A stretch of DNA of 64,000 nucleotides from an uncultured bacterium (GTDB lineage Bacteria; Patescibacteriota; Saccharimonadia; UBA4664), in NCBI GenBank assembly GCA_963720265.1, contig CAVRET010000001.1:5916-69915 (forward strand). The letters are read 5' to 3'. Shown in pieces: positions 1-64,000 of the stretch (position 1 is its first letter; each line of letters opens with the position of its first letter). The notes under the pieces are model-generated. The model worked only from the letters and a program-made list of their open reading frames with translations. It had not been told where the DNA came from and searched no databases. Made by a program: the position numbers and the translations under genes.

Positions 1-112
1 GGAACATACCGGCATGCTGGTGGTGGTGTCGGTTACCAGCACAAACGGTACGGATGACCTGGGATCGTTTGTGAATGTGATCAGCGGCTCGCTGAAGTGG
101 GTGGCGTCGTGA
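1..112 (+). CDS. 3' end of an upstream gene, truncated by the window edge; function unknown
   Basis: Frame-2 open reading continues from the window edge to a TGA at 110-112 (…SVTSTNGTDDLGSFVNVISGSLKWVAS*). No start is visible. Confidence 0.25.
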   Translation, partial: EHTGMLVVVSVTSTNGTDDLGSFVNVISGSLKWVAS

Positions 113-126
113 ACTGGCACGGAATC

Positions 127-1164
127 ATGGTGTGGTTGGGTGCATTATTGCTTTTGGCGAGTTTGCCAGCGAGTACTGATTACAAGCTCAATTCATATGG
201 CTTTGGCAATGGGGGAACGGCGAATTCGTCATCGACCAACTACCGTGTGAACGGGATAGCGGGTGAGCAGGCCGGATCGGGCGCGAGCACGAACTATAAG
301 GTCGGGGCGGGCGAAAATTATCTGAAGCAGGCAAATGTGCCGATCGTGACGTTATCAAATCCCAGCAGCTGGTATGACAAGCTTTCGCTCGTGATCGACC
401 CGCAGAATAATCCGTCGGATGCTGAGTTTGTGGTGGAGATCTCGACTGACAATTTTGTAACCACGGAGTATGTGCAGAACGATTTTACGGTGGGCTCGAC
501 CTTGAGCTCGGCCGACTACATGACGTATGCCGCTTGGGGCGGGGCGAGCGGTGTGACCTTGCGGGGGCTTTTACCTTCAACCGTGTACTCGGTAAAGGCG
601 GCGGCTATTCACGGCGCGTTCACTGAGTCGCAATTTGGGCCCGTGTCGACGGCTTCCACGGTGTCGCCCGAGTTGTCATTTAGCATTAGCGTGGCTACGA
701 CCTACACGCCGACCTCGCCGCCATATGAGGTGGATTTTGGCGACCTGCTGGCCGGAACTGTGGAGACGGCGCCGAAGAATGTTTGGTTTACGCTCGATAC
801 CAATGCTGATAACGGTGCCATGATTTTTGGCGACGGCCAAAACGGGGGACTCACCAGCGCCTCGACCAGCCACACTATTGCTTCATCGTCGGCTGATTTA
901 TCAACCCTCACCGAAGGCTTTGGGGAGCAGGATGTGAGTGCAACTCAGACCTCGGGCGGGCCGCTTGCCACGGTGGCGCCATACAACGTCACTGGCACAA
1001 ATGTAGGCCAGGATTACACCTCGCTCGATGAGTGGTTTGTGACCGGGGCCCCGATTATCGGCGGCCTGGCTGAGTTGAGCTTGCTGGCTAAGAGCAGTAC
1101 ACTCACGCCTTCGGCCTCGGATTATTCTGAGACACTAACGGCCGTGGCGGCCGGCAGCTTCTAG
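127..1164 (+). CDS. Secreted Thr/Ser/Gly-rich surface protein, first WxL-like paralog of locus A
   Basis: ORF 97..1164; the likely start is the ATG at 127, giving signal peptide MVWLGALLLLASLPA. Low-complexity T/S/G/N-rich body. The C-terminus AVAAGSF ends in an aromatic residue like the other paralogs. Shares an SSSTNY/SSSTDY motif with the 25255..26091 protein. Confidence 0.55.
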   Translation: MVWLGALLLLASLPASTDYKLNSYGFGNGGTANSSSTNYRVNGIAGEQAGSGASTNYKVGAGENYLKQANVPIVTLSNPSSWYDKLSLVIDPQNNPSDAEFVVEISTDNFVTTEYVQNDFTVGSTLSSADYMTYAAWGGASGVTLRGLLPSTVYSVKAAAIHGAFTESQFGPVSTASTVSPELSFSISVATTYTPTSPPYEVDFGDLLAGTVETAPKNVWFTLDTNADNGAMIFGDGQNGGLTSASTSHTIASSSADLSTLTEGFGEQDVSATQTSGGPLATVAPYNVTGTNVGQDYTSLDEWFVTGAPIIGGLAELSLLAKSSTLTPSASDYSETLTAVAAGSF

Positions 1165-1234
1165 ATGGCCTGTGGAAAAGTTTTCGGAATGGGCCTTACT
1201 GGCGGGTGTTGTGGCCATGACTGTTGTAAAAGTG

Positions 1235-1263
1235 TTGACACCTTCCGGCCTTGCCAATAAACT
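1235..1263 (+). promoter_or_regulatory. Sigma70-like promoter candidate (TTGACA-N17-TAAACT) upstream of the 1345 gene
   Basis: A TTGACA hexamer, a 17-nt spacer and TAAACT were read directly. They lie about 80 nt upstream of the ATG at 1345, which has a purine-rich RBS (AAAGAG). Confidence 0.4.
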
Positions 1264-1344
1264 GGAGCGTAAGAAGTAAAGATTTAAAACGAAACTTCCT
1301 GTACTGAGCCTCACGGCAAGTAAACACAACAACCAAAGAGTCAA

Positions 1345-2634
1345 ATGCAAAAACGTTCACAAAAGCTAGTAATAGGAATCTCGGTAGCAGCGCTGATCTT
1401 GGCGGTGTTTCCTCAGTTTGCCGGCAAAGCGAATGCTTCGAGCCTGCCGCAGTTTGGGACTGTGGTGGTGCGGCTGGATAATGACACCTCGGCAGCCTAC
1501 TCGGGCGGTTCCGTGTGTATCGCCACCCCTGCGGTAACCTCAGGCGTTACCGGCTTTGGCACCGAGAATTACGTAGATATCGGCTTCCCAGATACGGATG
1601 GTGTGACTTCAGGTCAAGACTTTCAAGTGCAGGACACGACGCTGACGAACTGGATTACGAGTACAACTCCGCCGGCTAGTCCTGGTACCGGTAGTGCGTA
1701 CTGGCCGACAATCAATATCGGTGGTACCGGTGTGGCACCGGCGGGCTGGCCTAGCATTGGTACGAACGCGGTGGCCGCTACCAATGGCTCGTACACGCTT
1801 GGTGACCCACAAACCCTCAAGGTCGTGCGGTTTGCCACGGGCAACCTCACGGCCGATAAAACCTATTGCTTCGATTTCCGCTCCGGCACAAACTGGCCGG
1901 GTTCCGCTGAAACCTCATCAACCTATGCACTTCAGGTGTCACATGTAGGCACGAACGGCTATATCGAGGATGTGCCGGGATACGTTGAGACCTACCACTG
2001 TTCCTCCGGTTGCTCAGCAGTGGGGGCAGGCCAGGGTATCGAATCGAGCAACTGGGGCACGCAGGTCAGTGCTAACAATCAGATCGTGGTATCGGCGGTC
2101 GTGCCTCCAATCTTTGAAATGGACTTTGCCTCCAACATTGACTCATTTCCAACTAACTTGAACCCGAACAGTGTTACGACAACTACGGGCAATACCGTCG
2201 TCGTGAAGACGAACGCGAAAGGAGGTTGGTTCGTATGGACCAAGAGCGCAAACCAGGCACTAACATCCGTGTCCTCCGGAGGTTCGATACCAAGTGTAGG
2301 GTGGGGCTCGACGCCCGACACCCCCACGGCGCTCGTGGCCGGAACGCCCGGATACAACCTGACAGTAGGAGTAACCGCGAATGTGAACGGCGCAGGCACG
2401 ACGAAATGCACCCCAGCAGTCACGGCAGAGTACGCCGGTGTGCTCACAAGCTTCCAGGGTGGTGAACTGACCCCCAACTGGGAAATGGCAGCCACCTGCT
2501 CTACCGTCACGCCTCCCGGCACAGACGGCGGCACGGACGTAACCTTTAATGAAAACGCCGCCATCTCGTTCAGCACCCCAGCCGCATCTGATTACACTGA
2601 CACCATTTACGTGACAGGAGCCGGCCAATTCTGA
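1345..2634 (+). CDS. Secreted WxL-like surface protein (C-terminal …TDTIYVTGAGQF)
   Basis: N-terminal signal peptide (MQKRSQKLVIGISVAALILAVFPQFAGKANA). Conserved blocks AVVPPIFE, KTNAKGGWFVW, NQALTSVSSGGSIPSVGWGS and a terminal YVTGAGQF. Clear paralog of 2766..3860. Confidence 0.7.
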   Translation: MQKRSQKLVIGISVAALILAVFPQFAGKANASSLPQFGTVVVRLDNDTSAAYSGGSVCIATPAVTSGVTGFGTENYVDIGFPDTDGVTSGQDFQVQDTTLTNWITSTTPPASPGTGSAYWPTINIGGTGVAPAGWPSIGTNAVAATNGSYTLGDPQTLKVVRFATGNLTADKTYCFDFRSGTNWPGSAETSSTYALQVSHVGTNGYIEDVPGYVETYHCSSGCSAVGAGQGIESSNWGTQVSANNQIVVSAVVPPIFEMDFASNIDSFPTNLNPNSVTTTTGNTVVVKTNAKGGWFVWTKSANQALTSVSSGGSIPSVGWGSTPDTPTALVAGTPGYNLTVGVTANVNGAGTTKCTPAVTAEYAGVLTSFQGGELTPNWEMAATCSTVTPPGTDGGTDVTFNENAAISFSTPAASDYTDTIYVTGAGQF

Positions 2635-2691
2635 TCGCAATGCTCTAGATTTACTCCGGTTCACGCTCGATATTAAGCTCACATAATTCTT

Positions 2692-2718
2692 GAGGCATGC
2701 AATGCTCTTGCATGCCTC
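2692..2718 (+). terminator. Perfect 11-bp-stem hairpin between the two tandem paralogs (attenuator/terminator-like)
   Basis: GAGGCATGCAA-tgctc-TTGCATGCCTC followed by a weak T-containing tract (ttatgctttcgg). Intergenic position between 1345..2634 and 2766..3860. Confidence 0.35.
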
Positions 2719-2765
2719 TTATGCTTTCGGTAAACTGGATTCAATAGTTGTGACACGGAGAGTCA

Positions 2766-3860
2766 ATGAGGCCCACGCGCCTGTCTGGTGTACGAATTGG
2801 TCTGGTAGTTGCCTTACTTCTGGCTACCTTTGATGCCTTTATGCCGCTTGGTGCGATGGCGTCGACGGGGGAGCTCAAAACGACCATGATCCGGCTTGAC
2901 AATATGTCAGCGAGCACGGCCACGAAGGGGACCGTGTGCGTAGAAGGAGAAACCTCGACCGCGACTGACTATCTTCAGGTGACATTCCCGACTGGATTCG
3001 TTTTGGGTACAACTGCCAACTGGGCAACAACAACGACGCCACCGTCCGGGCCGGGCACCGGTAGTCTCTATTGGCCAAGTAGTGCGAGCGGCTTCCCGAC
3101 TTCTCTCACGGCCACCAATGTGACTGGACAAACCGTCACGTTCCAATATGGGACTGCTACCAACATCGCTCTTACTGCCACTGTATATTGCTTTGATTGG
3201 ACAAATTCAGCAGCTCTTACCACATCGACTGCAGGGACCGATTTGCAAGGATCAGTAACCCTTGAGAACGCAACGCCCGCAGCGGTTGATGTTGGCGACT
3301 ATGCGCTCACGGTACTTACGAGCAACTCGATCACCGTGACTGCAGTGGTGCCTCCAATCTTTGAGTTTACGATGCCTGGTACTACGGATCAATTTACTAC
3401 AAACTTGAGTCCATCGGCTATCACGACCACGACTGGAGTGACGCCAACGATTAAGACTAACGCCAAAGGCGGGTGGATAATGTGGGCACATGATTCGAAC
3501 CAGGCACTAACTTCTGCGTCGTCAGGCGGATCAATACCAAGTGTGGGCTGGGGTTCGCCGGCCAATACTCCAACGACGCTCGTAGCAGGTACGGCTGGAT
3601 ATGCATTGAACGTTGTAAAATCGGTGGCCGGCGGTACGTTCTGTACTGAGACGGTCGATCCGGAATATGATACCGTAGGACATGGATCTGGTAATGGTGG
3701 TGAATTTTGGTCAAACTGGCAGCAGATTGGGCAGTGTGCGGGTGGACCGTCGAATGGTGACGGCTTGGAATTGCAAGAAGAGGCGACGATCGCGGTGACG
3801 ACTCCGGCCTCAACTGATTACACTGACACGATATATGTGACGGGCGCAGGTCTGTTCTGA
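2766..3860 (+). CDS. Secreted WxL-like surface protein (C-terminal …TDTIYVTGAGLF)
   Basis: Signal peptide. Shares AVVPPIFEF, KTNAKGGWIMW, NQALTSASSGGSIPSVGWGS and TDYTDTIYVTGAG with 1345..2634. Confidence 0.7.
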   Translation: MRPTRLSGVRIGLVVALLLATFDAFMPLGAMASTGELKTTMIRLDNMSASTATKGTVCVEGETSTATDYLQVTFPTGFVLGTTANWATTTTPPSGPGTGSLYWPSSASGFPTSLTATNVTGQTVTFQYGTATNIALTATVYCFDWTNSAALTTSTAGTDLQGSVTLENATPAAVDVGDYALTVLTSNSITVTAVVPPIFEFTMPGTTDQFTTNLSPSAITTTTGVTPTIKTNAKGGWIMWAHDSNQALTSASSGGSIPSVGWGSPANTPTTLVAGTAGYALNVVKSVAGGTFCTETVDPEYDTVGHGSGNGGEFWSNWQQIGQCAGGPSNGDGLELQEEATIAVTTPASTDYTDTIYVTGAGLF

Positions 3861-5068
3861 TGCGCGGAGCCGGGGGAGCACGTGGGCGTTTTGCGAAAAC
3901 GCAGCTGGCGCTAGCGTTTGTGTTTCTTGGATTTGCGAATTCGCCGACGGTGGCACAGGCGGCCAGTGCGCCGGCTCCGACGCCCAGCCCGGTGACTCGG
4001 CCTACGACGCCGCTTGATCTCACGACATCGCCGCTCCCAATTACGCTATCGGCCTCGCCGGGTGAGACGGTGTCGACGAGTATTAAAGTGAAGCAATCCG
4101 GTGGTGATACCGAGGCGCTGCAGGTTAATTTGCTCAAATTTTCGGCCTATGGCGAAGCAGGCGAGCCGGCACTGAGTTCGTTTGGGCCGGGTGATGATTA
4201 CAAGAATTGGGTAACCTTTGACAAGCCGACGTTTGAGGCGCCGAACGACGTGTGGCAAACCGTCAAAATGACGATTGCGTTGCCCAAAACAGCGGCTTTT
4301 GAGTATAACTACGCAGTGCAGTTCTCGCGGGTGGGGGACAACTTGTCGCCTGGCGGCAAGGACGTGGAGGGCGTGGCAGGCTCTACGGCGGTGCTAGTGC
4401 TTTTGAACGTGAACGCGCCGGGCGAGAATCGGTCGGTACAGCTTGATTCATTTGGCGTAGTGCGTAAGATCGTGCAATTTTTGCCGACCACGTTTGAAGC
4501 TAGATTTTACAACAACGGCAATGTGTACGTGCAGCCGACCGGCGATATTTTCATTACCCAGGGCAAGCACCAGGTCGGAATGGTGCTGCTTAACGATGAA
4601 CAGGGGAATCTGCTGGCCGGGACGCACCGCATTTATCAGATTAATTGGGCCGATGGGTTTCCGTATTATGAGCCGACCAGCCAACAGGGCAAGCCGGTGG
4701 TGGATCGGCATGGCAATGTCGTGCAGTCACTGAATTGGAACTTGCCAAATAGCACAACGGCTGCGCTAACAAGCGGCGTGGCTTCAACCACGAACCCGGA
4801 TATGGCTCAAGAAAGTACAAATCCGCTGTCGCGGTTTCGGTTTGGTGAGTATACGGCTAGGCTAGTCGCCGTGTATCAGGATAACTATGGCCGTGACGTG
4901 CCGATTACGGCGCAGATCAATTTCTGGGTCATTCCGTGGTGGCTGCTGCTAGCCCTGCTGGCAGTGCTGCTGGTGTTTGGATTTGCGATTTACTCGCTGG
5001 TTGCTAGTGTTATGCGCCGCCGGCGGCGGCTCGAGCGGATCAAACGGAGGCGCAGAAATAATAGCTAA
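3860..5068 (+). CDS. Surface protein with a C-terminal membrane anchor (DUF916/DUF3324-like architecture; Csc/Duf-type partner of the WxL-like proteins)
   Basis: Signal peptide (LALAFVFLGFANSPTVAQA) and a Pro/Thr linker. The C-terminus reads INFWVIPWW + TM helix LLLALLAVLLVFGFAIYSLV + basic tail RRRRRLERIKRRRRNNS. Same end architecture as 4977..6026 and 32140..33195. Confidence 0.65.
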   Translation: MRGAGGARGRFAKTQLALAFVFLGFANSPTVAQAASAPAPTPSPVTRPTTPLDLTTSPLPITLSASPGETVSTSIKVKQSGGDTEALQVNLLKFSAYGEAGEPALSSFGPGDDYKNWVTFDKPTFEAPNDVWQTVKMTIALPKTAAFEYNYAVQFSRVGDNLSPGGKDVEGVAGSTAVLVLLNVNAPGENRSVQLDSFGVVRKIVQFLPTTFEARFYNNGNVYVQPTGDIFITQGKHQVGMVLLNDEQGNLLAGTHRIYQINWADGFPYYEPTSQQGKPVVDRHGNVVQSLNWNLPNSTTAALTSGVASTTNPDMAQESTNPLSRFRFGEYTARLVAVYQDNYGRDVPITAQINFWVIPWWLLLALLAVLLVFGFAIYSLVASVMRRRRRLERIKRRRRNNS

Positions 5069-6026
5069 GGTCGGCAAAGCCGTACGGGCGGCGATCCTTG
5101 GGATTGCTGCCTCGCTGGTTTTGCTGGTCGGCTCGTGGCCCGCTGAGGTCAAGGCAGCACAGAGCACCGCTGGGTTTGCCATCTCGCCGATTTACCAAAA
5201 CGTTACGTTGGATCCCAATGCTCCGCAGTCGCACTATGTTGCAACTTTGTCTAATTCAACGACTTTTAGCCAGGCGTTTAAGCTCAGCACTGTTGACTTT
5301 GGAAGTTTAAATGAATCCGGCGGGGTGGCGTTTCTTGGTACTTCGTCTAGTGCGTTTGCACGACGGTTTGGACTGTCGGCTTGGATGCAATTAGATCAGA
5401 ACGCCGTCGTGGTGCCGGCTGGGGCGAGCGTGGATATCGGCGTTACCATTGTGAATTCTTCCAACCTGCAGCCGGGCGGTCATTACGGGGCGGTACTAGC
5501 CACGGCGCAAACTGCTCCCAACGGTTCGCCGCAGACGTCACGGGTGGGTGTGCTTGAGGTATTGTCTTCCCTGATTCTGCTGGTGAAGGGCGGTGGGCCG
5601 CCGCCGGATCTCGAACTCGCGGCGCAATCGGTTAACCGGATCGGCTCAAGATTTCCGACAGCTGTGACGGACCGCTTTCACAACATCGGCGACGTGCACG
5701 TGGTGCCGCGGGGCGTTGCGACGGTGCGCGACCCACTGGGAAAGGTGGTAGCGCGGGCCGCATTGAACGAAAACTCGGGCATTATCTTGCCGCAGACTTA
5801 CCGGCTGTACAGTGCGCCGTTTACACCAATGGCCCGGGCCGAGATTCCGGGCCGGTATCAGGTGATGACGAGCTACCGTTTCGACGGCACTGAGGCTACG
5901 AAAACGTTTACTAGTTGGTTTTGGTATGTGCCGCCGGTTTGGTTTTGGGTCGGCGTTGCGCTAGTACTGGCAGCGTTGAGCCTCATTGTGTGGTGGTACG
6001 TCCGGCGCCGGCGCGTTAGAGGTTAA
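4977..6026 (+). CDS. Second C-terminally anchored surface protein (DUF916/DUF3324-like); the 5' end overlaps the previous gene, so the real start is probably an internal GTG/TTG
   Basis: Signal peptide AILGIAASLVLLVGSWPAEVKA. PGGHYGAVL motif shared with 32140..33195 (PGGHYGVVRF). C-terminus FWYVPPVWFW + TM VGVALVLAALSLIVWWY + VRRRRVRG. Confidence 0.6.
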   Translation: MDLRFTRWLLVLCAAGGGSSGSNGGAEIIAKVGKAVRAAILGIAASLVLLVGSWPAEVKAAQSTAGFAISPIYQNVTLDPNAPQSHYVATLSNSTTFSQAFKLSTVDFGSLNESGGVAFLGTSSSAFARRFGLSAWMQLDQNAVVVPAGASVDIGVTIVNSSNLQPGGHYGAVLATAQTAPNGSPQTSRVGVLEVLSSLILLVKGGGPPPDLELAAQSVNRIGSRFPTAVTDRFHNIGDVHVVPRGVATVRDPLGKVVARAALNENSGIILPQTYRLYSAPFTPMARAEIPGRYQVMTSYRFDGTEATKTFTSWFWYVPPVWFWVGVALVLAALSLIVWWYVRRRRVRG

Positions 6027-6477
6027 CCGTGGCCTGAATTGTCTTGCCAAGCTCGGCTTCTGGCGCCGTAATGAGAAGGTTGCCACCGGGTTGGCTGCTG
6101 ATGTAGAAACCGCTACCCCACAGGCCGTGGCCGCCGAAGGGATCCTGTGGTATGCCGGTGATGTAATCGCCGGCCGTGGTGAGGAAGCTGAGGTCAACCA
6201 GGTTCTTGGATGTACAGTCGGCGCCGGAGCTCGTGCAGATTTGGGCAGGCTGTAAGCTGATAGTCGTGGGGAAGGCGCCGTGATCTTTGTGGTACTGCTC
6301 GAGGGCACTTGCTATCTGATTGATGTAGGCGGTGCGTTCGCTGTTGCGATAGCTGGGCGTGTCGGCCGGTTGGCGCGACTGCATCCAGGGGTCGGTGTTT
6401 GTTGCTAGCATTACAACTCCGAGGACTGCGCCGATCGCGACATAGGACAAAAATGTACGCAGACGCATGATCTCCAC
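6016..6477 (-). CDS. Small exported pilin/pseudopilin-like protein with a non-canonical (Sec-type) leader
   Basis: N-terminal hydrophobic segment MRLRTFLSYVAIGAVLGVVMLA. The downstream stretch ERTAYINQIASALEQYHKDHGAFPTT matches the alpha1-C helix and loop signature of GspG/type IV pilins (A.xDI..I..ALE.Y..DNG.YPTT). It lacks the G-F-T-L-I-E prepilin cleavage motif. Confidence 0.45.
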   Translation of the reverse strand: MEIMRLRTFLSYVAIGAVLGVVMLATNTDPWMQSRQPADTPSYRNSERTAYINQIASALEQYHKDHGAFPTTISLQPAQICTSSGADCTSKNLVDLSFLTTAGDYITGIPQDPFGGHGLWGSGFYISSQPGGNLLITAPEAELGKTIQATVNL

Positions 6478-6592
6478 GCATCGATTCTAGCATAGGAGGT
6501 TTCGGGGCTTGGGCTAGGGGCGCAACTTACCCTCAAAACTCTTGCGCTTATACCTGAAAACGGCTATGCTTTAAGGGTAACTGTGTGAAGGT

Positions 6593-9500
6593 GTGCGGCT
6601 ACCCAATCGCTTCGGATTGAATCGAAGATTTCGGGTAAGGGCTGGTAAGAACCGGCGCATAGTGGCCAAGGCCCTGACGGCGATTGGTCTTTTTGGCGTT
6701 GCTATTCTAGCGGCTGCGAGCCCGTGGCTGGCACCAGGCGCTGCGGCCGGGACGGGGATCAACCAAACCATCAACTTCCAGGGCAAGCTCGTGAACACCG
6801 ACGGCACCAATATCCCGGACGGCACCTACAACATGGAATTTAAGCTCTACACCGGTGGTAACGGCTGTGTGGGCGGCGGCAGCTCGCCGTGCTCGGGGTC
6901 AAACGTTTGGACCGAGGATTGGCTGAACAACAACTCGCAGGGCGTAAGCGTGTCGGCGGGTATCTTCCAGGTCAATCTGGGTTCGATTACGAGCCTGCCC
7001 ACTTCGGTGTTCAACAACGATACCGTGTGGATGTCGATTAACCTTGGCAACACCAACCTGACCTGCACGCCATTTGGCTCCTGTAGCGGCGACGGCGAGA
7101 TGCTGCCGTTTATCCGGTTTACGGCTTCACCGTACTCGTTTAACTCGCTTGAGCTGGGTGGGATTGGGGCGAATGGATTTGCGCAGCTAAGCCCGGCGAG
7201 CGCACAGAGCGGCAGCTTGAACGTAACCGGCAGCGTGCAGGCGGCTACCAGCTTGCAGGCGCCACTGGTTGACACGGCTACGGCCACGGCGCTCGACATT
7301 GGGACCGGCATGGCTAGCAGCGTGACTATTGGGCAGACCACTACGCCGTTTTTGATACAAGGCAATTCAACGAGTACGTTCACGGCTACCAATAGCACTA
7401 ATACAACCACGGTGGGTTTTGCGACGCCGACCGCTAATCAGACGCTGACGTTTGCGGCTGAGAGCGGAGCGCAGACCATCTGTACGACAGCGGCAGCGAC
7501 CTGCAATACGACCTACGAGCCATACAGTTCGACAGGCTATTTGGCCAAGAACGCAACTGATACCTCGACTGTAACAGGGACGGCAGTTACGGCTGGCAAT
7601 TACTTGTACGGTTTCACGAATAACTCAACCGCGACCACCGGCGGCGTGCTCAACCTTTCCAACGGTGCCAATACCGGCAACGCTTTGTACGTGACGGCCA
7701 GCGGCAACCCGGCTGCGAGCACAAATGCACTCGTGGTGGTGAATAACACGGCCGGCAGCCCAAGTGGAAACCTGATTGATTTGCAAAAAGCTGGGGCGAA
7801 TGAGTTGAGCGTGGATTACAACGGTAATGTGACACAAAACGGCGGCACGAGCACAACTGATACCGTTAACGGCCAAACAATTTCAGCGGCCGCCAACTTT
7901 ACCGGCACGGTGACAGCTACCGGTACGATTATTGGAGGCGGGACGTTTAAATCGGCGGATCAGACGGCTGGCAATACGGCGGCGGTTACCTTGACTTCAG
8001 GCAATGCCAGTGTGGGCTCGAGCCTGAATTCCGGATCAGTGACGATCGACTCAGGCACGCCGACCAGCGGCGGCACGGCCGGATCTATATCGGTGGCACC
8101 GACGAACTCAGGGAGCGTCACTATTGGACGCAATGGATCGGGTGCCCCGACTATTGCGATAGAGGGCGGCTCGAGTAGCTCTTTCCAGATTAATAACGGG
8201 ACCGATTACTCACTGGTGCAATTTACGGCACCGACAGCCCAGGTTACGTATACGCTGGGCACTAACGCAAGTAACACCACGGCTACCATTTGTACTTCTC
8301 TTGCAGCCAGTTGTAGTAGTACCTACGAGGCGGCTGGTAGTTACTTGCTGCAGAACCCGGCGGCCAACGACGCCTCGACTAGCAACTTCGCCGGCTACCA
8401 GTATTCGTTTACGCAAAGCAACACCGGGGCGGCCGGCAACTTATCGCTTACCAATGCCGGCACCGGCGACGCCCTGTCGGTGAGCGCCAGCACGAACCCG
8501 GGCGCCACCACGAGCGCGCTGATTGTTGCGAACAACACTAACGGCACGCCGAGCGGGAATTTGCTGGATTTGCAAAAGGCCGGCGCGAACGAGTTGAGCG
8601 TGGACACCAGCGGCGACATCGCTACACTTGGCGGATACACGCAAACCGGTTCGACTGCCAACACGCTGACCGGTGCGACTACGATTAGCGCCGGAAGTTC
8701 GAGCGTGAATGGGTTGACAGTAAATAACAACTCCAATTTTGGCACCAACTCCGGTACCACACTTACGGTTGGTATTAATAGCACACCCAATGCCAAGCTG
8801 AATGTGAATACTGGCAGCGCGGTGGCGTTCCGGGCGTATGAGGCCAGCACATATGACATCGGCCAGTTTGCTGAGACCGGCGCCGGTGTTGGCAATGTGA
8901 ACACGAACGCCACAACAACGGTGTCGGGCGGCAGTGTGAGCCCCTTGTTCACGCAATATTTCAGGGTGGGCGATGCTATTTTGGTAAACGGCCAGCTCAG
9001 GACGGTGTCGAGCATTGCCAGCGATACCAGCATGGTGGTGAGCACGTCGATTACATCCGGCACCAACCAAAGCTACTACAACGGCGTGGTGGGACCGGGG
9101 ACGGTGACGACCAACGGCACAACCGCGATTGTGGGGTCGAGCACGACCTTTACCACGACCTTCCAGGCGGGTGACACGATTTTGATCAACGGTGAGACGA
9201 ACCCAGGCACTGTCGCCAGCATTACCGATAATACGCATCTGACGTTGGTTAATACGGCGGCTACAAGTGCGAGCGGATTGGCATATGCGCGCAGCGAGTA
9301 CGACCGGCTCGACATTAAGGCCAACGGCAACGTGGGGATCGGGACTAACAGTTCGACCGCAGCGCTTATGATTCAGCCGGACGGGGTAGGGCAGGCCGGC
9401 TTTGCGATCCAGGGCGCGGACGGGCAAACGGCACTCTTGCAGCAAAACCAGGATTACACCGGTGCGGTCTTAAGTTCGTTTGGCACCAACGGCCAGCTGA

Positions 9501-11218
9501 CGCTTGGGCGGGCAGCAGGCTCCGGGACGCAGCAGACCGGCACGATATCGTTTGTGGACGGTACGAGTGGGACGAATACATATGTTGACACGCTCAACGT
9601 GGCGAGCCTCAGCGGAAACCACACAATCTCGCTGCCGGATGCGGCCGGCACGATTTGTTTGACCAGCCAGAACTGTAGTACGGCCGGGTCGGGTTACATC
9701 CTGTCTCAGAGCTCATCACCCGGAACGGCACAGACCGGTGCTAACTTTAACATCGCGGGTACCGGGATTGCCGGCACCGCCCTGGAGTCGCCGATACTTG
9801 ATACCGCTACAGGTGTTGCACTTACGATCGGCAACACTCACGCGACCGCAATTAACTTGGGTAATACAACCAGTAACATTGCCACCACCATTAACGGTAC
9901 GGCCAGCGTTCAGCCGACGAGCGGGCACGATTCAGGGACGGCATTCACGGTCAAGAACGGCGCCGGTACGACGACTGAACTTCAAGTGGACACGAGCGGC
10001 AACCAAGTGGTGGTTGACGGAACGACCGGGTCGGCCACACTGACGGTGCAAAATACGAGTAGTAACACGAACGTGTTGAACGTGCAGGATTCGAGCAGCA
10101 CGAGCCTGATCGAAGCGACCAATTCAGATAACGTTAATCTAGGCAAAGCTCCGACGGCGCCGTTCGGGAATGCGAACACCGGTTCAGCCGGTGGCTCTGA
10201 TGATGGCGACTTGCTGGCCATAGGCTTTACGACAGGGGTATCAGGTGGCGGTGCGATTTCGTCGATAAGCGCATATGTTAGCGGTGCAGTGGCGGCCTCC
10301 CCTGACAATAAGGGCCAAATTGCAATTTATAGCGATTCTTCCGGTTCGCCCGGTTCGCTGTTGGCGTCGTCGTCACCGATTGCGCTGACTGCCAGCGCGT
10401 GGAATACGTTCTCCATCTCTTACACCTTGATGAACAGTACGCCCTATTGGTTTACCTATTGGGAGAACAGCGGTGCGGGTGAGAATAGGATTGGTCTTGA
10501 AACCCCCACGGTGGGAACAACACTTGACATTGCGCACTCTGCATATGGAAGTTTGCCGGGCACCTGGCCGGGTACGGCGACTGGTCCACTTGGCAACTAT
10601 GACATGTCAATCTATGCGACCTACGCGGCTTCAAGTGAGCCGGCTGTCGAGCTCAACAACAGCACCAATCAAGCCGATTTCGGCTATGGTACTGGTGTGT
10701 ACCTGCAGGGTGCCGGCGCATATTTTTCGAATCCGCAGGGCAACACTGACGCCGAAGCATTTGGACTGGATGCCAGCGTTTCAGGGTCGGAGGCTACCGC
10801 CCTCGGAGAGGGCTCCACGGCTAATTATCAGGGTACGGCCGCTGGTCAAGGTTCGTTCGCGGGACAAGGTTCCCTGGCCCTGGGGCAAAATACGGGTGCA
10901 TCGGGACTTGACGCCACGTCGGTCGGTGGTGGAGCGGCAGCGGTCGGTAATTACGGTGTTAGCTTGGGGGCCGGAGCATCAGCTCCGTCCAACGCCAGTA
11001 TTGCCCTTGGTGTCGGCGCACTCACGACGGCCGTTAATCAGCTGGTGGTCGGCGGGAGTAACGCGGATGGAACCTATATCCAAAATGCCTACTTTGGATC
11101 TGGAAGTCACGGACGGTACGCCTCAGAGCGTGACCTTAAATGCGACCGGTGGTTCGGGTTCGAACATTGGCGGTGCGAGCTTGACCCTGGCTGGCGGTAT
11201 CGGTACCGGGACAGGTAA
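6593..11218 (+). CDS. Giant Thr/Gly/Ser/Asn-rich surface protein, N-terminal part (beta-helix-like repeats); the reading frame decays after about 11,106
   Basis: 1541-aa ORF with an N-terminal hydrophobic signal anchor (ALTAIGLFGVAILAAASPWLA). Internal ~260-aa repeats (…PSGNLIDLQKAGANELSVDYNGN… and …PSGNLLDLQKAGANELSVDTSGD…). The last ~35 aa (HGRYASERDLKCDRWFGFEHW…) are compositionally aberrant. The frame-0 ORF takes over from that point. Confidence 0.6.
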   Translation: MRLPNRFGLNRRFRVRAGKNRRIVAKALTAIGLFGVAILAAASPWLAPGAAAGTGINQTINFQGKLVNTDGTNIPDGTYNMEFKLYTGGNGCVGGGSSPCSGSNVWTEDWLNNNSQGVSVSAGIFQVNLGSITSLPTSVFNNDTVWMSINLGNTNLTCTPFGSCSGDGEMLPFIRFTASPYSFNSLELGGIGANGFAQLSPASAQSGSLNVTGSVQAATSLQAPLVDTATATALDIGTGMASSVTIGQTTTPFLIQGNSTSTFTATNSTNTTTVGFATPTANQTLTFAAESGAQTICTTAAATCNTTYEPYSSTGYLAKNATDTSTVTGTAVTAGNYLYGFTNNSTATTGGVLNLSNGANTGNALYVTASGNPAASTNALVVVNNTAGSPSGNLIDLQKAGANELSVDYNGNVTQNGGTSTTDTVNGQTISAAANFTGTVTATGTIIGGGTFKSADQTAGNTAAVTLTSGNASVGSSLNSGSVTIDSGTPTSGGTAGSISVAPTNSGSVTIGRNGSGAPTIAIEGGSSSSFQINNGTDYSLVQFTAPTAQVTYTLGTNASNTTATICTSLAASCSSTYEAAGSYLLQNPAANDASTSNFAGYQYSFTQSNTGAAGNLSLTNAGTGDALSVSASTNPGATTSALIVANNTNGTPSGNLLDLQKAGANELSVDTSGDIATLGGYTQTGSTANTLTGATTISAGSSSVNGLTVNNNSNFGTNSGTTLTVGINSTPNAKLNVNTGSAVAFRAYEASTYDIGQFAETGAGVGNVNTNATTTVSGGSVSPLFTQYFRVGDAILVNGQLRTVSSIASDTSMVVSTSITSGTNQSYYNGVVGPGTVTTNGTTAIVGSSTTFTTTFQAGDTILINGETNPGTVASITDNTHLTLVNTAATSASGLAYARSEYDRLDIKANGNVGIGTNSSTAALMIQPDGVGQAGFAIQGADGQTALLQQNQDYTGAVLSSFGTNGQLTLGRAAGSGTQQTGTISFVDGTSGTNTYVDTLNVASLSGNHTISLPDAAGTICLTSQNCSTAGSGYILSQSSSPGTAQTGANFNIAGTGIAGTALESPILDTATGVALTIGNTHATAINLGNTTSNIATTINGTASVQPTSGHDSGTAFTVKNGAGTTTELQVDTSGNQVVVDGTTGSATLTVQNTSSNTNVLNVQDSSSTSLIEATNSDNVNLGKAPTAPFGNANTGSAGGSDDGDLLAIGFTTGVSGGGAISSISAYVSGAVAASPDNKGQIAIYSDSSGSPGSLLASSSPIALTASAWNTFSISYTLMNSTPYWFTYWENSGAGENRIGLETPTVGTTLDIAHSAYGSLPGTWPGTATGPLGNYDMSIYATYAASSEPAVELNNSTNQADFGYGTGVYLQGAGAYFSNPQGNTDAEAFGLDASVSGSEATALGEGSTANYQGTAAGQGSFAGQGSLALGQNTGASGLDATSVGGGAAAVGNYGVSLGAGASAPSNASIALGVGALTTAVNQLVVGGSNADGTYIQNAYFGSGSHGRYASERDLKCDRWFGFEHWRCELDPGWRYRYRDR

Positions 11219-14200
11219 CGGCGGCAACATTAACTTTAATATAGCGAAACCGAGCGGGTCGAGCAGCTCGACGCCGAATACGCTTGCTGCTTCACCTGTC
11301 GAGAGCCTGAGCGGTGTCAACGGAGCAGCAACTTTTGAAAATTCCGCCAACTCGACAACGGCGTTCCAGATCCAAAATGCTTCGGGCGTGCCGGAACTCG
11401 CGGTAGACACGAGCGGCAACAAGACCACGCTTGGGCACATTGGGACGAGCAACGCGTTGCAAGGCACATTAGTGCTGAGCGACGGCAGCACGGACAACTT
11501 TGGGGCGACGATTCAAACCACCGGCAGCCTCACCGGTAGCTCGACCTTCCAGCTGAGTGTGACGAGTGCCAATGGAACCTATCAGATTTGTACGACGCTG
11601 TCGGTCTGCTCTGGTTATTCGGGTGGATCCGGTACCGCGATTGTTGAAGCTCCCGCGTCGACCGCTCAGAACACGATTAACCCCGGTGCGACATCGGGCG
11701 TGGTGGCGCTGACGGCGCGCGGAGGTAGCTCCGGCAGCCCAGACATTATTGATGTGATGGATTCGGGCAATACCAAGCAGGACTACTTTAATTCCGCCGG
11801 CTCGCTTAACGTGAACCAGCTGATCCAGCCGACGGCCAACAATACGATTGACCTGGGCGTGAGTGGTACGGCGTTTAGGACCGGCTACTTCGGTACGAGT
11901 GTGCAGACGCCGCTGTTGGATACGCCGAGCGGCACGACGACGCTGGCGGTCGGCGCCACCAGTGGCGGCAACGCGACGGCGATCAACTTAAATCAGAGCA
12001 CGAGCGTGGCAGCCGGCAAGAACTTAAGCTTGGCCAGCGGCACGGGCACGTTTAGCCAAACCTATACCGGGACTTCAACGGATGCACATACCATTACGGC
12101 CAATTCGTTGACGACCGGCACTGGTCTGAAAGTGACGACCAGTAATAACACCGCGGCCAACACGTCGTGGAGTGCGATTCAATTTGACCCCACTAATGCG
12201 CAGGGGACGACAGCGGTGAGCGGCACGAATTTGATCTCTGGGTTTGACGAAGAGTTTACGCAAGCGGCGACGGTGGCCGGTAATAATGAGACGGTGGCCA
12301 ATTTCGCGATTGCGGCCAACAGCGGCTCGCCGGCCGACCAGACCGTGAACTCGATCATTAACCTAGCCAACAACGATACCGCAACCGGCAACCAGATTAC
12401 AGCCACCGACGGCTTGCAGGTGAACGGTGCTAATGTGACAAACGGCATTTACTTTAACGGGACGTTTGGGACGAACCTAATTTCGTCTTCCACCAATAAC
12501 TTTAGCGTCAGCCAGGCCGGCGCGATCGTGGGTGTGGGTGTGAATTCGGGCATGGGTCTCCTGCAGGGCACCGGCGGACTGACGCTCACCGGCACTACTC
12601 AGATTAATGCGACTACAGCCGGCACGACCACAATTGGCAACACTACGGCCGGGGCGATTCAGCTGGCGTCAGGCGGGGCCTCAAGCTTTACCGTGACTGG
12701 GTCGACATTGGCGCTCGGTGGCACCAACTTTAATTTGGCCACGACCGGCGTTATTACTATGCTGGGCGGCACGGGTGGCGACATTACCACCGCGGCTGGT
12801 GCGACTGCGAATGGACTCGTGTTCCAGCCGGGTAATACCACAACGGCGACTTCGACCGGCGCAGGCATGACGATCCAGGGCGGGAATGATTCCGGCGCGA
12901 CTGCGGCGACCGGCGGCCTGCTGACACTCAAAGGCGGCAATGCTACAACTGGAACCACGACGACCGGTGGGGGGGTGACGATTGACAGCGGTTCGGGGAC
13001 TACGGCCGGCGGGGCGGTAGCGATTGGCGGCTCGAATGCGGCTTCGGTGGCGCTGGGGCGCACGGGTATTACGACGCAGGTAAATGGCACGGCGCAGCTC
13101 GGCGGTTCGGCCGGCAGCGGGGCACTCATTAATAATGGGTCCACGACCAATACCGTGGACGCGTTGGGGAACTTTACTAGCAGCGGTTCGATTTCGGCTA
13201 CGCCAACGACAACGGTTGATATTTACACCTATATTTCGATCGCGGAGACGAGTACCGGCATAAGCTTGACCATTCCGTCGCCCACGGCTAGTACCGCTTA
13301 CGGGAAGCTGTTATATATCTCGAATATTGGTACGCAGCCGTTTGGGCTGTTGAGTTCGAATTTGAACCCGGGCTCGACCGCGACATTGGTGTGGGCCAAC
13401 GCGAGTGGGGGAGCGGCCTGGACGTTCGCGGGCGCCGATGCCAATGGTTTGCAGTCGGCCTACAACAACTCAGGGACAACGAACCCGCAGATTGTGCTGT
13501 CGAACACCAACGGTGGCATTAAAGTGCAGGATGCGTCGAGCTCGACGATCACGTACCTGCTGCAGATTTCCAATAATGGCGGCACGAGCAACTACCTGAC
13601 CGTGACTTCGGCGGCGTCGGGGACGTTAGGTACATCCAATATCACGCTTTACGCGACGTCGGCGGGTAATGGCTCGCGGACGATTTCGATTGCTAACCAA
13701 ACCACGGCCGGGCAAATCGGCGACACGCTTAATGTGATTGCGGCGGCGGGTAACACGTCGGGCGCCGGTGGTGCGCTCAACGTAACGGCCGGCGCGGGCG
13801 GCAATGCAGCCGGCGGCGGGGCAGTGACAGTGTCGGGTGGCGCAGCCGGCGGCGGTAATAACGGCGGGGGTGTGGCGACGCTGCAGGGCGGTGCGGCCAC
13901 CGGTACGGGTACTGGTGGCACGACCAACGTGGACGGCGGCGCGGCAAGCAGCACAGCAGGATCGGCGGGCGGCGCGGTGTCGATTGCTTCGGGCGCGGGC
14001 GCTACCGGATCAGGTGCTACCGGTGGCGCGGCGAGTGGCGCGGTGACGATTAATAGTGCGAACGCGGGCGCCGGCGGCGGAACTAGTTCGCCCGGCGGTA
14101 GTGCCGGGAACGTTACTATTACCGCTGGGAATGGCGGCACGAGCACTAACGCGGCGGCGAATGGTAGTGGTGGCAGCATCTTCTTAGTGGCTGGCAACGC

Positions 14201-17200
14201 GGGCACTAATGGTAGCGGTACTGCCGGTACGCCCGGTGTGGTGAGCATTGATTCGCCGGTGTTTACGTCAGTTGCGGCTTCCGCTAGTGGCTCATCCTAC
14301 GCCATACCTCAGGGTGACATTGATAACTATGGAACCGTTGTTATTACCGAGAGCACGTCAGGTGGTACGGTTACGGTGGCTGCGCCCACAAACAATTCCA
14401 CTGGTCATGTCATATATATGATGGCGAGCAACGGGTCGTTAAGCTTTACGCTCTCGCCGTCCGGTGGTCCGAGTGTCAACATGGACCCGGATGACACGGA
14501 AATGCTGGAGTGGAACGGGAGCCAGTGGACGGCGAGCGTTTCCGGCAGTTCGCTACAGCAGGTCTACAACAACACGACGACGGCCCCGGCGTCGATTGTA
14601 ACGACCTCGAACACCAAGACAATTTTGCTGCAGGCGGGCTCCGGTGATGACGCTTCGAACTTGTTTGCGGTCGACAACGGCTTGGGCTCGGCAGCATTGG
14701 ATGTAGATACTACAGCAGGCGTAAACCTGATTCAGAACTCGAGTTTTGAGACCAACCCGTTGCCCGGCTCGGGGGCTGGGGCATGGACAAAGGTTGGTAA
14801 CGCCTCGGCCTCGGTGGCTCGCAGCACTACTTATGCATACGTTGGCTCGGCCTCGCTGCAACTTAACACTACGAATAACTCGGGTGACGGCGTTGAGCAG
14901 GCGATTACCACTAGCACCGGCACGGCGACCGCGTTGACTGCCTCAACGCAATACTACATTTCTTGGTATGCCAACGGCGCCGGTACGGCTGTGCCGAGCA
15001 CCATCGCGGAATACGCATATAATGGCTCAACGTTCTCGGCCTGCACGGGTCTGAACATTACGAGCGGTGCAATTCCGAGTAGTACGGGTTGGACCCGCTA
15101 CAGCTGTACCTTTACCACCGGCTCGGGTGGTACAGCGCCTACGACGAGCAATGCGATTGAGATTATCCAGAATTCGGCACCGGGCGGGACGCGCACGTGG
15201 TACATCGACGCGGTGCAGTTGGAGCAAAACGCGACCGGCCCGACCGCTTTCCGCGAGACGGCGCTGCAGCTGAACGGCCTCATTACTTCGCCGGTGGCGA
15301 TCCAGTCGGCCAACAACTCGGTGTCGGCATTGAGCGTGCAAAATGCTTCGGGCTCGTCGCTGCTCGTAGCCGACACCTTGGACGGCGCAGTGGGGATTAA
15401 CATGGGCGCGCAGGCGATGGTGAACGGCGGCGGCGACTTGCAGTTTGGTGGCAGCGCCAACCGGACGATCGAGGTGGAGTCGGCAGTGGCAGCTAATGCA
15501 AATGGTGGGAATTTAACGTTAGCGGCTGGCCAAGCGAACGGCACTGGCACCGGTGGCACGCTCAACCTTAATGGTGGCACGGCGAGCTCAACGGCTGGGT
15601 CGGCCGGTGGTGGCGTGGCGGTGAGCGGGCAGACCGGTGCGGCTAGCTCGAGTGCTACTGCGGCCGGGGCTGGTGGCGCACTTACGGTTACGAGCGGTTC
15701 CGGGGGTAATGATTCAAGCTCCGGTGCCGGTGGGGCTGGTGGTAACCTTACGCTTGCGGCTGGTAATGGCGGCAGTTCCACCAGCGGCACGAATGGCGGC
15801 GGCGGCAGCATCTTCCTGGTCGCCGGTAATGCTGGCGGCACCAGCAGCGGTACGCCCGGGGTAGTCAGTATCGATTCGCCGGTGTTTACCTCAATAGCTG
15901 CGTCTGCTAGCGGATCCTCATATGCGATTCCTCAACCCGATATTGATGGTTACGGGACCGTGGTTATTACCGAGAGCACGTCGGGCGGTACGGTGACTGT
16001 GGCTGCGCCAACGAACAATTCCACGGGTCACGTTATCTACATGATGGCCAGTAACGGGTCCACTAGCTTTACGCTATCACCGTCAGGTGGTCCGAGCGTG
16101 AATATGAACCCGGATGATACCGAGATGCTGGAATGGAATGGTTCACAGTGGACCGCCAGTGTTTCCGGCAGTTCGCTGCAACAGGTGTACAACAATACCA
16201 CGTCCTCCCCGGCCTCGATTCTGACGACTTCCAGTACTAAGACGATTTTGATTCAAGCCGGGGTGGGTGATGATTCATCGACCTTGTTCTCGGTTGATAA
16301 CTCATACGGTTCGTCGGCGCTAGATGTGGACTCGACGACCGTTAATCTGATCCAAAACTCGAGTTTTGAGGAAAGTCCGTTGCCCGGTTCGGGCGCAGGC
16401 GCCTGGACGAAGGTTGGTAACGCTTCTGCGTCGGTAGCGCGCAGTACAGCGCAGGCCTATTTGGGCTCTGCCTCGCTGCAACTCAATACCACGAACAACT
16501 CAGGCGACGGCGCTGAACAGACGCTGACCAACACCGCGGGCACCGGTACCGCTCTGACGGCCTCTACAACCTATTATCTGTCCTGGTACGCCAACGGCGC
16601 TGGGACGGCGGTTTCAAATACGGTTGGTGAATATGCCTATAACGGCTCGACATTCTCGGCTTGCACGAACTTGAGTATTACAAACGGCGCTATCCCGGCC
16701 TCAACCGGCTGGACGCGCTACACTTGTACCTTTACAACGGGTTCGGGCGGCACGGCTCCAACTACGAGCAATGCGATTGAGATTATCCAGAATGCGGCGC
16801 CTGGCGGGACGCGGACATGGTACATCGACGCGGTGGAGCTGGAGACAGCCGGGAGCCTGGCCCAGACCGATGCCTACGCTGAGGCCAACCTGCAGTTTAC
16901 CGGCAACGTGGTGTCGCCGTTGTCGATCCAAAATGCTACCAACTCGACCACGGCTTTCCAGATTCAAAACGCCGGTGGAACGCAGATGCTGGACGTGGAT
17001 ACGCTGGACAGCTTGGTTGTGATCGGTACGAGTACAAATAATGAAACCTTTGGGTCGACCGGGGAGCCGACATTAGCGGGCACAGCACGGCACGCCAAGA
17101 CGATACAGCTGACGGCTGAGTATGCGGGTGCGGTGCTTGATACGGGCGGTCAAACGAGTGTTACCGGTATTATGACTGCTGCGTTTGATAGCACGCACGA

Positions 17201-17603
17201 CATTGGGTACTACAACTGGACTACGAGCCAGGGCACGGCTCAAACGTACGATATTGTGGCGCGAGTGCCGATTCCATCTGATTGGAGTTCATGGAACGGC
17301 AATCCGACATTCCTCACGCAAGCAAACGTGGGCACTACTACCGGCGTGTCTCTGACTGTTGAGTCGATTTCGTACGAGGTTAACAGCAATCCGACTGGTA
17401 CACCTACAACGGACGCGACCTTCGGGACCTACACGATTACTCCATCGTCCGCTAATACCTGGACCGCATTCAGCGGTAATGCGCTGGCGTCGAGTGGTTA
17501 CGCCGTGGGCGACACTATGATTATTCGCATTCGGTTGAGCGCACTGAGCAACGATTCGGTGGAGATGGGCGATATCACGATACCTTACCTGAGCAAGTAT
17601 TAG
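10473..17603 (+). CDS. Giant surface protein, C-terminal part (Gly-rich beta-helix repeats plus 2x CBM4/9-like modules); its first ~210 codons are non-coding-like, so it is probably continuous with 6593..11218 via a frameshift
   Basis: 2376-aa ORF. Translation becomes protein-like only from about 11,100 (…LDLEVTDGTPQSVTLNATGGSGSNIGG…). Contains GGxLNxxGGxA glycine-rich repeats. Two ~350-aa modules carry NLIQNSSFE…GWTRY.CTF…TWYIDAV.LE, matching the CBM_4_9 beta-sandwich signature. Confidence 0.6.
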   Translation: MRVRIGLVLKPPRWEQHLTLRTLHMEVCRAPGRVRRLVHLATMTCQSMRPTRLQVSRLSSSTTAPIKPISAMVLVCTCRVPAHIFRIRRATLTPKHLDWMPAFQGRRLPPSERAPRLIIRVRPLVKVRSRDKVPWPWGKIRVHRDLTPRRSVVERQRSVITVLAWGPEHQLRPTPVLPLVSAHSRRPLISWWSAGVTRMEPISKMPTLDLEVTDGTPQSVTLNATGGSGSNIGGASLTLAGGIGTGTGNGGNINFNIAKPSGSSSSTPNTLAASPVESLSGVNGAATFENSANSTTAFQIQNASGVPELAVDTSGNKTTLGHIGTSNALQGTLVLSDGSTDNFGATIQTTGSLTGSSTFQLSVTSANGTYQICTTLSVCSGYSGGSGTAIVEAPASTAQNTINPGATSGVVALTARGGSSGSPDIIDVMDSGNTKQDYFNSAGSLNVNQLIQPTANNTIDLGVSGTAFRTGYFGTSVQTPLLDTPSGTTTLAVGATSGGNATAINLNQSTSVAAGKNLSLASGTGTFSQTYTGTSTDAHTITANSLTTGTGLKVTTSNNTAANTSWSAIQFDPTNAQGTTAVSGTNLISGFDEEFTQAATVAGNNETVANFAIAANSGSPADQTVNSIINLANNDTATGNQITATDGLQVNGANVTNGIYFNGTFGTNLISSSTNNFSVSQAGAIVGVGVNSGMGLLQGTGGLTLTGTTQINATTAGTTTIGNTTAGAIQLASGGASSFTVTGSTLALGGTNFNLATTGVITMLGGTGGDITTAAGATANGLVFQPGNTTTATSTGAGMTIQGGNDSGATAATGGLLTLKGGNATTGTTTTGGGVTIDSGSGTTAGGAVAIGGSNAASVALGRTGITTQVNGTAQLGGSAGSGALINNGSTTNTVDALGNFTSSGSISATPTTTVDIYTYISIAETSTGISLTIPSPTASTAYGKLLYISNIGTQPFGLLSSNLNPGSTATLVWANASGGAAWTFAGADANGLQSAYNNSGTTNPQIVLSNTNGGIKVQDASSSTITYLLQISNNGGTSNYLTVTSAASGTLGTSNITLYATSAGNGSRTISIANQTTAGQIGDTLNVIAAAGNTSGAGGALNVTAGAGGNAAGGGAVTVSGGAAGGGNNGGGVATLQGGAATGTGTGGTTNVDGGAASSTAGSAGGAVSIASGAGATGSGATGGAASGAVTINSANAGAGGGTSSPGGSAGNVTITAGNGGTSTNAAANGSGGSIFLVAGNAGTNGSGTAGTPGVVSIDSPVFTSVAASASGSSYAIPQGDIDNYGTVVITESTSGGTVTVAAPTNNSTGHVIYMMASNGSLSFTLSPSGGPSVNMDPDDTEMLEWNGSQWTASVSGSSLQQVYNNTTTAPASIVTTSNTKTILLQAGSGDDASNLFAVDNGLGSAALDVDTTAGVNLIQNSSFETNPLPGSGAGAWTKVGNASASVARSTTYAYVGSASLQLNTTNNSGDGVEQAITTSTGTATALTASTQYYISWYANGAGTAVPSTIAEYAYNGSTFSACTGLNITSGAIPSSTGWTRYSCTFTTGSGGTAPTTSNAIEIIQNSAPGGTRTWYIDAVQLEQNATGPTAFRETALQLNGLITSPVAIQSANNSVSALSVQNASGSSLLVADTLDGAVGINMGAQAMVNGGGDLQFGGSANRTIEVESAVAANANGGNLTLAAGQANGTGTGGTLNLNGGTASSTAGSAGGGVAVSGQTGAASSSATAAGAGGALTVTSGSGGNDSSSGAGGAGGNLTLAAGNGGSSTSGTNGGGGSIFLVAGNAGGTSSGTPGVVSIDSPVFTSIAASASGSSYAIPQPDIDGYGTVVITESTSGGTVTVAAPTNNSTGHVIYMMASNGSTSFTLSPSGGPSVNMNPDDTEMLEWNGSQWTASVSGSSLQQVYNNTTSSPASILTTSSTKTILIQAGVGDDSSTLFSVDNSYGSSALDVDSTTVNLIQNSSFEESPLPGSGAGAWTKVGNASASVARSTAQAYLGSASLQLNTTNNSGDGAEQTLTNTAGTGTALTASTTYYLSWYANGAGTAVSNTVGEYAYNGSTFSACTNLSITNGAIPASTGWTRYTCTFTTGSGGTAPTTSNAIEIIQNAAPGGTRTWYIDAVELETAGSLAQTDAYAEANLQFTGNVVSPLSIQNATNSTTAFQIQNAGGTQMLDVDTLDSLVVIGTSTNNETFGSTGEPTLAGTARHAKTIQLTAEYAGAVLDTGGQTSVTGIMTAAFDSTHDIGYYNWTTSQGTAQTYDIVARVPIPSDWSSWNGNPTFLTQANVGTTTGVSLTVESISYEVNSNPTGTPTTDATFGTYTITPSSANTWTAFSGNALASSGYAVGDTMIIRIRLSALSNDSVEMGDITIPYLSKY
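13700..16900 (+). repeat. In-frame tandem duplication (~1.65 kb unit x2) inside the giant ORF
   Basis: Protein segment 14170-15230 (GGSIFLVAGNAG…TWYIDAVQLE) recurs at about 15800-16850. It is about 90% identical at protein level and about 80% at DNA level. Each copy is preceded by a Gly-rich repeat stretch. Confidence 0.7.
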
Positions 17604-20600
17604 GTGGGCTGGAAGCTGAGACGGACAATGGTTATGGTAGACACAGTGAAAGTGGTGATGGTTAAAGTTTGGGCGGCGATGCGGTCGTGGCTGGTCAGTT
17701 TGCGCCCACGCGATGTAAGGCGCTGGTGTCAGTATCTAGTGCGGCATCTTAGCCGTGTGGATATTCGAAAACCGGTTCATGCCGTCGTAATTGGTGCGAT
17801 TATCGCCATGATCGCTGCGCCGGTCTTGAATGTGTGGGCTACGGATGCGCGTTATGACCTCACTGCTGACCAGCTGAGTGTGATGGAAAAGCCCGCGCCG
17901 GATCTTGAAAGCAAGCTCAAATACTACAGCGCGAAGCAGGCCATCATATTTAATGAGTCGGGGGCTGGTGCGACCGATCCGGAGAGCGGCGGCACATTGG
18001 CGGCCGAGGCTGGCGGCGGCAAAGACCAGCTCTACACTGCGACCATGCCGGATGATCCAAGCCAGGGCATTACGGTCCAGGATAACGTTAATCAGGTGTC
18101 GGTGTCCTTTACCCCAGAGCTTAGTTTGATGAATGGACGGGCCGTAGATAACCATGTGGTTTACCCTTTGCAGAACCAAAGTGGAGTGTTGAGTTTCACG
18201 CCCAAGGGCAATGGAGTAAAGGAAGACATTGTGCTTGATTCAGCGCCGGGAACGGATACAGCGGACTTCCAATATAAATTGAGCATGCCGGATTATGTGC
18301 AGCCGCGTCTCAATGATGACGGTAGCGTTGGATTTTACACAGCCGACCCTGAGTTTTTTGGCGATATCAGCTACGGGGACCAGAAAGACGAAGACGCAGT
18401 CAATAAGGCCCGGATGAACGACCCCAAGAATTACCTGATGTTTGAGATTCCAGCACCGTATGTCAAGGATGCGGCCGGAGTGGAGGCGACACAGGCACGA
18501 TTTAGTCTCTCGGGTGACCAGTTGACCGTGCACGTAACTGGCTTGGATCACGCTGCGTATCCGCTGTCGATCGACCCGACGTTTGTGCTCTCAAGTACGT
18601 CTGACTTCGTTACAGGCAGTATAGACGATAACATTGACCTCTCGGTCGCCAATCAGATTGGCCGGTCGCCGCTGTCCGGTGGGTCGATCCCGACTTTTAC
18701 GGCTTCAAGTTTCGATACAACGAGCGACGTTTTTGCAGGGGCGCTGGTTGCCTATAACGGCTACTTGTACCTGATCGGCGGCGTGGCTGGCGCCGCTGGT
18801 TCGACAACGGACAACCAAGTTGAGTATAACCCTATAAACTTAAGCACCGGAGCAACTACCGGCTGGACCTTGGATTCGACTACGCTTAAGACCGGCCGAC
18901 AGGGGTTGGTGGCATTTGGCTTTAACGGCTATTTATATGCCGTGGGCGGAGAGGTTGCTACTACGGGCGTGCCAATAACCACAGCTGATTCGGTTGAATA
19001 TGCACCTATTAACAGCAACGGGACGGTTGGTACATGGAATTACACGACTGGGCACTTGAATACTGCCCGCAGTTACCCGGCTGGGGCGAGCTACCAAGGA
19101 TTTCTGTATGTTATGGGTGGTTCCAGCGGTACGCTTGATGCGACCCAATTGAATACGTATGAATATGCTCAAATTGAGGGTGATGGAGATATTGCCTCGT
19201 GGACCCAAACCGGCAATACGACGTTTACAACGGCACGGAACCGGTTTGAGGGAGCGGCATACAATGGATATGTTTATATAGCCGGCGGGCTGAGTGGCGT
19301 GGGAGGCACTCCGATTGTTAACGACGACGTACAATATGCGCCCATAACCAGTACCGGGGCACTCGGAAATTGGTCCACGACAACGTCGTTTCCCACGGCC
19401 AGACGTAACTTTGGTTTGGCTGTGAACAATGGCTATATGTATGTGTATGCCGGCTGCAACCAGGCCGCCTTGGGTTGTACTGGCGCCAATATTTTGGCTG
19501 ATACTGAATACGCGGTTATTAATGCCGACGGGAGTATTGGTCAGTGGCAGGAAACCCTTAATTATAATGGTGCTGACTCCACTCGTGAGCCGGGTGGCTC
19601 GACATTCTACAGCAACCACTTGTACTTTGTGGCTGGATGTAACTCTGAGTCGGGTACGGCTAACGAGTGCGCTACGCCGCTGGAGTTGACTTTCTATTCT
19701 ACTCTTGACAGTCCAGGACGGTATGACCGGGGGATATCGAATATTGAGACCACTGCGCCCTATTCTAATAACGGTATGACAGAGGCAAAAGATGGCGGGT
19801 CGAGCGTGGCGTTGAATGGATATCTGTACTATCTTGGTGGGTGCAGTATCCAGAACTGTGCCGGCTATGACAATACGGTTGAGTACGCGACGCTGAATGC
19901 GAATGGGACACTTGGAACATTTTCCGCTACCACGAGCTTGCCGAGTGCGGGTTCCGGCCTGGGAGGTGGCCGGATGGGCGCGAGCGTGGTGGCGTACAAC
20001 AATAAGTTGTACGTGATTGGAGGTGTAGCAAACGGTATTTTCCCGCAGGTGCTGGCAGTGCAGCCGACAGTGGTTGGCACGACTTCGACCACGCACAATA
20101 TCGCAATGCCAACCGGCACGGTGACCTCAGGGGATTTGTTGCTGGCAATTATTACCATGACCGGCGGTACTGGTACGACGATTACAACACCTTCAGGATG
20201 GACGCCGATCACAAGCGCGACTAATGGGACCACGACGCTTATTTCAGTGTATGCGAAGAGTGCAGCCGGGACCGAGAGTGGAACGACTGTGAACTTTGGT
20301 ACTGGGTCGAATGCCGTGGCGGCGGCCCAGGTGTACCAAATCCAGAACGGCACCTGGAATGGTGGTACGCTGACATCGGTGATCGCCACAGGGACAGCGG
20401 CGGCCAGCGCTACTACCGCTCCCAATCCACCGTCGGTGACGCCGGGCTGGGGAGCGGCGAACGATTTGTGGATCGCGGCGGCCGGGGGCAACACCTGGAC
20501 GGCAGCGTCAGCCTATCCAGCCGGGTTTAACAGTGAGCCCGATACATTTACTGGCAGCGGTACGACGGGTGCGGATGTTGTGTCGTCGATTACGGATCTT

Positions 20601-22913
20601 AACGCCACATCCGAAGACCCGGCTGCGTTCACGACGAGTCCCAGCTCAACTGGCGAGGCGCTGACGGTGGCAATTGAGCCGCCGGCCGGGGGAGGCTCAC
20701 AAACATATTTGTCGAGCATCGTGTCATCGACGCAAAATTCGAATGGAACGCTTGGGTCGTGGAGCACTGAAGCGAACGCGCTGCCAGCGGTGCGAGCGTT
20801 TACGACTGCCGAGGTGTGGCATAACTGGATTTTTGTGATGGGCGGGATTGCGAGCGGCACGACGGCTCCGGTCGCGACGATTTACCATTCGCAGATTACG
20901 AGTAACGATCCAGGTACTTGGTCGGCGACAACGGATGGGTTGACGGAAGCCCGGTTCGCGGCTTCAGGAGGGATATGGGGGAACTGGCTCTATGTTATAG
21001 GCGGCCAGAGTGTGGCGTTGTCGACTGGCACGTATGTACCAGCGGCGGACGGCATAGAGCAGTTGACTATCACGAATGCCGGCAACATTACTTCAGCGTC
21101 GTCGGTGCAGGATCCTACGGGTCAGTTTTTGACCAGGTTGGACGGCGGGTTTGTGCATAACGGTGTGATTTATACGTTTGGGGGTGAGACGAGCGGATCA
21201 ACTAACGCGGTGGCGACGATTAACTACGCCAATTTGAACTCATCAACCGGTGCGGTGGGGGCATGGACCAATACGAACATTGGGAATATTAGCGGCTCTA
21301 CAGCCGGCTTGGCAACGGCCCGCAACCTGACGACGGCAGTGGACGACGGCGGGAATTTCTATGTGCTCGGAGGCTGTACTTCAACTGTGGCGGCTACCAG
21401 CTTCACAGCCTGTACGGGATTCGTGACGACGGCTAACTCGGTTGAGCTGAATTTGGTGAACAACGGTGGTGATGGGCAGACGAATTCGTTTAATATAGCA
21501 ACGGCGCTGCCAACGGCGACGTCGGATCATGCGGTGGTGGCATACAACGGCTATTTGTATCAGATTGGCGGCTGTACCGCGTATACTTCGGGGGCGTGCT
21601 CGACGTTTTCGTCGACGATTGAGGGAGTGCCGATTAATGCGGATGGGTCATTGGGCACATGGACTACCACTGGCATGACAGCGTTGCCGACGGCAACATC
21701 CTTGGAGCAAGCCGCGGCCTATAACGGGAATATGTACGTGCTCGGTGGGTCTCAGAGCGGATCGACCTCAACGACCACGGTCTGGATTGCGCCGATTTCG
21801 AGCACCGGCACGATTGGAACATGGCTTACGAGTTCGAGCGGGGTGCCTCAATTGACGACGGCGGTGAGTAATTTTGGCGCTGCCATCGCGAATGGGTATT
21901 TGTACGTGGCGGGAGGTAACGATGCGGGCACGTTGCAAACGGGAGTTTACTCTTCGCAGATCAACACGACAACTGGGTCGCTGGGATCGTGGACTTCGAC
22001 GACGGCGCTACCGACGGCCGAAGCCGGCTTTACGCTCATCTCGTACAACGGCTATTTGTACGTGATTGGCGGTTGCTCGGGCTATACCTCGAACGCATGT
22101 ACGAGCGGTGATACGCTGCCGTATATTTCGTATGGATCGACTAACACGAGTGGCGCAGTGGCATCGTGGAATTACACTACAGATGTGCCACAAAGTATGG
22201 TGTCACGTCAGGTAGTGGCTGCCGATGGGTACATGTACTTCATCGGTAATGAGAATGATGGCACCGAGATTAACTATGTGGACGTGAACGCGAATGGTAC
22301 CTTGGGAACGACTATGGATTCGCAGCCAGCGACGGCGGGCGGTCATGCCCATGGGGCAGCGGCTTGGTTTGACGGCTTCTTGTACGTGACGGGCGGGTGC
22401 ACGCTGACCAGCGGGGTGTGTACAACTGCGGGTATTACGACGAGCGACGAGTACGCTGGGCAGGCGGCGATCTCGCGCGTGGGGCACTATTCAAAGTTGT
22501 TTAACACGCAAGTAAATACTTCGCCGAGCCAGCTCGTTCTCAATGGTGCGCTCTCCGGTCCGGGCAGCTCGGTCGCGGTTTTGTTCCGCACTGAGGCTAC
22601 GGGCGCAACACAGTTTGGTGTGCCACAGGTAATTAACCCCGTGATTTTTGGCAACTTCTACAATGTTAAGGCGTTGGATTCGAGCGGGAATAACGTGGGT
22701 ATCGCGTTTAATTATTTGATCATTATTACGCTAGACGACAGTAACTCAGGTACGTTCCCTGATATCACGAGTTCGACTGAGACGAACGTGCAAGATATTA
22801 CCTTGTACTACCATGCCAATCCAGGTCGGCGGCTTCGGCACGGGGCATCGTTTACGAATACTGGGTGTAACGCTACGCCTGCGAACGGCTGCATTCTAGA
22901 TACTGCGCCATAA
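17604..22913 (+). CDS. Giant Kelch-repeat (beta-propeller) surface protein
   Basis: 1769-aa ORF with an N-terminal TM segment (VHAVVIGAIIAMIAAPVLNVWA). About 18 recurrences of the Kelch-type motif (AYNGYLYLIGG, GFNGYLYAVGG, SYQGFLYVMGG, AYNGYVYIAGG, ALNGYLYYLGG, AYNNKLYVIGG, SYNGYLYVIGG …), each followed by Y/W-containing blade segments. The real start is probably downstream of the GTG at 17604. Confidence 0.7.
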   Translation: MGWKLRRTMVMVDTVKVVMVKVWAAMRSWLVSLRPRDVRRWCQYLVRHLSRVDIRKPVHAVVIGAIIAMIAAPVLNVWATDARYDLTADQLSVMEKPAPDLESKLKYYSAKQAIIFNESGAGATDPESGGTLAAEAGGGKDQLYTATMPDDPSQGITVQDNVNQVSVSFTPELSLMNGRAVDNHVVYPLQNQSGVLSFTPKGNGVKEDIVLDSAPGTDTADFQYKLSMPDYVQPRLNDDGSVGFYTADPEFFGDISYGDQKDEDAVNKARMNDPKNYLMFEIPAPYVKDAAGVEATQARFSLSGDQLTVHVTGLDHAAYPLSIDPTFVLSSTSDFVTGSIDDNIDLSVANQIGRSPLSGGSIPTFTASSFDTTSDVFAGALVAYNGYLYLIGGVAGAAGSTTDNQVEYNPINLSTGATTGWTLDSTTLKTGRQGLVAFGFNGYLYAVGGEVATTGVPITTADSVEYAPINSNGTVGTWNYTTGHLNTARSYPAGASYQGFLYVMGGSSGTLDATQLNTYEYAQIEGDGDIASWTQTGNTTFTTARNRFEGAAYNGYVYIAGGLSGVGGTPIVNDDVQYAPITSTGALGNWSTTTSFPTARRNFGLAVNNGYMYVYAGCNQAALGCTGANILADTEYAVINADGSIGQWQETLNYNGADSTREPGGSTFYSNHLYFVAGCNSESGTANECATPLELTFYSTLDSPGRYDRGISNIETTAPYSNNGMTEAKDGGSSVALNGYLYYLGGCSIQNCAGYDNTVEYATLNANGTLGTFSATTSLPSAGSGLGGGRMGASVVAYNNKLYVIGGVANGIFPQVLAVQPTVVGTTSTTHNIAMPTGTVTSGDLLLAIITMTGGTGTTITTPSGWTPITSATNGTTTLISVYAKSAAGTESGTTVNFGTGSNAVAAAQVYQIQNGTWNGGTLTSVIATGTAAASATTAPNPPSVTPGWGAANDLWIAAAGGNTWTAASAYPAGFNSEPDTFTGSGTTGADVVSSITDLNATSEDPAAFTTSPSSTGEALTVAIEPPAGGGSQTYLSSIVSSTQNSNGTLGSWSTEANALPAVRAFTTAEVWHNWIFVMGGIASGTTAPVATIYHSQITSNDPGTWSATTDGLTEARFAASGGIWGNWLYVIGGQSVALSTGTYVPAADGIEQLTITNAGNITSASSVQDPTGQFLTRLDGGFVHNGVIYTFGGETSGSTNAVATINYANLNSSTGAVGAWTNTNIGNISGSTAGLATARNLTTAVDDGGNFYVLGGCTSTVAATSFTACTGFVTTANSVELNLVNNGGDGQTNSFNIATALPTATSDHAVVAYNGYLYQIGGCTAYTSGACSTFSSTIEGVPINADGSLGTWTTTGMTALPTATSLEQAAAYNGNMYVLGGSQSGSTSTTTVWIAPISSTGTIGTWLTSSSGVPQLTTAVSNFGAAIANGYLYVAGGNDAGTLQTGVYSSQINTTTGSLGSWTSTTALPTAEAGFTLISYNGYLYVIGGCSGYTSNACTSGDTLPYISYGSTNTSGAVASWNYTTDVPQSMVSRQVVAADGYMYFIGNENDGTEINYVDVNANGTLGTTMDSQPATAGGHAHGAAAWFDGFLYVTGGCTLTSGVCTTAGITTSDEYAGQAAISRVGHYSKLFNTQVNTSPSQLVLNGALSGPGSSVAVLFRTEATGATQFGVPQVINPVIFGNFYNVKALDSSGNNVGIAFNYLIIITLDDSNSGTFPDITSSTETNVQDITLYYHANPGRRLRHGASFTNTGCNATPANGCILDTAP

Positions 22914-22927
22914 GCCTTTTGCTGGCC

Positions 22928-22936
22928 TGGTATACT
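22928..22936 (+). promoter_or_regulatory. Extended -10 promoter (TGgTATACT) 8 nt upstream of the 22944 ATG (near-leaderless transcript)
   Basis: A TGG followed by TATACT was read directly immediately upstream of ATG 22944. No good -35 hexamer is present, as is typical of extended -10 promoters. Confidence 0.35.
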
Positions 22937-22943
22937 AAGCGCA

Positions 22944-23135
22944 ATGGACGAAGAAATTAAGCAACAGTTTGATGGGTTGGGGGATCAGATCCGCAAGGGC
23001 TTCGCGGCCAATAATCGGCAGTTTAGTGCGCTCAAATCGCGGATTGCCAAGATGGAGCTGGAGCTGGCTTCGCTCAAACGTATGGAGAACCGGCGCTCGG
23101 AAGAGATTATGGAGCTCAAGACCAAGCGGGCTTAA
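22944..23135 (+). CDS. Small coiled-coil protein (63 aa), hypothetical
   Basis: ORF MDEEIKQQFDGLGDQIRKGFAANNRQFSALKSRIAKMELELASLKRMENRRSEEIMELKTKRA. The heptad-like charged/hydrophobic pattern looks like a real protein. Lies in the mobile-element-like patch. Confidence 0.35.
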   Translation: MDEEIKQQFDGLGDQIRKGFAANNRQFSALKSRIAKMELELASLKRMENRRSEEIMELKTKRA

Positions 23136-23150
23136 CCGATCGATCATTGA

Positions 23151-24050
23151 CTACGAGTCTGGCGCTTTTGCGATTAAGTGCAAGCCGCGGGGTTTAACGG
23201 GCTCGTCAGGGTTGTCGGCGAATTCTTCGACTATGCGCCAGATGCGTCCCTTGGCGTCATCTCCGGCAAGAAGTTCCGGCAGTGTGGTAGTAGCAAAGAT
23301 TAGTTCATCGTCAAAGGAGTCTTCAAGCTCCCGGGCAAGGCGTTTGCGGAGGCGTTTTTCGACGCTTGGGTGGGCTGCCGCCATCAGGATGGCGGGTAGC
23401 TCGGTGTTTGTTCCGGCCCAGTCGCCGCTGTCGGCATAACCAACGTAATTTTTCGTGCGACGCACGAGCACAAAATACGGCTCGGTGTCTTCAAAAATAT
23501 TCAGGAAGAACTGACGTTCGCCTCGGCTGGTCTGAAGTCGGATATAAGCATCGGGCAGAGGGTGGGGAAAATAGTCGAATTTGTCGTAACCCAGGTCGCT
23601 TTTGGTGAAGAACGATAATTTGTCGCCGTAGAGTTTTTTGAGATTGGTGTAGGCGGTGACCAGGTTGGAACAGTGGATCATAAAGGGTTCTGAACGACCC
23701 TTATCTTTGTAAATGGTTTTGAGGCTAATGGGATCGTCATTGAAGCGGGTGCCGGATGCGGTGAGCGTCCTGGCTCCGGTCGGAGTGAGGTAGTAGGCGG
23801 CCGGCCGGCCGTGGAGCTTGTAGCTTGAGTCATAGCGCTTAGCGATGAGTCCTTGGTCTTCTAGGATACGCAGTCGCTTCTGAACATCTTTGTGACTGTT
23901 CTTGCCAATAAGTGTTGCGACGTGCCGGCTGCTTGCGAATCTGAATTTTCGTAAGGTTTCTAATACGGCCAGCTGTTCGTGGTTTAAGGTTTTTCGGTAT
24001 TTAGGTTGAGATATATCAGCTGGTGGTTGGATGGTTGTGTAGGTTATTGG
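23151..24050 (-). CDS. Replication-relaxation family-like winged-helix protein (plasmid/ICE-type); the open frame has no canonical start codon and may be a pseudogene
   Basis: The listed ORF 23151..23681 continues open in-frame for ~120 more codons upstream to a TGA at about 24051-24053 with no ATG/GTG/TTG. That upstream part reads …LNHEQLAVLETLRKFRFASSRHVATLIGKNSHKDVQKRLRILEDQGLIAKRYDSSYKLHGRPAAYYLTPTGARTL… This matches the Replic_Relax (PF13814) N-terminal wHTH pattern (LT.RDLAILRAL.ELRVLT..QLARLF…RRLRRL.ELGLV.R…P.VY.LT..GARLL) as recalled from memory. Confidence 0.45.
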   Translation of the reverse strand, partial: PITYTTIQPPADISQPKYRKTLNHEQLAVLETLRKFRFASSRHVATLIGKNSHKDVQKRLRILEDQGLIAKRYDSSYKLHGRPAAYYLTPTGARTLTASGTRFNDDPISLKTIYKDKGRSEPFMIHCSNLVTAYTNLKKLYGDKLSFFTKSDLGYDKFDYFPHPLPDAYIRLQTSRGERQFFLNIFEDTEPYFVLVRRTKNYVGYADSGDWAGTNTELPAILMAAAHPSVEKRLRKRLARELEDSFDDELIFATTTLPELLAGDDAKGRIWRIVEEFADNPDEPVKPRGLHLIAKAPDS

Positions 24051-24206
24051 TCATAGGTGATTTGCGGACTTGGTTGGCTAGTACCAAATGCCAACCCCAC
24101 CTACTCCTATGTAAAGAGGATAGGAGAAACGACGATTATGAGAGAATATCAGATGCAGCCGGATAAAGAAAGTTGGGTATCGGCGGAGTATGTTGGAGGC
24201 GCAGAT

Positions 24207-25163
24207 TTATTGCGTTACAAGGTAGTCGAAGCTGAGCACCTGACCGGATGCAGGTACCGGTAAGTTTGCGTGGAGTACGAATGAGCCTGCACTTGGTGAC
24301 ACATACGCCTGAGCGCTGGCGGCGGCCGAGGTGAGGGGGGTGAGCTGCACATGGACGATACCCCCGAAGGCGGCCTTAAAGGTGACGGTAGCAAGCGTGC
24401 CGCCCGGGCTGGTGCCGGTGTTGACGTTGATTTGGCCCGAGGTGTCGTTGCCGGAAATTGAGACGGTGCCACCTGAGCCATCTTGGCCGCCGGCGATTCC
24501 TGGCGTTGGGCCTTGGGTGACGAGATGGCCGACGGTGAGCGGCCCGCTAATTGAAATATTATGCACTGTAATGGTGTTTGCGGTGAGGTTAGCAAAATTG
24601 GTGGCGCCGGAAACCGTGAGACCGCCGAAGGTGGCGAGGCCGGTGACGGTGAGGGCGTTTTGGAATGTGGTAGCACCGGACACGTTTAGGGTCGACGTAG
24701 CCAGGCCGCCGGTGACGTTAAGCTGGTTTAAAGTAGAGTTGCCGGTGGCGTCAAGTTTGCCGCCGACGGTGAAGTTGCCGACCACATCGGCTTGGCCGCG
24801 GAACAGCGCGTCGGCCGAAACATCGAGTACCTCGTTGCTGGTGCCGAGGTTGGTGCCGATTTGGCCGAGCTTTTGCAGATCGGATGGCGATAGGGTCTGA
24901 ACTGTCGGGCCCTGAGCGGAGGTTGGCACTGGTTTGCGGCTTTGCTCAATAAAATAGCCAGTGACGGCACCAACAGCCAGGAGAAAAATAAACAGCGTGC
25001 CAATGCTGGCAACAAGGCTGGCGCGCCGGCTGAGATCATTCCATCGGTTATCGGAGTGGAAGCCGGGGATTTGAAACGACTTCTTCGGTCGTTTTGGCGG
25101 TGGCGCCGCGACGGGAGTTTTTACCAGCAACGGATTGGGATTGTCGTTTTCGTCGGGCGGCAT
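24207..25163 (-). CDS. N-terminally membrane-anchored protein with beta-helix-like LxVxG repeats, hypothetical
   Basis: Pro-rich N-terminus and a TM helix (LVASIGTLFIFLLAVGAVTGYFI). Repeats follow: GNFTVGGKLDATGNSTLNQLNVTGGLATSTLNVSGATTFQNALTVTGLATFGGLTVSGATNF…. Confidence 0.5.
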   Translation of the reverse strand: MPPDENDNPNPLLVKTPVAAPPPKRPKKSFQIPGFHSDNRWNDLSRRASLVASIGTLFIFLLAVGAVTGYFIEQSRKPVPTSAQGPTVQTLSPSDLQKLGQIGTNLGTSNEVLDVSADALFRGQADVVGNFTVGGKLDATGNSTLNQLNVTGGLATSTLNVSGATTFQNALTVTGLATFGGLTVSGATNFANLTANTITVHNISISGPLTVGHLVTQGPTPGIAGGQDGSGGTVSISGNDTSGQINVNTGTSPGGTLATVTFKAAFGGIVHVQLTPLTSAAASAQAYVSPSAGSFVLHANLPVPASGQVLSFDYLVTQ

Positions 25164-25254
25164 GCGCGCTCACAATGGTTATGCTTACGAGAATTTTACC
25201 ACAAAGCGTAAGGGGATTTGCACGGCGGCGTTGTTTGCGTCAAGATGGAGAGTG

Positions 25255-26091
25255 ATGAGAGGGTGGGGACGACAGTTTGCATGCGTGTTTTTGGCATCGC
25301 TCGTAGTGTCGGGCGTGGCTTTGGCGACCTCAGACCCGACCATGACGAGCACAAGCTGGAGCGCGGTCGAGACCGAGTTGGGCGGGAACGGCTGCAACAA
25401 CTCTGCCTCAGGTTGCGGAGTTTCGACCGACTATTCGTTGAAACCGAGCACTGATGACGGCGGCGCAAGCGCGGGCGAAGCGGCGGTAGGGAATTCGAGT
25501 TCTACGGACTACCAGACCAACGCCGGCTTTAACACGACGGCCCAGCCGGGGTTGGCGATGACGGTCAATTCGTCATCGATGAACCTCGGTGTGCTTTCTA
25601 CCGCAACAACGAGCTCAACAACCGCGACCTTTACGGTTTCGGATTATACGTCGTACGGCTACATTGTGCAGATATACGGCAATCCTCCCACGTATGGAGG
25701 CCATACCTTAACCGCGATGGGTAACAACACCTCACCCGCAACGGCCGGGACAGCAGAGCAATTTGGTATTAATCTGCGAGCGAACAACAGCCCAAGCGTT
25801 TCGGGATCGGCGGACCCGCTTGAGGTGCCAGACAATGAGCCGTTTGGATCGTCCAAGTTTAGTTATGGTCAGGCGGGGAATTACGCCCAGGGGGGTACAA
25901 CGTATGGTACGAACCGGACATACACGGTACCTAATGAGTACACCTATAGTTCAGGCGATACGATTGCTTCGTCATCGCAGACTACCGGGCCGACGCTGTT
26001 TACTATAAGTTTCCTGGCGAACATCAAAAACAATACTCCGGCCGGTGTTTATACCGGCAGTTTGAGCTTAATCGCGACCGGAACGTATTAA
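25255..26091 (+). CDS. Secreted WxL-like surface protein, first paralog of locus B (C-terminal …YTGSLSLIATGTY)
   Basis: ORF 25135..26091; the likely start is the ATG at 25255 (MRGWGRQFACVFLASLVVSGVALA signal peptide). Shares EQFGINLRANNSPSVSGSADP with the locus B paralogs (FGINLRANTSPS) and SSSTDY with 127..1164. Confidence 0.6.
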   Translation: MRGWGRQFACVFLASLVVSGVALATSDPTMTSTSWSAVETELGGNGCNNSASGCGVSTDYSLKPSTDDGGASAGEAAVGNSSSTDYQTNAGFNTTAQPGLAMTVNSSSMNLGVLSTATTSSTTATFTVSDYTSYGYIVQIYGNPPTYGGHTLTAMGNNTSPATAGTAEQFGINLRANNSPSVSGSADPLEVPDNEPFGSSKFSYGQAGNYAQGGTTYGTNRTYTVPNEYTYSSGDTIASSSQTTGPTLFTISFLANIKNNTPAGVYTGSLSLIATGTY

Positions 26092-26348
26092 CTCGCGTTT
26101 AGGTAACTGAGGCTAGGTCAATTTTGCTGATGTATTAGTGTTGTTTGAATTTGATATTTTGCTGAGATTTTGATTGCAACGATACTGAGGGCGACATAGT
26201 ATAAGCATAAGAATTATGAGGAGAGGGTATGAGAGTGAGTGTGAATATCTTTAAGCCAGGATTGATACCGATCGTAGCTGTTATTTTACTTCTTGGCCCT
26301 TGGTCGTCAGAGGTGGCAATGGCCACTGTTCCCGGCACAAATGACCTT

Positions 26349-27244
26349 GAACCCATTTCAAATCTCCACCCTCCTCAGACAGATAAGCAGGCAGGCCAAG
26401 TCAACAACAGCCTGAAACATGCACTTCTTTCGTTCCCAGCGGTAACGTAGTTTGCGAAAGTACTTCAGCCATGCATTGGTGCGTTCGACAACAGCCCGAA
26501 ACTTAGCTTTGACTTTGTCGTAGTTGGGCTTGCGTCCCAGTTTACGCCGGTGCTTGTACTTACGTTCAGGAATATTCGTTTTAATGCCGCGTCCGCGTAA
26601 GTTTCGGCGAAAAGCCGCGCTGTCGTAGCCTTTGTCCGCGTTAAGCTCGACAACCCGTCGCTTCGCTCCAACCCGAATCTTGCGGATGGTAGCTTCGGCA
26701 CTCACGAGGTCGTGCCGGTTACCTTTGGCAAGGACATTAGCAAGTGGCAGTCCCTGCTTGTCGGTCACCAAGGACATATTCGTGCCAGTTCGGTGGTGTT
26801 TGTTGGAGAAGCCAGTCCCCTCATATTTGGGTGACTGAATGAGTGAACCATCCAAGTGGCCGAGGCTCAGGTCGAGTTTGCCTTGCCGGTCAAGCAGAAG
26901 TAGGATTTGCTGCCAAACCAGTTTGAGCGCACCCCGGCTGCGCTAGTAACCCAGCCTCCGCCAGCATGATGCGTATCCATGGCCGCAAATGGAGGGTGGG
27001 ATATCTTGCCACCGGCAGCCAGTTTTGAGCACAAACAGAACTCCGTTGAGAAGCTCATTATTAGGTGTGACTGGTTTAGTCTTGCTGGCTGGCGGCTGGG
27101 GGAGCTGAGCTGCCAACCAGTCATATTGTGGCTGGCTTAAAAAGAACGTAGCATTATTCACTGGGTAGTACCCTTGTTTGTTTTGGTTTACAAACGGATG
27201 CTACCCAATCTGTATTATTGGCTCAAGAGATTTGAAATGGGTTC
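26349..27244 (-). mobile_element. IS5-family insertion sequence (896 bp) with perfect 18-bp terminal inverted repeats
   Basis: Left end GAACCCATTTCAAATCTC (about 26349-26366) and right end GAGATTTGAAATGGGTTC (about 27227-27244) are exact reverse complements. The element encodes an IS5/DDE_Tnp_1 transposase (N-terminal ELLNGVLFVLKTGCRWQDIP hallmark). The transposase stop codon lies inside the left IR. Confidence 0.7.
26358..27161 (-). pseudogene. IS5-family transposase interrupted by one in-frame TAG
   Basis: The N-terminal ORF 26943..27161 (…CGHGYASCWRRLGY*) and the C-terminal ORF 26358..26855 are in the same frame. They are separated by only the TAG plus 29 sense codons (RSRGALKLVWQQILLLLDRQGKLDLSLGH), so the read-through product would be a continuous ~267-aa DDE transposase. 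Confidence 0.6.
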
Positions 27245-27410
27245 TATGACACTAACTCTGTATCGATGAGTGGGGACGGTACGACCGTGAGTCTGTCGAC
27301 ACTTGCGAGCAATCTTGTGTCAGGTGACACTAACTCTAATCGGGATGTTATTGCTGCCCAAACCGGGAATAGTGCGGTCACGTACTGTTCACTGTAAGCA
27401 TCTCGTTTAG

Positions 27411-27439
27411 AAAAGCCGGGTTTTATCCCGGCTTTTCTG
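27411..27439. terminator. Bidirectional intrinsic-terminator-like hairpin (AAAGCCGGG-ttttat-CCCGGCTTT) flanked by A/T runs
   Basis: Perfect 9-bp GC-rich stem with a T-run on the + side (cttttctg) and an A-run on the other side. Intergenic position between the IS and locus B. Confidence 0.45.
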
Positions 27440-27463
27440 TCGTTACATGTTGTAAAAATTGCG

Positions 27464-27493
27464 TTGACTTGTCCATAGTGCTTAAGCTAAAAT
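27464..27493 (+). promoter_or_regulatory. Sigma70-like promoter candidate for the locus B operon (TTGACT-N18-TAAAAT)
   Basis: The hexamers were read directly about 40 nt upstream of ATG 27532. RBS AAGGA lies 8-10 nt before the ATG. Confidence 0.4.
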
Positions 27494-27531
27494 TTAGCCA
27501 AGTACCATTTTAAGTACCATTAAGGAAAAAT

Positions 27532-28686
27532 ATGAGTAGTAGAAGGGCAATCCTGCGGGATCATTACCTCGGTCTGTTCAGAAGGGCTGGCACCTGGGCT
27601 GGTCTCGTTTCGATCTTGGCAACAATGTTTGTGGCGGCTCCGGCGCTGGCGCTCGGCCAGCTTACGACGAGATCGGCAACGCTGAGTAATCCGGCGGCCG
27701 GTGCGACCACCGATAACATTGCCGTCAAGTTCACGCTTGGAACATCGGGACAAACGATTGCAGGTTTGGGATTTCAAATCTGCGACTCTCCATTGCCGGG
27801 AGCTTGTGCAAATACCGGTACCTCATCGGGTGAGAACTTTTCGACTGTATCAACGGTGGCTACTGTAGTCAGCGGTGGTGGTTCATGGACCAATGGTTCG
27901 ACTTGTAGCACTTTAGGCACAACCCACACAGGTAACTTGCTTGAGGTGAACTGTACTTCACAAGCAGTGACAGGAACGCCGACTGCAACAGTGACGATAA
28001 CCGGTGTAACCAACCCGTCGGCTAATGGCGAGTGGTATATACGTGTGAACACCTACACCGCAGCCAACGATGGTGGTACTGACACTGACCAGGGTGCAAT
28101 GGCGGTTGACACGAACAACCAGCTGAGTGAGTCGGCTACCGTTCAGGAAAGTCTGGTCTTTGCAGTTGGTTTGTCAGGGTCAACTTGCGCAGGCATCTCG
28201 GGTGGTCCGTCGGTGACCCTGAGCAATTCTTCGCCTATGTCTACCGCTTCGACTGCCGCAGGTACTGGTCTCCTATGCGCGAACACAAACGCCGGTTCTG
28301 GCTATGTCATTGCTTATAACGGCGCTGCTTTCGCCGGAGGCGGCACAACCTTTCCGACGATACCGTCTCCAACAACTGGATTCACATCAACCGCTGGTTC
28401 GCAACAGTTTGGCTTCAACCTCGTCGATGTTGCTGAGAATGAAGTGAGTGGTAGTAGTTCTGTTGGCAAATGCGACTCCGGTGCCGGCGCCGATACAGGT
28501 TCATATTGCACGTCAAGCAAATATAACTACGACACGTCCGCAGGCTTCCACCAGATCGCATCAAGTGAAGGTGCGCCTAGCAATGACACGATCTACACGG
28601 TGACCTATAAGGCAAACATTGACAACACAGTCCAAAAAGGTACTTATACAGCTACGCAGACGTTCGTTTGTACTGGTACGTTTTAA
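27532..28686 (+). CDS. Secreted WxL-like surface protein (C-terminal …KGTYTATQTFVCTGTF)
   Basis: Signal peptide, then a conserved post-cleavage motif QLTTRSATLSN. Shares the QESLVFAVG block, TNAGSGYVIAY and QQFGFNL with its paralogs. Confidence 0.7.
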   Translation: MSSRRAILRDHYLGLFRRAGTWAGLVSILATMFVAAPALALGQLTTRSATLSNPAAGATTDNIAVKFTLGTSGQTIAGLGFQICDSPLPGACANTGTSSGENFSTVSTVATVVSGGGSWTNGSTCSTLGTTHTGNLLEVNCTSQAVTGTPTATVTITGVTNPSANGEWYIRVNTYTAANDGGTDTDQGAMAVDTNNQLSESATVQESLVFAVGLSGSTCAGISGGPSVTLSNSSPMSTASTAAGTGLLCANTNAGSGYVIAYNGAAFAGGGTTFPTIPSPTTGFTSTAGSQQFGFNLVDVAENEVSGSSSVGKCDSGAGADTGSYCTSSKYNYDTSAGFHQIASSEGAPSNDTIYTVTYKANIDNTVQKGTYTATQTFVCTGTF

Positions 28687-28719
28687 GTAAGGTAAAAAGG
28701 AAACAGGCAAGAAAAAGCA

Positions 28720-29877
28720 ATGCCGAGCAGAAGTCAAATCCTGAAAACGCACTATGTAAAAGTATTACAGAAGGCAGCAACGTGGGTTGGGCTTGGTTCC
28801 CTGGTGGCGATGACTCTGGTGGCGGCACCGGCTAGCGCGGGCGGGGCTCAGATTACGAATCGTTCAACGACCTTAAGTAGCTCAAGTGCAGCATCTAGCA
28901 ATGCGACGACATCGTATGCGTTGAGCTTCAAATTACCTTCGAGTGGCGCAACTATTGAGGCGTTGATGTTCCAGGTCTGTACCTCGCCGCTGGAGACAAC
29001 GTCTTGCTCGACTCCTACGGGCGCGTCTTTGAGTGCGGGTCCGGTAACACTATCGGCGCAGGGCGGGCAGTTTTCCGGCTGGACGCTGGGTGCTGGTACG
29101 CCACCGGCGCCGACTGCGAACACGGCCTATATTTTTAATGCCTCCGGTTTTTCTGAAAATACCTCAACTACCCAAGCGTTGACTTTCAACAATATCCAGA
29201 ACCCAACTACCGTAAATCAGGAATACTACGTTCGCATAACTACGTATACGGGATACAACGGTAGCGGCGGTACGGGTGAGCAAGACTTTGGCGCGATGGC
29301 GGTTGCAACCACTCAGTCGCTGAGTGTAGACGCTAATGTGCAGGAGTCGCTCGAGTTTTGTGTGGGCACGGTTTCGGCGCCGTCTAACTGCGGGGCCGAA
29401 TCGGGTAGCACCGTGAATATCGGCAGTGGCACCGATAACGTGTTGTCGTCGTCTGCTCCGTCGGGTGCCATTTCGACGATGATTGCTGACACTAATGCTA
29501 CGACCGGGTATGTTATTACGTACTATGCGGGCAATCTGTCGTCGTCAAGCGATACGATTACAGCGATTGCCGGCACTCCGACAACGTTCCCGTCGGCTGG
29601 TACGGCTGCGTTTGGCATTAATTTACGCGCAAATACGAGCCCAAGTATTACGAACTCGGCTGATAAGGCCGGCTCCGGATCGGGAGCTGTGGCGGCTAAC
29701 TACAACACCGTCAACCAGTTTGCCTTTGTGCCTTCTACCACTACCACGGTGGCAACGGCTAGCGCTCCGACCGTGGCTAACACCTACACGGTGTCTTATG
29801 CCGCTCAAGCTGGATCGACGACAAAGCCTGGCGCCTTTGCCACGAGTTTCAACTATGTGGCGACCGGCACATTCTAA
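28720..29877 (+). CDS. Secreted WxL-like surface protein (C-terminal …PGAFATSFNYVATGTF)
   Basis: Signal peptide plus QITNRSTTLSS, QESLEFCVG, TNATTGYVITY and AAFGINLRANTSPS. Paralog of its neighbours. Confidence 0.7.
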   Translation: MPSRSQILKTHYVKVLQKAATWVGLGSLVAMTLVAAPASAGGAQITNRSTTLSSSSAASSNATTSYALSFKLPSSGATIEALMFQVCTSPLETTSCSTPTGASLSAGPVTLSAQGGQFSGWTLGAGTPPAPTANTAYIFNASGFSENTSTTQALTFNNIQNPTTVNQEYYVRITTYTGYNGSGGTGEQDFGAMAVATTQSLSVDANVQESLEFCVGTVSAPSNCGAESGSTVNIGSGTDNVLSSSAPSGAISTMIADTNATTGYVITYYAGNLSSSSDTITAIAGTPTTFPSAGTAAFGINLRANTSPSITNSADKAGSGSGAVAANYNTVNQFAFVPSTTTTVATASAPTVANTYTVSYAAQAGSTTKPGAFATSFNYVATGTF

Positions 29878-29905
29878 ACTAAACCCGTAATCCTTTTAGT
29901 AAGCC

Positions 29906-31030
29906 ATGAAGACAAAACCACTCACAAAAACACTCATTGCAAAACTATCGATACTTGGGCTGCTGGCTTCGACTTTCGTGCCATTGGTTGCGAATGCGGC
30001 AACGGGTCAGCTTTCACCGCGTAGTGCGACGCTCAGTACTTCGGTGGCTGGTGCGACGGCTGTGACAGCCACATTTAAGTTTACGCCGAGTGCGGCTAAC
30101 AGCGGCGCGACCATTAAGGGCATCAAGTTTCAGATGTGCAATTCGCCGGTAGAGACGACAACTTGTACGATCCCCGACGGCACCTCGACCATGGCGTCGG
30201 CCACGGCTGGAAGCGAGTCGGGAACGGATATGACAAATACATATGGCAGTCCATCGTATAATGGCGCGACGGATGTCACATTTACGAATGCGACCGGGAA
30301 CGTGTTTAATTCTGGCGACGGCATCGAAACATTTGCGGTGCAGAATATCACCTTGCCTGCAACTGCAAATACCGAATTTTACTTCCGTATCACGACGTAT
30401 AACAGTAGCTCGACCTTTAATGGCGCGACCGAGGTGGATTACGGCGGTATTGCGGTCAGTACCGCGCAGCAGATTACCATAACCGGCACAATGCCGGAAA
30501 GCCTGGTGTTCTGTGTCGGCACGAGCGGCTCGAATTGCGGCAACATTACCGGCTCGAGCGTGGCACTGGGTACGTTTAGCCCAACGTCGACGAATACTGG
30601 TACGAGCGTCATGGATGTGAGTACGAATGCCGGGTCGGGGTATGCCATTACGCTCAGTGGGACGGTGCCGACCTCGGGTTCGAATACGATTCTGGCCATG
30701 GGGACGCAGAGCGCCAACTCGTCCGGCTGTGCGGTAAGTTGTACCTCAACGACCGGCACGAGCCAATTTGGCAGCAATGTGCGCACTAACACTTCGCCCA
30801 GCGTGGGTGCCGATGTAACGCCGACCGGCGGCGGCTTCAACGGCGCAGGCTCAGGCGGCTACAATACGCCAAATAGCTTCCGTTTCTTTACGGGCGATAC
30901 GGTGGCGGGCTCGAGCCAAGTGAGCAACGCACAGTTGTTCACCAATTCTTACCTTGTGAACGTAGCAGGATCGCAAGCGGCTGGTCTGTACACCGCGACC
31001 ATGACGTATATTTGCACGGCTACGTTCTAA
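29906..31030 (+). CDS. Secreted WxL-like surface protein (C-terminal …AGLYTATMTYICTATF)
   Basis: Signal peptide plus QLSPRSATLST, PESLVFCVGTSGSNCG, TNAGSGYAITL and SQFGSNVRTNTSPS. Confidence 0.7.
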   Translation: MKTKPLTKTLIAKLSILGLLASTFVPLVANAATGQLSPRSATLSTSVAGATAVTATFKFTPSAANSGATIKGIKFQMCNSPVETTTCTIPDGTSTMASATAGSESGTDMTNTYGSPSYNGATDVTFTNATGNVFNSGDGIETFAVQNITLPATANTEFYFRITTYNSSSTFNGATEVDYGGIAVSTAQQITITGTMPESLVFCVGTSGSNCGNITGSSVALGTFSPTSTNTGTSVMDVSTNAGSGYAITLSGTVPTSGSNTILAMGTQSANSSGCAVSCTSTTGTSQFGSNVRTNTSPSVGADVTPTGGGFNGAGSGGYNTPNSFRFFTGDTVAGSSQVSNAQLFTNSYLVNVAGSQAAGLYTATMTYICTATF

Positions 31031-31061
31031 ATAACGGCCGCAGCTCGGGAACAGCGACATA

Positions 31062-32108
31062 ATGGAAACAAACAAACAATCCAGGTTTGCCCGATTCATC
31101 ACCTTGGTGGTCATGGGGCTTATGTTGTGCGTGTCGACTGGGTCGGTTCAGGCGGCGGGGCTGTCGAGCCGTTCGGATACAATGAGTACGTCGCAGGCGA
31201 GCGTGACAGCTACGCATGTGTTTGCGTTTACAACCGCGACCACGGCTAACATTGGCTCGATTGGGCTGACGTTTTGCACGACGGCCAACGGGAGCTGCAC
31301 AATGCCGCTTGGCCTCGTAACCACAAGTGCGACTCTGACGGGCCAAACCGGGATTAGCGGGTTTACACTGAACAACGCAACCAACGGCGCGCCTTTCATT
31401 TTGAACAACGGCGCGCCGCAGGTGACCTTAAACACTGCGGTGACGGCGACACTGACCGGCGTAACCAACCCATCGGCCGTGAACACGACGTTTTTCGTGC
31501 GCATCACAACTTACACAGGCACAGATGGTGCGACCGGACCAGTGGATACGGGTAATGTGGCGGTGTCGACCGCGCAGCCGATTCAGTTGACCGGCGTAAC
31601 GCCGGAAATCTTGGTGTTTTGCGTCGGTATCACGATTACGAGCGACTGCACTACGGTGAGCGGCAACTCGATTGACTTTGGTGATTTTGACCCGTTGTCG
31701 ACCAAATCGGGCACCAGCGTGATGCAGGCGAGTACCAATGCCGGTGGCGGCTACAACGTTACAGTGAATGGTACGACCTTGCAGTCGGGCGCCAATAGTA
31801 TAGGGGCATTGGCCGCGCAGACCGCATCGGCGACTGGTGCGCCGCAATTTGGCCTTAACCTGCGGGCCAATACGACCCCGGCGGTCGGAGCTGACCCGTC
31901 GACCGGTAGCGGCGCAATCGGCACGTATAGTGCTCATTATGGTACGGCTAACCAGTATCGGTTTGTGACCGGTGATGCGGTCGCGACATCGGCCGGACCA
32001 AGCAATGCTAACACGTTTACTTCGAGCTACATTGTGAACATTCCGAGCTTGCAGGCGGCGGGTACTTACACGTCGACCATGACGTACATTTGCACGGCCA
32101 ATTTCTAG
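31062..32108 (+). CDS. Secreted WxL-like surface protein (C-terminal …AGTYTSTMTYICTANF)
   Basis: Signal peptide plus GLSSRSDTMSTS, PEILVFCVG, TNAGGGYNVTV and PQFGLNLRANTTPA. Confidence 0.7.
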   Translation: METNKQSRFARFITLVVMGLMLCVSTGSVQAAGLSSRSDTMSTSQASVTATHVFAFTTATTANIGSIGLTFCTTANGSCTMPLGLVTTSATLTGQTGISGFTLNNATNGAPFILNNGAPQVTLNTAVTATLTGVTNPSAVNTTFFVRITTYTGTDGATGPVDTGNVAVSTAQPIQLTGVTPEILVFCVGITITSDCTTVSGNSIDFGDFDPLSTKSGTSVMQASTNAGGGYNVTVNGTTLQSGANSIGALAAQTASATGAPQFGLNLRANTTPAVGADPSTGSGAIGTYSAHYGTANQYRFVTGDAVATSAGPSNANTFTSSYIVNIPSLQAAGTYTSTMTYICTANF

Positions 32109-32139
32109 ACCGATTGCAGGTCCCCTGGTTGGCGGTTGC

Positions 32140-33195
32140 GTGAGCGTTATCTTGTGCGATACACTGAGAGCAATGCGTAAGTGGTTTGTGGGTAGCTTTA
32201 TCGGTGCAATGCTGGCGGCAGCTGTTGTAGTGCCGTGGGGTGTACTGGCGGCTACAACGGGCTCAACCTCGCCGGGTGGGGCAGCCTCAACCAGTAGTGG
32301 CTCACCGGGCCAGGGCCTGGAGATTTCGCCGCCGGTGGTTGAGCTATCAGCAAATCCCGGCCAGACGGTAACTGTTCCAATTGACGTACGCGATATTACG
32401 AGAGGTGAGCTGATCGCAAAAGGTCAGGCCGATGACTTCGGTGCTAGCAGTAACGAGAGCGGGCAGCCGCAAATCCTGCTGAACGAGAATGGCGAGACCC
32501 GTTATTCGCTGAAGTATTGGATTCCTTCTGTGCCGGATATGGATCTACAACCAGACCAGCTGAAAACAGCTGACATTGTTATCAACGTGCCGGCCAACGC
32601 AGAGCCCGGCGGCCACTACGGCGTGGTTCGTTTTACCGCGGTGCCGCCAAATTTGGCCGGGACAGGCGTGGCGCTGTCGGCCAGTGTGGGGACGTTGATC
32701 CTGCTAACGGTCAATGGTCCGGTCACGCACAATTTGACTTTGGTGCAATTTTCGAGTGGGCTCCAAAATAACAAGACCGACAACTGGACGAGCAAAAGCT
32801 CGTTCGAGACCGGTCCGGTTGATTTTCTCGTTCGCTTACATAATGGGGGTACGGTCCACGAACAGCCGAGCGGGCAGATTGTGGTGAAGAATATGTTTGG
32901 GCGTCAGGTTTCGACCATGACGGTCAACTCCACTGGGGGCAATGTATTGCCTGATAGCATTCGGCGGTTCACCACTGCAATGAGCAATAAGAAGTTGTTT
33001 GGCTACTACTCGGCTACACTATCGCTGACCTACGCGAAGACAATGCGTGTGAACGGCAGCCTGCATTTTTGGGTGATTCCGTGGATGCTCGTGCTCACCG
33101 TACTCCTCCTTATTGTGATCCTGTTCTTCGCGCTGCGTTGGGCGCTGAAGCGATACAACGAGCACATCATTTCCAAGGCGGGCGGGCGCCGGTAA
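32140..33195 (+). CDS. C-terminally membrane-anchored surface protein (DUF916/DUF3324-like), locus B partner
   Basis: Signal peptide, ISPPVVELSANPGQTVTVPIDV, and PGGHYGVVRF. C-terminus LHFWVIPWM + TM LVLTVLLLIVILFFALRWAL + KRYNEHIISKAGGRR. Same architecture as the two locus A anchored proteins. Confidence 0.65.
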   Translation: MSVILCDTLRAMRKWFVGSFIGAMLAAAVVVPWGVLAATTGSTSPGGAASTSSGSPGQGLEISPPVVELSANPGQTVTVPIDVRDITRGELIAKGQADDFGASSNESGQPQILLNENGETRYSLKYWIPSVPDMDLQPDQLKTADIVINVPANAEPGGHYGVVRFTAVPPNLAGTGVALSASVGTLILLTVNGPVTHNLTLVQFSSGLQNNKTDNWTSKSSFETGPVDFLVRLHNGGTVHEQPSGQIVVKNMFGRQVSTMTVNSTGGNVLPDSIRRFTTAMSNKKLFGYYSATLSLTYAKTMRVNGSLHFWVIPWMLVLTVLLLIVILFFALRWALKRYNEHIISKAGGRR

Positions 33196-33198
33196 GCC

Positions 33199-34143
33199 AT
33201 GCTGGGCCACGAACACTCTGGGCGGTTGCGGCCGCATACCCACACAACGTATGCGGCCTTGACGTTTATGCTCCTACTGGTGGGGGTATTGCTCGTGGGC
33301 TTGAGTTGGGCGGCGGAGGCGGCGCCGCCGGCGGTCAATCCGCAATCCGGGTCGATCGGTCTTTCGGGCACGGTTCCGGGCAAGCCGCCCAGCAGCGCCG
33401 CAACGATCCTGACGCCTTCCGACGGCACGCACACCAGTACGATCCCGTTGACCGTTTCAGGCACGTGCCCGGCCGGTGATTTTGTTGATATTGAGAAAAA
33501 TAACGTGTTTGCGGGTGCGGCTGAGTGCGGGGATAACGGCACCTTTAGCGTTCAAGTTGATCTATTTAGCGGGATTAACACGCTCGTGGCGCGGGTGGCC
33601 GATGCGCTGGGGCAATTTGGGCCGGATTCGGCCGGCGTAACTGCGTATTATGATGCGCCGACGCCGGCCAATGGTGCGAGCACGGTTCAGCAACTGTTTC
33701 TCACAACCGCAACCACTATTTTGGGAGGGAATCCGGGCCAGGGCTTTGCGCGCTCGGTAACGATTAACGGAGGCGTAGGTCCATACGCTGTGAGCTGGGA
33801 CTTCGGGGATGGCGCAACGAGTTTGGCCAGTGCCTCAACTACCGGCATTGTGAGCTCAAATCATTCGTATACGCGGCCGGGCATTTACAATGTTATCGTG
33901 CGGGTCACAGATAGCACCGGTTCGACTGCTTACTTACAAGTGCTGTCAGTGGTGAACGGGCCGGTGGCGGCATATGGCGCGAGTGGCGCTTCAGGCGTGG
34001 GTGCGATTACCGGTGGTTTGGTGGGGGCATGGCCGCTGTATAGTATCGCAGTGCTAATGGTGGGCGTGTTTTGGCTCGGCGAGCTAAGGGAAGGGCGCAA
34101 ACTGCGCAAGCTGCGGGAGTTGCAGGAGCGATCTTTGGTATAA
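33199..34143 (+). CDS. PKD-domain surface protein with an N-terminal signal anchor and a C-terminal TM plus basic tail
   Basis: WDFGDGATS…SHSYTRPGIYNVIVRVTDSTG is a classic PKD-domain motif. C-terminal TM (LYSIAVLMVGVFWLG) followed by EGRKLRKLRELQERSLV. Confidence 0.55.
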   Translation: MLGHEHSGRLRPHTHTTYAALTFMLLLVGVLLVGLSWAAEAAPPAVNPQSGSIGLSGTVPGKPPSSAATILTPSDGTHTSTIPLTVSGTCPAGDFVDIEKNNVFAGAAECGDNGTFSVQVDLFSGINTLVARVADALGQFGPDSAGVTAYYDAPTPANGASTVQQLFLTTATTILGGNPGQGFARSVTINGGVGPYAVSWDFGDGATSLASASTTGIVSSNHSYTRPGIYNVIVRVTDSTGSTAYLQVLSVVNGPVAAYGASGASGVGAITGGLVGAWPLYSIAVLMVGVFWLGELREGRKLRKLRELQERSLV

Positions 34144-34149
34144 TGCCAG

Positions 34150-34920
34150 ATGATGGCTGGTGTTATCGCGATTGCGAATCAAAAAGGTGGCGTCGGAAAG
34201 ACCACGACGACTATTAACCTTGGTGCTTATCTGGCGGCCGCTAAAGAGCGGGTGCTGGTGGTGGACCTCGATCCTCAGGGCAATACGTCGAGCGGACTGG
34301 GTATCGTCGGCGAGGGCTTAAAGGCTAGCATGTACGATGTGCTGCTTGAAGATATGCCGGCTGCTGATGCGATACAACCAACCGGCGTGAAGGGGCTTGA
34401 TGTACTGCCGGCATCGCCGGTACTGGCCGCGGCCGAAGTAGAGCTGGTGGCTCAGCCGAAGCGTGAGTTTCGGCTTAAGAAGGCCCTGGCCACATTGGAA
34501 TATGATTACATTTTGATCGACTGTCCGCCGAGTTTGGGGATATTGACCGTGAACGGATTGGTGGCGGCTGAGAATTTGATTATCCCGGTGCAGGCGGAAT
34601 TTTATGCACTTGAAGGCTTGGGGCAGTTGGTTCAAACGGTGCAGCGAGTGCGACGCGGGCTGAACCCATCGCTTAAACTCATGGGCGTGCTCGTGACCAT
34701 GCATAACGGCCGCACGACGCTGTCTGCTCAGGTGCACGATGAGGTGAAGCGGCATTTTCCGGATGTGGTGTTTGATACCGTAATTCCTCGGAACGTGCGG
34801 CTGGCTGAGGCGCCGAGTTTCGGCAAGCCGATTATGCAGTATGATGGATGGAGTAAGGGGGCGAGAAGTTATAAAGCGTTGGCCAAAGAAGTGGTCGCGC
34901 GCACGAAGGTGAGGAGTTAA
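34150..34920 (+). CDS. parA: Chromosome-partitioning ATPase ParA/Soj
   Basis: IAIANQKGGVGKTTTTINLGAYLA deviant Walker A and the DLDPQGN motif. Immediately upstream of parB. Confidence 0.85.
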   Translation: MMAGVIAIANQKGGVGKTTTTINLGAYLAAAKERVLVVDLDPQGNTSSGLGIVGEGLKASMYDVLLEDMPAADAIQPTGVKGLDVLPASPVLAAAEVELVAQPKREFRLKKALATLEYDYILIDCPPSLGILTVNGLVAAENLIIPVQAEFYALEGLGQLVQTVQRVRRGLNPSLKLMGVLVTMHNGRTTLSAQVHDEVKRHFPDVVFDTVIPRNVRLAEAPSFGKPIMQYDGWSKGARSYKALAKEVVARTKVRS

Positions 34921-35802
34921 ATGGCAGACAAACGGCGAGGATTAGGACGGGGCTTTGATTCGCTTATTCCGACGCAGCTCGTGGAGGCAGAATTTGATGT
35001 AACAGCCGACAACGACGAAGGTAACATGCGCGAGATTGCGTGCGAGCTGATCGACCCTAATCCGCACCAGCCGCGGACTGAGTTTAACGAAGAAGCACTG
35101 CAGGCGTTGGCAGCCAGCATTCGAGTGCACGGGATTTTGCAGCCGCTGGTAGTTACGAGGGCGGGTACGCGGTTTGAGCTAATCGCAGGCGAGCGGCGTC
35201 TGAGGGCGGCCAAGATTGCCGGGTTTGACAGCGTGCCGGTGATCGTGCGCAGCTTTGACGAGCAAGAGAAGCTGGAGCTCGCGCTGATTGAGAATATCCA
35301 GCGCGAAGATTTGAACTTACTCGAGGTGGCAACGGCGTACCGCAAGTTGACGGATCAGTTTAATTTGACGCTTGATACAATTGGCAAGAAGGTGGGAAAG
35401 TCGGTGCCGTCGATTTCAAACACGATGCGGCTGCTCAATTTGCCGCCGGCGGCCAAGCGGGCGCTCGTGGACGGGGTAATTACGGAAGGGCACGCGCGGA
35501 TCATTTTGAGCTTGGACGAGCCGCATAAGCAAATGGAGCTGCTCAGGCTTATGCTGGAGCGGCATTGGACCGTTCGCCAGGCTGAGGAATACGCTCGTGG
35601 CTACCGCGGCGAGGCAGGGTCCAAGATGGCAGCTGAGGCCCGGATTGCGAGCACCAACCAGCTCACCAAGAGCCTGTCCGACTATTTGGGCGCACACGTT
35701 ATGCAGCGGCATACTGCTAAGGGCGGGCGGCTCATTATTGAATATACATCCGAGGATGAGCTGGAACGGATCTATCGCGCGATTCACCGTGAAGCGGACT
35801 AA
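34921..35802 (+). CDS. parB: Chromosome-partitioning protein ParB/Spo0J
   Basis: LIAGERRLRAAKIAG ParB box and an HTH region. Adjacent to parA. Confidence 0.85.
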   Translation: MADKRRGLGRGFDSLIPTQLVEAEFDVTADNDEGNMREIACELIDPNPHQPRTEFNEEALQALAASIRVHGILQPLVVTRAGTRFELIAGERRLRAAKIAGFDSVPVIVRSFDEQEKLELALIENIQREDLNLLEVATAYRKLTDQFNLTLDTIGKKVGKSVPSISNTMRLLNLPPAAKRALVDGVITEGHARIILSLDEPHKQMELLRLMLERHWTVRQAEEYARGYRGEAGSKMAAEARIASTNQLTKSLSDYLGAHVMQRHTAKGGRLIIEYTSEDELERIYRAIHREAD

Positions 35803-36136
35803 GGTTATTTAGGGCAAAAGATGAGCCATCGGGCGGTGCGCCGATGGCTTTGGTGGTGATTCCCGCGCAGGTTGGCGGAAAATTATAGTATTGATTTGGG
35901 GCGACAGGGGCGCGCGCGACGTTTAACGTTCTTGGAACGTACGCGCGCGGCCCTGCCTTACCTTTATATAGACCGGTCCTGGATTCTCGCATGCGCCGCG
36001 TGGGGTTAGCATCTAACCCATATGATCACCCCTTAGTTCGTGGACGGACGGACCGTCCGGATGGGCAAGGGATGTGGGACTAGCAGAATACGGTCATACG
36101 GTTCACCTCCAAGGCTGAACGGTCTTGCTGGTGATT

Positions 36137-36249
36137 GGTGGCGGGGCTGGGAATTGAACCCAGGCATGCCTTTTCGGGTGGGCTCTTCGCCGCCGTTGGG
36201 TCGAGGTACCCCGGGGAAGTTACTTGCGCATCCCCTGGTATGCCCGCCA
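36137..36249 (-). ncRNA. tRNA-like element with a canonical T-arm, acceptor 3' strand and encoded CCA; the full cloverleaf is not recoverable
   Basis: The minus-strand RNA ends …CUGGGUUCAAUUCCCAGCCCCGCCACCA (5-bp T-stem, UUCAAUU loop, 7-nt acceptor strand, A73, CCA). A matching 5' strand GGCGGGC exists 113 nt upstream with one C·C mismatch. A nearer GGCGGCG gives only a 59-nt minihelix. Neither option yields standard D/anticodon arms. Confidence 0.3.
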
Positions 36250-36261
36250 GGAATGATATTA

Positions 36262-36996
36262 CTAAAGAATCTTAACTTGGTCGAGAGGAAGGAGTCGCAG
36301 GACCGCGTTGCCGATGATGTAGCTGGAGGGGAGCTCGCCCCATTCGCGCGAATCGAAGCTCCCGCCGGGTGTGCGGTTGTCGCCCATGACGAACAGGTTG
36401 TCGGGCTGCACCACTTCATCGGTATCGATAAGCGTTTGGGTGCCGGCGGGCTCGAAGCCGGCGTCGGGGTTGTAGCCGTCCGGGTGCTCTTTGTTATAAA
36501 CCGTAACCGTGCCGTTCTTGATCACAATATGATCACCGGGGAGGCCGATAACGCGCTTCACAAAGATTTTGGTGGGATCTTTGGGGTAGTGGAAGACGAT
36601 AATCTCGCCGCGGGCGGCTAGATACGGATCGTTGCGGTGGAAGACATCACGGGCTATGAGCGCTTCGGTGTAGCCGACTTTGGAAACGATGAGATAGTCG
36701 GCGTTGTGAAGCGTCGGCTGCATGCTGGTGCCGAGCACGTGGTAGGCCTGGAAAACAAAGTTGTGCAGAATTAAGACAACCGCGATTGGAAAGATGATCC
36801 AGGAGAAGATCGCTCCGAGGACCGCCCCAAAACCGGAAGCAATGCCCGACAGCGCTGAGCCGGTATCAGGGTCGTCGGACGGTGCTGGTTGAGCAGTAGG
36901 GTTAGCTGGAGGCTGGGACGGCGTTTGCGGGGCTGGTGAGGGCGGCGGGGGAGTAGGCCCGGCCGGTGGGGTCGGAGATTGGTTTTGTTCGTCCAT
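36262..36996 (-). CDS. lepB: Signal peptidase I
   Basis: GTSMQPTL (catalytic Ser box), KRVIGLPGD and GDNR…SFDSR boxes. N-terminal Pro-rich low-complexity region and a TM segment. Confidence 0.85.
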   Translation of the reverse strand: MDEQNQSPTPPAGPTPPPPSPAPQTPSQPPANPTAQPAPSDDPDTGSALSGIASGFGAVLGAIFSWIIFPIAVVLILHNFVFQAYHVLGTSMQPTLHNADYLIVSKVGYTEALIARDVFHRNDPYLAARGEIIVFHYPKDPTKIFVKRVIGLPGDHIVIKNGTVTVYNKEHPDGYNPDAGFEPAGTQTLIDTDEVVQPDNLFVMGDNRTPGGSFDSREWGELPSSYIIGNAVLRLLPLDQVKIL

Positions 36997-37089
36997 TGGT
37001 TACGAGTATAAGGGCAAGATATCTCAGTAACAAGGGCTTCGCAGCACGGGGTTGTTCAGCTTTCGTGATAGCGGTTATACTTAACTGCG

Positions 37090-38586
37090 ATGACGAGTTT
37101 CGAGGGTGGGCGGAGATTTGTAGACGGACCTCGGCCACCGCGGTCACTTGACGGACCGCGGCGACGGCCGTTGGCGCCGCGCGTCGCGCCGCCGGTGCCG
37201 GTGCCGGCCCAGCCGGCGTTTGAGTATCACGACCGGGTGCCGGAGCGGCCGCGAGTGCGGCGGTATTTGCTGCGGGCGGGCGGTGGCATACTCGGCTTGG
37301 TGTTGGCCACAATTGTGTGGTTTGGCTGGCAGACACTGAATGCGGCGCACAAGATAATTGCACATCCGGGTCCAGGTAGTGCGGCCCTAGCCGGCAAGCA
37401 GCTTGCGCCCAGCCAGCTCAAAGGTGAGGGGAGCGGCCGCGTCAACATTTTGGTTCTGGGAATCGGCGGTGAAGGGCATTCGGGGCCTGATTTGAGCGAT
37501 ACCATGATGGTTTGGAGTATTGACCCGCAAACAAAAGATGCGGCCATGCTATCGATTCCGCGTGATTTGTACGTGCAGATCCCGGGACACGGCTATGGAA
37601 AAATTAATTCGGCCAATGCCTTGGGCGGTCCACAGCTGGCTGAGCAGGTGGTGGAAAACGTCATTGGCGTGCCGATCGATTACTATGTGTTGATCGACTT
37701 CTCCGGCTTTAAGCAGGCAGTAGATGCAGTGGGCGGCATTGATTTTAATGTGCCGACGGCGCTTGATGACCCGCTGTTTCCGTGCGACGACAACACGCGG
37801 GATGCTAACGATTATTGCCCAATCCATTTTATGCCGGGGTTTCAGCACATGGACGGCGAACAGGCGCTGGAGTACTCGCGCTCGCGTGAGACCACGAGCG
37901 ATTTCGCTCGGGCGGCCAGGCAGCAACAGGTGCTGGTGGCGCTGCGAGCTAAGGCGCTGTCGGCGTCAACGCTGACCAACCCGATTAAGCTGACTGAACT
38001 AATTGACGCCGTAGGCGACCACTTGAAGACCGACTTGCAGCTCGGCGACTTGGAGCGGCTGGCACTTTTGGCCAAAGACGTCGACCCGACGAAAGTGACA
38101 CAAAACGTGATTAGCGCCGATCCGCCGAACCCGCTGCTCAACGTCGGCTACCTGATTCCGGGTGCCGGTTCCATTGAGCTGCCGAAGGCCGGCGAATTTA
38201 ATTATTCTGCGATTCAGGACTTTGTGCAGAACATTTTCGTGGATCATTATTTAACGCAAGAAAACGCGCTTATCCAAGTAGAGAACGGTTCGGGGCAGAC
38301 GGGTCTGGCCGCCGAGGTGGTGAACAGTCTGGCTGAAGCGCATTATAATGTGGAGGCACCGGGGAACGCGGCCGCTCCGGTGACGCAGACCGTTATTTAT
38401 GACTATACGAACGGCGCCAAACCGTATACTATTCATTATCTGGAACAGCGGTTTGGGGTGCAGGCTCAGGTAGAGCCGGCGCCAACGCCCGAACCACTGG
38501 CAAGCGGCCAGCAGCAGGCGCCGCCACAGATAAGGATTATTCTTGGTAACGACTATCACCAACCCGGTACGAGCGCTTCGCAGTAG
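37090..38586 (+). CDS. LytR-CpsA-Psr (LCP) family cell-envelope polymer transferase
   Basis: N-terminal TM, then RVNILVLGIGGEG…DTMMVWSIDPQTKDAAMLSIPRDLYVQIPGHG…NSANALGGPQL: the LCP catalytic-domain signature. A C-terminal LytR_C-like region follows. Confidence 0.8.
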   Translation: MTSFEGGRRFVDGPRPPRSLDGPRRRPLAPRVAPPVPVPAQPAFEYHDRVPERPRVRRYLLRAGGGILGLVLATIVWFGWQTLNAAHKIIAHPGPGSAALAGKQLAPSQLKGEGSGRVNILVLGIGGEGHSGPDLSDTMMVWSIDPQTKDAAMLSIPRDLYVQIPGHGYGKINSANALGGPQLAEQVVENVIGVPIDYYVLIDFSGFKQAVDAVGGIDFNVPTALDDPLFPCDDNTRDANDYCPIHFMPGFQHMDGEQALEYSRSRETTSDFARAARQQQVLVALRAKALSASTLTNPIKLTELIDAVGDHLKTDLQLGDLERLALLAKDVDPTKVTQNVISADPPNPLLNVGYLIPGAGSIELPKAGEFNYSAIQDFVQNIFVDHYLTQENALIQVENGSGQTGLAAEVVNSLAEAHYNVEAPGNAAAPVTQTVIYDYTNGAKPYTIHYLEQRFGVQAQVEPAPTPEPLASGQQQAPPQIRIILGNDYHQPGTSASQ

Positions 38587-39361
38587 ACTCTCGCGAGGTG
38601 AGCTGGTAAACGTGGCCGTAGCCGTTGGGCTTTCAGCCGTAGTGCTGGTGATCGCGCGGCATAGCGGGTGGTGGCTGCCGGCGGCAGCGGTGGTGCTGGT
38701 GGCAGAGTGGTGGGAGCTGGCCCGGCCTGGGCTTTCGGCCAAGCAGCGGCAGGAATTGGTACTTAGCCGATTCCCCGTGGTGGTGCTGGGGGTAAGTATG
38801 GCGGTGGTAATTTCGCTTGAATCGCGCCTGGTGGGGCAGGTGGCGACAGCTGTTTTGTACGCGGCTTTGCGATGGTGGTGGGCAGACGGCGTGCGCCAAG
38901 GTAAAACGAAGGGCGAGCCCGGCCATTTGCAACTTTGGCGGCTGCTGGCAGTGCAGGCCGTGCTGTTCGAGGCCATATTTTTGGCAGCAGCAATTCTTAA
39001 GCCGGCATCGTGGCAGGTGCTGGTCGTGGTATGGATCGGTGTGTATGGGTTGATTTACAGCGTGCTGTCGGCCTGGGGGGAACGGGCGGCCGGGGTGATG
39101 GCCGCGACTTGGGCGCTGGTGGCGACGGAAGTGGCATGGGTGCTGCAATTGTGGCTGTTTACCTACACAACGGCCGGCGGCTACGTGCTCGTGCCGCAGC
39201 CGGCGCTGATTCTGACCGCATTGGCATATTGCTTCGGCAGTGTCTATTGGTCGCAGCGGCAGGGGATGCTGAGCCGTGGTCGGTTGACCGAGTATTTGCT
39301 GATCGGCCTGGTTCTCATCGTAATTGTGGCTGTGGGTACGTCGTGGCGAGGGTCAATTTAG
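38543..39361 (+). CDS. Polytopic membrane protein, hypothetical
   Basis: About six hydrophobic helices, Trp-rich. The 5' end overlaps the LCP gene, so the real start is likely further downstream. Confidence 0.45.
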   Translation: MVTTITNPVRALRSRLSRGELVNVAVAVGLSAVVLVIARHSGWWLPAAAVVLVAEWWELARPGLSAKQRQELVLSRFPVVVLGVSMAVVISLESRLVGQVATAVLYAALRWWWADGVRQGKTKGEPGHLQLWRLLAVQAVLFEAIFLAAAILKPASWQVLVVVWIGVYGLIYSVLSAWGERAAGVMAATWALVATEVAWVLQLWLFTYTTAGGYVLVPQPALILTALAYCFGSVYWSQRQGMLSRGRLTEYLLIGLVLIVIVAVGTSWRGSI

Positions 39362-39389
39362 ACAAGACGCTTGTGCTAGCATTTAAGAG

Positions 39390-39917
39390 ATGAAATTTTC
39401 AAATAAAAGAATAATTCCCGACAAAATCCTTCACTACTTGCCGGGAATTTTCGTAGCGATAACGCTTTGCGGAGTCCTGATTGATCGAGATTTCGCTGAC
39501 CCGATCAGTAAGTTAGGTGCCTATGTCGGTATTGTGGGGGCAATTGGTCTCGTAGTATCAATTTTGGCCAATCTAATTAATGATCCAGCTAGTATCGGGT
39601 CGCCATCGAAACGTCAGAGCCGATCAATTATGCGTTTTACCCTTGTTATGCTTTCGCTTTTGTTATTCGGCGGAGCCATATCGTATAGCTCTGCAGACCG
39701 ATGTCGCACAAATTATGACATTCTTCACTGGGTTGAGTATTCCGGAGCGCTGGCATTTGCTTTGGCAGTCGGTCTCCGATTTGAAGCCCGCAAGCGGCCG
39801 GAAAATAAGTGGATCCGTATGATTTTAAGCGTTGCTTCGGGGTTCATCGGAGGTGCGGTGGCCCTTTACGTTGTGTTTTACCTGTCATTCTTAGCGAGTG
39901 TTTGCTGGGGGTTCTGA
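39390..39917 (+). CDS. Small membrane protein, hypothetical (lower-GC patch)
   Basis: Four predicted TM helices. The local GC of about 48% is visibly lower than in the neighbouring genes. Confidence 0.45.
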   Translation: MKFSNKRIIPDKILHYLPGIFVAITLCGVLIDRDFADPISKLGAYVGIVGAIGLVVSILANLINDPASIGSPSKRQSRSIMRFTLVMLSLLLFGGAISYSSADRCRTNYDILHWVEYSGALAFALAVGLRFEARKRPENKWIRMILSVASGFIGGAVALYVVFYLSFLASVCWGF

Positions 39918-40006
39918 GCAGCCTTCAGGGTAATTTCAGTCTGGGCCGGGAAACTTAGATTGTCTTGTATTATTAAGTATAGCCATTATTTTTTGAGGGA
40001 GCATAG

Positions 40007-41332
40007 ATGACCGAAGAGACCGAACCAAAGCCCGAACCAGCGCATGAACCACATCACCACGTTGAGCATGAGACGGTGATTGACGGGCCGGCAGACGATG
40101 CGCCGGCGACGCCGCTGCCGGTAGTGGCGGCTCGGGCGTTGGGCCGGCGGGCGCGCGGATTCCGGTTGCCGGGGACGAGTATCGTAATTTTGGCGCTCGG
40201 TGTTGGGCTGGTCGGCGGGATATTGGGTGCGTTTGCTTACGTCCAGTTTTTTGCCAGCTCGATTCCTGTTGATAAGCGGTCGATCGTGGTACAAGAGAGC
40301 TCGGCGGTGATTGGTGTGGCCAAGGCAGTGTCGCCGGCGGTGGTGTCGATTACGTCGCAGTCGGTTTCACAAGGCTTTTTTGGTTCTCAGCAGCAAGTGG
40401 AGGGCGCCGGGACCGGCATGATTGTGAAATCGGACGGATTGATTCTGACCAACCGCCACGTGGTGGACGACGATATGGCGACATACACGGTGGTGCTGTC
40501 GAACGGCAAGACATACCCGGCTAAGGTGTTGGCCCTGGACACGGTAAACGATCTCGCTTTTGTGAAGATCTCGGCCAGCAACTTGCCAACGGTTCAGCTT
40601 GCTGATTCAAGCCAGGTGCAGGTGGGCCAGCAAGTGGTGGCAATTGGGAACGCTTTGGGACAATTTCAGAATACGGTGACTCAGGGGATTATTTCGGGAC
40701 TATCGCGGGGAGTGACGGCTGGTGAGGACGGCAGCTCGGGCGACGACTCGGGTGGTATGGATTTTGGCAATGGCAGCAGTGGCAGTAGCAGTGCTGATGA
40801 CCCGTCTGAAGAGCAGCTAACCGATTTGTTCCAAACCGATGCGGCGATTAATCCAGGCAACTCCGGCGGCCCGCTCGTGAACCTGGACGGCCAAGTGGTG
40901 GGTATTGACACGGCCGTGGCCGGCGATGGGGCGCAGAATATCGGCTTTGCGATTCCGATTAACGATGCCAAGCCGTTAATTTCGAGCGTTGAAGCGACGG
41001 GCAAAATTGTGCGAGCATACTTGGGCGTGGAATACGTACAGCTCGACCCGCAGACGGCCAGTGCCAACAATCTGCCGGTGAGCGCGGGCGCATGGATCGA
41101 CGGTTCGGACGGCAATTCAGCCGTTGTGAGCGGCAGCCCCGCGGACAAGGCCGGCCTGCAGAGCGGCGACGTTATTACGAAAGTGAACGGCACGACGCTT
41201 GACGCGACGCACAGCTTGCAAACGGTGATCGGCACCTACAAGCCGGGTGATACGGTGAAGCTAACCGTGAATCGTGGCGGCAAGACGATTACGGTTAATG
41301 TAACCCTGGGCACGGCGCCAAGTTCCAACTAG
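40007..41332 (+). CDS. htrA: HtrA/DegP-family serine protease with a C-terminal PDZ domain
   Basis: N-terminal TM. Trypsin-like catalytic motifs (TNRHVVDD His, GNSGGPLVN Ser). A PDZ-like C-terminus (GSPADKAGLQSGDVITKVNG). Confidence 0.85.
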   Translation: MTEETEPKPEPAHEPHHHVEHETVIDGPADDAPATPLPVVAARALGRRARGFRLPGTSIVILALGVGLVGGILGAFAYVQFFASSIPVDKRSIVVQESSAVIGVAKAVSPAVVSITSQSVSQGFFGSQQQVEGAGTGMIVKSDGLILTNRHVVDDDMATYTVVLSNGKTYPAKVLALDTVNDLAFVKISASNLPTVQLADSSQVQVGQQVVAIGNALGQFQNTVTQGIISGLSRGVTAGEDGSSGDDSGGMDFGNGSSGSSSADDPSEEQLTDLFQTDAAINPGNSGGPLVNLDGQVVGIDTAVAGDGAQNIGFAIPINDAKPLISSVEATGKIVRAYLGVEYVQLDPQTASANNLPVSAGAWIDGSDGNSAVVSGSPADKAGLQSGDVITKVNGTTLDATHSLQTVIGTYKPGDTVKLTVNRGGKTITVNVTLGTAPSSN

Positions 41333-41370
41333 CGCCTCGCTGACCGGGCGTGGCATGCGCCAATGTGCTC

Positions 41371-41396
41371 AGCGGCCCGCCTGACGGCGGGCCGCT
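41371..41396. terminator. GC-rich perfect hairpin between the convergent genes
   Basis: AGCGGCCCGCC-tgac-GGCGGGCCGCT sits between the htrA stop and the stop of the minus-strand gene 41401..41865. No strong U-tract is present. Confidence 0.35.
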
Positions 41397-41400
41397 GTTG

Positions 41401-41865
41401 TCATGAGTGATCCCATTGCCCGAACTGGTAGTAGCCGACAATCCGTGCAATGGTGGCGGTGTTTGTCCCCCGCACGAGGGTGCCGGTTGTCTGATGGGGT
41501 CCGGGTCTGCCGGCTGACAGGTGCGGGATGTCCCAGCTCAAATGGCCAAGCGTTGAGCCGATGAGGCTGGGGTCGGGTGCCACTTCGTCGGGCGCCGTGA
41601 GCTCAGGGTGTTCATCGTCGCGGAAGAACGGCCGGCCGCGGCGCATGAGCCCAATGAGTCGTTCGGTTTCTCTGCGCATGGCACCGGATACCCTTGACTC
41701 AAGTTCCTCTGACCCGAGTTCATCGAACTTGCCGATGTGCGCCCAGGGGACAACACGGACCTGTACTAGACGGTGTGCCCAGACAACCACCAAGGATCTA
41801 AACAAGTGTCCGTCGCTCATGATGATGTGCATAGGGTCGGGATTACAAAACAGGCAATCGTCCAT
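41401..41865 (-). CDS. Hypothetical protein (possibly HIT-like fold; very uncertain)
   Basis: 154-aa ORF with an N-terminal CLFC. The fold assignment is only an impression. Confidence 0.3.
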   Translation of the reverse strand: MDDCLFCNPDPMHIIMSDGHLFRSLVVVWAHRLVQVRVVPWAHIGKFDELGSEELESRVSGAMRRETERLIGLMRRGRPFFRDDEHPELTAPDEVAPDPSLIGSTLGHLSWDIPHLSAGRPGPHQTTGTLVRGTNTATIARIVGYYQFGQWDHS

Positions 41866-41906
41866 AATTTTGCTTCTCCAAAGAACGAAGGGCCGGGATG
41901 GTCAGA

Positions 41907-42719
41907 TTATACCAGTTGGAAGCCTAAGATGAAGTAACCTTGCTCGATTGGTTGGAGGCCGACATCAGCGGCAGCGGTAACCAGCGCGTCGTGTTGCCAA
42001 GGGTCGGACTCGGTAAAGAGGAATCCGCCGGGCTTGAGATGGCGGGGGAGTTCGCCTAAGAAGCGGCGATAGATGCCAAGGCCGTCGGGACCGCCGAACA
42101 GGGAAATGGCCGGCTCGCGCTTCACTTCGGGCATGAGCTCGGCATTATCAGCCAAGTAGGGGAGATTTGTGACAACGGTAGCGAACGAACGGCCGGCGAG
42201 TTCCGGCGTGTCCCAGAGGTCGGAGCGGATGAATTCGATTTCGGTGCTATGTTCATGGGCATTGCGGCCCGCCACAATGAGTGCGAGTTCTGAGATATCG
42301 GTAGCAGAGACGGTAAGATCCGGCCTGGCGTGCTTGATGGCGACGGCGAGCGCGCCGGAGCCGGTGCCAATGTCGATCAGGGGAGAGTTCACGGGAGCGT
42401 ATTTGACGGCCCAGTCAACCATTTGCTCGGTTTCGACGCGCGGCGTCAGCACATCAGGGGTAATGAGCAGTTGGTGGCCGTAGAATTCGCGGCTGCCGGT
42501 GATGTGGACAAGCGGCTCGCGGTTTTCGCGACGGTTGATGAGCGAGTTGAATAATTCGAGTTGTGTAGTGTCGAGTTCGGTATCGTCGTGGGCCAGTACC
42601 CAAGCTCGATCACGTCCCAGCACATAGGCCATAATGAGTTCGGCATCGAGTTGTGAGCCAGGTACTTTGGCTTCGGTTAGTCGGCGGACGGCGTGATGGA
42701 GGGCATCTCTTGCGGTCAT
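41907..42719 (-). CDS. prmC: Release-factor glutamine N5-methyltransferase (PrmC/HemK family)
   Basis: Class I SAM-methyltransferase motifs (DIGTGSGALA) and an N(L/P)PY box (VVTNLPYL). The genomic neighbourhood includes prfA. Confidence 0.6.
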   Translation of the reverse strand: MTARDALHHAVRRLTEAKVPGSQLDAELIMAYVLGRDRAWVLAHDDTELDTTQLELFNSLINRRENREPLVHITGSREFYGHQLLITPDVLTPRVETEQMVDWAVKYAPVNSPLIDIGTGSGALAVAIKHARPDLTVSATDISELALIVAGRNAHEHSTEIEFIRSDLWDTPELAGRSFATVVTNLPYLADNAELMPEVKREPAISLFGGPDGLGIYRRFLGELPRHLKPGGFLFTESDPWQHDALVTAAADVGLQPIEQGYFILGFQLV

Positions 42720-43267
42720 CGAGCGGCCCGTATTAAAATTTGGTTCACGATATGGTCAAGGGACTCATTGGTGTTGATCAGGATAACTCCACGATCGCGC
42801 CATGTACTTACAAAAGCGGAATTCCAACCGAGGAGGTGCTTGAGCTCAGGATTGGTGTTGTTGAAACGCCTGCTATGGCGGGTTGTGAGCCGGTGCTCAA
42901 TAGTGTCGTTGTCGGCATAGAGGGCAAAACGCAGATGGAATTTCGAGAAGAAATCCTCGATATTCTCCGCTCCGCCACAAAAGAAGATTGCCCGGTGGCT
43001 CGAGGGCCGGTGGAGTTCATTAAAGCGTTCGGCGTCCCAGCGCCAGCGATGTGTCCTAAGCCAGGCTTCGGACAGGGGGAAGCCGGGAAAGTCTTTGACT
43101 CGCTGGCCGGTTGCGAGGTCCACCCAGTCGGCCAGCTGTTTGTCGTTATCAGTGTCGATTGCGATATAGCCGAGTTCGCACAGGCGCTGCGCGATCGTGC
43201 TTTTACCGGTACCGGAAAGGCCAAAAATGAGGTAGGCGCCGGGTTTTGGAGATGGTGACGATTTCAC
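42716..43267 (-). CDS. P-loop kinase (shikimate/adenylate-kinase-like fold)
   Basis: Walker A LIFGLSGTGKSTIAQ near the N-terminus; length 183 aa. Confidence 0.5.
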   Translation of the reverse strand: MKSSPSPKPGAYLIFGLSGTGKSTIAQRLCELGYIAIDTDNDKQLADWVDLATGQRVKDFPGFPLSEAWLRTHRWRWDAERFNELHRPSSHRAIFFCGGAENIEDFFSKFHLRFALYADNDTIEHRLTTRHSRRFNNTNPELKHLLGWNSAFVSTWRDRGVILINTNESLDHIVNQILIRAAR

Positions 43268-44115
43268 GAGACACCTCGTTGGCCGGCTGTGCGTTGGCGT
43301 ACAACCTCGTAGGCCATGACGACCGTGGCCGCGGAGACGTTGAGCGAATCGGCCAGGCCCAGCATGGGCAGACGGACGGGCTGATCAGCAGCTTGCTGCC
43401 AGGCGGGTGACAGGCCAAATTGCTCGCTGCCCATAATGATGGCAGTGGGTTTGGTGTAATCAACCTCGGTGTAGTTTTTTGTGGCCTGGACGATGGCGGC
43501 AGTGGATTGGATATTGTTTTCGTGCAGGAATTTGATGGTCTCGGGTGTGGTGGTGATGGCGGTGGGGACTTTGAACATCACGCCGGTGCTGGCGCGGACG
43601 ACATTGGGGTTAAAGAGATCGGTCACCGGATCGCAAATGATCACGGCAACGGCGCCAGTCGCGTCGGCCGAGCGTAAGATCGTACCAAGGTTGCCGGGCT
43701 TTTCAATAGACTCAACCACGATGAGGAAGGGGTCTTTGGGGAGCTTGAGTTCGGCCAGTGCCGTGTGCCATTGGCGGCCAACGGCCAGTAGACCTTCCGG
43801 CCGGTCGCGGTAGGCGGCTTTGGCAAGCGCTTCTTTGCCCAGCCTAACGGTGTTGACGCCGATGTCATGGGCGCGTTCGACCACGGCCGGCTCGTTTTCG
43901 CCGAGGTACCATTCCGGCGCGTAGTACAGAGCTTCGAGCTTGAAGCCGACTTCCAGGGCGCGGGTTATGGCGCGGTAGCCCTCAATGAGGAAAAGCCCGC
44001 GCTCGTCGCGCTCGGAGCGTTTGTGCAAAGCGTAGAGCGCTTTAACCTCGGGGTTGGCTGTGCCTGTAATGGCGGCGCTGTTTGCGGTCATGCGGTACTC
44101 CGGCTGGTAAGCCAT
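43264..44115 (-). CDS. SpoU/TrmH-family RNA 2'-O-methyltransferase (RlmB-like)
   Basis: LIVVESIEKPGNLGTILRSADATG and LGLSPAWQ…DQPVRLPMLGLADSLNVSAA are the SPOUT-class motifs. Confidence 0.7.
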   Translation of the reverse strand: MAYQPEYRMTANSAAITGTANPEVKALYALHKRSERDERGLFLIEGYRAITRALEVGFKLEALYYAPEWYLGENEPAVVERAHDIGVNTVRLGKEALAKAAYRDRPEGLLAVGRQWHTALAELKLPKDPFLIVVESIEKPGNLGTILRSADATGAVAVIICDPVTDLFNPNVVRASTGVMFKVPTAITTTPETIKFLHENNIQSTAAIVQATKNYTEVDYTKPTAIIMGSEQFGLSPAWQQAADQPVRLPMLGLADSLNVSAATVVMAYEVVRQRTAGQRGVS

Positions 44116-44828
44116 TCGAGCGAGTGCTTTAGCATTTGCTCCATGGCTTCGTCAGTGGAAAAGCCGTGATCGGCTTCTGAGATTTCGACCAGCTCAGCCT
44201 CGACACCGTGCTTTTTGAGGACTGCCAGGTATTTTCTCTTGTACTCGGGCTTGGCACCACCGGCCGAGATGATGAGCGACGGCGCGTGGTAACCTGTGAG
44301 GAAATCTTCGGGCTTGAGACTCCAGTATTGTTCCACCATGACAGGATTTAGGAGGTAATCTACGCGCCGGTCCGGCCGGTGGTAGAGGCCTAGCTCGGGC
44401 ACCAGGACGGCGGTTTTGAAAGCATCCTTAGTGGGGTAGGCGGGATCCAGGAGGACGGCCGTATCCACATCAAGGTCGCCGGACATTAGAATGGTGAGGC
44501 CGCCGAAGCTGTGGCCCATGAGGGTGATGTTTTTTGCCCCGTTCTCACGGGCAAACGCGGTGATGCTTGCGAGGTCATGGACCTGGTCTGTGAGTGTGAT
44601 GCCGGCCAGCTTCCTGGCGTCCGGCGCATCGCCGTAGAAGTTGAATCGCAAGACACTGTAGCCGCGGGTGCCCAGAAATTTTGAAATCTCGTAAGGCAAT
44701 GCGTCGCCCATACTAGCTGAGTTGCCGTGCGCGAAGATTACGAGTGGGCGGTTCCAGCCGCCGCGGAGCCTGGCATAAGCGATTTTGCTGTCTGCAAGAG
44801 GGATTCTCAGATGCTGCTCAGCGCTCAC
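44088..44828 (-). CDS. Alpha/beta-hydrolase family protein
   Basis: GHSFGG nucleophile elbow ([12 protein letters not shown]); 246 aa. Confidence 0.6.
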
Positions 44829-45910
44829 GCGGTAGCCTGCTCTAATTTTAAGCGAGTGTCCTCGGCGCGGAGGGCTTCGAGCATGGGCTCAATCGCGCCG
44901 GTCATGAAGGTGGGCAGATTATGCTCGGTGCGGCCGATGCGGTGGTCGGTGACGCGGTCTTGGGGGAAATTGTAGGTGCGGATTTTCTCGGAGCGGTCGC
45001 CGGTACCGATTTGGCTAAGCCTGGCTTCGCGGCCGGCGCGCTCTTCTTCCTCGCGCTTCATTTGCAGGAGGCGTGAGCGGAGGACATTCATTGCTTTGAT
45101 CTTGTTTTTGAGTTGGGACTTTTCGTCTTGGCAGGTAACGACGATGCCCGTGGGGAGGTGGGTGATACGCACGGCTGAATCAGTGGTGTTGACGGATTGG
45201 CCGCCATGGCCGGTGGACCGATAGACATCGATGCGGAGGTCTTTGTCTTCAATAACGAGGTCGGTTTCTTCGGCTTCAGGCAGGACTGCAACTGTGACGG
45301 TTGAGGTGTGGATGCGGCCTTGCGATTCGGTTTCGGGCACGCGCTGCACGCGATGGACGCCGGATTCGTATTTGAGCCAGCCGTAGGCGCCGTTGCCCTG
45401 GACTTCAAAAATGATTTCTTTGTAGCCGCCGACTTCGGAAGGCGACTCGGAGACGAGCTCAATACGCCATTGCTTGGTTTCGGCAAAGCGGGCATACAGG
45501 CGGTAAAGTTCGGCGGCGAATAGCGAGGCCTCGTCGCCGCCGGCGCCGGCCCGGATTTCCATGATGGCGGTTTTGGCATCGGCCGGGTCGCGGGGAGCAA
45601 GCGCGGTACGCAGATCGGCCTGGGCTGTCACTAGGGTTCGCTCAAGCTCGACCAGTTCAGCCTCGGCGTCGTCGTGGAGGTCGGGATCGTCGAGCAAGGC
45701 TTTGGTGGCCGTGATTTGCGCTTCAGTGCCGCCAACTTTATCAAACAGGCTGATCACGTTGTTGATACGGCTAAGCTCTTTGGTCTTGGCAATGTAGTCA
45801 CTTGATGAATAGTCGGTAGTAGCCGCGAGTTCGGCTTCGAGGCTACGGGCGCTGTCGCGATAGGTGGTTTGGGTTTGATCCATGGCTAGTTCCTTTGAAA
45901 CGAGTACCAA
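44825..45910 (-). CDS. prfA: Peptide chain release factor 1
   Basis: GGQ motif ([26 protein letters not shown]) and a P-x-T tripeptide ([14 protein letters not shown]), which indicates RF1 rather than RF2. Confidence 0.85.
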
Positions 45911-45955
45911 AAAACGCTCTGCCTCAATTGTAGCAAGAGCGTTTGTGGTACGAAA

Positions 45956-46354
45956 TTAAGCGTCGGCTTTGGCAGCTGCGGATTCGGTTTGCTCCTGAAG
46001 CTCGGCCTGAATTTTGGCCAGCTCGGCGTCTTTCTTGTTCTTGGCCTCGGCGCGCACTTCGGCGTGCTTGGTGGCCTTAGCCTGGCGGGCCTTGAACTTG
46101 TCAACGCGGCCAGCGGTGTCGATGAGTTTTTGCTTACCGGTGTAAAACGGATGGCAGTTGGAGCAAATTTCAACATTAATCTCCTTCACGGTCGTGTGAG
46201 TAGTGAAGGTAGTGTTGCAGCCGTTGCAGTGTACTACGGTTTCGTAGATTTGAGGGTGAATTCCAGCTTTCATAACTAAATGATTGTATCTTATTTTGGC
46301 GGGTTGGTCAATGGGTCGCGAGGGGACGATTGATTGCAAAATGGTCCGACCCAC
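45956..46354 (-). CDS. rpmE: 50S ribosomal protein L31 with a C-terminal extension
   Basis: [19 protein letters not shown]…[10 protein letters not shown] (Zn-ribbon L31), followed by a ~60-aa Lys/Ala/Glu-rich tail. Confidence 0.8.
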
Positions 46355-46398
46355 CTCGCTGCACAGTCTCGTGCGGTGAGGTGGGTCGTAGCACCCTC

Positions 46399-47448
46399 CT
46401 AGTCTAGGTATTCGCGCAAGGGATCAGCTCGGCTGGGATGGCGAAGCTTGCCCATGGTCTTGCTCTCGATTTGCCGGATGCGTTCGCGGGTGACCCCCCA
46501 GACTTTCCCACACTCATCGAGCGTATGCGGCTGGCCGTCGGTCAGGCCGAATCGCATCTCGATGATTGACGCCTCGCGTTCGGTCAACGTGTCGAGAACC
46601 CCTGCCAGCCGTTCTTGGAGCATTCTGAACGCTGCCGCCTCGAGTGGCTCCGTCGCGTCCGTATCCTCGATAAGGTCGCCAAGCACCGTTTCGCCGTCTT
46701 CTCCCAGCGGCGTGTGGATCGACACTGGTTCCTGGGCGATTCGCCGGATTTCGATTACACGCTCAGGCTCGAGGCCCATCTCGGCGGCAATTTCTTGCTC
46801 GTTGGGCTCGCGCCCGAGCTCTTGGTGCAGTTGTCGCCGAACACGCTCCATCTTGTTGATGATCTCGACCATGTGCACCGGCACCCGGATGGTGCGTGCC
46901 TGATCGGCCATGGCGCGCGTGATGGCTTGCCGAATCCACCACATGGCGTAGGTCGAGAACTTGTAGCCCTTCGTGTAGTCGAATTTGTCGACCGCGCGGA
47001 TAAGGCCGAGGTTGCCCTCCTGAATGAGGTCGAGGAAGAGCATGCTGCGATCGCTGTATTTCTTGGCCACGGATACAACCAGACGCAGGTTGGCCTCGAG
47101 CATGTGCGCTTTGGCGCGTCGGCCGTCCTCGGCTATCAGCTCGAGGTCGCGCCGGAAGTTCTCGTCCAAGCCGGTCGCGGTCTCCAGTTTGTGCTCGGCG
47201 TACAGCCCGGCCTCAATTCGTTTGGATAGATCCACCTCTTGCTGGGCTGTGAGCAAGGAAGTGCGGCCGATCGCCTTGAGGTAGGTGTGCACCGAATCAC
47301 CCAAGGCGGGCGTTTGATCGTCGAGGTCAACCTCAGTGAGTCGGTCGGCTTCGGCAAGGGCGGCAGCTTCAGCCTCGAGGCTTGCCGCGTCAGCGAGGTC
47401 AAAATCAGCGTCGCCATCGGGCATTTGGCTCATGATGCCTCTTCTCAA
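46399..47448 (-). CDS. rpoD: Primary-type RNA polymerase sigma factor (RpoD/SigA family, short N-terminus)
   Basis: Region 2 ([12 protein letters not shown]…[37 protein letters not shown]), RpoD-box [10 protein letters not shown], and regions 3 and 4 present. 349 aa. Confidence 0.85.
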
Positions 47449-47572
47449 AATGTCAGGTAGATACGAATCTACTGTGCAACGAGTTGATACAGAATATCAC
47501 ACGATTAGGCAAAAGGGGAATAAGAACGAGAATCGGCCCACAGGCGCGGCATGAGCCGATTCCCGTGAGCCG

Positions 47573-48208
47573 TTACAGCCACCAGACCCAGACCCATTTC
47601 GGCAGCAAGCGCTTGATGATGCGGCGTATTAGCAAGCGGCGCTGGACGAGGAACGCGATCCGCCAGGCTGTGACGCGCGACCACCGGTTGGTGTAGGTCA
47701 CGTCTGCGGCGTGTGATCCGAGCCACATTTCGTCGCTGGCGTGGGCTAGACGCCCGGATATCTCTTCAGGAGTTTCGCGGCCTCGTCCGGTGAGCCGCCT
47801 TCTGAGGAATCTGATGCGACGGGCTTCGGTCCGGCCGGCCGGCTTAAGATTCACGATGAGCGTGTTTCTCGGGAACCGTCTCCGCACATCGAGTGCCGTC
47901 GTGATGATCACCTCGAGGATGATACAGAGGTGGTGTTCTTCGGGGACGATATCGAAATACCGCCGTCCGCCGTATTCCCCGTATGTGAGCAGCTCGTGCG
48001 TTGCGATGAGGCGATCGCACTCATCGAATGTACGGAAGTGGTATTCCCGGCCGTCTTGCTCGCCGTTTTTACACGGCCGGTCGGTGTAAGAGACCAGGAG
48101 GGTCAGCCAGAGCAGTATCCGTCGCAGGTACTTGATCGTTGTGCCCTTACCGCAGCCGGAAGGGGCGACGATCACCAGAATCAGATCTGGTTTCATGGAA
48201 TCAATCAC
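47573..48208 (-). CDS. gmk: Guanylate kinase (the 3' ~35 codons give an odd Trp/Arg-rich tail, so the end is uncertain)
   Basis: P-loop APSGCGKGT. S-x-T-x-R-P…GE.DG.EYHF and the YGEYGGRRY motif. The C-terminal …RIIKRLLPKWVWVWWL is atypical. Confidence 0.65.
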   Translation of the reverse strand: MIDSMKPDLILVIVAPSGCGKGTTIKYLRRILLWLTLLVSYTDRPCKNGEQDGREYHFRTFDECDRLIATHELLTYGEYGGRRYFDIVPEEHHLCIILEVIITTALDVRRRFPRNTLIVNLKPAGRTEARRIRFLRRRLTGRGRETPEEISGRLAHASDEMWLGSHAADVTYTNRWSRVTAWRIAFLVQRRLLIRRIIKRLLPKWVWVWWL

Positions 48209-48322
48209 CCTCTTCGTTGAGGTTTTCGCTTTACCAGGCCTGAACTTCGCATCGAACCGGCGCTTGCCGGCAGAATTGATTTACAAACGGTAACCTCAGA
48301 CGGCTACAGAGTCAAGTCGTTC

Positions 48323-48351
48323 TTGCCGCAACGGGTGATTTCTGGTACACT
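48323..48351 (+). promoter_or_regulatory. Candidate promoter (TTGCCG-N17-TACACT) plus a structured leader upstream of rpsB
   Basis: The hexamers were read directly. The leader contains CCCGGGC…GCCCGGG nested inverted repeats (possible S2 autoregulatory structure). Confidence 0.3.
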
Positions 48352-48435
48352 TGGCAGGTTAAATTGTATTAATGACACAACCCGGGCGTGAGTCCTCCCG
48401 CAAGCGGGTGGCCCGGGCGAAGACGGAAGGATTTC

Positions 48436-49167
48436 ATGGCAGACGTAAACGTAAAAGAATTATTGGCGGCCGGTGCGCACTTTGGTCACCAAACCCGGCG
48501 CTGGAACCCCAAAATGAAGCCGTATATTTATGGCGTGCGGGGTGGCGTGCATATTATTGATCTGACGAAAACCGGGGGCCTGCTAACGACTGCGACTGAT
48601 TTTGCCAGGCAGGTTACAGCCGGCGGCGGCACTGTGCTGTTTGTGGGCACTAAGCGTCAAGCGGCACCAGTGGTGCGTGAAGTGGCTGAATCACACAATT
48701 TGCCGTATGTAACCGAGCGTTGGCTCGGCGGGATGCTAACCAATTTTCGTACCATTCGACTGCAGGTGCAGCGGCTGAAGAAACTTGAGGCCGGATTGGA
48801 AAGTGGAGATTTGGCTTCAAAATATAACAAGAAAGAGTTACTTGACTTCACCAACGAAGCAGCCGCATTGGACCGTATTTTTAGCGGTATCAAGCGTATG
48901 GATGGATTGCCTGCGGCGCTGTTTGTGGTGGATGTGCCGCGTGAAGCGATTGCGGTGGCAGAAGCTCGCAAACTGGGTATTCCGGTGATCGCAATTGCCG
49001 ACTCTAACGCTGACCCTGATCTCATCGATTACCCGATTCCGGCCAATGATGATGCCATTAAGGCAATTCGGATCATAACGAATGCCATTGCGGAAGCGGC
49101 GGCCGAGGGCGCCAAGCTCAATGCCAGCAAAGCTAGTGAGCGGGCGGCAGAGGAGGTGGCAGCGTAA
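48436..49167 (+). CDS. rpsB: 30S ribosomal protein S2
   Basis: MADVNVKELLAAGAHFGHQTRRWNPKM… is canonical S2. The ORF 48388..49167 includes an N-terminal over-extension; the start is probably the ATG at 48436. Confidence 0.9.
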   Translation: MADVNVKELLAAGAHFGHQTRRWNPKMKPYIYGVRGGVHIIDLTKTGGLLTTATDFARQVTAGGGTVLFVGTKRQAAPVVREVAESHNLPYVTERWLGGMLTNFRTIRLQVQRLKKLEAGLESGDLASKYNKKELLDFTNEAAALDRIFSGIKRMDGLPAALFVVDVPREAIAVAEARKLGIPVIAIADSNADPDLIDYPIPANDDAIKAIRIITNAIAEAAAEGAKLNASKASERAAEEVAA

Positions 49168-49751
49168 TGGCGGTAACGGCTCAGGATATTAAGAAATTAC
49201 GCGATGCAACCGGTGCCGGCATGATGAAGGCTAAGGAGGCGCTGGAGTCGGCGGGCGGCGATTTTGACAAGGCGGTGCAATACTTGCGCGAAAAAGGTGA
49301 GGCGACGGCAGCCAAAAAGGCTGATCGTGAGACTCGTGCCGGTTTGATTGAGGCGTATGTGCATGGCGGACGGATCGGCGTGCTCGTTGAAGTAAACTGC
49401 GAGACCGACTTTGTGGCCCGCACACCCGACTTCAAAGAGTTTGTACGTGACATTGCTTTGCAAGTGGCAGCGACGAGTCCAGAATATCTGGCTCCGGAAG
49501 ACGTGCCGGCCGGGATTGTGGCTGCCGAGCAGGCATTGTACACCAAAGAGGCAGCCGGCAAGCCGGAGGCGGTGGTGGGGAAGATTGTGGACGGCAAGTT
49601 GGCCAAGTTTTACGAGCAGGTGTGCTTGACACACCAGCCGTTTGTGAAAGACCCCGATATTACAGTTGGTAAACTAACGACGAATTTGATTGCAAAACTT
49701 GGTGAGAACATCGTCATCCGGCGCTATATGCGCTGGGAGCTAGGAGCTTAA
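49167..49751 (+). CDS. tsf: Elongation factor Ts (short form, 194 aa)
   Basis: ITAQDIKKLRDATGAGMMKAKEALESAGGDFDKAVQYLREKG (UBA-like N-terminus) plus a dimerisation core. Immediately downstream of rpsB. Confidence 0.85.
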   Translation: MAVTAQDIKKLRDATGAGMMKAKEALESAGGDFDKAVQYLREKGEATAAKKADRETRAGLIEAYVHGGRIGVLVEVNCETDFVARTPDFKEFVRDIALQVAATSPEYLAPEDVPAGIVAAEQALYTKEAAGKPEAVVGKIVDGKLAKFYEQVCLTHQPFVKDPDITVGKLTTNLIAKLGENIVIRRYMRWELGA

Positions 49752-49752
49752 G

Positions 49753-50316
49753 ATGCAGGTGCGCGCGGTGGTGGCAACGGCCGACCCAAAAATGGAGAAA
49801 GCGCTCGAGCACTACTCGCAGGCTGTGAAAAGCCTGCGGACGGGGCGGGCGAATACCGCCATGCTCGACGGCATCATCGTTGAGTACTATGGAGTACCGC
49901 AACCGCTCAAGGCGATCGCGCAGATAACCACGCCGGACGGGCGAAGTCTCGCTATCACGCCGTGGGATAAGGGCGCGGTGCAGTCGATAGAGAAGGCAAT
50001 TCGCGAGGACCAGGCGTTTGGTCTCAACCCAATGAATGACGGCAACATTATCCGGATTGCTGTGCCGCCGCTGACCGAAGAGCGCCGTCGGGATATTGTG
50101 AAGGCCCTCGGTGCCAAGAGCGAAGAATGCAGGGTAGCCTTACGTAACGTTCGGCACGATGTGTTGAACGAGGTGAAGCGTATGGAGAAGGCCAAAGAGG
50201 CAACGGCTGACGATGTGAAGTTTGCCGAGGCTGAGCTGAACAAAAAGATTGATCAATTTCAGAAGCGTTTGCTCGAACTTGAGGCAGCCAAGACTAAAGA
50301 CATTATGGAGGTGTAG
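49753..50316 (+). CDS. frr: Ribosome recycling factor
   Basis: Canonical RRF sequence (…LDGIIVEYYGVPQPLKAIAQITTPDGRSLAITPWDK…). Confidence 0.9.
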   Translation: MQVRAVVATADPKMEKALEHYSQAVKSLRTGRANTAMLDGIIVEYYGVPQPLKAIAQITTPDGRSLAITPWDKGAVQSIEKAIREDQAFGLNPMNDGNIIRIAVPPLTEERRRDIVKALGAKSEECRVALRNVRHDVLNEVKRMEKAKEATADDVKFAEAELNKKIDQFQKRLLELEAAKTKDIMEV

Positions 50317-51002
50317 TGTCAGAAACTCCGACTCACGTCGCGATTATTGCCGATGGCAATCGCCGATGGGCACGTGAAAGGGGATTGTCGCCGATGGAAG
50401 GGCATCGGCAGGCCTATGAACAGGTTTTCGAGTTGGCTGAGCACGTGGCCGACCGAGGCGTAAAGTACATGACTTTTTTTGCGTTTTCAACGGAGAACTG
50501 GAAGCGAGCCAAAGTTGAAGTGGACTTCTTACTCGGACTCCTCGATCGATTTGTGTCCGGCGAGGTTGACCGATTGCACGAAAAGGGCTTTCGGGTGAGA
50601 TTTTTTGGCTCGAGGAAGGGCTTAAGCGAGAAGCTGGCGACTGCGCTTGAGCGTGTGCAGGAACGGACGGCGGCTAACACCCGGGCTACTATCAACATCT
50701 GCTTTAACTACGGCGGCCGGACCGATTTGGTGGAAGCTGTGCAAAAGATAGTGCGCGAGGGCACTCCGGCGGACGAAATTACCGAAGAGACAATAACCGA
50801 GCATCTTTCCAGCGCCGGTACACCACCGCCGGATCTTGTGATTCGGACCTCCGGCCAGCAGCGGTTGAGCAACTTTTTGATCTGGGAAGCGTATTACGCT
50901 GAGCTGATGTTTTTTGATTGCAAGTGGCCGGATTTTGGCGAGACTGAGATAGAAGAGGCGTTGGCTGAGTATGGCCGGCGCCAGCGGCGCTTCGGAGCCT
51001 AA
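50316..51002 (+). CDS. uppS: Undecaprenyl-diphosphate synthase
   Basis: HVAIIADGNRRWARERGL motif. The cis-prenyltransferase family is recognisable. Confidence 0.85.
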   Translation: MSETPTHVAIIADGNRRWARERGLSPMEGHRQAYEQVFELAEHVADRGVKYMTFFAFSTENWKRAKVEVDFLLGLLDRFVSGEVDRLHEKGFRVRFFGSRKGLSEKLATALERVQERTAANTRATINICFNYGGRTDLVEAVQKIVREGTPADEITEETITEHLSSAGTPPPDLVIRTSGQQRLSNFLIWEAYYAELMFFDCKWPDFGETEIEEALAEYGRRQRRFGA

Positions 51003-51053
51003 GGCGATTTTCAGCATTCGTACAGCCTGGCATTTTAGGATAAAATACGAGAG

Positions 51054-52157
51054 ATGCTGATAGCCATTTTGATCATTCTGCTGTTTGCGAGTCTTGTGTT
51101 GATTCACGAGTGGGGTCACTTCATAATGGCTCGGCGCAACGGTGTGGGGGCCGAGGAATTCGGCTTTGGTTTTCCGCCTAGGGTGTGGGGCAAGAAAGTG
51201 CATGGCACTGTGTATTCGATCAACCTGCTGCCGCTCGGCGGATTTGTGCGTATGAAAGGTGAAGACACCGGCGATACACGGCCGGGAACATTCGGCGGCG
51301 CCAGCATTGGCGCAAAGACTAAGATACTGCTGGCCGGGGTCGTGATGAACCTGGTGAGCGCGTTTTTGATTTTGTATGTACTGTGTCTGACTGGGCTGCC
51401 GGGCCTGGGTTCGCCGTTTGAGCCAACCTTTTTACATCCCAACTACGCTCAACCCAAGCGGTTGATTTTGACCGAAGTGGAGGCGGGATCGCCGGCGGCC
51501 AAGGCGGGGCTGGTGCGCGGCGACTATGTGTTGGCCGGCGATGGCAAGACGCTTACGACTGAGACTGACCTGCAGAACTTTACTAAGGACCACGCCGGTA
51601 AATCGGTTGTGCTGACCGTGAACGCCCAGGGCGATGAGCGCAATGTAACGCTAACGCTTAGGCCGCCGAGTGCTACTACCGGTTATCTTGGTGTGGTGGG
51701 CCAGCAAGTGTACAAACTGCGGTATGACCCGCTGTCAGCATTGGCGGCGGCGGCTTACATTACGGCGGCGCTGTTTGTGGCTACGATCTGGGGCGTGATT
51801 ATGCTGATTATTAATATTCCGGCGCTGCTGGTGGGACTATTCTCGAGCTCGGTACCGGCGGCGGCGCAAAATGCGGCCGGACCTTTAGGTATCATCTTTA
51901 TTTTCAAGAGTATCTCGGCGCTTGGCTTTGCCTATATTTTCTTGTTTATGGCAAATATCGGCGTGGCGTTGGCGGCCTTTAATGTATTACCTCTGCCGGC
52001 GCTTGACGGCGGCCGGCTGGCTTTAGTGTGGTGGCAAGGAGTGACAAAGCGGCGGATCAACCCTGACACTGAGGCCCGCATTCATACATATGGCTTTATG
52101 GCTTTGATTGGGCTCATGCTCGTGATCAGTGTGTACGATTTGCGGAAGTATTTCTAA
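51054..52157 (+). CDS. rseP: Site-2 protease RseP (M50 family)
   Basis: HEWGHFIMAR (HExxH) in TM1, a PDZ-like central region and a C-terminal LDGG motif. Confidence 0.85.
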   Translation: MLIAILIILLFASLVLIHEWGHFIMARRNGVGAEEFGFGFPPRVWGKKVHGTVYSINLLPLGGFVRMKGEDTGDTRPGTFGGASIGAKTKILLAGVVMNLVSAFLILYVLCLTGLPGLGSPFEPTFLHPNYAQPKRLILTEVEAGSPAAKAGLVRGDYVLAGDGKTLTTETDLQNFTKDHAGKSVVLTVNAQGDERNVTLTLRPPSATTGYLGVVGQQVYKLRYDPLSALAAAAYITAALFVATIWGVIMLIINIPALLVGLFSSSVPAAAQNAAGPLGIIFIFKSISALGFAYIFLFMANIGVALAAFNVLPLPALDGGRLALVWWQGVTKRRINPDTEARIHTYGFMALIGLMLVISVYDLRKYF

Positions 52158-52894
52158 TGCCCAAACGACCAGTACCAGAGTTTTTGCAGGTGCCGTGGGG
52201 CGTGCGAGACGTGGTGGTGTTGGTAGTGGCGTGGTTTGGCCTGCAGATTGTGGTGGCGCTGGTGCTGGCCTGGGGACTGGCGCCGTTTGTGCCGGCAGTG
52301 GCGACGTTTGTGAAGGCTGCGAACAATGGCTCAGTTGGTCCCAATTTTGCGCTTTATCTGCTCGATGCGGCACTCGGCCTGGGCGTTGTGAGCTTGTATT
52401 TGCGCAAATACCACGTGGGGTGGAACGAAGTGGGCTGGCGCAAAGTGAACATCGGCCGGGCTTTGCTGTATCTGGTGGGCATACTGGTAGTGTTTGTGGC
52501 CTCGATTGGGATTATTTTGGGCTTGGTGTCGGTGCTGGTGCCTGGGTTTAATGCTAATCAACCGCAAACCAACGATTTCACTGGTGCTACGTCCGGCTCG
52601 GGGCATAGCCTGGCGTTGGTTGCGCTCGTGCTGTTGCCACCGGTGCTGGAGGAGACGATTTTCCGCGGCTTTATTTTTCCGGCGCTGTCTAAACGAGCCG
52701 GTGTAGTGTGGGGCGCAATTTTGTCGTCAGCGCTATTTGGACTGGCGCATCTCCAGGCCAATATTAGCGTTTATACGTTTGTGTTGGGACTCTTGCTGTG
52801 CTTTATGTACGTGCGGCTAAAGAGCATTGTGCCTGGGATTTTTGTGCACATGCTTAACAATTATTTGGCGTTTATTGCGCTTTCCTCTAAGTGA
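52157..52894 (+). CDS. CPBP-family (CAAX) intramembrane metalloprotease
   Basis: EETIFRGFIFPAL (EExxxR), FGLAHL and HMLNN motifs with multiple TM segments. Confidence 0.75.
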   Translation: MPKRPVPEFLQVPWGVRDVVVLVVAWFGLQIVVALVLAWGLAPFVPAVATFVKAANNGSVGPNFALYLLDAALGLGVVSLYLRKYHVGWNEVGWRKVNIGRALLYLVGILVVFVASIGIILGLVSVLVPGFNANQPQTNDFTGATSGSGHSLALVALVLLPPVLEETIFRGFIFPALSKRAGVVWGAILSSALFGLAHLQANISVYTFVLGLLLCFMYVRLKSIVPGIFVHMLNNYLAFIALSSK

Positions 52895-53067
52895 GAAGTG
52901 TAGATTTGACGACTGCCTGGACGAATGGTAGTGTTGCCACAAAGCTGTGAACGGGTATCCCGCCCGGGAGCTGCCGGCGATGAGCCGTGCCGGAATCTCG
53001 ACCGTAGAAATGGAGTGGCTGCATTAAGAAGCAGCTAGTAAGGCCGCAAGCGGTGACGCGCGGCAAA

Positions 53068-53141
53068 GGCAAGATGGTACCACGAGACACCTCGTTCTTG
53101 CCAAACGCAATTTTTGGCGTTTGGTGGGCACGAGTTTTTTG
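53068..53141 (+). promoter_or_regulatory. Candidate T-box-like antiterminator/terminator element upstream of the CsaA-like/proS operon
   Basis: GGCAAGA-[UGGUACC]-ACGAG-acac-CUCGU-UCUUGCC forms helix A1, a 7-nt bulge UGGUACC (matches T-box UGGNACC; N=U would pair with A73 of tRNA-Pro) and helix A2. It partly overlaps a terminator, cuugCCAAACGC-aauuuuu-GCGUUUGGuggg, followed by UUUUUU. Stem I and the specifier were not identified. Confidence 0.4.
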
Positions 53142-53154
53142 ATGGGAGCGTGAT

Positions 53155-53487
53155 GTGATCGTATACGACGATTTTGCCAAAGTGGATATACGGGTGGGCC
53201 GGGTGGTACGGGCTGAGGTGTTTCCGCAAGCCCGCAAGCCGGCTTATAAATTGCTTATCGATTTTGGGCTGGAGGTGGGTATGAAGAAATCGTCGGCGCA
53301 GATCACGCACCATTACCGGCCGGAAGAGCTGGTGGACACACTTGTGATGGGCGTGGTGAATTTGCCGCCGAGGCAGATTGGGCCCGTACGCAACGAGGTG
53401 CTGACGCTCGGATTTGCCGATGAGAACGGGGAGATTGTGCTAGCAACGCCGGAGCGAGATGTACCGCTCGGCAGCAGATTATGTTAA
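53155..53487 (+). CDS. tRNA-binding domain protein (CsaA/Trbp111-like)
   Basis: DFAKVDIRVGRVVRAEVFPQARKPAYKLLIDFG… is the OB-fold tRNA-binding (EMAP) domain signature. 110 aa; GTG start. Confidence 0.7.
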   Translation: MIVYDDFAKVDIRVGRVVRAEVFPQARKPAYKLLIDFGLEVGMKKSSAQITHHYRPEELVDTLVMGVVNLPPRQIGPVRNEVLTLGFADENGEIVLATPERDVPLGSRLC

Positions 53488-53505
53488 CGGATAAGGAGAG
53501 CTAAG

Positions 53506-54762
53506 ATGCGATTATCACAGACATTTGTAAAACCAACAAAAACGCTTGAGGGCGAAGGCGAGAGCCTGAACTATCAATTGCTAACGCGTTCGGGCATGGT
53601 TGATCAGCTGATGGCGGGCGTCTACACCTATTTGCCGTTGGGCTTGCGGGTGCTGCGCAAGATCGAGCAGGTGGTGCGCGAGGAAATGAACAGTCTCGGG
53701 GCTGAGGAGATTCTCATGCCAACGCTGCACCCCAAGGCCAATTGGGTGACGACCGGCGGCTGGGACTCGATAGACGTGCTGTTTAAGCTCAAGTCGCGAA
53801 CAGGCAATGAATACGCGCTGGGCCAGAGTGAGGAAGAGGTGGTGACGCCGCTCGTGCTATCTCGGGCGCAATCCTATAAGCAGTACCCGATTAAGGCCTA
53901 TCAGATTCATTGGAAGTACCGCGACGAGCTGCGGGCGAAATCCGGAATTATGCGCGGCCGCGAGTTTTTGATGAAGGACATGTACTCGTTCCATACCAGC
54001 CAAGAGGACTTTGACCGGTTTTACCAGGAGGCGAAAGAAGCATATCTGCGTGTTTATAAGCGGCTCGGTCTGACGGCTAAGGTGACTGAGGCTTCGGGTG
54101 GCGCCTTTTCGACCAAGATTTCGTACGAGTTCATGGTACTGACCGATGCCGGCGAAGACGACATTCTATATTGCGACAAATGTGATTTCTGCGTCAATGT
54201 GGAGATTGCCAAGGTGAAAGAGGGCGACGAGTGTCCGCGCAATAAGGACGGCAAGCTGAAATTGGCTCGAGCTAGCGAGGTGGGCAATGTGTTTGACCTC
54301 GGCCAAAAGTATGGTAAAGACTTTGAGCTCGGCTTTGTGGACGAGCACGATCGGAAGCAGTATCCGTTTATGGGTTGCTATGGGATTGGGATTTCGCGAG
54401 TCATGGGTGTGATTGTGGAAAAGTACGCCGATGAGAAGGGAATTGTGTGGCCCGAGAGCGTCGCGCCGGCACCAGTGCAACTGGTGCGGCTCGGCGATGA
54501 TGCAGCGGTGACGAAAGCGGCGGACAAGCTGTATGCCGAGCTGGAGAAGGCCGGCGTGTCCGTGCTATATGATGACCGCGACGAATCGGCGGGCGCGAAG
54601 TTTGCTGACGCCGATCTCATCGGCTGCCCAATGCGCGTGACCATGAGCCGCAAGACGCTCGGGCACGATTCGGCTGAGCTTAAGCGCCGGGACAGCGATG
54701 AGGCGAAATTGGTTAAGCTGGGTGAGGTAGTAAGCCACATACGGCCGCGGCCTGTTCATTAG
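53506..54762 (+). CDS. proS: Proline--tRNA ligase (short form without the large editing insertion)
   Basis: Class II aaRS motifs (…MPTLHP…; FLMKDMYSFH motif 2; GCYGIGISRV motif 3) and a C-terminal anticodon-binding domain. 418 aa. Confidence 0.85.
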   Translation: MRLSQTFVKPTKTLEGEGESLNYQLLTRSGMVDQLMAGVYTYLPLGLRVLRKIEQVVREEMNSLGAEEILMPTLHPKANWVTTGGWDSIDVLFKLKSRTGNEYALGQSEEEVVTPLVLSRAQSYKQYPIKAYQIHWKYRDELRAKSGIMRGREFLMKDMYSFHTSQEDFDRFYQEAKEAYLRVYKRLGLTAKVTEASGGAFSTKISYEFMVLTDAGEDDILYCDKCDFCVNVEIAKVKEGDECPRNKDGKLKLARASEVGNVFDLGQKYGKDFELGFVDEHDRKQYPFMGCYGIGISRVMGVIVEKYADEKGIVWPESVAPAPVQLVRLGDDAAVTKAADKLYAELEKAGVSVLYDDRDESAGAKFADADLIGCPMRVTMSRKTLGHDSAELKRRDSDEAKLVKLGEVVSHIRPRPVH

Positions 54763-54777
54763 TCGCATACTTTAGTC

Positions 54778-55128
54778 ATGGCACAGGAAAGCCTTGAGCC
54801 TCGGTCGGACATGAGGTTCACCGCCGAAGACGCACAGGAGTTGCATAGGATACTCGCCGAACAAGGTGATGCGCGTACATCGGCGGTTGAGGGCCGGCTG
54901 CGTCCGGGTGAGATGTGGCTGCCCGGCTTTGATCATACCCCGCGCAGCTTGGAGCCCATTGAAGCGGATGCGCGCTACCAGGCGCTAATGTCGCGGTGGC
55001 AACCGGTGCAGGATGAACTTGTGGCATCACAGGATGAGTACAGAAACTATATAACCGAACGTGATGCGGGTGTGCCTCCTGGTCGATTAAGTCAGTCGCA
55101 GCTCGATGCAAATCAGAGACGCCAGTGA
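54778..55128 (+). CDS. Hypothetical protein (116 aa), apparently co-oriented and co-transcribed with the ParB-like gene
   Basis: ORF only; acidic, no recognisable motif. Confidence 0.4.
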   Translation: MAQESLEPRSDMRFTAEDAQELHRILAEQGDARTSAVEGRLRPGEMWLPGFDHTPRSLEPIEADARYQALMSRWQPVQDELVASQDEYRNYITERDAGVPPGRLSQSQLDANQRRQ

Positions 55129-55155
55129 GAACTTAGTATCCTCATCCAAAACGGG

Positions 55156-55659
55156 ATGCGGCAGGAGCTTGAGCCGCTGCTACGCGAGCGTTTGCCGCAG
55201 TTAGCGAAATTGCCGATGTACTCGGGATCTGCAGATACGCTCGGGGATGCTCTTGGTATTCCACAACCGTTACCGACAACCGAACGAGTGCCGTACGGAA
55301 TACATGAAGTTGAGATTGAACGTATCATAGCAACGCCGAGTGCCGGCAATTGGGCGGGAATTGGCTACACAAAAGACGGGCGTGCAAGTTCAGACATAAT
55401 TGTCGGTCGTGCACTAGATATGCTAACCGGTGTCCATGACGAGACACGGCCAGGCTTGCCTCAAGTATCAATTGCGGTAGATCATCACGGCAATTATCAG
55501 TACCTGGCTTCTGACGGTACACACCGGATTGGGGGCGCCAAGCTAATCGGGCGAAAAACAATGCCGGTTCGCATAGAGAGCTTTAACTATCTATCCGGCG
55601 ATCCGATGGCGGCGCGGGTAGAGGCGGAACAGAGCGGGCCGTGGCAGCAGGCTGCTTAA
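55156..55659 (+). CDS. Standalone ParB/sulfiredoxin-like nuclease (ParBc) domain protein
   Basis: …VSIAVDHHGNYQYLASDGTHRIGGAKLIGRKTMPVRI contains the ParBc DGxHR core. 167 aa with no HTH or dimerisation domain. Confidence 0.5.
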   Translation: MRQELEPLLRERLPQLAKLPMYSGSADTLGDALGIPQPLPTTERVPYGIHEVEIERIIATPSAGNWAGIGYTKDGRASSDIIVGRALDMLTGVHDETRPGLPQVSIAVDHHGNYQYLASDGTHRIGGAKLIGRKTMPVRIESFNYLSGDPMAARVEAEQSGPWQQAA

Positions 55660-56801
55660 CGTTTAGCCCAGGCGTCGGCGAAGCGGCGGGTGATTTCGTA
55701 GAAATTGGAAAGGTCGGAAATTTCGATCCACTCCGGTGAGGTGTGATAGCCGCTACCGGAGATACCGACGTTGATAACCGGTACGTCTTTGAACGCAAAC
55801 CATCTGGCGTCAGCTGAGCCGTGTGAAAGGTATCGGGTAACAGTTTGGCCCGTCACTTCTTTTACAATTGCTTCGTATTGGTTGAGCACAGGATGCGATT
55901 TGGTCCGATACGGTAAAGCTTCTGTAATTATCTCGGCTGTAACGTGTGGCACCGCGGTGATGTCTGTGAACCAGCCTCGAATATCATCTAAACTAATTTC
56001 TTCTGGGAAGCGGACATCAATCTCGGCTGTGGCTGAGTTGGGAACCTGATTAATGGCCGTACCGCCGGTGATTCTCGCCAAGTTGATAGTGGCGTGGCGG
56101 TGGTGAGTATCGCCGCATGGTTCGGTTGGTACGTTTGAACGCAGGAGATTAACCGCGCGCATGAGCTCATCGATCGCGTTTATGCCTTGCCAGGGTCGGC
56201 TGCTGTGGGCGGCGCGGCCGGTGGCTGTGAGCGTCCAGCGTGAGATGCCTTTGCCGCCCATTTCGGCCTGCCAGGCCGTGCTGGTATCAGGTAATAATAC
56301 GGCTCCACCGCGGTAGCCACGGTTGTTAACAAGCCAACCGGCGCCGAGCTCGCCGCCCACTTCTTCGTCGGCTGTAATGAAGAGACCGAGATCATACTGA
56401 TCAAGAATTGGTGCTAACTCGTTAAGCAGCACAATGTAACTTGCGATGGAGTACTTCATGTCATGGGTGCCGCGGCCGTAGACGCGGCCGTCTTTCACTA
56501 CTGGAGTAAAGTCGTCAGGGCCGGAAGGCGCCACCACGTCCATGTGAGCGGCCAGCCAGAGGCTCGGCGACTTAGGATCTTTGGCCCCTGTTGTTGTGGC
56601 AATGAGCGCTGGTACGCCGTGATTCTCGAGTCGCTGAATCTGCAGCGGGAGACCACTAAGCTGCTGCTCAAGCCAGTCAAGGGCGGCGCTGTTGGTGGCA
56701 TTATCGCCGGTAACGGTGGGGAAGCGGACGAGGTGTATGAGTGTATCGGTGAGTGTATCAACGACGGTTTTGGTGGGCATAACAGCTTCCAAATTTATCA
56801 A
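55656..56801 (-). CDS. M20-family metallopeptidase (ArgE/DapE-like)
   Basis: HMDVV (metal-binding His-x-Asp), TADEEVGG, GTHDMK. 381 aa. Confidence 0.8.
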   Translation of the reverse strand: MINLEAVMPTKTVVDTLTDTLIHLVRFPTVTGDNATNSAALDWLEQQLSGLPLQIQRLENHGVPALIATTTGAKDPKSPSLWLAAHMDVVAPSGPDDFTPVVKDGRVYGRGTHDMKYSIASYIVLLNELAPILDQYDLGLFITADEEVGGELGAGWLVNNRGYRGGAVLLPDTSTAWQAEMGGKGISRWTLTATGRAAHSSRPWQGINAIDELMRAVNLLRSNVPTEPCGDTHHRHATINLARITGGTAINQVPNSATAEIDVRFPEEISLDDIRGWFTDITAVPHVTAEIITEALPYRTKSHPVLNQYEAIVKEVTGQTVTRYLSHGSADARWFAFKDVPVINVGISGSGYHTSPEWIEISDLSNFYEITRRFADAWAKR

Positions 56802-56894
56802 ATATACGGATATTAGTCTAGGTGCTTTACCTAAATCAGAGTTTTGGTGGTTGCCTTGGGTTTAGTATTTTGCACGGTCGTTCGCATATGAGCG

Positions 56895-58016
56895 TTAGCG
56901 GGACGGGGCCACCGCAATCTGGACGAAATCTGTGAGAACTTGGTGAAATCGTGTGAGTTCGGGCAAACTGATGAACTCGTCTTCGCTATGCAACCCGCCG
57001 CCGTCGGGCCGAATAACGATTACGGGTATGCCGATGGCAGTAAAGAATCGGGCGTCGGATGAGCCGTAGGTCACATCAAAATCGTATTTGACGCCGTGCT
57101 TTTTTAAAGCGGTAAGGTATGACTGGAAGTAAGGGTTGTCTTTATCGACATGATAGCCGGAACCTTCAGCTACGGTTTTAAGTAATATGTAGGGGTGCTT
57201 TTTTACTAACGTATTAATTTGGTTCTTGATCTTGGGCCCATCTTCCACGAGATAGCGTACATCAATACCGGCGGTGGCGTGGTCGGGAATCTGGTTTATA
57301 GCCTTGCCGGCATTGAACGTGCCGACGTTCATAGAGTTATGGAAGTGGTAAGGCACATTACAGGGCTCGGTGGGGAAGAGCTGAGACAGCTCGTTAATAA
57401 AAGCCATGAGCGCAAGGACGGCATTGTTACCCAACCAGGGTCGAGAGCCGTGGTGTGATGATCCTTTGGCCGTGAGCTCGAAATGCCAGATGCCGCGTGA
57501 GGCTGATACAAAGTGCCAGTTGTTGCCCCCGTCCGGCAAGAGAACCACATCCGACGTGTAACCTTGGTCAATGAGAGCTTTAACACCATGCTCGCCGCCG
57601 ACTTCCTCGTCGGTAGTAACCATGAGGCCAAGATCATAGTTTTTCAGCTTCGGGCCCAGTTTTTGCAAAAGTAGAATATATGAAGCAATAGCGAACTTCA
57701 TATCGAATGCGCCGCGGCCGTGCACTAGGCCGTTCTCAATTTTTGCAGTGAAGGCTTGCTCGGAGGCCGGGACGACATCTAAGTGTGCTTGCAGCCAGAG
57801 CTTGGGTTGCTTAGTTGACTTGGTGGTGGCAATAAGCGCCGGGAAACCGCCGAATTCGAGCAATTGAACATGTAGCGGCAGACCGATCAGTTGATACCCT
57901 ATCCACTCAAGGGCTTCGCGGTTGGCGGTATGGTCGCGGCTGAGTGTCCGGAAGCTGATGAGTTTGGTGAGTAGGTCTTCAATATGATCTTGGATTTGAT
58001 TAGTCATGGTTTCCAC
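56895..58016 (-). CDS. M20-family metallopeptidase, tandem paralog
   Basis: HLDVV, TTDEEVGGEHG, GAFDMK. 373 aa. Architecture colinear with 55656..56801. Confidence 0.8.
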   Translation of the reverse strand: METMTNQIQDHIEDLLTKLISFRTLSRDHTANREALEWIGYQLIGLPLHVQLLEFGGFPALIATTKSTKQPKLWLQAHLDVVPASEQAFTAKIENGLVHGRGAFDMKFAIASYILLLQKLGPKLKNYDLGLMVTTDEEVGGEHGVKALIDQGYTSDVVLLPDGGNNWHFVSASRGIWHFELTAKGSSHHGSRPWLGNNAVLALMAFINELSQLFPTEPCNVPYHFHNSMNVGTFNAGKAINQIPDHATAGIDVRYLVEDGPKIKNQINTLVKKHPYILLKTVAEGSGYHVDKDNPYFQSYLTALKKHGVKYDFDVTYGSSDARFFTAIGIPVIVIRPDGGGLHSEDEFISLPELTRFHQVLTDFVQIAVAPSR

Positions 58017-58053
58017 AGTTAAGCGTATTTATGATTTGTTTGACCGGACGAAG

Positions 58054-58088
58054 CGACAGGGAGAGAGGGTCGCCCTCTCTCCCTGTCG
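58054..58088. repeat. 35-bp perfect palindrome (16-bp arms, 3-nt centre)
   Basis: CGACAGGGAGAGAGGG-tcg-CCCTCTCTCCCTGTCG lies between the stop of the minus gene 58120..59205 and the start of the M20 gene. Confidence 0.6.
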
Positions 58089-58119
58089 GCTACACGCCAT
58101 CCCCGCCGATGTGTGCGGG

Positions 58120-59205
58120 CTATACCGGGATCGCCGGACCGAAGACGGTGTCTTGGGCACCGTGTACGAGTGCGTTCCGACGCAGGTTCCAGACGCCGCC
58201 GAGACAATGCCAGCCGGTGTGCCGATGCACGCCTCGGCCGAAGAACGCGCGAATTGTCAGATTCGCGTCGTGTACCCGGATTGGCGGCCACCATGGCTGC
58301 AGAAACATGCCACCGCTAAGGCGAACTTGTTTGGCGAATTCGCGCTCCAGCCGCGACCGCGTCACCATGCCGGGCTGGCTGTCCGCATTACGAGGTGGTG
58401 CTATCAGAATTCCCCGGGCCTTGCTGCCCTGAAGGGGTTTGAGTACCACGATCTCGCCGCCCCTGCCGGGGACGGGGAGCTCATCCAGGCTGGACACTTG
58501 AGTCCACCAGCCCAGTTTCTCGCCGTAGGACTTGTTGCCCTTGGTTGTGAGGCTTGAAACGCTGCGGGAGGCCAGCGGGTGATACTCGGACTGCTCCGGT
58601 TCCGCCCGCACGATGAGGTACGAACCGTCGTTCGGGACGCCGGTGCCGACGGTAAGCCGGTCGGTGCCGACCCAAAGCTGGTCGTCGTAACCGCGTCGGT
58701 CCGGCGCCACCACGACACGCATGTCCGGCCAGGCGGACCGGAGGTGCCCGAAGGCAGCAGCGAACTTGGGGTTGAACTGGGCCGTTAGCCCGAGTCCAGC
58801 TGGACGCTCCTCGAATTCGAACAGGCCAACCTCGCCGTCCAGAACCGGGAAATGTCCGTTGTGGCTTGAGGGGAGCGTAAGCTGAGCGCCGTTCTCGCCG
58901 ACAATGGTGAAGTCTAGACGGCAAATGATCGTCGGCGCTTCGCCGCCGGTGAGCTCCCAGGCCGCGGTGGGCTCGGGAGCGAACGCCGCATTTGCCTGCG
59001 ACAAGAGGTTCAGGCCCTGGGCGACGACCGACGGGCTGAGGCCGAACACCGTATCGGATACGGCGGTCTGCCAACCGAGGGTTTGTATCGTTCGGGTAGT
59101 GAGCATTGTCTTGGCGCCTCTCCAAAGCATAGACTGATTCCGCTGTGTATTGGGATGTACGTGTGCGAGAGCGATGGATACCCGCTCTATGAGTTTTCCA
59201 GGCAA
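58120..59205 (-). CDS. Hypothetical protein in a GC-rich island (possible ATP-grasp-like region)
   Basis: 361-aa ORF with about 65% GC. GEIVVLKPLQGSKARGILIAPP is reminiscent of the ATP-grasp KP.GS.G.GV motif, but the similarity is not convincing. Confidence 0.4.
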   Translation of the reverse strand: MPGKLIERVSIALAHVHPNTQRNQSMLWRGAKTMLTTRTIQTLGWQTAVSDTVFGLSPSVVAQGLNLLSQANAAFAPEPTAAWELTGGEAPTIICRLDFTIVGENGAQLTLPSSHNGHFPVLDGEVGLFEFEERPAGLGLTAQFNPKFAAAFGHLRSAWPDMRVVVAPDRRGYDDQLWVGTDRLTVGTGVPNDGSYLIVRAEPEQSEYHPLASRSVSSLTTKGNKSYGEKLGWWTQVSSLDELPVPGRGGEIVVLKPLQGSKARGILIAPPRNADSQPGMVTRSRLEREFAKQVRLSGGMFLQPWWPPIRVHDANLTIRAFFGRGVHRHTGWHCLGGVWNLRRNALVHGAQDTVFGPAIPV

Positions 59206-59539
59206 CCTAATAATGGTTTGATCCTGGGGTCTGCCCCGGCATTGTGGCCGAGGCAGACCCCGTGTTCAAAACAAAAAGCCCGCTCCTGGAGAGCGGTGCT
59301 CTGGGGCGGGTTAGTCTTGGTTTAGACGCCCTGGCCAGTCACCGCCGGCTCCAGAAACAGGACCATAATCAGCCAGATGCGGGTCTGGCTCATAATCTCC
59401 TGGAAGCGGGTAACGGTGCTGGACATGGTCCGAGCCTAGCATGATGGCTCGCGACGTGTCAAATTTTGGCTACTGGATAGATAAAAGCGTTGGTGGCCGC
59501 CAGCGGATCGAGCAGATGCTCGCCGCCGGCGGCCGGGGC

Positions 59540-59992
59540 TTACCCGACGGTGTTGCCAGCCGGGTATCCTGGTGGGTACCCCGTAGAAGTTACCTTCAGC
59601 GGATAGCAGTACCCGTTAGTCGCCTTGATGCACGGGGGATTGTTGACAACTGTGCTGCCCGAGGTCTGGAAGAACCCGAGATAAAGCGTTGCCACCCCGA
59701 GGAGTACGGCTGCGGCGAACAGGATCGGGCCGAGCGGCCGTATGTGCCAAGTGGCCGCAAACGCGATCGCTCCCAGCACGTCAACGACGGCTGCGACTCC
59801 AAACAACCCTCCGCCGTGCCCATGTGGCCAGTCCTCGCTCTTCTGGAGCTTCGCGAACACGATGGTTGCGATGGCACAGATGGCGAGGACCAGCACGGTC
59901 AGCACGATGCTCCGGGCGATAGGGGGCCGCGCCGGGCGGCGCCGGGCGACGTGTCCTCGGGTAGTGGCCATGATGACCTCCAGGGTCGGCAA
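59540..59992 (-). CDS. Small membrane protein (3 TM), hypothetical
   Basis: Hydrophobic helices (SIVLTVLVLAICAIATIVFA, LFGVAAVVDVLGAIAFAATW, ILFAAAVLLGVATLYLGFF). Preferred over the antisense ORF 59441..60034, whose product is Arg/Gly/Asp-rich junk. Confidence 0.45.
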   Translation of the reverse strand: MPTLEVIMATTRGHVARRRPARPPIARSIVLTVLVLAICAIATIVFAKLQKSEDWPHGHGGGLFGVAAVVDVLGAIAFAATWHIRPLGPILFAAAVLLGVATLYLGFFQTSGSTVVNNPPCIKATNGYCYPLKVTSTGYPPGYPAGNTVG

Positions 59993-60110
59993 TTTTTAGG
60001 TTCGATTAGGCGTCTTTATTTGATACAACTGTAGCATAAAAATGTCAATTTGTCAATTTGCGGGTGGCCAGATGGCGCTGCTACACTGGAGAGAATGAAA
60101 GTGCGCCCTC

Positions 60111-61163
60111 ATGATTAACCGACTGCTCGGCCTGGTGAGCCATGATATTGGTATTGATCTGGGGACAGCTAATACGCTCGTGTACGTGCGGGGCAAGGGG
60201 ATTGTGATTAACGAGCCCTCAGTGGTAGCGATAAACACGCGTACTAAGCAAGTGCTGGCGATCGGCGATGACGCCAAGAAGATGGTGGGCAAGACGCCGG
60301 CCAGCATTGTGGCCACGCGGCCGTTGGTGGACGGGGTGGTGAGCGACTTTGAAGTGACCGAGCAGATGCTGAAGTACTTTATCAACAAGGTTCACCGTGA
60401 GACATACTCCGTGTTGCCGCGGCCGCGGGTGGTGGTGGGAATCCCAAGCGGTGTGACCGAGGTGGAGAAGCGGGCAGTGGAAGATGCGGCCACCAATGCG
60501 GGCGCCAGGCAGACATTTTTGATTGAAGAACCGATGGCAGCAGCGATTGGCTCGCGACTGCCCATTCAGGATGCGGCCGGATCGATGATTGTGGACATCG
60601 GCGGCGGCACGACCGAGGTGGCGATTATTAGCCTGGGCGGGATTGTGGCGTCGCGCAGTTTGCGGATCGCAGGCGATGAGTTGAGTGACGACATTATTCA
60701 ATACGCACGCGAGCAGTTTAGCTTGCAAATCGGCGAGCGGACGGCTGAGAACATTAAGATCGCGATTGGCTCAACGTCGTCCATTAGCGGGCTCAAAGAC
60801 GTGCCGATGCGTGGGCGCGACTTGGTGACCGGGCTGCCTAAAGAGCTGATGGTGACGCCGGAGCAGGTGCGGCAAGCGTTGGCCAAGAGTGTGCGCGAGA
60901 TCGTGGAAGCTGTGAAGATTACGATTGAGGAAACGCCGCCGGAATTGGTGGCCGACATTATGGAACGGGGGATTTATTTGGCCGGTGGCGGCGCTCTACT
61001 CAAGGGTCTTGATACTACGCTGGCACGCGAAACCAAGATGCCGGTACATGTCAGCGAAGACCCGCTGACAGCGGTGGCGCGCGGAACTGGGCTGGTACTC
61101 GAAGACATCGATGCACTTAAAGACGTGCTGGTGCCAACGCAATATGGGAAGATTCCGAAATAG
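60111..61163 (+). CDS. mreB: Rod-shape-determining protein MreB
   Basis: DIGIDLGTANTLVYV…, VVGIPSGVTEVEKRAV and DIGGGTTEVAIIS are the actin-fold MreB motifs. Confidence 0.9.
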   Translation: MINRLLGLVSHDIGIDLGTANTLVYVRGKGIVINEPSVVAINTRTKQVLAIGDDAKKMVGKTPASIVATRPLVDGVVSDFEVTEQMLKYFINKVHRETYSVLPRPRVVVGIPSGVTEVEKRAVEDAATNAGARQTFLIEEPMAAAIGSRLPIQDAAGSMIVDIGGGTTEVAIISLGGIVASRSLRIAGDELSDDIIQYAREQFSLQIGERTAENIKIAIGSTSSISGLKDVPMRGRDLVTGLPKELMVTPEQVRQALAKSVREIVEAVKITIEETPPELVADIMERGIYLAGGGALLKGLDTTLARETKMPVHVSEDPLTAVARGTGLVLEDIDALKDVLVPTQYGKIPK

Positions 61164-61206
61164 TCCCGCGTCCTGCTAGACTAGAAGGGATGAGTGAGCT
61201 CGAGTC

Positions 61207-62010
61207 ATGAGACGTTCCCAGGCGAATCAGCGGGTGCTGGTGATGGTTGGCACCGGGGCAGCGCTGGTTGTGCTCGGAGTGATTGGGGCGCTCGGGCCGC
61301 TGCGGTTTGTGTACGATCACACGGCGTTACCGGCGGCAGGTTGGTTGAGCGGTCTGGGTGAGGGGGCCGGCGGTTTTTTTAGCGATCTCACCCAGGTGCG
61401 TAATTTGGCCAAGCAAAATTCCCAGCTGGAGCAGCAAAACGCCGCGTTGCGCCAACAGCTGGCGGCCGATGACCAGACCCGGCAGGATAATGATGCGCTG
61501 CGCAAGCAATTGGGCCTGGATGTGGCCGGTGCGCCACCGGAAGTGGCGGCTGAGGTCGTAGCGTTGCAGCCGGATTCATACCGGCAGTTTGTAACGATTA
61601 ATCGCGGCAGTAAGCAAGGCATAAAGTCCGGCATGGCCGTGATGAGCCAGGGTGTACTAATGGGCACGGTGGCGGATGCGTCGCCGGATACGGCCAAAGT
61701 TATGCTCGTGACTGATCCAGAATTTAAGCTAACGGCCGAGGATCAGGGAACGAGCGCGCAGGGGTTGATTGCGGGGCAACTGGGTGGAGGCTTGGCACTG
61801 CAGGATATTGCTCAAACCGATACCGTGAAGCCGGGGGATACAGTGACAACCTCGGGACTCGGCGGTATTGTGCCGGCCGGGCTGTTGATTGGGCAGGTTG
61901 AATCGGTCAACACGCGCTCAAATGCAGTGTTCCAATCGGCGGCGGTTGAGACAAGTCTGGACGCAAGCAGTCTGCGATTTGCGTTTGTGGTGCTGGGGCC
62001 GGGCCAATGA
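61207..62010 (+). CDS. mreC: Rod-shape-determining protein MreC
   Basis: N-terminal TM, a coiled-coil (LEQQNAALRQQL), and a beta-rich C-terminus (GMAVMSQGVLMGTVADASPDTAKVMLVTDP). Sits between mreB and mreD. Confidence 0.8.
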   Translation: MRRSQANQRVLVMVGTGAALVVLGVIGALGPLRFVYDHTALPAAGWLSGLGEGAGGFFSDLTQVRNLAKQNSQLEQQNAALRQQLAADDQTRQDNDALRKQLGLDVAGAPPEVAAEVVALQPDSYRQFVTINRGSKQGIKSGMAVMSQGVLMGTVADASPDTAKVMLVTDPEFKLTAEDQGTSAQGLIAGQLGGGLALQDIAQTDTVKPGDTVTTSGLGGIVPAGLLIGQVESVNTRSNAVFQSAAVETSLDASSLRFAFVVLGPGQ

Positions 62011-62522
62011 TACGCGGCGGGCGCGTGCGGCGGACCGCCTTAGTGGCCGTGGTGGGACTATGTTTGTTTATGCAACTAAGTTTCCTGCCTGCGTTGCGGC
62101 CGTTTGGTGTGGTGCCAAACATTGTGCTCGTGCTGGTAGTGTTGTTGGGACTGGAGGCCACGGCCAGTACCGCGCTGGTGGTGGCTGTAGTGAGCGGGTT
62201 GGTGCTTGATGTGGGCAGTGGTGCTAATTTCGGGTTGTGGACAGCGGTGCTTGTACTGGCGGCGCTGACCGGAGGGCTGGCGGCCAGGGCCGGCGTGGAG
62301 CTTGTGGGCGGCTTGGTGGCAGCAGCTATGGTGATGATCGGTACCATCCTGATGGCAGTGGTCATTTTGGTGGGCGTGGCTGGGGCGGTAACCCACTGGC
62401 CTTGGGCGGCGCTCATGATCGGGCTGGCCGCACAGATAGTGCTAAACTTAATCCTAACAGCAGCCGGGCGTCCGGTGGTGCGGTGGCTCGTGCCGTTAGC
62501 GCCTGAGACTGTTGGGCTGTAG
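62007..62522 (+). CDS. mreD: Rod-shape-determining protein MreD
   Basis: Small polytopic membrane protein. Its ATG overlaps the mreC stop (ATGA). Position in the mreBCD-mrdA cluster. Confidence 0.7.
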   Translation: MIRGGRVRRTALVAVVGLCLFMQLSFLPALRPFGVVPNIVLVLVVLLGLEATASTALVVAVVSGLVLDVGSGANFGLWTAVLVLAALTGGLAARAGVELVGGLVAAAMVMIGTILMAVVILVGVAGAVTHWPWAALMIGLAAQIVLNLILTAAGRPVVRWLVPLAPETVGL

Positions 62523-62530
62523 GGGGCCGA

Positions 62531-64000
62531 TGCGTTCAATTTTTGGGTATTTGGAAGGGGAGCAGGCGCGGGGCAGCGGCAAGCTGAGCCGTACCGGAGA
62601 TGCCAGCGAGCAGTGGGCTGAGGCGGTTTTGCCGGCTGATGCCGAAGCCGAAGTGCCGGAGGGCGAGACGAGCCGCCGCCCCATGGTAGTGCTGGGTCTG
62701 GTGAGCATCATTGTGTTGGGCGTGCTGGTGGCGCGCTTATTCGGTCTGCAGGTGTTGGCTGGGTCGTATAATTTGGCCTTGGCAAACGGCAACCGGGTAC
62801 GCGAACAGGTTGAGCGGGCGCCACGCGGAATGATAGTTGACCGTAACGGCCAGGTGCTGGCGAGTAATGTGGCGAGTTATGACGTGACGGTCGTGCCGGA
62901 GCTCCTGCCCGCCACGCGGACTGAGCGGACGGCCGAATACGCGCGAGTGGGCTCACTTATTGGCATGAATGCTCAGGCGGTGCAGGCAAAGGCCGAAGTG
63001 ACGTGCAAGACTCACGAGCCGGATTGTCTGGGCAGCGCTGTGCCGCAACTGGTGGCTTCGGACGTTACTCACGATCAGGCGCTGCTGGTTGATCAGGACG
63101 CTGACAGCCTGCCTGGATTCACCCTGGACGTAAACCCGGTGCGGCAATACTCAGACGGGGGACTGTTATCCGTTATTTTGGGCTACACTGGCCGGGTCGA
63201 CGCGCAGGACATCGCGCAGCATCCAGATTACGGGCCAACGGATTTGATCGGCAAGCTCGGCTTGGAAAAGGAATACGAAAGTGTACTGAGAGGTACCAAC
63301 GGCGGTACCGAGACCGAGGTGGACGCTTCGGGTAGACCGATTCGGGTCTTGGCAAGCCAAAACCCGGTACCCGGTGATAACTTGGTATTGTCAATCGATC
63401 AGAATCTGGAGCAGCACATGGTGACCGCAATCCAGGAGCAAATGCAGGCTTCGGGCTCGATCCGGGCGGCCGGCGTGGCGGTGGATCCTAGAAACGGCCA
63501 GGTGCTAGCCATTGCTTCGCTGCCGAGCTATGACAACAATTTGTTTAGCCGTGGCATCTCGCAGGCAGCATACAACCAGCTCTTGAGTAACCCCGGCCAG
63601 CCGCTGTTCGACAAGGCGGTGGATGGTGGGTATCCGAGCGGTTCGATTATTAAGCCGATTGGTGCAACGGCGGCGTTGCAAGAGGGCATTATTACGCCAG
63701 AAACGATCATCGACGACACTGGCAAGATCATTGTGCCCAATAAGTACGACCCGTCGAACCCGGCTGTTTATCTCGGCTGGGAACGTACGACCGGACTTGG
63801 GCCCGTGAATGTACTGCAGGCGCTGGCCCAAAGCTCGGACATTTTCTTTTACGAGGTGATGGGCGGGTTTACGACGTTTACGCACTATTTGGGCGTAACT
63901 CAGCTGACGGATTGGTATAAGAAATTTGGCCTGGGCGCACAGACCGGGATCGATTTGCCGGATGAAGCTACCGGCAGGGTGCCGACGCCGGCCTGGAAGC
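62531..64000 (+). CDS. mrdA: Penicillin-binding protein 2 (transpeptidase), 3'-truncated by the window edge
   Basis: ATG at about 62531. N-terminal TM (VVLGLVSIIVLGVLVARLF). PBP dimer-domain blocks and an SIIKP (SxxK) active-site motif near 63,640. The frame stays open to the end of the window. Confidence 0.8.

What the first reader, a model, noticed from the sequence alone, without database searches (positions are those of the whole stretch)
35803..36261. 460-bp GC-rich non-coding gap after parAB containing a tRNA-like T-arm/acceptor/CCA module that does not fold as a normal tRNA
On the minus strand the RNA would end …CUGGG-UUCAAUU-CCCAG-CCCCGCC-A-CCA. That is a textbook T-arm plus acceptor strand plus discriminator plus encoded CCA.

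The only complementary 5' strands are GGCGGCG 59 nt upstream (a minihelix lacking D and anticodon arms) or GGCGGGC 113 nt upstream (too long, with no U8 or D-arm). There is no room for a ~350-nt tmRNA before lepB, and no tag ORF was seen.

Candidates are a degenerate tRNA or att-site remnant, a tmRNA-like or split RNA piece, or a tRNA-like structural element.

The same gap also carries an imperfect 13-bp inverted repeat (CGCGCGCGACGTT…AACGTACGCGCGCG, about 35,895-35,940) and a GGACGGaCCGTCC palindrome (about 36,045).
Basis: seen in the sequence. Interest (0 to 1): 0.55.

Follow-up and report, generated by a model that had tools for sequence, protein, structure and literature searches.

The report
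Orphan tRNA tail fragment in spacer
A 28-base piece that exactly matches the tail end of a methionine-type tRNA gene sits alone in a 459-base stretch that only this Saccharibacteria genome carries between two conserved genes; it is most likely a leftover of DNA rearrangement and not a working tRNA or tmRNA.

Summary
On the minus strand, 36163..36136 reads CTGGG-TTCAATT-CCCAG-CCCCGCC-A-CCA: a T-arm, a 3' acceptor strand, a discriminator base and CCA. It occurs once in the window and in none of 100 shuffles. In 622 kb of control loci, 8 of the 9 other instances of this motif class lie in called tRNA genes; the ninth abuts a locus end.

It is not a gene that any detector recognises. ARAGORN finds nothing down to 80% thresholds. 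Rfam finds nothing at gathering score and gives no tRNA-model hit. The best weak hit is permuted tmRNA (RF04321) at 21.6 bits against a cut-off of 47. Position 70 is G, so there is no G3:U70 pair, and no tag reading frame exists.

Similarity to real tRNAs, nearly all tRNA-Met(CAU), covers only the last 27-28 nt and stops sharply at the T-stem.

The organism is a Candidatus Saccharimonadia (CPR) bacterium. Its closest relative (ParB 84% identical) has the same gene order, with parB and lepB 3 nt apart. Other syntenic relatives have 5-88 nt there, and one has 406 unrelated nt. The whole 459 nt is therefore lineage-specific, and an independent assembly confirms it.

No homologue, integrase or cognate tRNA was found nearby. 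Best reading: an orphan tRNA-gene 3' fragment left by recombination, lying in the lepB 3' region before a terminator. Interest is low.

The parts
35803..36261 (.). 459-nt lineage-specific filler between the stop codons of the convergent genes parB and lepB
   Evidence: The ParB 84%-identical relative (L081-83) has the same LepB C-terminus with only 3 nt between the genes. Other syntenic relatives have 5, 74, 77 and 88 nt, and L084 has 406 unrelated nt. The gap is identical in an independent assembly, L235. It has no copy elsewhere in the window. No homologue was found in phages, plasmids or viral contigs; the metagenome scans used only the T-arm/acceptor module as the pattern; the six-frame translation was searched against 5.8 billion predicted proteins.
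36136..36163 (-). tRNA 3'-end module: T-arm (CTGGG/TTCAATT/CCCAG), acceptor 3' strand CCCCGCC, discriminator A, CCA
   Evidence: unique in the window, 0 of 100 shuffles. (this motif class marks real tRNAs in 8 of 9 other cases). (the same 3' end occurs mainly in tRNA-Met(CAU) genes). (a tRNA-Met profile aligns positions 50-76 only).
36242..36248 (-). GGCGGGC, candidate 5' acceptor strand (113-nt RNA); 6 of 7 pairs, C.C mismatch at 7:66
   Evidence: I4. The 114-nt fold has z = -1.0. ARAGORN uses this strand only in intron mode at 80% threshold, in the same run as an obviously spurious call. Chance-level complementarity.
36188..36194 (-). GGCGGCG, candidate 5' acceptor strand (59-nt minihelix-like RNA); 6 of 7 pairs, C.C mismatch at 6:67
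   Evidence: mascRNA-menRNA model, 21.5 bits against a cut-off of 42.5. (58-nt fold z = -0.9; the acceptor stem is absent from the minimum-energy structure).
36103..36134 (-). Local hairpin directly after CCA (UCACC...GGUGA). It contains GGAGGUG (36110-36104), which the permuted-tmRNA model aligned as a 5' acceptor strand
   Evidence: dG -10.8, z = -2.0. In the model alignment, pairing with CCCCGCC has two mismatches (A3.G70 and U6.C67).
36003..36074 (-). Two further hairpins. The first encloses the GGACGG/CCGUCC palindrome; the second is GGGUUAG-AUG-CUAACCC
   Evidence: dG -30.6, z = -2.2.
35900..35962 (-).
   Evidence: I1; dG -37.2 kcal/mol, z = -5.4, 0 of 200 shuffles.
35814..35849 (-). Intrinsic-terminator-like site: 9-bp stem AGCCAUCGG/CCGAUGGCU followed by CAUCUUUUGC. 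It would end lepB-strand transcription before it runs antisense into parB
   Evidence: dG -17.8, z = -4.5.
36262..36996 (-). lepB (signal peptidase I, S26), the flanking gene upstream on the same strand as the module
   Evidence: PF10502, 2.1e-39. The C-terminus ...LRLLPLDQVKIL matches the relative's ...LRLLPLDQVRIL.
34921..35802 (+). parB, the convergent flanking gene
   Evidence: ParB_N, HTH_ParB, ParB_C. In one search, all the named homologues are Candidatus Saccharimonadia/Saccharibacteria.

Best explanation
The module is a truncated 3' end of a tRNA gene of the CAU-anticodon class (tRNA-Met or tRNA-Ile2 type). It keeps only the T-arm, the 3' acceptor strand, the discriminator base and the encoded CCA. 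It sits inside a 459-bp piece of DNA that entered the parB/lepB spacer only in this Saccharimonadia lineage.

It is not a working tRNA or tmRNA. It is a by-product of recombination: either a tRNA-gene fragment of the kind carried in the attP/att sites of integrase-driven elements, or a piece of a tRNA locus captured by illegitimate recombination.

Shown:
- tRNA-derived sequence
- a sharp homology boundary at the T-stem
- absence of the gap from relatives that keep the same gene order
- no detectable gene model

Inferred:
- The region is probably transcribed as a lepB 3' extension, up to the hairpin-plus-U-tract terminator at 35849-35814.
- That terminator, which keeps the convergent genes apart, is probably the only functional part of the insert.
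- The T-arm may form as a hairpin in that RNA but has no demonstrated role.
For: (1) The sequence is tRNA-derived, not a chance match. It is unique in the window with 0 of 100 shuffles. In control DNA the same motif class falls in called tRNA genes in 8 of 9 other cases.

(2) The relaxed pattern GGTTCAATTCCNNNCCCCGCCA found 112 metagenome stretches and 33 viral stretches. These are overwhelmingly tRNA-Met(CAU) genes: ARAGORN called 44 tRNA-Met among the 80 metagenome loci listed, plus 7 Phe, and many of the uncalled ones show CTCATAA anticodon loops.

(3) Homology ends abruptly. BLAST similarity to those loci never exceeds about 28-46 nt. An nhmmer tRNA-Met profile aligns model positions 50-76 only. 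The retained 28 nt are flawless while nothing upstream aligns. That fits a breakpoint, not gradual decay.

(4) No gene model fits.

(5) The insert is lineage-specific but real.

(6) The Islander paper (PMC4383910) documents that integration at tRNA genes leaves 3' tRNA-gene fragments. It counts 3760 of 3919 islands with a 3' fragment and 1836 with the crossover in the T-stem region. That is the extent seen here.

(7) A terminator closes the unit on the same strand.

(8) Mobile DNA is active nearby: there is a truncated DDE transposase at 26358-26855. An unrelated 406-nt filler sits at the same junction in relative L084.
Against: No cognate full-length tRNA gene, integrase or island lies next to the fragment. 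The 28 kb on the tRNA-upstream side, plus 7 kb beyond the window, hold only core genes (RF1, L31, sigma-70, S2, EF-Ts, RRF, MreBC, PBP2 and others) and no tRNA. Both flanks keep the same gene order in relatives. The classical 'displaced fragment at the end of a resident island' is therefore not what is here, and the route by which the fragment arrived is inferred.

The source of the 459 nt was not found anywhere.

The insert is unusually structured for junk (z = -3.8) and is organised on one strand from lepB to a terminator. That would also fit a small RNA gene.

The exact 26-mer was not found in JGI metagenomes. No donor tRNA with an identical 3' end is known. The rest of this genome could not be searched.
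Confidence: 0.6

Rival explanations
1. A functional tRNA-like RNA element. The acceptor-like stem (GGCGGGC or GGCGGCG paired with CCCCGCC), stacked on the T-arm and ending in ACCA, would mimic a tRNA minihelix. RNase P and 3' trimming or CCA enzymes would then cut the lepB transcript there, as with eukaryotic MALAT1/mascRNA or plant-mitochondrial t-elements. This would set the lepB mRNA 3' end and release a small CCA-tailed RNA and/or the structured 320-nt downstream RNA.
For: The T-arm and ACCA are perfect. Six of 7 acceptor pairs are possible with two alternative 5' strands. The full-length mascRNA-menRNA model matches at 21.5 bits, E=0.09. The gap as a whole folds far better than shuffles (z = -3.8). 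The unit runs on one strand from the lepB stop to a terminator. A weak promoter-like TCGACC-17-TAATAT would place a start near G36248; this is my own reading of the sequence, and at 8 of 12 matches it falls below the scanner's threshold.
Against: There is no conservation at all. The element is absent from every relative examined, including the closest. The sub-RNAs fold no better than shuffles (z -0.9 to -1.3), and the acceptor stem is not in the minimum-energy structure of the 58-mer. The complementarity is at chance level. The mascRNA score is half the cut-off, and that family is eukaryotic. There are no expression data.
Confidence: 0.2
2. An in-situ decayed, once complete tRNA gene (a pseudogene) that lay between lepB and parB in this lineage and lost its 5' two-thirds by mutation or internal deletion.
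For: GGCGGCG at 36194-36188 differs by one base from the expected 5' strand GGCGGGG. By eye, the 24 nt between it and the T-arm contain ACCCGAA-AAGG, which resembles the ...AACCCGAAGGTC of the tRNA-Met anticodon-stem and variable region. Other Patescibacteria carry tRNA-Met genes in the parA neighbourhood.
Against: The profile search finds no alignment upstream of position 50. The Rfam tRNA model gives no hit at E<=10. The retained part is flawless while the rest is unrecognisable, which is not how neutral decay looks. No relative has a tRNA gene at this junction.
Confidence: 0.1
3. A circularly permuted (two-piece) tmRNA gene or its pseudogene. The acceptor piece would end at CCA (36136). The coding piece would start at GGAGGUG (36110) and run about 300 nt to the terminator.
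For: Rfam RF04321 (tmRNA_permuted) gives 21.6 bits, E=0.027 on the 701-nt region, aligning the T-arm, ACCA, a 25-nt loop and GGAGGUGAA. About 28 true tRNAs, 17 of them with the same T-loop and acceptor strand, gave no RF04321 hit at E<=10, so the downstream part adds score. The overall dimensions (113 + 320 nt, many hairpins, a terminator) resemble a permuted ssrA gene.
Against: The score is less than half the gathering cut-off of 47, and scaled to the whole window E would be about 2.5. Position 70 is G, so no G3:U70 alanine identity pair is possible; the aligned acceptor stem has A3.G70 and U6.C67 mismatches. GGAGGUG is instead sequestered in a local hairpin. No reading frame ends in a tag-like peptide. 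ARAGORN finds no tmRNA even at 70% thresholds. In Patescibacteria, 5252 of 5275 catalogued tmRNAs are the standard one-piece form, and tmRNA covariance models are known to give false positives on tRNAs (PMC11915505). The element is absent from relatives.
Confidence: 0.04
4. A chance resemblance with no tRNA ancestry.
For: None beyond the lack of a full gene model.
Against: Zero of 100 shuffles contain the motif. By my own estimate the generic motif is expected about 0.002 times per window. The module is 96% identical over 28-29 nt to real tRNA-Met genes. The motif class marks real tRNAs in control DNA.
Confidence: 0.01

Closest known systems
3' end of bacterial and phage tRNA-Met(CAU) / tRNA-Ile2-type genes (5' GGCGGGG ... 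CCCCGCC-A-CCA 3')
   Same: The T-stem, the T-loop TTCAATT, the acceptor 3' strand CCCCGCC, discriminator A and encoded CCA match. Identity is 96-100% over 25-29 nt to tRNA-Met genes in metagenome and viral contigs such as L096, L108, L210 and L217.
   Different: There is no D-arm, no anticodon arm and no matching 5' acceptor strand. ARAGORN and RF00005 do not call it.
tRNA-gene (tDNA) 3' fragments created by tyrosine-integrase elements (attP / displaced fragment; Islander signature, PMC4383910)
   Same: It is a terminal 3' fragment that begins in the T-stem region and runs through the 3' end, lying in DNA that relatives lack.
   Different: Within the 35 kb examined on the expected side there is no integrase, no island and no cognate full-length tRNA gene. 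Both flanks are conserved core genes. The accompanying foreign DNA is only about 430 nt.
Circularly permuted two-piece tmRNA (Rfam RF04321; alpha-, beta-proteobacteria, cyanobacteria)
   Same: A T-arm plus ACCA is followed by a short loop and a G-rich strand resembling GGGGGUGAA. There is room for a coding piece, and a terminator follows.
   Different: The score is 21.6 bits against 47. There is no G3:U70, the acceptor stem has two mismatches, there is no tag frame and ARAGORN makes no call. The host phylum uses standard tmRNA.
tRNA-like small RNAs and processing signals (mascRNA/menRNA RF01684; about 65-nt CDS-less mini-tmRNAs mentioned in PMC11915505)
   Same: The size (59 nt) and layout (acceptor-like stem plus T-arm without a proper D-arm) are similar, and the mascRNA model aligns over its full length.
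   Different: The score is sub-threshold (21.5 against 42.5). mascRNA is a eukaryotic family. The stem carries a C.C mismatch and is not favoured thermodynamically. Nothing is conserved.

Membership tests
tRNA gene | T-arm with the TTCRANY loop, a 7-nt 3' acceptor strand, a discriminator base and (in this phylum) an encoded CCA | tested here: met
tRNA gene | A 7-bp acceptor stem formed with a 5' strand at tRNA distance (about 66 nt upstream) | tested here: not met
   The only candidates lie 59 and 113 nt from the 3' end. Each gives 6 of 7 pairs with a C.C mismatch.
tRNA gene | D-arm, U8 and an anticodon arm; recognition by ARAGORN or Rfam RF00005 | tested here: not met
   ARAGORN finds none at default, 95, 90 or 80% thresholds. 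RF00005 gives no hit at E<=10. The tRNA-Met profile aligns positions 50-76 only.
tmRNA, permuted two-piece form (RF04321) | Score at or above the family gathering threshold (47 bits) across the tRNA-like domain | tested here: not met
   21.6 bits, covering model positions 36-98 of 213.
tmRNA, permuted two-piece form (RF04321) | G3:U70 alanine identity pair in the acceptor stem | tested here: not met
   Position 70 is G (36142). The model alignment gives A3.G70.
tmRNA, permuted two-piece form (RF04321) | A tag reading frame with a resume codon and a stop, encoding a degradation tag (typically ending in Ala-Ala or hydrophobic residues) | tested here: not met
   All stop-terminated frames downstream of CCA were listed. 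None is tag-like. ARAGORN tmRNA at 70% thresholds.
tmRNA, permuted two-piece form (RF04321) | The SmpB partner present, and no other ssrA in the genome | not testable with these tools
   No smpB was found in the window by tblastn. In the phylum, 5252 of 5275 catalogued tmRNAs are the standard form.
Island-displaced tRNA-gene (tDNA) fragment (Islander signature) | The fragment is a terminal (3') piece of a tRNA gene, starting at the anticodon-loop or T-stem region | tested here: met
Island-displaced tRNA-gene (tDNA) fragment (Islander signature) | A cognate full-length tRNA gene upstream on the same replicon, in the same orientation | tested here: inconclusive
   None lies in the window or in 7 kb beyond it. 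The remaining ~500 kb of the contig could not be read.
Island-displaced tRNA-gene (tDNA) fragment (Islander signature) | A tyrosine integrase gene and foreign DNA between the tRNA gene and the fragment | tested here: not met
   36-64 kb holds only core housekeeping genes and no integrase domain. The flanks keep the same gene order in relatives.
mascRNA-type tRNA-like small RNA (RF01684) | Score at or above the gathering threshold (42.5 bits) | tested here: not met
   21.5 bits. The fold has z = -0.9.

The most novel reading that the evidence does not exclude
The gap could be a self-contained, recently acquired ~430-nt structured RNA gene, starting near 36248 and ending at the terminator at 35814. 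Its first 113 nt would form a CCA-ended tRNA-like domain with an expanded core. That would make it a previously unseen tRNA-mimic RNA in Saccharibacteria, for example a non-alanine, tag-less relative of two-piece tmRNA, or a mascRNA-like element that is cut out by RNase P and tRNA 3'-end enzymes. No homologue would yet exist in the databases.
Probability: 0.07. Interest if true: 0.7.

Novelty: new member of a known kind. Interest (0 to 1): 0.2.

Why it matters
If the main reading is right, the value is practical.

- It shows that a textbook T-arm/acceptor/CCA signature can be an orphan tRNA-gene fragment that no annotation tool reports.
- It shows that the new permuted-tmRNA covariance model can give a suggestive sub-threshold hit on such a fragment.
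- It marks the parB/lepB junction of soil Saccharimonadia as a place where unrelated filler DNA has been inserted at least twice. That is a small data point on how these reduced genomes acquire DNA; published work, cited here from memory, suggests they are naturally competent.

Only if the fragment proved to be expressed and processed would it matter more widely. It would then be a bacterial counterpart of tRNA-like 3'-end processing elements, or a new tRNA mimic.

Tried and rejected
- **Permuted tmRNA.** I followed the RF04321 hit. I listed all reading frames, checked the 3:70 pair, lowered ARAGORN thresholds, looked for smpB, ran a control on about 28 true tRNAs and read the paper behind the model. 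Rejected: the defining features are not met.
- **tRNA with an intron or insertion.** ARAGORN intron mode at 80% gives a 99-nt 'tRNA-Arg' with a 14-nt intron, alongside an obviously spurious 502-nt-intron call. Rejected.
- **Conservation through gene order.** Seven relatives were fetched through ParB. None shares the gap, so no covariation test was possible.
- **Homologues by DNA.** The exact 26-mer found nothing in viral contigs or JGI metagenomes. Other gap segments found nothing in viral contigs. One 21-mer hit (L237) lies inside a 458-aa ORF with no T-arm beside it, and a 31-nt match in L017 lies inside a coding ORF with no extended similarity. Both are chance. BLAST against phages and plasmids found nothing.
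- **Hidden or decayed protein gene.** Pfam on the gap ORFs found nothing. A concatenated six-frame translation searched against 5.8 billion proteins found nothing at E<=0.1.
- **Mobile-element signatures.** There is no copy elsewhere in the window and there are no terminal inverted repeats. The 12-nt direct repeat AATCACCA[G/C]CAA, 275 nt apart, is at chance level, with about 0.3 such pairs expected.
- **Homology with the other long fillers.** L084 and L201 score the same as shuffles.
- **Extending the contig to find the cognate tRNA.** The left-end protein is not on record. The right end gained 7 kb with no tRNA. The cluster look-up gave no accession.
Full report
**What is there.** Read on the minus strand, window 36163..36136 is CTGGG-TTCAATT-CCCAG-CCCCGCC-A-CCA. 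This is a perfect 5-bp T-stem with a canonical T-loop, a 7-nt acceptor 3' strand, a discriminator A and CCA. The pattern GGTTCRANYCC-N11-CCA occurs once in the 64-kb window and in none of 100 dinucleotide-preserving shuffles.

As a specificity control I scanned 622 kb (the window plus 89 parB-linked loci) for the generic motif: a 5-bp stem, TTCRANY, the matching stem, 7 nt, N, CCA. It occurs 10 times. Eight are inside ARAGORN-called tRNA genes and one abuts a locus end. The only clear orphan is this one.

The GC-rich inverted repeat forms a hairpin at about 35900-35962 (dG -37 kcal/mol, z = -5.4). The palindrome GGACGGACCGTCC is at 36046-36058.

**No gene model fits.**
- ARAGORN finds no tRNA or tmRNA in the whole window, nor in the region at 95, 90 or 80% of its thresholds. 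At 70% it makes only spurious tRNA calls and still finds no tmRNA.
- Rfam 15 at gathering thresholds finds nothing in the window.
- In permissive mode on 35700-36400 there are three weak hits: tmRNA_permuted RF04321 (21.6 bits, cut-off 47, E=0.027), mascRNA-menRNA (21.5 bits, cut-off 42.5) and a plus-strand artefact. The tRNA model RF00005 does not appear at E<=10.
- The two possible 5' acceptor strands are GGCGGCG (36194-36188) and GGCGGGC (36248-36242). Each gives 6 of 7 pairs with a C.C mismatch.
- The 58-, 114- and 125-nt candidate RNAs fold no better than shuffles (z -0.9 to -1.2).

**The tmRNA lead.** In a circularly permuted gene, however, the coding piece follows the CCA, and about 320 nt lie between the CCA and a terminator-like hairpin at 35849-35814. 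The RF04321 alignment uses the T-arm, ACCA, a 25-nt loop and GGAGGUGAA. About 28 genuine tRNAs, 17 of them carrying the same T-loop and acceptor strand, gave no RF04321 hit at E<=10. The downstream part therefore does contribute score.

The defining tmRNA features still fail:
- Position 70 is G, so no G3:U70 pair is possible. The aligned stem has A3.G70 and U6.C67 mismatches.
- GGAGGUG is instead paired in a local hairpin with UCACC just after the CCA.
- None of the stop-terminated frames downstream encodes anything like a tag.
- No smpB is in the window.
- The paper that built RF04321 says the model covers only the tRNA-like domain and that tmRNA covariance models give many false positives on tRNAs. 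Its table lists 5252 standard against 20 permuted tmRNAs in 6765 Patescibacteria genomes (PMC11915505).

I reject membership and give the tmRNA reading about 4%.

**What the fragment derives from.** The exact 26-mer has no match in IMG/VR or in JGI metagenomes. The relaxed pattern GGTTCAATTCCNNNCCCCGCCA has 112 metagenome matches and 33 viral matches. Among the 80 metagenome loci listed, ARAGORN tRNA-Met(CAU) and 7 tRNA-Phe. Many of the uncalled ones visibly carry CTCATAA anticodon loops. The viral ones are phage tRNA-Met genes, and two of them (L210, L217) have the identical CTGGG/CCCAG T-stem.

Similarity between the gap and any of these loci never extends beyond 28-46 nt. A profile built from the tRNA-Met genes aligns only model positions 50-76 to the gap. 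That profile was made from pattern-selected sequences, so the match itself is expected; the informative point is where the alignment stops. A flawless 28 nt next to nothing recognisable looks like a breakpoint, not like slow decay of a complete gene.

**Context.** ParB homologues place the window in Candidatus Saccharimonadia (TM7, CPR); all named hits are Saccharimonadia or Saccharibacteria. The neighbourhood (PKD-domain protein, parA, parB, then lepB on the opposite strand, an LCP-family protein, HtrA) is conserved in relatives.

| Relative | ParB identity | Spacer between parB and lepB |
|---|---|---|
| L081-83 (closest) | 84% | 3 nt (TAA-AAA-TCA), same LepB C-terminus |
| L198 | about 73% | 5 nt |
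| L200 | about 71% | 74 nt |
| L199 | about 72% | 77 nt |
| L085 | about 71% | 88 nt |
| L084 | about 73% | 406 nt, unrelated (alignment score equals shuffles), no T-loop motif |

The complete 459 nt is therefore an insertion specific to this lineage. An independent assembly from another run (L235, Logan ERR11523669) is identical over 2882 nt including the gap, so the insert is real.

The gap has no second copy in the window. It has no BLAST match in phage or plasmid collections and no Pfam signal in any frame. No predicted protein among 5.8 billion resembles its six-frame translation. Two short matches (L017, L237) fall inside unrelated coding regions and are chance.

**Is it the end of a resident island?** The Islander signature is a full tRNA gene, an island with a tyrosine integrase, and a displaced terminal fragment. 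The fragment is usually 3' and often starts in the T-stem region (PMC4383910). The fragment type fits, but the rest does not. The 28 kb on the expected side carry only core genes: prmC, RF1, L31, sigma-70, gmk, S2, EF-Ts, RRF, uppS, rseP, a class II aminoacyl-tRNA synthetase and mreBC. They contain no integrase. There is no tRNA gene in the window or in 7 kb beyond it. Both flanks keep the same gene order in relatives.

The fragment must therefore have arrived as part of a short piece of DNA. That piece could be the att region of an element that was later lost, or a piece captured by illegitimate recombination. I cannot tell which.

Mobile DNA is active nearby: a truncated DDE transposase lies at 26358-26855. 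The same junction received different filler in L084.

**How it most likely works.** It probably does nothing as a tRNA. The insert lies directly downstream of lepB on the same strand and ends in a good intrinsic-terminator-like hairpin with a U-tract. I infer that it is transcribed as a lepB 3' extension, and that the terminator, which separates the convergent genes, is the only functional part.

The whole gap is strongly structured (z = -3.8). This comes mainly from the long GC hairpin and the terminator (z = -5.4 and -4.5).

A functional tRNA-mimic remains possible. RNase P and CCA-end processing could define the lepB 3' end, in the manner of mascRNA. This has no support from conservation or thermodynamics, and I give it about 20%.

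**Verdict.** The feature is a real, tRNA-derived but orphan 3' fragment of the tRNA-Met(CAU) type, inside a lineage-specific spacer insertion. It is a new instance of a known kind of relic, and interest is low (0.2). The decisive tests are a whole-genome tRNA and tmRNA scan of the source contig, an nt/WGS search with the 459 nt, and transcript-end mapping.

Noticed in passing
window 26358-26855 (-), with 26856-27531: A truncated DDE transposase (PF01609, 3.5e-17; only 165 aa) sits in a low-GC patch (26-28 kb, GC 0.49). It is followed by 676 nt without a long ORF. This is probably a decayed IS element about 9 kb from the gap.
   Followed up: partly
window 27532-32108 (+), also 25135-26091: A tandem array of four paralogous 348-385-aa proteins with no Pfam domain (35-46% identity to each other), plus a weaker fifth copy. 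It lies just upstream of the PKD-domain protein and parAB. The gene calls for relatives L081-L084 also show 338-348-aa ORFs without Pfam hits in this position, though their relationship to the array was not tested.
   Followed up: partly
window 10473-17603 and 17604-22913 (+): Two adjacent giant ORFs. The first (2376 aa) has no Pfam hit; the second (1769 aa) has Kelch repeats. They may be surface or host-interaction proteins of this episymbiont lineage.
   Followed up: no
L084 3898-4303 (relative, ParB about 73% identical): A different, unrelated 406-nt filler occupies the same parB/lepB junction. It has a promoter-like TCGACC-17-TATAAT immediately after the lepB stop and a terminator about 190 nt later, so it may be an independent small RNA unit. 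The junction looks like an insertion hot spot.
   Followed up: partly
window 36125-36136 and 35850-35861: A 12-nt direct repeat (minus strand AATCACCAGCAA / AATCACCACCAA) lies 275 nt apart. The first copy starts at the last A of CCA and the second sits just before the terminator. Removing the interval would place the terminator 13 nt after the tRNA end, as at a normal tRNA gene. About 0.3 such pairs are expected by chance, so this is only a hint of a nested insertion.
   Followed up: partly
window 1-64000 and L236 (7 kb beyond the right end): There is no tRNA or tmRNA gene in about 71 kb of a small CPR genome. GC skew is positive throughout the window, so no replication origin or terminus switch occurs despite the presence of parAB.
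   Followed up: no
window 5069-6015, 7411-8440, 9446-9981, 23682-24206, 62793-63504: A crude caller (90 aa minimum) finds no ORF in several stretches of 0.5-1 kb. At least the last is an artefact, because gene calls on L236 place a 674-aa PBP2 gene there. The others were not examined and gave no Rfam gathering-level hit.
   Followed up: no
window 36099-36113 (-): A Shine-Dalgarno-like GGAGGUG is followed 7 nt later by AUG and a 5-codon mini-ORF (MTVFC*). A direct repeat CCGUAU x2 overlaps it. The GGAGGUG is sequestered in the hairpin after the CCA. This is probably fortuitous.
   Followed up: no
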